From: Fibrobacterota bacterium
GTDB lineage: Bacteria > Fibrobacterota > Fibrobacteria > UBA11236
Reading direction: 5' to 3'
DNA length: 20,376 bases
Assembly: GCA_043753995.1 (NCBI GenBank)
Contig: JAYUVP010000200.1
Span: 1-20,376 of the forward strand
The notes beneath the pieces are model-generated. The model was not told where the DNA came from, made no database searches, and saw only the letters and a program-made list of their open reading frames with translations. The translations under genes were made by a program, and so were the position numbers. This document shows positions 1 through 20,376 of the stretch, one piece after another (the first letter of the stretch is position 1; every line of letters begins with the position of its first letter).

Positions 1-439
1 ATGGGGAATGTAGGCCAAGTCGCTCCAGGGCTTTTCCTTGAATTTCCACAAAGCTTTTGGAACCTTCGCGCAAAGTCCACTGGGTTCCATCGCGATAGCG
101 CAAGAATTTGGAACTATCACCACTGCAGCCATCCCCCCCAAACATTGAGTCGAGCACAACTGTATCGGTTTTGATTTTATTTAGCAGGATAAGGATTGAG
201 TCCGTAGAAAAGAGATTTGATCCATCGATCAGGGAGTCGGTGTTGAATTTTGCAATCGCTTGATTCCATGCTTGATTGAGATTCGCATCCCCTGGAGTAA
301 TGCTAGTCTGATGCGAAGTCGAGACTGCGATCGAATCGCTCCGGGAAATTTCGTCTGTGGCTGGCTTTTTTTCCTGACAAGCCATCAGCAAAAAGCTCGA
401 AAAGAAAACCATGGTGACAAAGGAAATGGCCTTAGGCAT
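1..439 (-). CDS. Lipoprotein, probable immunity protein for the upstream 885-aa peptidoglycan hydrolase (partial, runs off the window)
   Basis: Not in the ORF track. Hand translation from ATG 439 gives MPKAISFVTMVFFSSFLLMACQEKKPATDEIS...GLHSP, open to position 1. Hydrophobic N-terminus ends in lipobox-like LLMA|C. Start overlaps the upstream stop by 8 nt (ATGCCTAA). Confidence 0.8.
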   Translation of the reverse strand, partial: MPKAISFVTMVFFSSFLLMACQEKKPATDEISRSDSIAVSTSHQTSITPGDANLNQAWNQAIAKFNTDSLIDGSNLFSTDSILILLNKIKTDTVVLDSMFGGDGCSGDSSKFLRYRDGTQWTLREGSKSFVEIQGKALERLGLHSP

Positions 440-3089
440 GCAATAAATCCTTGGCGCTACCGCCCTTGAGGCCGGCAAGGGTTTGGGTAAAGAAGGAGTC
501 GGCAAGGTAATTGGCCGCATATTGCCTCACATCGAAATGCACCCAGGTCGGGGCAATGTCTCCGGGCTCCAAAGATAGGCGATTGCTACCGCTCCATCCG
601 ATTTGCGCCGCCATGTGATCTTTGAAAAAGTTGCGCGCCAGGTCGCAGGATTGCCTCATGGTTTTTCCCGAGACAATCTTGATATGCAAATCGCAAGCTT
701 TTCCCATGTGATTGGTGGTTTTGCGCCCATGGGCTTCATTATCATGCCAGCAGCGATATCCAGAGAAAATATTATCCAATTGCAAGCCATATTCGGTGTG
801 CTTGGTGATGCGGAAAGCGAAAGCAGCGATAGACCAAAGCAAACCGCGATGCATGCCGGGATATTCGTATTTGTGGCGAGCCTCGGAAGGCGTTGATCCG
901 AAATATTCACCTTTGTATTTGCCACTACCAAAGCCGGCACATTTTCCGCAGGGGCAGCGCAAATGGTTTTTCCCATTGGGTGTTTCGGGTGAAATCAAAT
1001 GCGTGCCGGCGAATTCATCTAAGGCTGTCGCGGTTTCTTCATCGAATATGCCTGAAGGCGCGGCCTTGCCCAAGTACTCCTTTTGAAAGGTCTTGACGCG
1101 AGTTTCGGTTTTAGAATCGAATAATAGGGAAGGCTCGCCTTCACCGAAACCGGTAAGCCGAATATTGAGTTCTTGCACCCGCGTTCCCGTCGCTCCTTTT
1201 TTGAGCTGATTCGTCGCGGGCGCGGGTGAGGCGCCAGTGTTGGAGCTGGCCGGCGTTGCCGCATTTGATGGCGCCACCGCTGGAGTTTTTTCCTTGGCCA
1301 CGGGCTTGATTTCCGAGATCAGGAAAAGTTTGTCCCAACTGACGGCATCCGAATTGGCCAAATGTTGCATGCGTGCCTTCACCGAGTCCTTCAAATCGGC
1401 AATGGTGTCTTTCCAGAATTTTTTTTCATCCTGAACTTTGGCTAAGCCGGCGACCAGCTTACGCGCCCGGCCCACACCATTGTTGACCGAGCGGTCGTAA
1501 AGCAGGGCCAAGCCTTTTTGCGAAATCGAGGGAATGCCCGATTCATGCAGGGCTTTCAGGCAAGGATCCAAATATTGGGTCACGGCCTTCTCGTCTTGGC
1601 ATTCTTGAAAAGGCTTGTGCGACCCCGCGAGCTTGAACTTTTCCGTCCAATAAGATTGCCACAATTCGTGGCCACCCACCGGCTGGACGCTGGGGCGTCG
1701 GCGCACTTTTTTCAAACCAAGAGACTCTCCGTGATTGTCGAGGATCTCCTCGTTCTCAGAAACGAAGTCGCCTTTCTTCGTCAGAGTCTTTACCAAATCA
1801 TCGCTGTGCTCGCCGAAGACTTCCTTGAACTTGCCCCCATCCTTGGCCTGCATGGCTTTGACGACTTCACCCAGCGGTCCTTCCTGAGTGAATTGTATGG
1901 TGCCATAGGAAAGTCCGACATGGCGGGGCTTGTCAGAATATTTGGAATACGGCACATTCGGATCGCTTTTGTCGGGTTTGGAAGCCGATTTTCCGTCCTT
2001 ACCTTTTTTCCACCAGCCCTTGGGCAAATCCCATCGACCTTCGAATTCATAGTCGAGATTCATAGCCCAATAGGCCGACTCGCCTTTGCCACCTTCGGAG
2101 AGGGTGATGAGGCGCACCAATTCGATTTTATCTTCTTTGGTGATGGCCGAGTTGGTGGCTTCCGAAACAGGATGCGCAGCCTTCTCGGTGTAAGCGAGCT
2201 TTTTAATCCCCTCGCCCGTGATTTTGTGTTTGCCAGGTTTGGTTTTATCCAGGAGCACGACACCGTTTTTGGGAATGGTTTTCTGCTGGGTTTTACCGTC
2301 CGGCGTCGTGATGGTGATTTTTTTGCCTTCAAGTTTTCCCGCATGGCCCGGGCTCTCTTCGAAATGCAAAGACAGTTTAGAAATGAGAGGAATGTCGCTG
2401 GATTCGGCCTGCACCCCTTTGGCGCGAATTTGAAAGGCAAGTGAGGGTTGATGGTATTTGCCTCCCTCCTTATCCAATTCGCTTTGCGTGCGGACCTTTC
2501 GCGCTTTTTCCGTCATTTGCACGCGGGTCGATATTTCAATTTTTCCGCTTTTTACGGGAGCTTCAGCATCGAGCAAAACCGGCGATCCGAATTTTTTCGC
2601 ATGCACATGCATCATCAGCCGTATGTGGGCCATATCGCCCTCGCTCAGGCCTTTGACCTTGGCCTGCAGGCGAAGGAGTTGCCCTTCTTCGGCGGCTTCG
2701 GGAGCGCTTTCTTCCGTTGCCTTCAGCCACTTTAAATCGCTGAATTCGACCGGCATACCGACCTTTGCCCCACCGCCGACAAGCTTGAGACCGTGGGCCG
2801 GCAGGGACGCTTCAAGTGTCATGCCTCCGGTTCTGTTGCCCGGAGCGATACGGTAACGTGCCCGATACATATTGGAATAAATGCTGCCTTTAAGCGTCTC
2901 CAGGGTTTTGCCCTGCAAGTCCTTGATGGCGACTTCAACCTTTGCGCCGTCTCCGACATAGGCGGTGATGACTTCGAGAACAGCCTCGCCATTTCCGGCG
3001 ATGTCATTTTCAAGCCAGCGGGCGAGCAGCAAATAAGACTGCAATTTTATTTTGACGACTTGGTCGGTTTGTCCTTGGTGGGTAGGCAT
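432..3089 (-). CDS. Putative T6SS cargo effector: N-terminal Ig/transthyretin-like modules + lysozyme-like glycoside hydrolase + PG-binding domain + M15 Zn peptidase
   Basis: 885 aa, no signal peptide. C-terminal M15 motifs: LRCPCGKC, SGYRC..N, NHMGKACD, WVHFDVR. PG_binding_1-like segment: LKKGATGTRVQELNIRL...FDSKTETRVKTFQKEY...SGIFDEETATAL. Central SEGG...GLSYGTIQFTQ...YDRSVNNG resembles lysozyme-fold hydrolases. Lies in a vgrG/PAAR operon and is followed by a lipoprotein. Confidence 0.8.
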   Translation of the reverse strand: MPTHQGQTDQVVKIKLQSYLLLARWLENDIAGNGEAVLEVITAYVGDGAKVEVAIKDLQGKTLETLKGSIYSNMYRARYRIAPGNRTGGMTLEASLPAHGLKLVGGGAKVGMPVEFSDLKWLKATEESAPEAAEEGQLLRLQAKVKGLSEGDMAHIRLMMHVHAKKFGSPVLLDAEAPVKSGKIEISTRVQMTEKARKVRTQSELDKEGGKYHQPSLAFQIRAKGVQAESSDIPLISKLSLHFEESPGHAGKLEGKKITITTPDGKTQQKTIPKNGVVLLDKTKPGKHKITGEGIKKLAYTEKAAHPVSEATNSAITKEDKIELVRLITLSEGGKGESAYWAMNLDYEFEGRWDLPKGWWKKGKDGKSASKPDKSDPNVPYSKYSDKPRHVGLSYGTIQFTQEGPLGEVVKAMQAKDGGKFKEVFGEHSDDLVKTLTKKGDFVSENEEILDNHGESLGLKKVRRRPSVQPVGGHELWQSYWTEKFKLAGSHKPFQECQDEKAVTQYLDPCLKALHESGIPSISQKGLALLYDRSVNNGVGRARKLVAGLAKVQDEKKFWKDTIADLKDSVKARMQHLANSDAVSWDKLFLISEIKPVAKEKTPAVAPSNAATPASSNTGASPAPATNQLKKGATGTRVQELNIRLTGFGEGEPSLLFDSKTETRVKTFQKEYLGKAAPSGIFDEETATALDEFAGTHLISPETPNGKNHLRCPCGKCAGFGSGKYKGEYFGSTPSEARHKYEYPGMHRGLLWSIAAFAFRITKHTEYGLQLDNIFSGYRCWHDNEAHGRKTTNHMGKACDLHIKIVSGKTMRQSCDLARNFFKDHMAAQIGWSGSNRLSLEPGDIAPTWVHFDVRQYAANYLADSFFTQTLAGLKGGSAKDLLHA

Positions 3090-3105
3090 GGGCTGTTCTT
3101 AGGCC

Positions 3106-6100
3106 TTAGGAAATGGTGATGGCGGCGGTTGGCGTATTCACGGCTCCGGAAAGAGCCCGTAAGACAAGAGTGCCGATATTGTTGGGCCTCACAAAAAAGG
3201 TGAATTGCCCATTGTCGGCGGCTATGAAGGCATGCGAATTCACGGCAATGGTAGAGGCCGGTCCCGACACGACGGAGAGGGTGACATTCCCGGCGAAATT
3301 TGGCACTCGATTGCCACCCGTATCGCGAGGAATGACGGTGACCGGAAAGCTGACGCCGCGGTTTTGATTTGGGCCCACTTCAAAGCCGAAAGCTGTCACG
3401 GCCGCAGGCGCATTGACGGTGATGGCCGCCGAGTCGCTGGTCACTCCACCTTGGACCGCTCGGATTTGGAAATTCCCCGCCGTATAGGCGACCAAGGCCA
3501 AGGGCTTGACGCCGCGATCGGCATCGCTGAAATCCAAGTGATCGTTGGGATTGCTGGGTTGGTTATTGAAGAAGACGCCGCGATTCGCACCACCCACCCC
3601 CGAACCCGCCATGGCGCCGGGTTGGGTGGAGATGAGGACTCGATTGGAATAGTCATGCTTCAAATTGCCGAAGGCATCACGCGCACGCACTTCATAATTC
3701 ACATTCGCACCGGCGGCTATGGCATTCACGCCCGTGATGTCGAAATGATGCAAAGCGCCTGGCAAGAGGTTCAGGCTGGAGCTTTCCCCGGAAACCGCCT
3801 CGCGCACGGCCTGTAATTTCGTTGCTCCCGCGGTATAAACGAAAACGGAGAATTCGAATTTTCCGCGATCACCGGCGACGAAATTATGCTTGAACTTTTG
3901 AATGTCGAAGGCATCGGCCTGGGCATCAGCAACATGCACACCGCGCTTGGTGGCGGGCGGATTGGCGCCTTCCTGACCCATTTGTCCCTCGATCACGCGC
4001 AAGTCCACTTGTCCGGTGAAGTTCGTTTTGACGCGGTCGTGGGTGTCTAATACCGTGACTGTGAATTTCAGTCTGTCTCCCACTCGCGGCGGAGTCGCAG
4101 TCACACTCGCGCCATTGAAATGCGTCACTTCGACACGCAAGCCGCCTAAAGGCCCCGGCGGTCCCACATGAATAATGGGCGAGGCGGAATCGTCATTGTG
4201 CCCGGCTCCATCGGTAGCCGTTAGCCGGAAATTTTCCACGGTATGATTGCGCACGGTGAAGGTGGCCATGCCATTCGCGACCGCGATTGCGGTGGAAGCG
4301 CCTGCGATATTGCCGTTGATGTGAACGCCGGTAGAATTGACTCCGACGAGCGCTCCTGCCGTGCCATTGTGGCCGATATTGACATTGCCGTTGAAGTCGG
4401 TTTTCAAATTGCCCATGGCGTCGGCTGCGAATAAGGTCACGGTCAAATCCTCCGCGACCGAGGCACCTTCCCCGTGAACGAGGACGAAGTGATGCAAGGC
4501 CTGGGGGCGAATAGTCCAATGAAACACGAAGTCATCGAATTCCTCGACATGCGCCACAATTTGGGCCAAGTCGGCATTGCCTGTGGCCTCGGGACCGGTA
4601 ATGCCCGCCTTATTGCGCATGCGCGTGATTTGATCCAAGGGCATGAAGCTCAGGGTCGGCGCGCGCGCGAAAAGAGGATTGCTCGGATCAATGGTATTGG
4701 GGTAGATGCACAAGCGGCTGTAGCGCGCCAATTCCTCGCGCTTGGCGCTGAACTGGCACAGGAACCAAAGCGTTACGCCATTGGCTGCGACGGTGAAAGG
4801 GAAATTGGGTAGAAGGGTTCCCGCCAGGGGTCCGGCAGGCATGCGTAAATCCTGCGCGCGCGCCCAGGTGGTGGCCCGGCGATTGGCCTGGGGCAAAGCG
4901 GCGGCGCCATCTTCTACGGGCAAAAAACTCCCGTCGGCGCGCTTGAAATAAATCTGGGCATCGGCAATAGGCGAGCGAATTTCAAAGCCATACCAAGTGG
5001 TGGCGGCATGATCGCGCCCCGTCAATTGATCGAAATGCGCGGTGGCCAGGATATTGGCCCCGCCTGCCGGATTGGGAATGCGCTGCTCGCTGGGCAAACC
5101 GTCATTCACCGCCGCCAAAACCGCTTTCCAAAAATGCACGCGGCGGAAACCGGCGAGATCCGAAGGCACCAATTGTGGGTCGGGATTGACTGCCGCACCC
5201 GGCAAATACCGTCCTCGCTGAGCGGCGGGCGCCAATGCCAAGGATGGCAATAAATCGGCGGTCGCTTCGAGCATTTCGATGATGCGCGGCATATTCGCGC
5301 CTTGCTGCAAAATCGGATTCGCCAACATCATTTCTGCCGCGACTCCGGCTGTCATGGGTGTGGAGAAGGATGTGCCGCTGATAGGGGCTATGGTCACGGC
5401 ATTGGGCGTGGTCGTGGTCGACTGTAAGGCGCGGACATTTTGGCCGGGCATGGCGATAGAGACTTCATCGCCTAGGAAGGTGAAACTAGTGGGGAATTCG
5501 GTAATGCCAGAAGTATGTGCGGCGCCACTCAAAGCCTGAGTTGATGCTCCGACAGCCATGACGCTGCGGCGATAAAGATTATTGCCGGTGAGGCTACTAC
5601 GCTTTTGCGCTCGACGCGGGGCATGGTTTCCGCTTTCGGTGTGCAGGACGTCGCGACGAGCCAATTGCGAGGGTGAGGTTTGGACATTGGCTGCAGCTAG
5701 GAAAAACAACTTGCCAGCCGTCACCATGGTGCGTGCGGCTTGGCGTATGGCATTTTGTTGATTCACTGACAACGTATCGAAAAAGCGGACATCGAAAGAA
5801 GTGGAGACGACTTTCACTTCCGGATCGTTTTGCATGATACGGTAGCGGGCAAGGGAGCCGAGAAAATCCGTATCGCTAGTGCCGGAAAAAGACTTGACTG
5901 GACGAAATTTCACATCCTTGCCTGTGCCTAAAACGACTTGGCGAGCATTTCTCGACGCGCCGCCGATTTCATCTCCCACCCCGTCGGCAGCCATGGTGGT
6001 CATCACCGAGGTCCCATGGGGCGTGGCTTCATCAGTCATGACGAGATTCTGAGCCGGGCTCAACTGCACGAAGAGAAAGTTCGAAGCGTTTTTTCCGACT

Positions 6101-8415
6101 ATGGTTCCACTCAAGTCCCCATCCCGAAAAACGCGATGGGTGGTGACTCCGGAATCACCGATCAAGGTGGGCCGGACAAGACGGCGCCCACGCACGAAAA
6201 GCCGATTGGAAATATCACGTCGATCACCACTGAAATCATCATTGTGGCCGAAACCCGAATCCCAGCACCCCACGGCGACAGGGGGATTATCGCCGCCTTG
6301 GGCGGGAGCATCCGGCTCCGGGGCAATCCAGGCAGGGTAGGGGGCAAGGGCGCCGCGCTGCGTGATGTCCACTGGCAGCGGAGGTGCGGTGCGCAAGACA
6401 AAGGTGATGCGTCGGTTTTGCGCATTGGTCGGGTCGGAGGGAATGAGGGGAAAGGCTTCGCCTGCCGCAAATAAGGCCGGTTGCCCGGCGCCGTCGCGAT
6501 GAAAATCCGTGGCCTGCAAAGGGGTCGGCACCAAATCATCCATATAATCCGAAATCAGTTGGCGGCGCGCAGCGCGATTCAATTGACCGGAACCATTGTC
6601 GGGCAAACCTTTTTTCTGAAGGAATTTACGCGAGGCGGCACGAGTGGAGGGATCGGAAACACCATTCACGGGACCCTGATAAAAATCCAGGTGCTTGAGC
6701 ATGAATTGCAATTCCGACGTACCCCAAGGTGTTTCCACGATCAGCGGTGTGCCATCGATGCGCGTCAGCCAGGTGTCTGGATTTTTGATGAGCAGGGCAT
6801 GGGCGATTTCAGCCCGGAACTGGGAGAGCGTGGTATTATGCGCATCCTCGCCGCTGGCGTCCGCATGTCCGAATATGGCCATTTTGCGGCTGGGATTATC
6901 GCTCTGCGCTTGCAGGGCCGCCCTCACCGAGGGTTTGCAAGAAGGCAGAATAAAGGTCTTGTTCAAAAAATGGCTGCCTTCGAGAATGACTGAGGGCGGA
7001 GCCGTGGTGCCGAAGCGAATATGGTCGATCAGTCTATGCGCGGGAAAGGTGTGAATGTAAAAGTGATGGAAATAATCGGTGGCGGCATTGGTGAAGGAAT
7101 GATTGCCGGCGGTAAAATCACGACGAAAAGCTTCCGCCAATTTTTCGGTCACCACTTCCGGGCCGCCGGTTGCGACATCCAAGCCGAAACTCTCGATGCC
7201 AGGCAAATGCGCTTCATTGGCAAAAGCCACATAGGACGCCAGGGCATTGCCGGCTACGTAAATCGCGGTAGAGGCCTGAACAATGCGGTATTGCGGTGCT
7301 ATGCCTTGCGGTATCAAATGCAAAGCATGTAGAGTTTGCGACAGCTCTTTCCATTTCGTGCCGTCTTTGAAATCAAGCAAAACGTGATTGGCGGAAATGT
7401 CGATGACTTTTTCGCCTTCCTTCGTTTCGTCCATGCCGTAATTCCAACCGACGACAATATCCTCGTCATCCTCGTAAATCAGGAAATGCGCTTCATAAAC
7501 CGTTTCCCCGCTACTCGTATCTTGGATGAGAATGCGATTTTCGCCGAGCAAAAGCATGCCCAGAAATTGGGACTCCTGTTCCGGATCGTCATAGATTCGC
7601 GTGCGGGGAGTGGGGGAAGTCCAAGTTCCGGTGATCGCGTTTTCTTCTGGGTTTACGGCCTTCGGCATTGCAGCTTTGTCCGTCACCGCCCCGGCGGGAT
7701 TCAAAAAGCGCGTGATATCCAATTGATCGGGCGTTTCATTTTGTCCGTCATCGAGCAATACGCGTAAATTGTTGGCGCCGATTTGCGGACAAATAAGCTT
7801 AATCCCCGAAGCTCGGTCTTTGAATATTCCGAATCGTATCGAGCGAAATTTACCGTCGTCACTGTCTTTCAATTGCACGTCCAGGCAGCCGAATTTGCGC
7901 TTATGAGTCCCGACTTCAAGCGTGCCTTCGACTTCAAAGCCCACCGCATCGCCCTTGGAAATGTCGATGGCCAGCACGTCCTCGAACGGCGCGGCATCGG
8001 CGCTGCCATCGCCGTAGGTGAGCAAAACGAACTTTTCCGATACCCAAACATTGCCTTTTAATTCCAGGGGAATCTCTTTTGTTACGCTACCTGCTTTTAA
8101 CGTGGCCTTCACCGGTGCGCTTTGCCCTTGCACCTCGCTGGCATCGATTTCAATTTGCGCCAAAGACGCCGGCTCTGGGCGGCGATTCAGTTTTTTCAAC
8201 AAAGCGACGACGGCTTTGGGCACGGGACAAAACACGGCGCTGGAACCAAGCTCGCTTGCCGTGTTTTCCGCGCTATCGGAATAGGGCGTGAAATAATCTT
8301 TTCCCCGCAAGATCCGGATTTTGGGAATTCCCCGCAAACGGATTTGCGCGGTTTCTCCGGTGAATAGGCCATTCTCTTCTTGGCCATCAAGCACGATTTG
8401 CCGTAATTCGCCCAT
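3106..8415 (-). CDS. Large S8 subtilisin-like serine protease with inserted OmpA-like and PG-binding domains and C-terminal Ig-like repeats; putative T6SS-associated effector
   Basis: 1769 aa, no signal peptide. S8 catalytic motifs in order: VAVGCWDSGFG (Asp), PHGTSVM (His), AAAN (oxyanion Asn), SGTSFSTPMTAGVAA (Ser). OmpA_C motifs: IFGHADASGEDAHNTTLSQFRA, AGEAFP...NRRITF. Four C-terminal repeats of the form V...D..GN...F.G.V. Confidence 0.85.
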   Translation of the reverse strand: MGELRQIVLDGQEENGLFTGETAQIRLRGIPKIRILRGKDYFTPYSDSAENTASELGSSAVFCPVPKAVVALLKKLNRRPEPASLAQIEIDASEVQGQSAPVKATLKAGSVTKEIPLELKGNVWVSEKFVLLTYGDGSADAAPFEDVLAIDISKGDAVGFEVEGTLEVGTHKRKFGCLDVQLKDSDDGKFRSIRFGIFKDRASGIKLICPQIGANNLRVLLDDGQNETPDQLDITRFLNPAGAVTDKAAMPKAVNPEENAITGTWTSPTPRTRIYDDPEQESQFLGMLLLGENRILIQDTSSGETVYEAHFLIYEDDEDIVVGWNYGMDETKEGEKVIDISANHVLLDFKDGTKWKELSQTLHALHLIPQGIAPQYRIVQASTAIYVAGNALASYVAFANEAHLPGIESFGLDVATGGPEVVTEKLAEAFRRDFTAGNHSFTNAATDYFHHFYIHTFPAHRLIDHIRFGTTAPPSVILEGSHFLNKTFILPSCKPSVRAALQAQSDNPSRKMAIFGHADASGEDAHNTTLSQFRAEIAHALLIKNPDTWLTRIDGTPLIVETPWGTSELQFMLKHLDFYQGPVNGVSDPSTRAASRKFLQKKGLPDNGSGQLNRAARRQLISDYMDDLVPTPLQATDFHRDGAGQPALFAAGEAFPLIPSDPTNAQNRRITFVLRTAPPLPVDITQRGALAPYPAWIAPEPDAPAQGGDNPPVAVGCWDSGFGHNDDFSGDRRDISNRLFVRGRRLVRPTLIGDSGVTTHRVFRDGDLSGTIVGKNASNFLFVQLSPAQNLVMTDEATPHGTSVMTTMAADGVGDEIGGASRNARQVVLGTGKDVKFRPVKSFSGTSDTDFLGSLARYRIMQNDPEVKVVSTSFDVRFFDTLSVNQQNAIRQAARTMVTAGKLFFLAAANVQTSPSQLARRDVLHTESGNHAPRRAQKRSSLTGNNLYRRSVMAVGASTQALSGAAHTSGITEFPTSFTFLGDEVSIAMPGQNVRALQSTTTTPNAVTIAPISGTSFSTPMTAGVAAEMMLANPILQQGANMPRIIEMLEATADLLPSLALAPAAQRGRYLPGAAVNPDPQLVPSDLAGFRRVHFWKAVLAAVNDGLPSEQRIPNPAGGANILATAHFDQLTGRDHAATTWYGFEIRSPIADAQIYFKRADGSFLPVEDGAAALPQANRRATTWARAQDLRMPAGPLAGTLLPNFPFTVAANGVTLWFLCQFSAKREELARYSRLCIYPNTIDPSNPLFARAPTLSFMPLDQITRMRNKAGITGPEATGNADLAQIVAHVEEFDDFVFHWTIRPQALHHFVLVHGEGASVAEDLTVTLFAADAMGNLKTDFNGNVNIGHNGTAGALVGVNSTGVHINGNIAGASTAIAVANGMATFTVRNHTVENFRLTATDGAGHNDDSASPIIHVGPPGPLGGLRVEVTHFNGASVTATPPRVGDRLKFTVTVLDTHDRVKTNFTGQVDLRVIEGQMGQEGANPPATKRGVHVADAQADAFDIQKFKHNFVAGDRGKFEFSVFVYTAGATKLQAVREAVSGESSSLNLLPGALHHFDITGVNAIAAGANVNYEVRARDAFGNLKHDYSNRVLISTQPGAMAGSGVGGANRGVFFNNQPSNPNDHLDFSDADRGVKPLALVAYTAGNFQIRAVQGGVTSDSAAITVNAPAAVTAFGFEVGPNQNRGVSFPVTVIPRDTGGNRVPNFAGNVTLSVVSGPASTIAVNSHAFIAADNGQFTFFVRPNNIGTLVLRALSGAVNTPTAAITIS
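3112..4500 (-). repeat. Four tandem diverged Ig-like (Big/invasin-type) protein repeats at the C-terminus of the S8 protein
   Basis: Repeat cores: VTLFAADAMGNLKTDFNGNVNI, VTVLDTHDRVKTNFTGQVDL, VRARDAFGNLKHDYSNRVLI, VIPRDTGGNRVPNFAGNVTL. Also HNFVAGDRG, HLDFSDADRG, HAFIAADNG. Confidence 0.7.
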
Positions 8416-8424
8416 GATTTCACC

Positions 8425-8973
8425 TCAATTCAGAATGTGCCAATTGCAGGCAGTGTCTTTGCCGTCGATATTCAAGACGGGGTGCAATTCGCCAACCGGC
8501 GCATCAATCCGGAATAAAGTCGCGGGGTGGGTGAGAGCCTCACCCACCGATCCCTTGGGCTCGACATGCTGTATCGAAATGCGAAGGGTATCGCCTTGAA
8601 TTTCTACGCCCTGCAAGCGAATCGCATGTCCCGTTGTGCCTTGCACCCCCAAAGTGACTAGGAAGGCGTGGTGCCGTTTCCAATCGGGGGCACTTGACGC
8701 GACCTTGGCCCCAAGGTGCAGGCGTGTCAAGGCACCCTCGCTGCGAAGCCAATAACCCTGTGGACCTACTTCGATATCCGTCATGGGAATGAGATCAGGC
8801 TCTTCGTCAATGGGGTTCAAAGTGAGAATATCGTTCATCACAACAAAGGGGACTTTTTTCATTGCGGACATGGCGTCCTCCTTATGGCCGGCGCAGCCGG
8901 CTTGCAATGTCAGCATGGCGAATGCCGTGGTGATGGATAGCGGACGAAAGAGTTGACGGCATGGGAATGTCAT
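8425..8973 (-). CDS. PrcB C-terminal domain protein (protease complex subunit PrcB family), probable lipoprotein
   Basis: FLVTLGVQGTTGHAIRLQGVEIQGDTLRISIQHVEPKGSVGEALTHPATLFRID follows the PrcB_C pattern (LG.+.TGG..I....V...+.+.+....P......A.T.P..+..+). Hydrophobic N-terminus ends in LQAG|C (atypical -3 residue). Start overlaps the upstream stop (ATGA); its own stop is 9 nt before the S8 gene. Confidence 0.7.
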   Translation of the reverse strand: MTFPCRQLFRPLSITTAFAMLTLQAGCAGHKEDAMSAMKKVPFVVMNDILTLNPIDEEPDLIPMTDIEVGPQGYWLRSEGALTRLHLGAKVASSAPDWKRHHAFLVTLGVQGTTGHAIRLQGVEIQGDTLRISIQHVEPKGSVGEALTHPATLFRIDAPVGELHPVLNIDGKDTACNWHILN

Positions 8974-9593
8974 TCTATAGCCTCCACTTTGAGCGCTTCA
9001 AGTTGCGGCTTAACCAGAATTTCCCATTGCTTTTGAATTAAGCGACGTATCTCCGGCGAAGCCTTGGAATTATTCGCGTCAGGCTTACTTTCGTATAAAC
9101 TCAAGTCGCCCCCCAATTTGGGGATTCGTCCGCGATTACCGTATTTTATTCCATTCACATACAGAAAAAGTTTTAATGTATCGGGATCGAGGCCATCAGA
9201 TACCTTGGAGTACCAAAGAAAAACATCGGTTTGCCCGTTGCTGTCGACATCCAACAGGCGATATTGATTGTGGGAATACTCAATGGTTTCCAAGGGATTA
9301 GAGTTGAAGTCGCGCAATTTCCAAATGGATTGGGAGGTTGTTTTTTGAACTGAATAAAACCCGGCTTGTATTTCAGAACGGTAGGGGGACGATCCAAATT
9401 CGCCATGATTGATTCTGCGAATAACTAACCCACATTTGTCGTTTTTGTCGATGAAAGGAATGGAATTAAGTACGATGTTTGAGTCCAATTGCAAGTGTGC
9501 ATTGGGTGATTCAGAATAAGAAGGGAACGCGAAAATCAAGAAAGAAAAATAATAGTAGGTAACCATGAATTGTGAATTAATGTTGGGAGACAT
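8970..9593 (-). CDS. Exported protein resembling the M949_RS01915 family; candidate immunity protein
   Basis: 207 aa with a hydrophobic N-terminus (YYYFSFLIFAFPSYS). Motifs WKLRDF...LLDVDSNGQTDVFLWY....DGLDPDTLKLFLY.NGIKYGNRG align by eye with the neighbouring 9600-10184 product. Confidence 0.6.
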   Translation of the reverse strand: MSPNINSQFMVTYYYFSFLIFAFPSYSESPNAHLQLDSNIVLNSIPFIDKNDKCGLVIRRINHGEFGSSPYRSEIQAGFYSVQKTTSQSIWKLRDFNSNPLETIEYSHNQYRLLDVDSNGQTDVFLWYSKVSDGLDPDTLKLFLYVNGIKYGNRGRIPKLGGDLSLYESKPDANNSKASPEIRRLIQKQWEILVKPQLEALKVEAIE

Positions 9594-9599
9594 AGGTAG

Positions 9600-10184
9600 T
9601 CAAAATCCCGCAGCCATCTTCCAAATTGCTTCTAGGTGGGTACTGAAATTTGGATGCTTTTCTAAAATGTTGTCCTTGGTTAAGATCCCACCTTCAGGTG
9701 GAAAACGATCTGATTTCACAATGGAAATTCCACGAATGGCGGCTTTCATTTGGCCCTCCCTCAATATCGCTATTAGCACTTCTGGCCCTATGTCGCCCGA
9801 ACAAGCGAGCCTGTAGGCTGCAGAGGACTCCGAAATATGGTTTGAATCCAAATCAGAAATGGATGTTAACTCCGGGATGAAATACCCGGCGTGATCCAGC
9901 CGATGACAACTTTGTCTGTCTTTGATTTCCCATTCACGAATCCAAGTCGGTCCCTCTTGGCGGAATTGGCTTGCTTTGAGGGTGATGACATCTTCCCTCT
10001 GGCTTGAGCGCGAAGAATCTTTTGAAAGCACAAGGAAATGTTGGCCTGGTTTGTCGGAACATTCAAATTTCGCTTGAATCCGCGGTAGAACCTGTTTGCT
10101 TATATAGGACGTTTCATTGCGAACCTGCTGCTTAACCTTTGGCTGCCGAGGCTTTGGTTTATGTTCATTACTATTCAATGACAT
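9600..10184 (-). CDS. M949_RS01915-family-like protein; candidate immunity protein
   Basis: WEIKDRQSC...FIPELTSISDLDSNHISESSAAYRLACSGDIGP...ILREGQMKAAIRG is the pattern I recall for this family. Start placed at ATG 10184 (MSLNS, purine-rich upstream); the ORF track starts at 10211. No clear signal peptide. Confidence 0.65.
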   Translation of the reverse strand: MSLNSNEHKPKPRQPKVKQQVRNETSYISKQVLPRIQAKFECSDKPGQHFLVLSKDSSRSSQREDVITLKASQFRQEGPTWIREWEIKDRQSCHRLDHAGYFIPELTSISDLDSNHISESSAAYRLACSGDIGPEVLIAILREGQMKAAIRGISIVKSDRFPPEGGILTKDNILEKHPNFSTHLEAIWKMAAGF

Positions 10185-10791
10185 GCTCCTCGCCCTTAAT
10201 GCAATAACCACGCATATAGTCGCCGACCTCTGAGGTTGTTCGAATATAAACGCCTATTTTTTTGGCTTGAAACACTCCAATCCAATTCGCTAAGGAGTCA
10301 CCACTGACAACATTTGGGTCATACTGTTGATAAACCACGCAGGAATCGGCATGCACGGGCCCGCAGTCGGTTAAAAACGCCTTCAAACTATCTGGTACAG
10401 TCGAACCTATCTGTGGTCTGGTGTGGGCGATAAACAGCCAGGAATCAGAAGAACCTATTCTCTGTATCACAAGACCGGATGGGTCGATACGCCATTCTCG
10501 AGTAACAGGTGTATCGGTCTTGTGGGTGATGACTTTCAGGTATGTTTGCCTGCCTTTCTTTTCCACCGAAACGATGGAATCCCGATATTCGGTGCCCTCC
10601 ACCCATTCTCCTTCCATTTTTGTCTGGTAACTCCACCAGTCTCCAGGAGAGGGAGAGTACCAAGTAGTTGAGTCGATGGTCAGGTTCGAATCGACATTGG
10701 AGTATGATTTGTAATCTTGTGGCGCTGGGTCAATTTTTTTAATGCAGGCGCTCAATGCCAAACAGGTTAGTGACAAAATAAAGAGTTTCAA
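10171..10791 (-). CDS. Hypothetical lipoprotein, candidate immunity protein
   Basis: The ORF extends to 10923. An in-frame TTG at 10791 gives a classic lipoprotein signal, MKLFILSLTCLALSA|C; ATG 10830 is an alternative start. Beta-rich body (WYSPSPGDWWSYQT...). Confidence 0.7.
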   Translation of the reverse strand: MKLFILSLTCLALSACIKKIDPAPQDYKSYSNVDSNLTIDSTTWYSPSPGDWWSYQTKMEGEWVEGTEYRDSIVSVEKKGRQTYLKVITHKTDTPVTREWRIDPSGLVIQRIGSSDSWLFIAHTRPQIGSTVPDSLKAFLTDCGPVHADSCVVYQQYDPNVVSGDSLANWIGVFQAKKIGVYIRTTSEVGDYMRGYCIKGEEHVIE

Positions 10792-10945
10792 AATTCCGCA
10801 ATTGAAGTCAATGCGTGCGATGGGATTCATTCCAAGAAACGTTTTGACAGAAATCAAATTTATACCAAAAAAAATCCTTGCGGTTTGAACTTCGGCGCCC
10901 ATATTCAAGTGCTTAGTTTTCATTCTGGGTACCGGTGTTGCTCAA

Positions 10946-11215
10946 TTAAACTCTGCCTTCAAATTCTTCTTCGGTGCTGCATTTGACTGTATTTATTGGA
11001 ACTTGAATGCATTCCACTGCCGTGTTTGAAACTTTCAAAGCCGCTGTGACAATCGGATTTTTTAAGTCTGTGTAATCAACCCACGCTAAAACAGACGTAT
11101 TATCCCCTGACCTCCAGAATTCTGAGTCAAAAGGGGGTTCGGTTACTTTCTTGGTGTCACGTATGACCATCACTGGCTCTGATGAGTTTGCTCTTAATGT
11201 GAAATAGGTGCCCAT
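10946..11215 (-). CDS. Small hypothetical protein (89 aa), possibly a gene fragment
   Basis: Co-oriented ORF filling the gap in the operon, with GAGG upstream of ATG 11215. No signal peptide or recognisable motif. Confidence 0.5.
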   Translation of the reverse strand: MGTYFTLRANSSEPVMVIRDTKKVTEPPFDSEFWRSGDNTSVLAWVDYTDLKNPIVTAALKVSNTAVECIQVPINTVKCSTEEEFEGRV

Positions 11216-11239
11216 GGGATCTTTATCCTCGGGTGTCTA

Positions 11240-11947
11240 CTATTTCACCATTTCAGCGATTTCGGAAAATCCACTATCAGACGCAATGGATGTGGCCGTG
11301 GCACCTGAATTCTCAGCCACTTCCTTTCTCGCCCCTTTTTCGATCAAGGCCTTAGTCAGCGCCACGTTGTTCCGTTTGGCTGCAATTAATAGTGGGTATT
11401 TGGTTTCTTCGCCCCCACTTGGGCCAGACCCGTCTACTTTAGCCCCTTTCGTTATTAAGAGCAGCGCAATTTGCAGCGCTTCGTCTTTGTCCTGCATATT
11501 GCAGGCCAGGGTTAGCGGGGATTCGGCATCCTCAGAATAGGTCTTGTTTATGTCTGAGTATTGATTGTTCTCGACGATATATTTGATTAAATCCACCCTG
11601 CCAAAAACTAGGGCCGTATATAAGGCATCATAAATATAGGTCTCGTCGGTGAGGCACTTCTCGATGGATGCGCCTTTTCCTATCAGGTCCCTAAACTTCA
11701 TGAGCGAATCTTGGTAGATGGCCTCGCCCAGATCCGAAGCCGTGTACCCTTCAATGGCATGGGAGAATGTGGGCTGCGAGGAATCTTGTTTAGGGGCGAG
11801 TGGGGCTGGTGTACTGACACTGTGTGATACAGGCGCTTCGGGCTTCACATTTGGCTGACCCTCTGCCGCCTTTTGACGATTACATCCAGCCAGCAAGGCG
11901 AGGATGAGAATAGGGGCGGCCGAAAGCCTATTGTTTAATTTCAACAT
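11240..11947 (-). CDS. Ankyrin-repeat lipoprotein, probable cognate immunity protein of the PAAR effector
   Basis: True start is probably ATG 11947 (MLKLNNRLSAAPILILALLAG|C, canonical lipobox), not 12094. Ankyrin repeats: SPLTLAC...ALLLITKGAKVD, YPLLIAAKRNNVALTKALIEKGA, GATATSIASDSGFSEIAEMV. Overlaps the effector 3' end by 20 nt. Confidence 0.85.
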   Translation of the reverse strand: MLKLNNRLSAAPILILALLAGCNRQKAAEGQPNVKPEAPVSHSVSTPAPLAPKQDSSQPTFSHAIEGYTASDLGEAIYQDSLMKFRDLIGKGASIEKCLTDETYIYDALYTALVFGRVDLIKYIVENNQYSDINKTYSEDAESPLTLACNMQDKDEALQIALLLITKGAKVDGSGPSGGEETKYPLLIAAKRNNVALTKALIEKGARKEVAENSGATATSIASDSGFSEIAEMVK

Positions 11948-13709
11948 GGATGCATGGCTCCTTTGCCAATCGCGATACCTTCCCGGTGTTGGCGATGTCT
12001 TTAATGTCATGGAACACCTTTTCGACACTTTTGTCTTTGGCGAGTTCGAGGATAAATTCTTTAGTTTGCTTGGCAGGTATTCCAATATCGACAATATTCA
12101 GTTTGTTGTATTCCTCTGTGCTGACACAATGTTTTGAAACCCGCTTCTTTTCCTTGGAAAGCGATTCAATTTTTTCGGTCATCTGCTTGATGGTTTCCTG
12201 CTTAGCGAGATTCTTTTTAGTGCACTGGTCGTATACGTCCGTCACCTCCATACCCGGTGCTGCATAGGCTAGTCGCTTATTATTAGCGAGATTGTTATAC
12301 ATCGCTTCAGCTTGTTGGTGCGGGTAACGAATCGTGCTTGTAATAGTCACGCTTTCAAGGCCAACGGCCTTTGCCGCTTTCCCGATGATCTCGGTACTCT
12401 TACTTGATAGGATTTTCTTTCGGTCGGCATCCAAGCCGCTTGAAAAATTAACGTGTTTCGAATGGGACTCTAGTTCGGATCTGGAATCCGAATTGCCATC
12501 TTCTCCAGCATCCCCAGGCTCTTCTATCTTCGCCTTTTGCTTTTCTTGACTCGGCTTTAATCTCGTCTTCGCCTTGCCTTGCGAGCCTCCCGCCGGCCCC
12601 ACCCCTGGCTTCTCTGCCTTCGTGACGCGACCATGAATCACAATCTCCGGCAGCACAATCGTATACGGCCCGGCGGGTATGTCTTTCTGCTCGGCCTTCC
12701 CCTGCTTGTCCACCTGGCCCGTGCGCACGCTGCCGTCGCGCAAATGCAATTCATACTTGGCTGCAGCTAAAGGTTTTTCGTCGGGGTCGAGTATTTCGAT
12801 TTTGGCATCATCGAGGCATTGCATGCGGTCGCTGACACCCACTATGCCTTCGGCCACTAGGATGAAGAAATATTCGACCTTGCCCTTGGGGCCGTCGGCT
12901 TCCACCTTGGCCAATTCTTCTTTGGTTAAGGCCCATTCGCCGGTAACCTTATTGCCTTGAATCTGGGTGGGTAAGGTTTTCAATAGTCTTTGATTGCCAT
13001 TGCCCAAAGCTTCGAAAATCATGATAGGGCAAGCCACGCCATTCTCAAAACCTTCGGCATCGGCCTTCAGCGTCAGCATTTCGCCGGGCTTGCACTTGGC
13101 CTTGGACCATTTCACATTCACCAAGCAAGCGAATTCGACTTTGAAAGAACCCGCTTGTGAATACCCGTCATGGCGTATGCGCCCGCCAGTGGCTACCGCC
13201 CCGGCGATTTTCTGGCCATCGGGATCGGTGAGTTTGTAACGCAAGCCTTGCAAAGGCAAATCGGCCGAATCGACCACGGTGCATTCGACATAGTGATTTT
13301 CGGTGCGTGGCTCGGCGGGCTCTATGGGCACATAGGGCTTGATGGCCTTGGGACCATTTTGCTTGGCCGCTGCTGCTGCCGCTGCCGCCGCTGCCGCTCC
13401 ACCTCCACCTGCACCACCGGCTTCCCCAATGAGCACGGTCATGCAGCCCATGGCCAGCATGTCGGGTGGGCCAACGCAAGGGGAAAGATCGGACACACGT
13501 GCGGCGGGCTTTTTCCCCAGCAGTACACCCATGCTTCCAAGAGCAACCGGGCCACCCACATGCGGTACCACGCCGGTGACCATTGGACAAACGTGCATGT
13601 CACCCAGGGTGCCTGCGGGCATTTTGCCGATGAGCACCGTGGGTGCACCTAATATCAGGGTGCCGCCATGAGTCGACACATCGCCTAAGCGGCCAGCTGG
13701 CTTACCCAT
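11928..13709 (-). CDS. Specialised PAAR T6SS effector with C-terminal Zn DD-peptidase-like (M15/LAS-type) toxin domain
   Basis: N-terminal PAAR domain: MGKPAGRLGD..THGG, MPAGTLGDMHVCP, KPAARVSDLSPC. Start set at ATG 13709 (GGAG RBS, 8-nt overlap with the DUF2169 stop). Then a Gly/Ala linker and two transthyretin-like segments. C-terminal motifs: ITSTIR..QQAEAMY, SKH, VD, CIHVE. Confidence 0.85.
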   Translation of the reverse strand: MGKPAGRLGDVSTHGGTLILGAPTVLIGKMPAGTLGDMHVCPMVTGVVPHVGGPVALGSMGVLLGKKPAARVSDLSPCVGPPDMLAMGCMTVLIGEAGGAGGGGAAAAAAAAAAAKQNGPKAIKPYVPIEPAEPRTENHYVECTVVDSADLPLQGLRYKLTDPDGQKIAGAVATGGRIRHDGYSQAGSFKVEFACLVNVKWSKAKCKPGEMLTLKADAEGFENGVACPIMIFEALGNGNQRLLKTLPTQIQGNKVTGEWALTKEELAKVEADGPKGKVEYFFILVAEGIVGVSDRMQCLDDAKIEILDPDEKPLAAAKYELHLRDGSVRTGQVDKQGKAEQKDIPAGPYTIVLPEIVIHGRVTKAEKPGVGPAGGSQGKAKTRLKPSQEKQKAKIEEPGDAGEDGNSDSRSELESHSKHVNFSSGLDADRKKILSSKSTEIIGKAAKAVGLESVTITSTIRYPHQQAEAMYNNLANNKRLAYAAPGMEVTDVYDQCTKKNLAKQETIKQMTEKIESLSKEKKRVSKHCVSTEEYNKLNIVDIGIPAKQTKEFILELAKDKSVEKVFHDIKDIANTGKVSRLAKEPCIHVEIKQ

Positions 13710-14802
13710 AGCGAACTCCGTAATCAAGCATAGGGATTTTTTTCAAAGCCTCAGGACCATCATAATAGGCCGAGCCGCGCCAGGTGACGCAGAGCTGATT
13801 GGTCTCTTTGAAAATGACGACAGTCTGCAAAACCGTTTTCAATTCGCTGGCGCCTTGGCCGACGTCGAGAAATAGAATGGGACGGTCACCAGCCAATTGA
13901 AGTGCGAATTGGGGATGGTCGGGATCGAGGTGAGCGAGCACAAGGCTCTCTTTGCCTGAGAGATAGGGAAAGCACAAACCGGGCGATGCTCCATTGAAGA
14001 ATTGAGCATTCAAAATGGGAGCGGGTGGGGGAGGTTGATTCGAAGTGCCCTGGCCGATGGCCGGCATTTCCTGCATGGCGCGTTGACGCTCCATTTCGGC
14101 GCCAGTGGCTGAGTCGGGAGGCAAGCCCGCCATAGTATAGCGCGGGAAAAAATTCTTGCCATAATACCCGAGTCCTTGGGGATCGGGATACAAGGGCCAT
14201 TTTTCATAATCGCCTAAAGCAATATTCGCGGGCGTCAGCAATTTCAGGGGATCTTCGATATTGGGCAAAATCAAATCTTGAATGGCCTTGGCGTGATTCT
14301 TCACCACAAAGCCAGTACCCACCGGATTTTTCGCGTAAGTGAAAGGCACACCTTCGACGCTTTTTTCGTCTTTGCCGCCATAGGCGAGAGCATAGGTCAA
14401 TGGCATGCGTTCGAAGGGCGCGGGATCGGAAAAGGCGGGGCCGCTCGGGGTAATGTAGGCGCGGCGATCGCCGATGACTCGGATGATTTTGCGCGCCGTC
14501 CCGATTTGTATGCCAACATCTAAATGATAGGCTTGTCGTCCTTTCGGGCTCTGCGCCATGCCGATGAGTACGACATCGGTCATGGGCTTATACGCCACCA
14601 AGTCCGATTCCAGTTTGACGGCATCGATGGTGGGATTGCCTGCGCCCCAGTATTCATCGGCCTCGACGAAGGGCATTTGCTCGCTCTCGTCAGTCCAGGC
14701 GGTTTTCCCTTGGGCGAACTTGTAGGTGCGCTTGGCGAGTATGGAAAGAATCGGCGCCCCGTCGGGAGCATTGCCGGGAATCAGTTTTGTAATCCAAGTC
14801 AC
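13702..14802 (-). CDS. DUF2169 family T6SS adaptor/chaperone
   Basis: 366 aa between vgrG and PAAR. Motifs: KRTYKF, ESDLVAYKPMTDVVLIG, RVIGDR, PFERMPLTYALAYGG, NPVGTGF, LPNIEDP, FFNGASPGL, LQTVVI...VTWR. GTG start with GAGG RBS. Confidence 0.93.
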   Translation of the reverse strand: MTWITKLIPGNAPDGAPILSILAKRTYKFAQGKTAWTDESEQMPFVEADEYWGAGNPTIDAVKLESDLVAYKPMTDVVLIGMAQSPKGRQAYHLDVGIQIGTARKIIRVIGDRRAYITPSGPAFSDPAPFERMPLTYALAYGGKDEKSVEGVPFTYAKNPVGTGFVVKNHAKAIQDLILPNIEDPLKLLTPANIALGDYEKWPLYPDPQGLGYYGKNFFPRYTMAGLPPDSATGAEMERQRAMQEMPAIGQGTSNQPPPPAPILNAQFFNGASPGLCFPYLSGKESLVLAHLDPDHPQFALQLAGDRPILFLDVGQGASELKTVLQTVVIFKETNQLCVTWRGSAYYDGPEALKKIPMLDYGVRYG

Positions 14803-14815
14803 AATAGCCTCTGAT

Positions 14816-16984
14816 TTAATTGATCATGACCATGGGTCCCTTGACCTCAGCCATGGCTTGACCTTCAACGCTTACCTGTAGTCCGCCAATCTTGGTTTGG
14901 CCTTTCGAGGAAATATCCATCTTGGCCTTGGCCTCCAAGGTGACTTGAGCCCCCTTCAAATTAGCGGCCGCCGTGCCTTCCAGATTGACGTTTTGCTTGC
15001 CCTTGGCGCTGAAATTCATGCCCTCGATCACGAAATCTTGCTTGGCCTTGGCATTGAAAGCTCCTGACTTGGCTTCCATGGTGATTTCCTTGGCGGAAAT
15101 ATTCAATGAGCCTTTGGCCGTCAACTCCATGTCGCCTTCGGTGGTGAGCGATACCTTGCTGCCGCCTATGTCGAATTGCAGGACATGCTTGCCATCGCCA
15201 TCTTGCAAGGCAATCATTTTGTCTTCGTCGCTGATTTTCAGGATATGGCCATTTTTTGTTTGTATCGCTAGCGTTTTTTTGCTGTCGTCCAAGGTGATGA
15301 CATGGCCGTATTTCGTCTGCAAGGTCATGATCGTGTTTTTATTGTCAAGCTTGATAAGATGGCCGCCATCCGTAGTGGCAATGCGGATATTTTCGTTCTT
15401 GTCATCGAAGACCATCTCGTTTAAATCGGTGGTCTTGACGTGAATTTCCTTGTGCTCTTTATCGTCATTCATGGCGAGCTGATGCTTACCAGAGGAAGTC
15501 AATTCGACTATGGTTTTGTCCTTGAGATCGTCGAGTTTGAGCTCATGTCCCGAAGCACTGCGTAACAGGCTTTGGGTATGATTGCGGCTCGTTACTGGGC
15601 TGGGATTCATCGGGTTAGGAATAGCTCCGACCGCCACTGGCCTATCGACATTGCCATCGATGAAGGCGAGAATCATGTCATTGCCGCTATGTATGGGAGC
15701 GTGCAGGCCATAACCTGGTCCCGCATAGGGCTGAGCCATGCGTATGGGTAGGCTGGCCTTGCCGTCTTTCAAATCCGATAAATCGAAGGGCAGCTTCACA
15801 TGGTAGCGGCCTTCCTCATCCAGGGAGGCATAGTCGCTCTTCGGGCCATCGACACGGGCCGTAATGACGCCATTGATTTTTGGGCGTTTCGCATTGGCCG
15901 TCGGTCGATAATGAATTTCGGCGGGGATGCAGACAAAGGTATTGTGATAGATCACATGGGTTTGATCCGTCTCAAAGCCTTCCCGTTGATCGCCTTGATG
16001 TTGCACGCCTACGATTAAATATTTGCCTTCAAAAGGGCTATGGGCCCCGTCTTCGAGTTCGAATCGATAACCTGAACGCATTCCTCGGGCAATTCCGGTT
16101 CCGCGCAGAACCACTTTTTCGTTTTGCAATTGGCCGATGCGGTGCGCGGCCCATTGGGTTGCCGCTGTCACGTCAAGGGTTCCGGGAGAAAAAGTTTGCA
16201 TTTCACCCTTGCCTCCTTGTCCCGTGGCGCGGGCGAAGAGGTTCACGTCGGGAGTGCGTTCGTTATAGTCTTTCACCACCGATTTGGCTGAAACGAAGCG
16301 GGTTTGTCGTACCAGGCTGGTGACATGATCCTGCTGCATATGCGATAAGCCTGCCTCTTGCTGATAAATCAGATTCGGCGTATGAGGCATGGAAGGATAA
16401 GTGCCGGCAGAATCGAAGAAAACAATTTTTTCTTTACTGCCTTCGTGATTGAAGTGAAAACAAATGCCTTCGTCCTCCAGCAGGCGAAGGATGAAATTCA
16501 GATCGGTTTCATTGTATTGCACCGTGAATTCACGCTTAGCATAGGTGCCGGTCAATTGAAATAGAAGGTCATCACCACTGGAAAGCGTATGGCTTTCCAG
16601 GACTTCCTTCACGATATCCTTCACGTCCTTGTTCTGGAAGACGCGGTTTTGTCCAGCAAATTCGAGGGCTTTGACGCGAGCCTCAATGTGAAATTCATAG
16701 AGATAGGCTTCGCGACCGAAGTCGGCGCTATGGTCGGGATGCTGGAGAAAGGTGGTCACCATGCCATGATGCGAAACAGAAAAATCGTCGCCGGACACCG
16801 TGAGGGTGGCCGGTTTGCCAATCAAATCCTCATAGGTGAGATTCGGCTCTTCCGTCACGGCCGTGAGTCGCAGCTTGAAGATTTCCGAGATATGTTCGTC
16901 CAAGGAAAAGGTCTGAACCCGGAAGCGGTCGGCAGGTTGACCTTGAATGCTCAAAGAGAATCTCTGTAGGGTGGACGAGGCCAT
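14816..16984 (-). CDS. vgrG: Type VI secretion spike protein VgrG/TssI
   Basis: 722 aa. Motifs: QNRVFQNKDV, REFTVQYNETDLNFILRLLEDEGI.F.F.H, KDYNERTP, LDEEGRYHVKLPFD, IRMAQPYAGPGYG.H.P...G..+..AF.DG..DRP, SGHELKLDD. These are followed by gp5-type beta-helix repeats; no toxin extension. Confidence 0.97.
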   Translation of the reverse strand: MASSTLQRFSLSIQGQPADRFRVQTFSLDEHISEIFKLRLTAVTEEPNLTYEDLIGKPATLTVSGDDFSVSHHGMVTTFLQHPDHSADFGREAYLYEFHIEARVKALEFAGQNRVFQNKDVKDIVKEVLESHTLSSGDDLLFQLTGTYAKREFTVQYNETDLNFILRLLEDEGICFHFNHEGSKEKIVFFDSAGTYPSMPHTPNLIYQQEAGLSHMQQDHVTSLVRQTRFVSAKSVVKDYNERTPDVNLFARATGQGGKGEMQTFSPGTLDVTAATQWAAHRIGQLQNEKVVLRGTGIARGMRSGYRFELEDGAHSPFEGKYLIVGVQHQGDQREGFETDQTHVIYHNTFVCIPAEIHYRPTANAKRPKINGVITARVDGPKSDYASLDEEGRYHVKLPFDLSDLKDGKASLPIRMAQPYAGPGYGLHAPIHSGNDMILAFIDGNVDRPVAVGAIPNPMNPSPVTSRNHTQSLLRSASGHELKLDDLKDKTIVELTSSGKHQLAMNDDKEHKEIHVKTTDLNEMVFDDKNENIRIATTDGGHLIKLDNKNTIMTLQTKYGHVITLDDSKKTLAIQTKNGHILKISDEDKMIALQDGDGKHVLQFDIGGSKVSLTTEGDMELTAKGSLNISAKEITMEAKSGAFNAKAKQDFVIEGMNFSAKGKQNVNLEGTAAANLKGAQVTLEAKAKMDISSKGQTKIGGLQVSVEGQAMAEVKGPMVMIN

Positions 16985-17036
16985 GAAACCGTCCTTTCAG
17001 GCTAATGCCAAGGCACGCAACGCGTGAGACTGGCAA

Positions 17037-17047
17037 AAGATATCACA
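17037..17047 (-). promoter_or_regulatory. Putative extended -10 element of the vgrG operon promoter
   Basis: Minus strand reads TGTG-A-TATCTT (TGn plus TAnnnT). This predicts +1 near 17030 and places the CRP-like site centre at -41.5. Confidence 0.45.
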
Positions 17048-17063
17048 CCGGGTGTCCAGAGTT

Positions 17064-17079
17064 TGTGCGCAAGATCACA
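17064..17079 (-). promoter_or_regulatory. CRP-family binding site upstream of vgrG
   Basis: Minus strand reads TGTGA-TCTTGC-GCACA, a 9/10 match to TGTGA-N6-TCACA, in the 148-bp dsbD-vgrG intergenic region. Confidence 0.55.
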
Positions 17080-17132
17080 ATCCGGCCTTTGGTCAGAATG
17101 GATAGCCGGCATGACAGGCCAGAAGGAGTGGG

Positions 17133-19493
17133 TTAAATGGTCCCGGTTGCGGCAGCCGGGGGCAGAGAATCCACTGGAAGGGCGGATTCACTTCTTGATT
17201 CGGGCTTTGGCAATTGGCTCAAAGCTTCCAAAACAATATTGGCAGACAAAATTTCGGGCAATAACCGATAGTCCGAAGCCGACTTTCCGGAATAAAGCAC
17301 ATAAACCGGCACACTCTGGCGCCCATAGCCTGCCAGTGCCGCCGTGATGGCGCCATCAGAGCGGGTCCAGTCGCCACGTAAAGCGGCGACACCGAGTTCG
17401 CGCAACTTGGCCACCACCTTGGGGTCTTGCAAGGCGATTTTTTCATTCACCTTGCAGCTCAGGCACCAGTCGGCGGTGAAATCGAGTAAAACGGGTTGCC
17501 CCTGCGCGACCAGGCTGTCCAATAGAGTTTGTCTGAAAGGCTGCCAAGGGATTTCATGCAGACCGACTCCAGCTTTGTTTATTGGCGACCCGTTCTGGCT
17601 ATGGGCGGGCATATTGTGGATGAAAAGCAAAACAAGTACAAAGGCGGGAATGAAAATGGCGAGGGCCACGGATACCGCAATAATACGGGTAGATATTTCG
17701 TGATGTAGAGCCGCCCATTTCCCTAATATCCAGGCACTTAGACCGCCCAAAAGCAAAACGGCCAAAAGGGCGATCAGGGCATCCAATCCGGCTTGGCGAC
17801 CAAGAATCCAAGCCAGCCATATAGCCGTCGCCAGCAGGGGAAAGCCCATGAATTGTTTGAGATGTTCCATCCACTCGCCCGGCTTGGGCAAGACGCGCAT
17901 GAGGCCAGGAAATCCTGACAGCAGCAAATAAGGCGAGGCCATTCCGAGACCCACAAAGGTGAATATGGCCAAAGCCACCGCCGCACTTTGGGTAAAGGCA
18001 AATCCCATAGCTGAGCCCATGAAAGGAGCAGTACAGGGCGTGGCCACCACCGTGGCGGTGACGCCCGCCATAAAGGAAGCCAGATGTCCACCGGGACCTT
18101 TTTCGCTGCGCTGGCCCAAACGGGTGAACAAATAACCCATTTCAAAAACACCGAAAAGATTGAGGCTGAAAAAGAAAAACAAGGCGCAAAGCACTACCAG
18201 AAAAGGAGGCGACTGCAATTGATAGCCCCAGCCCAATTGCTCTCCGCCCTGGCGCAATATCAACAGCAGGCCGGCCAGCAACCAAAACGAGACGAGCACG
18301 CCTGCGGTAAAGGTGAGCCCATGCATAAAGACCTTGAGCCGGGCATGTCCGGCGCGCTGGACGAAGTCGAAAATCTTGAGCGATAAAACCGGTAGAACGC
18401 ATGGCATGAGATTCAGAATGAGGCCACCTGCGAATGCCAGCACAAGCTTGAGCAGTAATTCCCAGGCGCTACCTGAAACCGGTGCCGAGCTTACGGGCAA
18501 GGTCACCCCAGCCTTCGGATCAAGCTCAGACGCATCGGGCGGGGTGGTCGTTTCCAGGGTCGACAAGGCCGGCAAAATCGCTTGCGTGTCTAGCAGGGGA
18601 ATATCGATTTCAAAAGACGTCTGAGGTTTTCCGACGGCTATCGAGTTCCGCGCGGCCACCACTCCTTGCAAGCGTTCCGGCAAGGCTGCTGTGGGATCGA
18701 AGAGCTTCAACTTCAAGGTGAGCGCCCCGCCGCTTCTTGAAAGCGATTCAGGAGCGGCATGTTCCATCCAGTCGCCTTGGCTGGGGAAAAACCACAAGCT
18801 GTCCGGAGTTTTCAATCCTGCCGGCGAATTCAGGCTCAAGAGGACATGGTCGCCAACTCGGCTCGCGCTCGCTTGCCAGTCCGATTGGGCGAGAGGCAAT
18901 TCAGCCTGAAATCGCGTGATCAAGCTCTTGGAATGGGGGGTAGGTAGGAGGCTGCCCATGGCTCCAGGCCAAGCCAAGGTGAGCGATAAATCGGCTTCTT
19001 CTGGAAGGCAAATGTCTTTGCAAACCAGCCACTTCGCTTTTGCCTTCAGTGTGATTTGACCCTGGCCTTGAGACTTTGGCGCATGGATAGCGAAAGGCAA
19101 AACCACTTCCTCGCTATAGCCATAATTCATCATCGGTTCGACGGCAATACGCTCCGGTGTCGGCCATTGCAGGCTGTCAACGCTGAAGCCCGGCGGCATG
19201 GTCCAGGTGAGGCGAACGGGCAATCCCGCATCTCCTGGATTTTTCCAATAGACATGCCAGCCCGGTTCCAAAGTCATATGCAAGCCCGCCGAAAGCGCGA
19301 CACCTGGTTTCAATTCCAGGGATTCGGCAATCAAGGTGGTCACGGCATGCTTGGCCTTTTTCTTGGGGGCCGAAGATATTTCGGTATCGGTAGGGTTGCC
19401 GAAAACCCAATTCCCGCTGAGGGTGGCAAGGCTCAAGCCGAGGCAAAACGCCGATGAAAAAAGGGAGCGGGGGGAAGTGGGGGAATAATGCAT
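17133..19493 (-). CDS. dsbD: Thiol:disulfide interchange protein DsbD family (protein-disulfide reductase)
   Basis: 786 aa with signal peptide. N-domain GWHVYWKNPGDAG...WLVCKDICLP; TM domain with NLMPCVLPVL and ATPCTAPFMG; C-terminal thioredoxin DFTADWCLSCKVNE. RBS GAAGGA. Confidence 0.92.
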   Translation of the reverse strand: MHYSPTSPRSLFSSAFCLGLSLATLSGNWVFGNPTDTEISSAPKKKAKHAVTTLIAESLELKPGVALSAGLHMTLEPGWHVYWKNPGDAGLPVRLTWTMPPGFSVDSLQWPTPERIAVEPMMNYGYSEEVVLPFAIHAPKSQGQGQITLKAKAKWLVCKDICLPEEADLSLTLAWPGAMGSLLPTPHSKSLITRFQAELPLAQSDWQASASRVGDHVLLSLNSPAGLKTPDSLWFFPSQGDWMEHAAPESLSRSGGALTLKLKLFDPTAALPERLQGVVAARNSIAVGKPQTSFEIDIPLLDTQAILPALSTLETTTPPDASELDPKAGVTLPVSSAPVSGSAWELLLKLVLAFAGGLILNLMPCVLPVLSLKIFDFVQRAGHARLKVFMHGLTFTAGVLVSFWLLAGLLLILRQGGEQLGWGYQLQSPPFLVVLCALFFFFSLNLFGVFEMGYLFTRLGQRSEKGPGGHLASFMAGVTATVVATPCTAPFMGSAMGFAFTQSAAVALAIFTFVGLGMASPYLLLSGFPGLMRVLPKPGEWMEHLKQFMGFPLLATAIWLAWILGRQAGLDALIALLAVLLLGGLSAWILGKWAALHHEISTRIIAVSVALAIFIPAFVLVLLFIHNMPAHSQNGSPINKAGVGLHEIPWQPFRQTLLDSLVAQGQPVLLDFTADWCLSCKVNEKIALQDPKVVAKLRELGVAALRGDWTRSDGAITAALAGYGRQSVPVYVLYSGKSASDYRLLPEILSANIVLEALSQLPKPESRSESALPVDSLPPAAATGTI

Positions 19494-19532
19494 GGGTCCT
19501 TCAATATACCGAGGTGTAGGGAGGGAAAAACT

Positions 19533-19952
19533 ATGCTTGCCTTGATGTTAGAACTCTTCCGGGGTGAAATCGCCACCCGCTACCTCCTTGTGGCCTTGGG
19601 TGGAGCCTTGGGGTCCATGGCGCGCGTCGCGGCGCAGGCCGCCCTGGCCTCGCGCTCAACCCTGTTCCCCTGGGGAACCTTGGGTGTCAATGTCCTCGGT
19701 TCCCTCATTATCGGCTTTTTAGCTGGCCTTTGGCTGCATTTACCCACCCAATCCCCCTGGCGCCTTTTCGCCATGGCTGGTTTTTTAGGGGGCTTTACCA
19801 CCTTCTCCAGCTTTAGCCTGGAAAATTTGAATCTCTTGCGAGCGGGCCGTGTCTGGTCGGCCTTCGGCTATATCGCCTTTAGCTTAGCCCTGGGCCTGGC
19901 GGCGACCGCTTTGGGATATTGGGTAAGCAAGTTTTTTCACCGCCTCAGTTGA
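19533..19952 (+). CDS. crcB: Fluoride efflux channel CrcB/FluC
   Basis: Motifs VALGGALGSMAR, PWGTLGVNVLGS, GFLGGFTTFSSFSLE; four hydrophobic helices. Start is probably ATG 19533 (GGAGG upstream) or 19545, not 19488. Confidence 0.95.
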   Translation: MLALMLELFRGEIATRYLLVALGGALGSMARVAAQAALASRSTLFPWGTLGVNVLGSLIIGFLAGLWLHLPTQSPWRLFAMAGFLGGFTTFSSFSLENLNLLRAGRVWSAFGYIAFSLALGLAATALGYWVSKFFHRLS

Positions 19953-19982
19953 GCTTTTATTCCATCGAAGGAGAGTTTGAGC

Positions 19983-20376
19983 ATGAAGTTTTCAAATCTT
20001 TTTTACGGCTTTCCTGTGGTGTTTGCCATAGCCTTGGCTGCGCAGGCCGATGTACTCATCACCACCTTACAACAAGATGTCGCCGGCAAATCTGCACCAC
20101 GTCATACCGAGGTTTTGCTTGCCAAGGACAAGCTGCGCCTCGACATTCAAGGCGATAAGCCTATCACTTTGATCTATCGCAAAGACAAAGACGCTTTTTG
20201 GATGATAGATGCCGCAGCCAAGACCTATACCGAAATGACATCGAAAGATCTCGAAGCCATGGGCGAGGCCATCGCGGATGCCCGCAAGAAAATGCAAGAG
20301 CAATTAAAAAATCTCCCTCCCGAACAGCAGGCCATGATGGAGAAAATGATGGGCGGCATGCTGGCCGAACCGGAAC
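19983..20376 (+). CDS. Exported DUF4412-like protein (partial, runs off the window)
   Basis: Not in the ORF track. Hand translation: MKFSNLFYGFPVVFAIALAAQA|DVLITT...DKLRLDIQGDKPITLIYRKDKDAFWMIDAAAKTYTEMT...QEQLKNLPPEQQAMMEKMMGG. Strong RBS GAAGGAG; AQA signal peptidase I site. Confidence 0.75.
   Translation, partial: MKFSNLFYGFPVVFAIALAAQADVLITTLQQDVAGKSAPRHTEVLLAKDKLRLDIQGDKPITLIYRKDKDAFWMIDAAAKTYTEMTSKDLEAMGEAIADARKKMQEQLKNLPPEQQAMMEKMMGGMLAEPE

Follow-up and report, generated by a model that had tools for sequence, protein, structure and literature searches.

A signal-less subtilase and an adjacent PrcB_C-like lipoprotein as a candidate protease toxin/immunity pair in a vgrG operon of Fibrobacterota

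Within a 20,376-nucleotide stretch of Fibrobacterota DNA (contig JAYUVP010000200.1; "the window" below is this whole stretch), sequence and predicted structures bring out a subtilase and a small lipoprotein that look like a previously undescribed protease toxin/immunity pair. We put at roughly 0.6 the probability that the subtilase is a cargo of a type VI secretion system (T6SS) acting in the periplasm of a target cell, and that the lipoprotein is the immunity protein that blocks its active site. Searches of the literature brought up no described subtilase T6SS effector. The peptidase-fold antibacterial T6SS effectors that we did find, as presented in the parts of the sources cited here, are the metallopeptidase VgrG2b and the cysteine protease Cpe1 (PMC6899460, PMC12136450).

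The protease gene (positions 3106..8415, minus strand) encodes 1769 amino acids. Pfam Peptidase_S8 (PF00082) matches residues 754-1038 with 59.9 bits (cut-off 21.8), and the Asp-His-Ser triad stands in S8 order, together with an oxyanion Asn. The catalytic codons, all on the minus strand, are Asp719 (6259-6261), His800 (6016-6018), the oxyanion Asn910 (5686-5688) and Ser1016 (5368-5370); the 16 relatives aligned all keep these four residues unchanged. The predicted model superimposes on mature subtilisins with Z-scores of 24-25 (261-306 residues aligned, rmsd 2.5-3.4), and Foldseek matches it to solved subtilases with a probability of 1.00. Judged by its sequence and its model, the protein is a genuine and probably active subtilase, in agreement with the first-pass annotation, which had read an S8 protease with an intact triad. 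The same annotation had described the protease as lacking a Sec signal, and inspection upholds this: a hydrophobic stretch is missing from the N-terminus (MGELRQIVLDGQEENG...), and no signal peptide is seen. None is visible by eye in the protease sequences P0004-P0008 or in the other locus copies, and the start is conserved in P0004-P0008. All the features noted in that annotation were found where it had placed them.

The predicted model suggests a pro-enzyme layout for the protease, with beta-sandwiches followed by a propeptide-like domain and then the catalytic domain. Residues 30-320 (7456..8328, minus strand) form a family-specific beta-sandwich region (pLDDT 79.5, pTM 0.77) that gives generic beta-sandwich matches only (TM 0.10-0.19, Z about 6) and is possibly the part by which the protein is loaded onto the spike. 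Loading is an issue of its own for a cargo of 190 kDa. Residues 330-420 (7156..7428, minus strand) fold into an alpha/beta domain that resembles a subtilase propeptide (I9-like). A wide fold search with this domain returned the PC1/3 prodomain (Z 7.0, rmsd 2.4, 70 aligned), the subtilisin prodomain (Z 6.9) and POIA1 (Z 6.5). Subtilase propeptides make up 11 of its top 24 matches, with propeptide-like matches at Z 6.2-7.0, a range in which common folds also score (RRM and ACT, about 6). The position of the domain fits as well, since residue 1 of mature subtilisin aligns right after it, at protease residue 424-429 (model residue 105-110). The predicted arrangement would then resemble that of pro-subtilisins with I9 propeptides, where a ferredoxin-like domain directly precedes the mature N-terminus. 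Unlike those enzymes, the protease has no Pfam match at E ≤ 1 in residues 320-470, and so no I9 sequence match; it carries about 320 extra residues before the propeptide-like domain, and its catalytic domain is split by a 245-residue wall-binding insertion. Subtilase propeptides are poorly conserved in sequence.

The mature subtilisin fold begins with residues 424-469 (7009..7146, minus strand), which contain the HHFYIHTFPAHRLID motif. This motif is near-invariant in the alignment of relatives and, in P0010 and P0011, lies 10-15 residues ahead of the beta-1 strand. The insertion follows at residues 470-715 (6271..7008, minus strand), where it separates the catalytic domain's N-terminal helix from the strand that bears Asp719; it consists of OmpA-like and PG_binding_1 peptidoglycan-binding modules and is missing from P0010 and P0011. 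Searched against the PDB, the profile of the protease family matches OmpA-like structures (E 2.6e-10) and the SleB peptidoglycan-binding domain (E 7e-6), and a fragment of the protease matches PG_binding_1 with 24.0 bits; the whole single sequence stays below the Pfam cut-offs for wall-binding modules (18.8 vs 27.2 and 21.3 vs 23). The same OmpA-like and PG_binding_1 unit recurs N-terminally in other toxin-linked proteins of the same bacterial family. Behind the insertion lies the S8 catalytic core with Asp719, His800, Asn910 and Ser1016 (residues 716-1110; 5086..6270, minus strand; PF00082). It is followed by a conserved beta-rich domain (residues 1111-1330; 4426..5085, minus strand) with WYGFEIR and EEFDDFVFH motifs and columns invariant among the relatives, which matches no Pfam family at E ≤ 1. 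The C-terminal part (residues 1331-1769; 3109..4425, minus strand) contains about four Ig-like repeats, recognized by internal BLAST repeat matches; it shows weak BatD and Big_1 matches and also matches Big_1-bearing proteins. Both the propeptide-like domain and the placement of the wall-binding modules inside the catalytic domain had been overlooked in the first-pass annotation.

The lipoprotein gene (8425..8973, minus strand; 182 amino acids) overlaps its upstream gene by ATGA. Its TGA stop is followed by a 9-nucleotide spacer (8416..8424, minus strand) and then by the ATG of the protease, with a Shine-Dalgarno-like GAGGTG overlapping the stop codon; the 9-nucleotide gap between an exported PrcB_C-type gene and the protease, claimed earlier, is thus read directly from the sequence. 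The signal peptide ends in LTLQAG-C27, which by eye is lipobox-like with a non-canonical Gln at -3. The family assignment needs some care. While PF00082 stands well above its cut-off in the protease, PrcB_C (PF14343) matches the partner with 18.1 bits (E 0.003), below the Pfam cut-off of 24, so that of the two proposed domain assignments the profile check confirms only the first outright. NCBIfam denti_PrcB (NF033596) gives 16.6 bits where its cut-off is 125, and the equivalog level is not reached. The PrcB_C assignment rests on higher-scoring partners at homologous loci (24.1 bits at L003, 35.9 bits for the upstream copy at L016) and on the ESM Atlas (0.93; 18 of 30 matches in PF14343 clusters). 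A search for solved structures related to the partner by sequence found none (best E 0.17).

Does the partner bind where an inhibitor should? The first-pass annotation had raised the idea that it blocks the active site, and co-folding is in line with this: the modeled complex places the partner on the catalytic residues with a score of 0.83, compared with 0.00 for the best of three controls. Among solved complexes 116 of 157 come up to this mark, as do 2 of 215 mismatched pairs; these counts calibrate only roughly here since we used our own alignments. At least 75% of the contacts are shared between runs, and the partner has a pLDDT of at least 79. The predicted interface on the protease comprises residues 719-720, 797-800, 907-916 and 1010-1017. 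Partner loops 110-116 (VQGTTGH) and 136-148 (HVEPKGSVGEALT) touch Asp719, His800, Asn910 and Ser1016 in the model, and the tightest contacts are those of partner residue 118 (Glu145 in full-length numbering) with Ser1016, Gly1014 and Asn910. A loop in the catalytic cleft, predicted for our candidate, is also what the subtilisin inhibitors POIA1, CI2 and eglin c use; the candidate itself has no solved relative by sequence. Since solved subtilisin-inhibitor complexes exist, the model may favor placing any loop in the cleft; the score of 0.00 obtained with unrelated partners in two runs counts against such a bias. The predicted partner interface is not significantly more conserved than the rest of the protein, neither over all 21 partners (0.305 vs 0.328, permutation p about 0.75) nor over the 8 close ones (0.517 vs 0.451, p about 0.08).

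The protease gene lies in a tightly packed, same-strand run after vgrG, DUF2169 and PAAR genes, and the earlier reading of these three as an operon is confirmed by profile matches to each. The first gene (14816..16984, minus strand) encodes a 722 amino acid VgrG spike protein (TIGR03361, 338.2 bits; Phage_GPD, 227.2 bits) that shares 49% identity with the VgrG of the Fibrobacteria locus L002. It is followed by a 366 amino acid DUF2169 protein of a T6SS spike-associated adaptor family (13702..14802, minus strand; PF09937, 199.6 bits), which shares 64% identity with its L002 counterpart; a partial copy sits at the edge of L016. The PAAR protein (11928..13727, minus strand; 599 amino acids; PAAR_motif 60.2 bits, SpaA 23.9 bits) has prealbumin/TTR-like modules and a C-terminal region; its head is 60-74% identical to the protease-adjacent PAARs of L002, L003, L004 and L016. 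Nothing resembling a PrcA gene was noticed among the genes of the operon. The GC contents of protease and partner are alike (56.1% and 54.8%), and the four genes upstream have 41.7-46.2%. The core T6SS cluster of this genome lies on another contig (TssC; Hcp, TssE, TssF and TssG on C278), and the genome has three vgrG genes. Downstream of the protease, an 885 amino acid protein (432..3089, minus strand; PG_binding_1 26 bits, weak Glyco_hydro_46) is probably a second, cell-wall-targeting effector; its N-terminal 290 amino acids are homologous to the gene after the L003 pair (E 2e-26). It is accompanied by an open-ended reading frame (2..520, minus strand) with a lipoprotein signal (LLMAC, by eye) and no Pfam family match, probably encoding its immunity protein. 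Going by their sequences, these neighboring genes look like further pairs of periplasm-targeting effector and lipoprotein.

Is the pairing kept elsewhere? A search with the partner profile finds an exported protein of about 180-220 amino acids encoded immediately next to the protease at all 22 assessable loci (the window and 21 of 21 others; 18 distinct loci once duplicates are removed), where assessable means at least 494 nucleotides of 3' flank. Nearly all partner copies have an export signal with a Cys. There are two copies in tandem at L015 and one on each side of the protease at L016. The survey of neighborhoods gives a divided answer on T6SS linkage, which stands for the near relatives and fails for the remote ones. 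Among close relatives (at least 38% identity; from Fibrobacterota, Ignavibacteria and metagenomes), vgrG, DUF2169 or PAAR adjoins the pair in 6 of 6 assessable loci, window included. The other five have VgrG-DUF2169-PAAR-CHAP at L002; Hcp-TssEFG-ClpV-VgrG-PAAR directly upstream at L003 (Ignavibacteria); PAAR beside the protease at the T6SS-linked L004; a PAAR-extension protein directly upstream at L014; and DUF2169 with PAAR-M23-VanY at L016. Among distant relatives (31-36% identity, mostly Myxococcota), VgrG, PAAR, Hcp or DUF2169 is found in 0 of 12 loci, within 1.8-10 kb of upstream sequence. Of 151 genomes sampled from the phylum, only 1 has the full-length protease. Such a rare cassette, with a patchy occurrence in Fibrobacterota, Ignavibacteria and Myxococcota, is in keeping with weaponry that is traded horizontally.

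These data suggest the following scheme. The subtilase would be made in the producer cytoplasm, with its propeptide-like domain perhaps holding it latent, would mount on the VgrG/PAAR spike encoded upstream and be fired into an adjacent Gram-negative cell. There its wall-binding modules may hold it on the sacculus while it degrades envelope proteins. The translationally coupled lipoprotein would go to the producer's own periplasm and shield it against attack by sister cells by covering the active site of the incoming protease. Because the protease has no signal peptide and the lipoprotein is exported, the two would end up in different compartments and would meet only once the protease is delivered into a periplasm; the periplasm as the site of action is suggested by the OmpA-like and peptidoglycan-binding profile matches together with the absent signal peptide. 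On sequence grounds we propose the partner as a T6SS immunity protein: its gene adjoins that of the effector, and its export signal directs it to the compartment in which the effector presumably acts. Delivery to the periplasm with a PrcB-like immunity protein, as first put forward, gains from the peptidoglycan-binding modules, the conserved pairing, the complex model and the close-relative linkage, and loses from the distant loci and from the stabilizing role of PrcB toward PrtP. It is tempting to go further, to a zymogen effector that is silenced by its propeptide, matures after injection, stays tethered to the sacculus and digests envelope proteins, with PrcB_C as a class of cleft-occupying subtilase inhibitors; we regard this fuller version as speculative and rather doubtful.

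Among the closest known systems is the dentilisin complex PrcB-PrcA-PrtP of Treponema denticola, where a subtilisin-family protease and a PrcB-type lipoprotein bound to it are likewise encoded in one operon. In the part of the source cited here, PrcB is a stabilizing subunit of the active complex, for which PrcA is also needed (PMC8167434). Since PrtP requires PrcB for stability and keeps it in the active complex, the name-giving PrcB_C member is no inhibitor. By analogy, the lipoprotein of the window might stabilize the protease or anchor it, in active form, in the envelope of the producer itself, serving nutrition or surface processing with no toxin involved. The pairing in all 22 loci is what any obligate partnership would give, and the distant clade has no T6SS genes nearby. 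We nevertheless consider this improbable: PrtP is an exported, acylated surface protease (PMC8167434), while the proteases of all family members examined by eye lack a signal peptide and the lipoprotein is exported, the model sets the partner on the catalytic residues, and the close loci are linked to T6SS genes. The pair of the window also differs from dentilisin in lying in a vgrG island, with no PrcA noticed there. A related thought is that the lipoprotein, perhaps as a form that stays in the cytosol, both confers immunity and helps the protease to fold or become active before export. PrtP accumulation requires PrcB (PMC8167434), and a preprint is entitled 'Paradoxical activation of a T6SS phospholipase effector by its cognate immunity protein'. 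Met35 and Met38 of the partner lie shortly after its signal peptide, where a second form might start. A Tle phospholipase and its Tli immunity protein reportedly follow such a two-form mechanism. Set against this are the lack of any sign of internal initiation, a propeptide-like domain that is already a candidate intramolecular chaperone, and a modeled contact that occludes the active site and offers no folding interface, so that we find a dual role distinctly unlikely.

The distant loci bear on delivery. The pair may be a periplasm-acting toxin and immunity protein whose delivery is not specifically by T6SS, with the clade of the window merely riding a vgrG island and the Myxococcota type using another route, such as a different contractile system, vesicles or lysis. 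Besides the absence of vgrG or PAAR near those loci, a search for TssC succeeded in 2 of 5 distant genomes and not in the other 3 (MAGs of unstated completeness), Phage_GPD matches are weak only (3 of 5), the L007 and L009 proteases have an additional N-terminal extension of 120-170 amino acids, and a small, unrelated gene upstream is common to L023 and L028. Yet orphan cargo effectors remote from T6SS genes are common, T6SS sheath genes are present in genomes G003 and G004, small proteins directly upstream at L011 and L025 have the same TTR-like module as the PAAR fusions of L003, L004 and L014, and a DUF4123 adaptor gene lies 3 kb away at L023. We hold this reading, too, to be unlikely. Finally, the protease might be an accessory or processing enzyme of the secretion apparatus, trimming co-secreted toxins or clearing wall-linked proteins for T6SS assembly. 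The gene sits among other effector genes, and, among the proteases given as processing enzymes of polymorphic toxins, subtilisin domains appear for the Sec and PVC routes, though not for T6SS in the part of that source cited here (PMC3482391, Table 1). An exported inhibitor-like partner, wall-binding modules and a distribution so sporadic that the full-length protein is confined to that single sampled genome suit an accessory toxin better, and we give the processing role very little credence.

A T6SS subtilase with its immunity protein would differ from the known protease effectors, as far as the cited parts of their sources describe them. VgrG2b of the Pseudomonas aeruginosa H2-T6SS carries a C-terminal zinc-metallopeptidase fused to VgrG and is paired with immunity protein PA0261 (PMC6899460). 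Here the candidate is a separate 1769 amino acid serine subtilase that has a propeptide-like domain, Ig-like repeats and a wall-binding insertion, with a PrcB_C-like lipoprotein as the candidate for immunity. Cpe1-Cpi1 of E. coli is likewise an interbacterial protease toxin with a dedicated immunity protein; Cpe1, in contrast to a serine protease that probably acts in the periplasm, is a papain-like cysteine protease that targets GyrB and ParE in the cytoplasm, and Cpi1 confers immunity without occluding the active site, whereas occlusion is predicted here (PMC12136450).

What would such a pair mean? A serine subtilase, if the reading is true, would bring a further class of enzyme to the T6SS toxins and would prompt one to ask which proteins of the envelope are its lethal targets. 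Its pro-enzyme layout hints at how a producer safely keeps a broad protease in its cytoplasm, and the inserted OmpA-like and PG_binding_1 unit may be a reusable retention module. For PrcB_C domains at large, the protease-inhibitor role proposed in the first-pass annotation gains no support from the rest of the phylum, where PrcB_C genes occur in 2 of 150 genomes and do not adjoin subtilases. The pair nonetheless offers a first testable role for this widespread domain. Should the zymogen-effector reading be true, PrcB_C would be a new class of subtilase inhibitor, and the site of contact between PrcB and PrtP in dentilisin would be predicted with it.

The window is the whole of contig C200 (20,376 bp) in a genome of 5.2 Mb and 356 contigs. 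It contains 13 ORFs, all on the minus strand and separated by small gaps or overlaps, which run from position 19493 to the contig end. These encode a DsbD-like protein (17133-19493), VgrG (14816-16984), a DUF2169 protein (13702-14802), a 599-aa PAAR protein with prealbumin-like modules (11928-13727), an ankyrin-repeat protein with an internal lipoprotein signal (11240-12094), four small proteins (8970-11215), the PrcB_C-like protein P0002 (8425-8973), the 1769-aa S8 protease P0001 (3106-8415), the 885-aa PG_binding_1 protein P0003 (432-3089) and an open-ended ORF with a lipoprotein signal (2-520). The P0002 gene overlaps the preceding gene by ATGA, and its stop codon is followed after 9 nt, which include GAGGTG, by the protease ATG. 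The first-pass annotation had placed this partner 9 nt from the protease in a vgrG-DUF2169-PAAR operon, and both the coordinates and the gap read as it described. Composition pairs the protease gene (56.1% GC) with the partner gene (54.8%); the four small genes upstream have 41.7-46.2% and the genome 53.9%. A promoter and terminator scan of the window stays at chance level (16 against 14.1 expected; 32 against 27.6 expected). A Fibrobacter-specific domain in a sampled genome of the same phylum points to Fibrobacterota as the source. The window's genome has three vgrG genes, and its contig C278 carries a T6SS core cluster (TssC, Hcp, TssE, TssF, TssG).

P0001 matches Peptidase_S8 over residues 754-1038 (Pfam, 59.9 bits). 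Asp719, His800, Asn910 and Ser1016 are invariant in the alignment of 16 family members (codons checked), which bears out the intact Asp/His/Ser triad of the earlier annotation. The same is true of the missing signal peptide: none is visible by eye in members of the protease family, the divergent P0011 described below having a signal-like stretch. The predicted model of residues 320-1330 (pLDDT 74.8, pTM 0.66) matches solved subtilisins with Z 24-25, and in chain-level structure searches the catalytic domain is the sole part matched. All 50 alignments listed begin at model residues 102-128, mostly 105-110 (residues 424-429 of the protein), and this start pairs with residue 1 of mature subtilisins. 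The near-invariant motif HHFYIHTFPAHRLID (residues 450-464) is thus the helical segment at the N-terminus of the catalytic domain. Asp719 lies approximately 250 residues beyond it, and the stretch between the two is an insertion in the catalytic domain. In a search of the family profile against the PDB, the insertion matches solved OmpA-like peptidoglycan-binding domains at residues 463-531 (E 2.6e-10) and the SleB peptidoglycan-binding domain at residues 559-615 (E 7e-6). The distant relatives P0010 and P0011 lack the stretch, having TFPAHRLID, approximately 10-15 residues and then the beta-1 strand, which independently confirms that the wall-binding stretch is inserted. Both have Gly in place of the catalytic Asp, and P0011 has a hydrophobic signal-like stretch at its N-terminus as well as a dockerin-like repeat. 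They belong to a different subfamily, probably exported and possibly inactive, and may represent an exported pseudo-protease branch of the family. Beyond the catalytic core, P0001 continues with a beta-rich domain that is conserved (1111-1330) and some four Ig-like repeats.

The part ahead of the catalytic domain was modelled separately (residues 1-470; pLDDT 79.5, pTM 0.77). Residues of approximately 30-320 form beta-sandwiches with generic structural matches only, and Foldseek of this model against the PDB returns strings of beta-sandwiches (TM 0.10-0.19) and nothing more. They are followed by an alpha/beta domain at residues 330-420. In an unbiased structure search of 48,161 chains, its best matches are the prodomains of PC1/3 (Z 7.0) and subtilisin (Z 6.9) and the inhibitor POIA1 (Z 6.5), with PCSK9, fervidolysin, EpiP and pro-subtilisin E at Z 6.1-6.4; subtilase propeptides or propeptide-like inhibitors take 11 of the top 24 rows. 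RRM and ACT folds also reach Z of about 6, and a Pfam search at E<=1 of fragments 1-330, 320-470, 1105-1335 and 1330-1769 gives no I9, just weak BatD and Big_1 matches, so that the propeptide identity is a lead rather than a proof. The position of the modelled domain before the mature N-terminus strengthens the propeptide-like reading. Pro-subtilisins cleave themselves between the propeptide and the mature N-terminus, and residues 416-425, a low-confidence linker, lie at that place in P0001. The models thus point, as a lead, to a pro-enzyme layout with a propeptide-like domain before the catalytic domain.

The signal peptide of P0002 ends at Cys27. Its identification as a PrcB_C protein is tentative: P0002 itself scores 18.1 bits, below the Pfam cut-off of 24, but its homologs at two related loci exceed the cut-off (L003, 24.1 bits; L016, 35.9 bits), and the ESM Atlas groups P0002 with PF14343 clusters (score 0.93). 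The partner profile finds no solved relative by sequence in the PDB (best E 0.17). This profile, built from eight partners, was searched against every frame of at least 60 aa at all loci. The window and 21 of 24 family loci have a partner adjoining the protease; it is missed in L014, L021 and L026, where the 3' flank is at most 164 nt. All 22 assessable loci therefore have an adjacent partner, and they represent 18 distinct loci, since L006 equals L017, L008 equals L019 and L020, and L018 is nearly the same as L029. The window is the one locus with the partner only upstream of the protease; L016 has a partner on each side, the other loci with a partner have it 3' of the protease, and in L015 it is present as a tandem pair. 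Judged by eye, the copies start with a hydrophobic leader, followed in most by Cys, and 13 of the 24 listed match a simple lipobox pattern. Nine relatives that are shorter or more distant (L022, L024, L030-L036) give no match to the profile. No orphan immunity genes appear in the window's genome, which has one partner copy only, or in the five pair-holding genomes, with one copy each, and 150 other genomes of the class Ignavibacteria yield one weak match. In a small sample of 150 other genomes of the phylum, PF14343 is found in two, both times beside tatC and neither time beside an S8 gene.

Does the partner cover the active site? We predicted the complex of protease residues 700-1320 (16-row alignment) with the mature partner (8-row alignment). 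The scores are 0.83, 0.84 and 0.83, and the best of three controls is 0.00; 116 of 157 solved complexes reach this mark, as do 2 of 215 mismatched pairs, a rough guide here with our own alignments in use. The runs share at least 75% of contacts, with partner pLDDT of at least 79. The interface is confidently predicted to lie over the active site. On the protease side it comprises residues 719-720, 797-800, 907-916, 1010-1017 and adjacent loops, i.e., the triad together with the oxyanion hole; on the partner side it is chiefly residues 110-116 (VQGTTGH) and 136-148 (HVEPKGSVGEALT), and Glu145 is modelled nearest to Ser1016, Gly1014 and Asn910. The PDB is rich in subtilisin-inhibitor complexes, and the model may therefore be biased toward filling a subtilisin cleft. 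The partner's interface residues are not significantly more conserved than its other residues.

The protease family is rare. A search of 5.8 billion clusters gives five further proteins that cover at least 95% of the query, and usable loci number 10 in 185,579 species genomes and 14 in the metagenome collection. Of 151 sampled genomes of the phylum, only the window's own has the full-length protein, the others matching the OmpA/peptidoglycan-binding module alone. Counts leave out L012 and L013, short fragments from the species genomes, as well as L022, L024 and L030-L036 from the metagenome collection (23-36% identity over part of the query). For the flanks, the scan took in 109 of the 159 ORFs that reach 90 aa, and BLAST took in every stop-to-stop frame of 60 aa or more at each locus. 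Among members with at least 38% identity to P0001, all six assessable loci are T6SS-linked: the window; L002 (VgrG, DUF2169 and PAAR-CHAP, the pair being followed by a PLD gene); L003 (immediately preceded by Hcp-TssE-TssF-TssG-ClpV-VgrG-PAAR); L004 (immediately preceded by ClpV-VgrG-PAAR...PAAR); L014 (immediately preceded by a PAAR-extension protein); and L016 (DUF2169 and PAAR-M23-PG_binding-VanY). L015, whose 5' flank is absent, is outside this count. Members with 31-36% identity come mostly from Myxococcota MAGs and one Nannocystaceae genome, and none of 12 such loci has a VgrG, PAAR, Hcp or DUF2169 gene in the 1.8-10 kb examined upstream. L023 has a DUF4123 gene at 3 kb, and small upstream proteins in L025 (6733-7656) and L011 (9387-9791) carry the TTR-like module found as a PAAR fusion in L003, L004 and L014. 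TssC is present in two of five distant-clade genomes, and VgrG-type matches, all weak, in three of five. With six of six close loci linked against none of 12 distant ones, a T6SS role has good support in the window's clade and may or may not extend to the distant one.

Several distant loci have features of their own. The proteases of L007 and L009 are extended at the N-terminus by a further 120-170 aa (9542-9900 and 9401-9907). In L023 and L028 a conserved protein of 118-132 aa, 64% identical between the loci and matching no known family, directly precedes the protease; L023 also has a number of transposase genes in its flanks, together with an AbiE toxin-antitoxin pair. L024 has a shorter relative (6933-8144, minus strand; 31% identity over residues 177-1302), with a serpin gene, instead of a PrcB-like gene, approximately 600 nt downstream on the other strand.

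The window probably holds further pairs. In P0003, PG_binding_1 is joined by a weak match of GH46 type, and the C-terminus shows by eye an H-x6-D...H motif reminiscent of VanY/M15 peptidases; a PDB sequence search gives no match at E<=1. The 284-aa gene that follows the pair in L003 is homologous to residues 1-290 of P0003 (E 2e-26) and links these residues to the C-terminal halves of PAAR proteins. P0003 and the ORF after it (2-520, minus strand), which has a lipoprotein signal, probably make up a second effector-immunity pair that targets the wall and shares an N-terminal module related to the spike. A probable third consists of the PAAR and ankyrin-repeat proteins (11240-13727, minus strand): the former has two TTR/prealbumin-like modules and a C-terminal region of approximately 170 aa without an assigned family, and the likely true start of the latter gives a lipoprotein signal (LLAGC). 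The low-GC block (8970-11215, minus strand) comprises two tandem paralogs matching NF046077 (203 and 207 aa), a 250-aa lipoprotein and an 89-aa gene. By eye, a relative of the paralogs directly follows the PAAR-CHAP effector in L002, and relatives of the lipoprotein precede the pair in L016; the block may contain immunity genes without a cognate toxin in the window. The OmpA-like and PG_binding_1 tandem recurs N-terminally in many 320-680-aa proteins of this bacterial family (E 1e-41 to 1e-24 in nine genomes), e.g., on contigs C43 (L044, 6890-8803) and C342 (L045, 887-2632 and 5006-5968) of genome G000 and at L046 and L047. Some adjoin a Pre-toxin-TG or LysM-DUF3289 protein, and the tandem may serve toxins of this lineage generally as a module for retention in the periplasm.

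Searches of the openly accessible literature find no described subtilase T6SS effector, in agreement with the first-pass annotation, and no inhibitor role for PrcB_C; PF14343 by name also has no match. In the available text of Zhang et al. (2012, PMC3482391), subtilisin is listed only as a protease that processes polymorphic toxins of the Sec and PVC types, and not for T6SS. The nearest systems described in the portions available are VgrG2b, a periplasm-acting metallopeptidase with an immunity protein (PMC6899460), and the cysteine protease Cpe1 (PMC12136450).

The favoured reading is that the protease would be loaded on the VgrG/PAAR spike and act on envelope proteins in the target periplasm, that the propeptide-like domain may keep it latent, and that the partner would confer immunity by occluding the active site. 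The alternative is a dentilisin-like stabiliser: in the accessible part of the source, PrcB is a lipoprotein needed for PrtP and part of the active complex (PMC8167434). This different known role and the distant clade without T6SS linkage call for caution. On the other hand, the cytoplasm is where the protease is produced and the periplasm where the lipoprotein resides, so the two would meet only after delivery, and this topology favours the immunity role. An intact subtilase with inserted wall-binding modules and no signal peptide, an exported and always adjacent partner, a predicted interface over the active site, and spike genes upstream form the basis of the proposed pair in sequence and models. 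For the window's clade the effector-immunity interpretation is supported in silico, and to the earlier interpretation we add the possible pro-enzyme layout and the wall-binding insertion.
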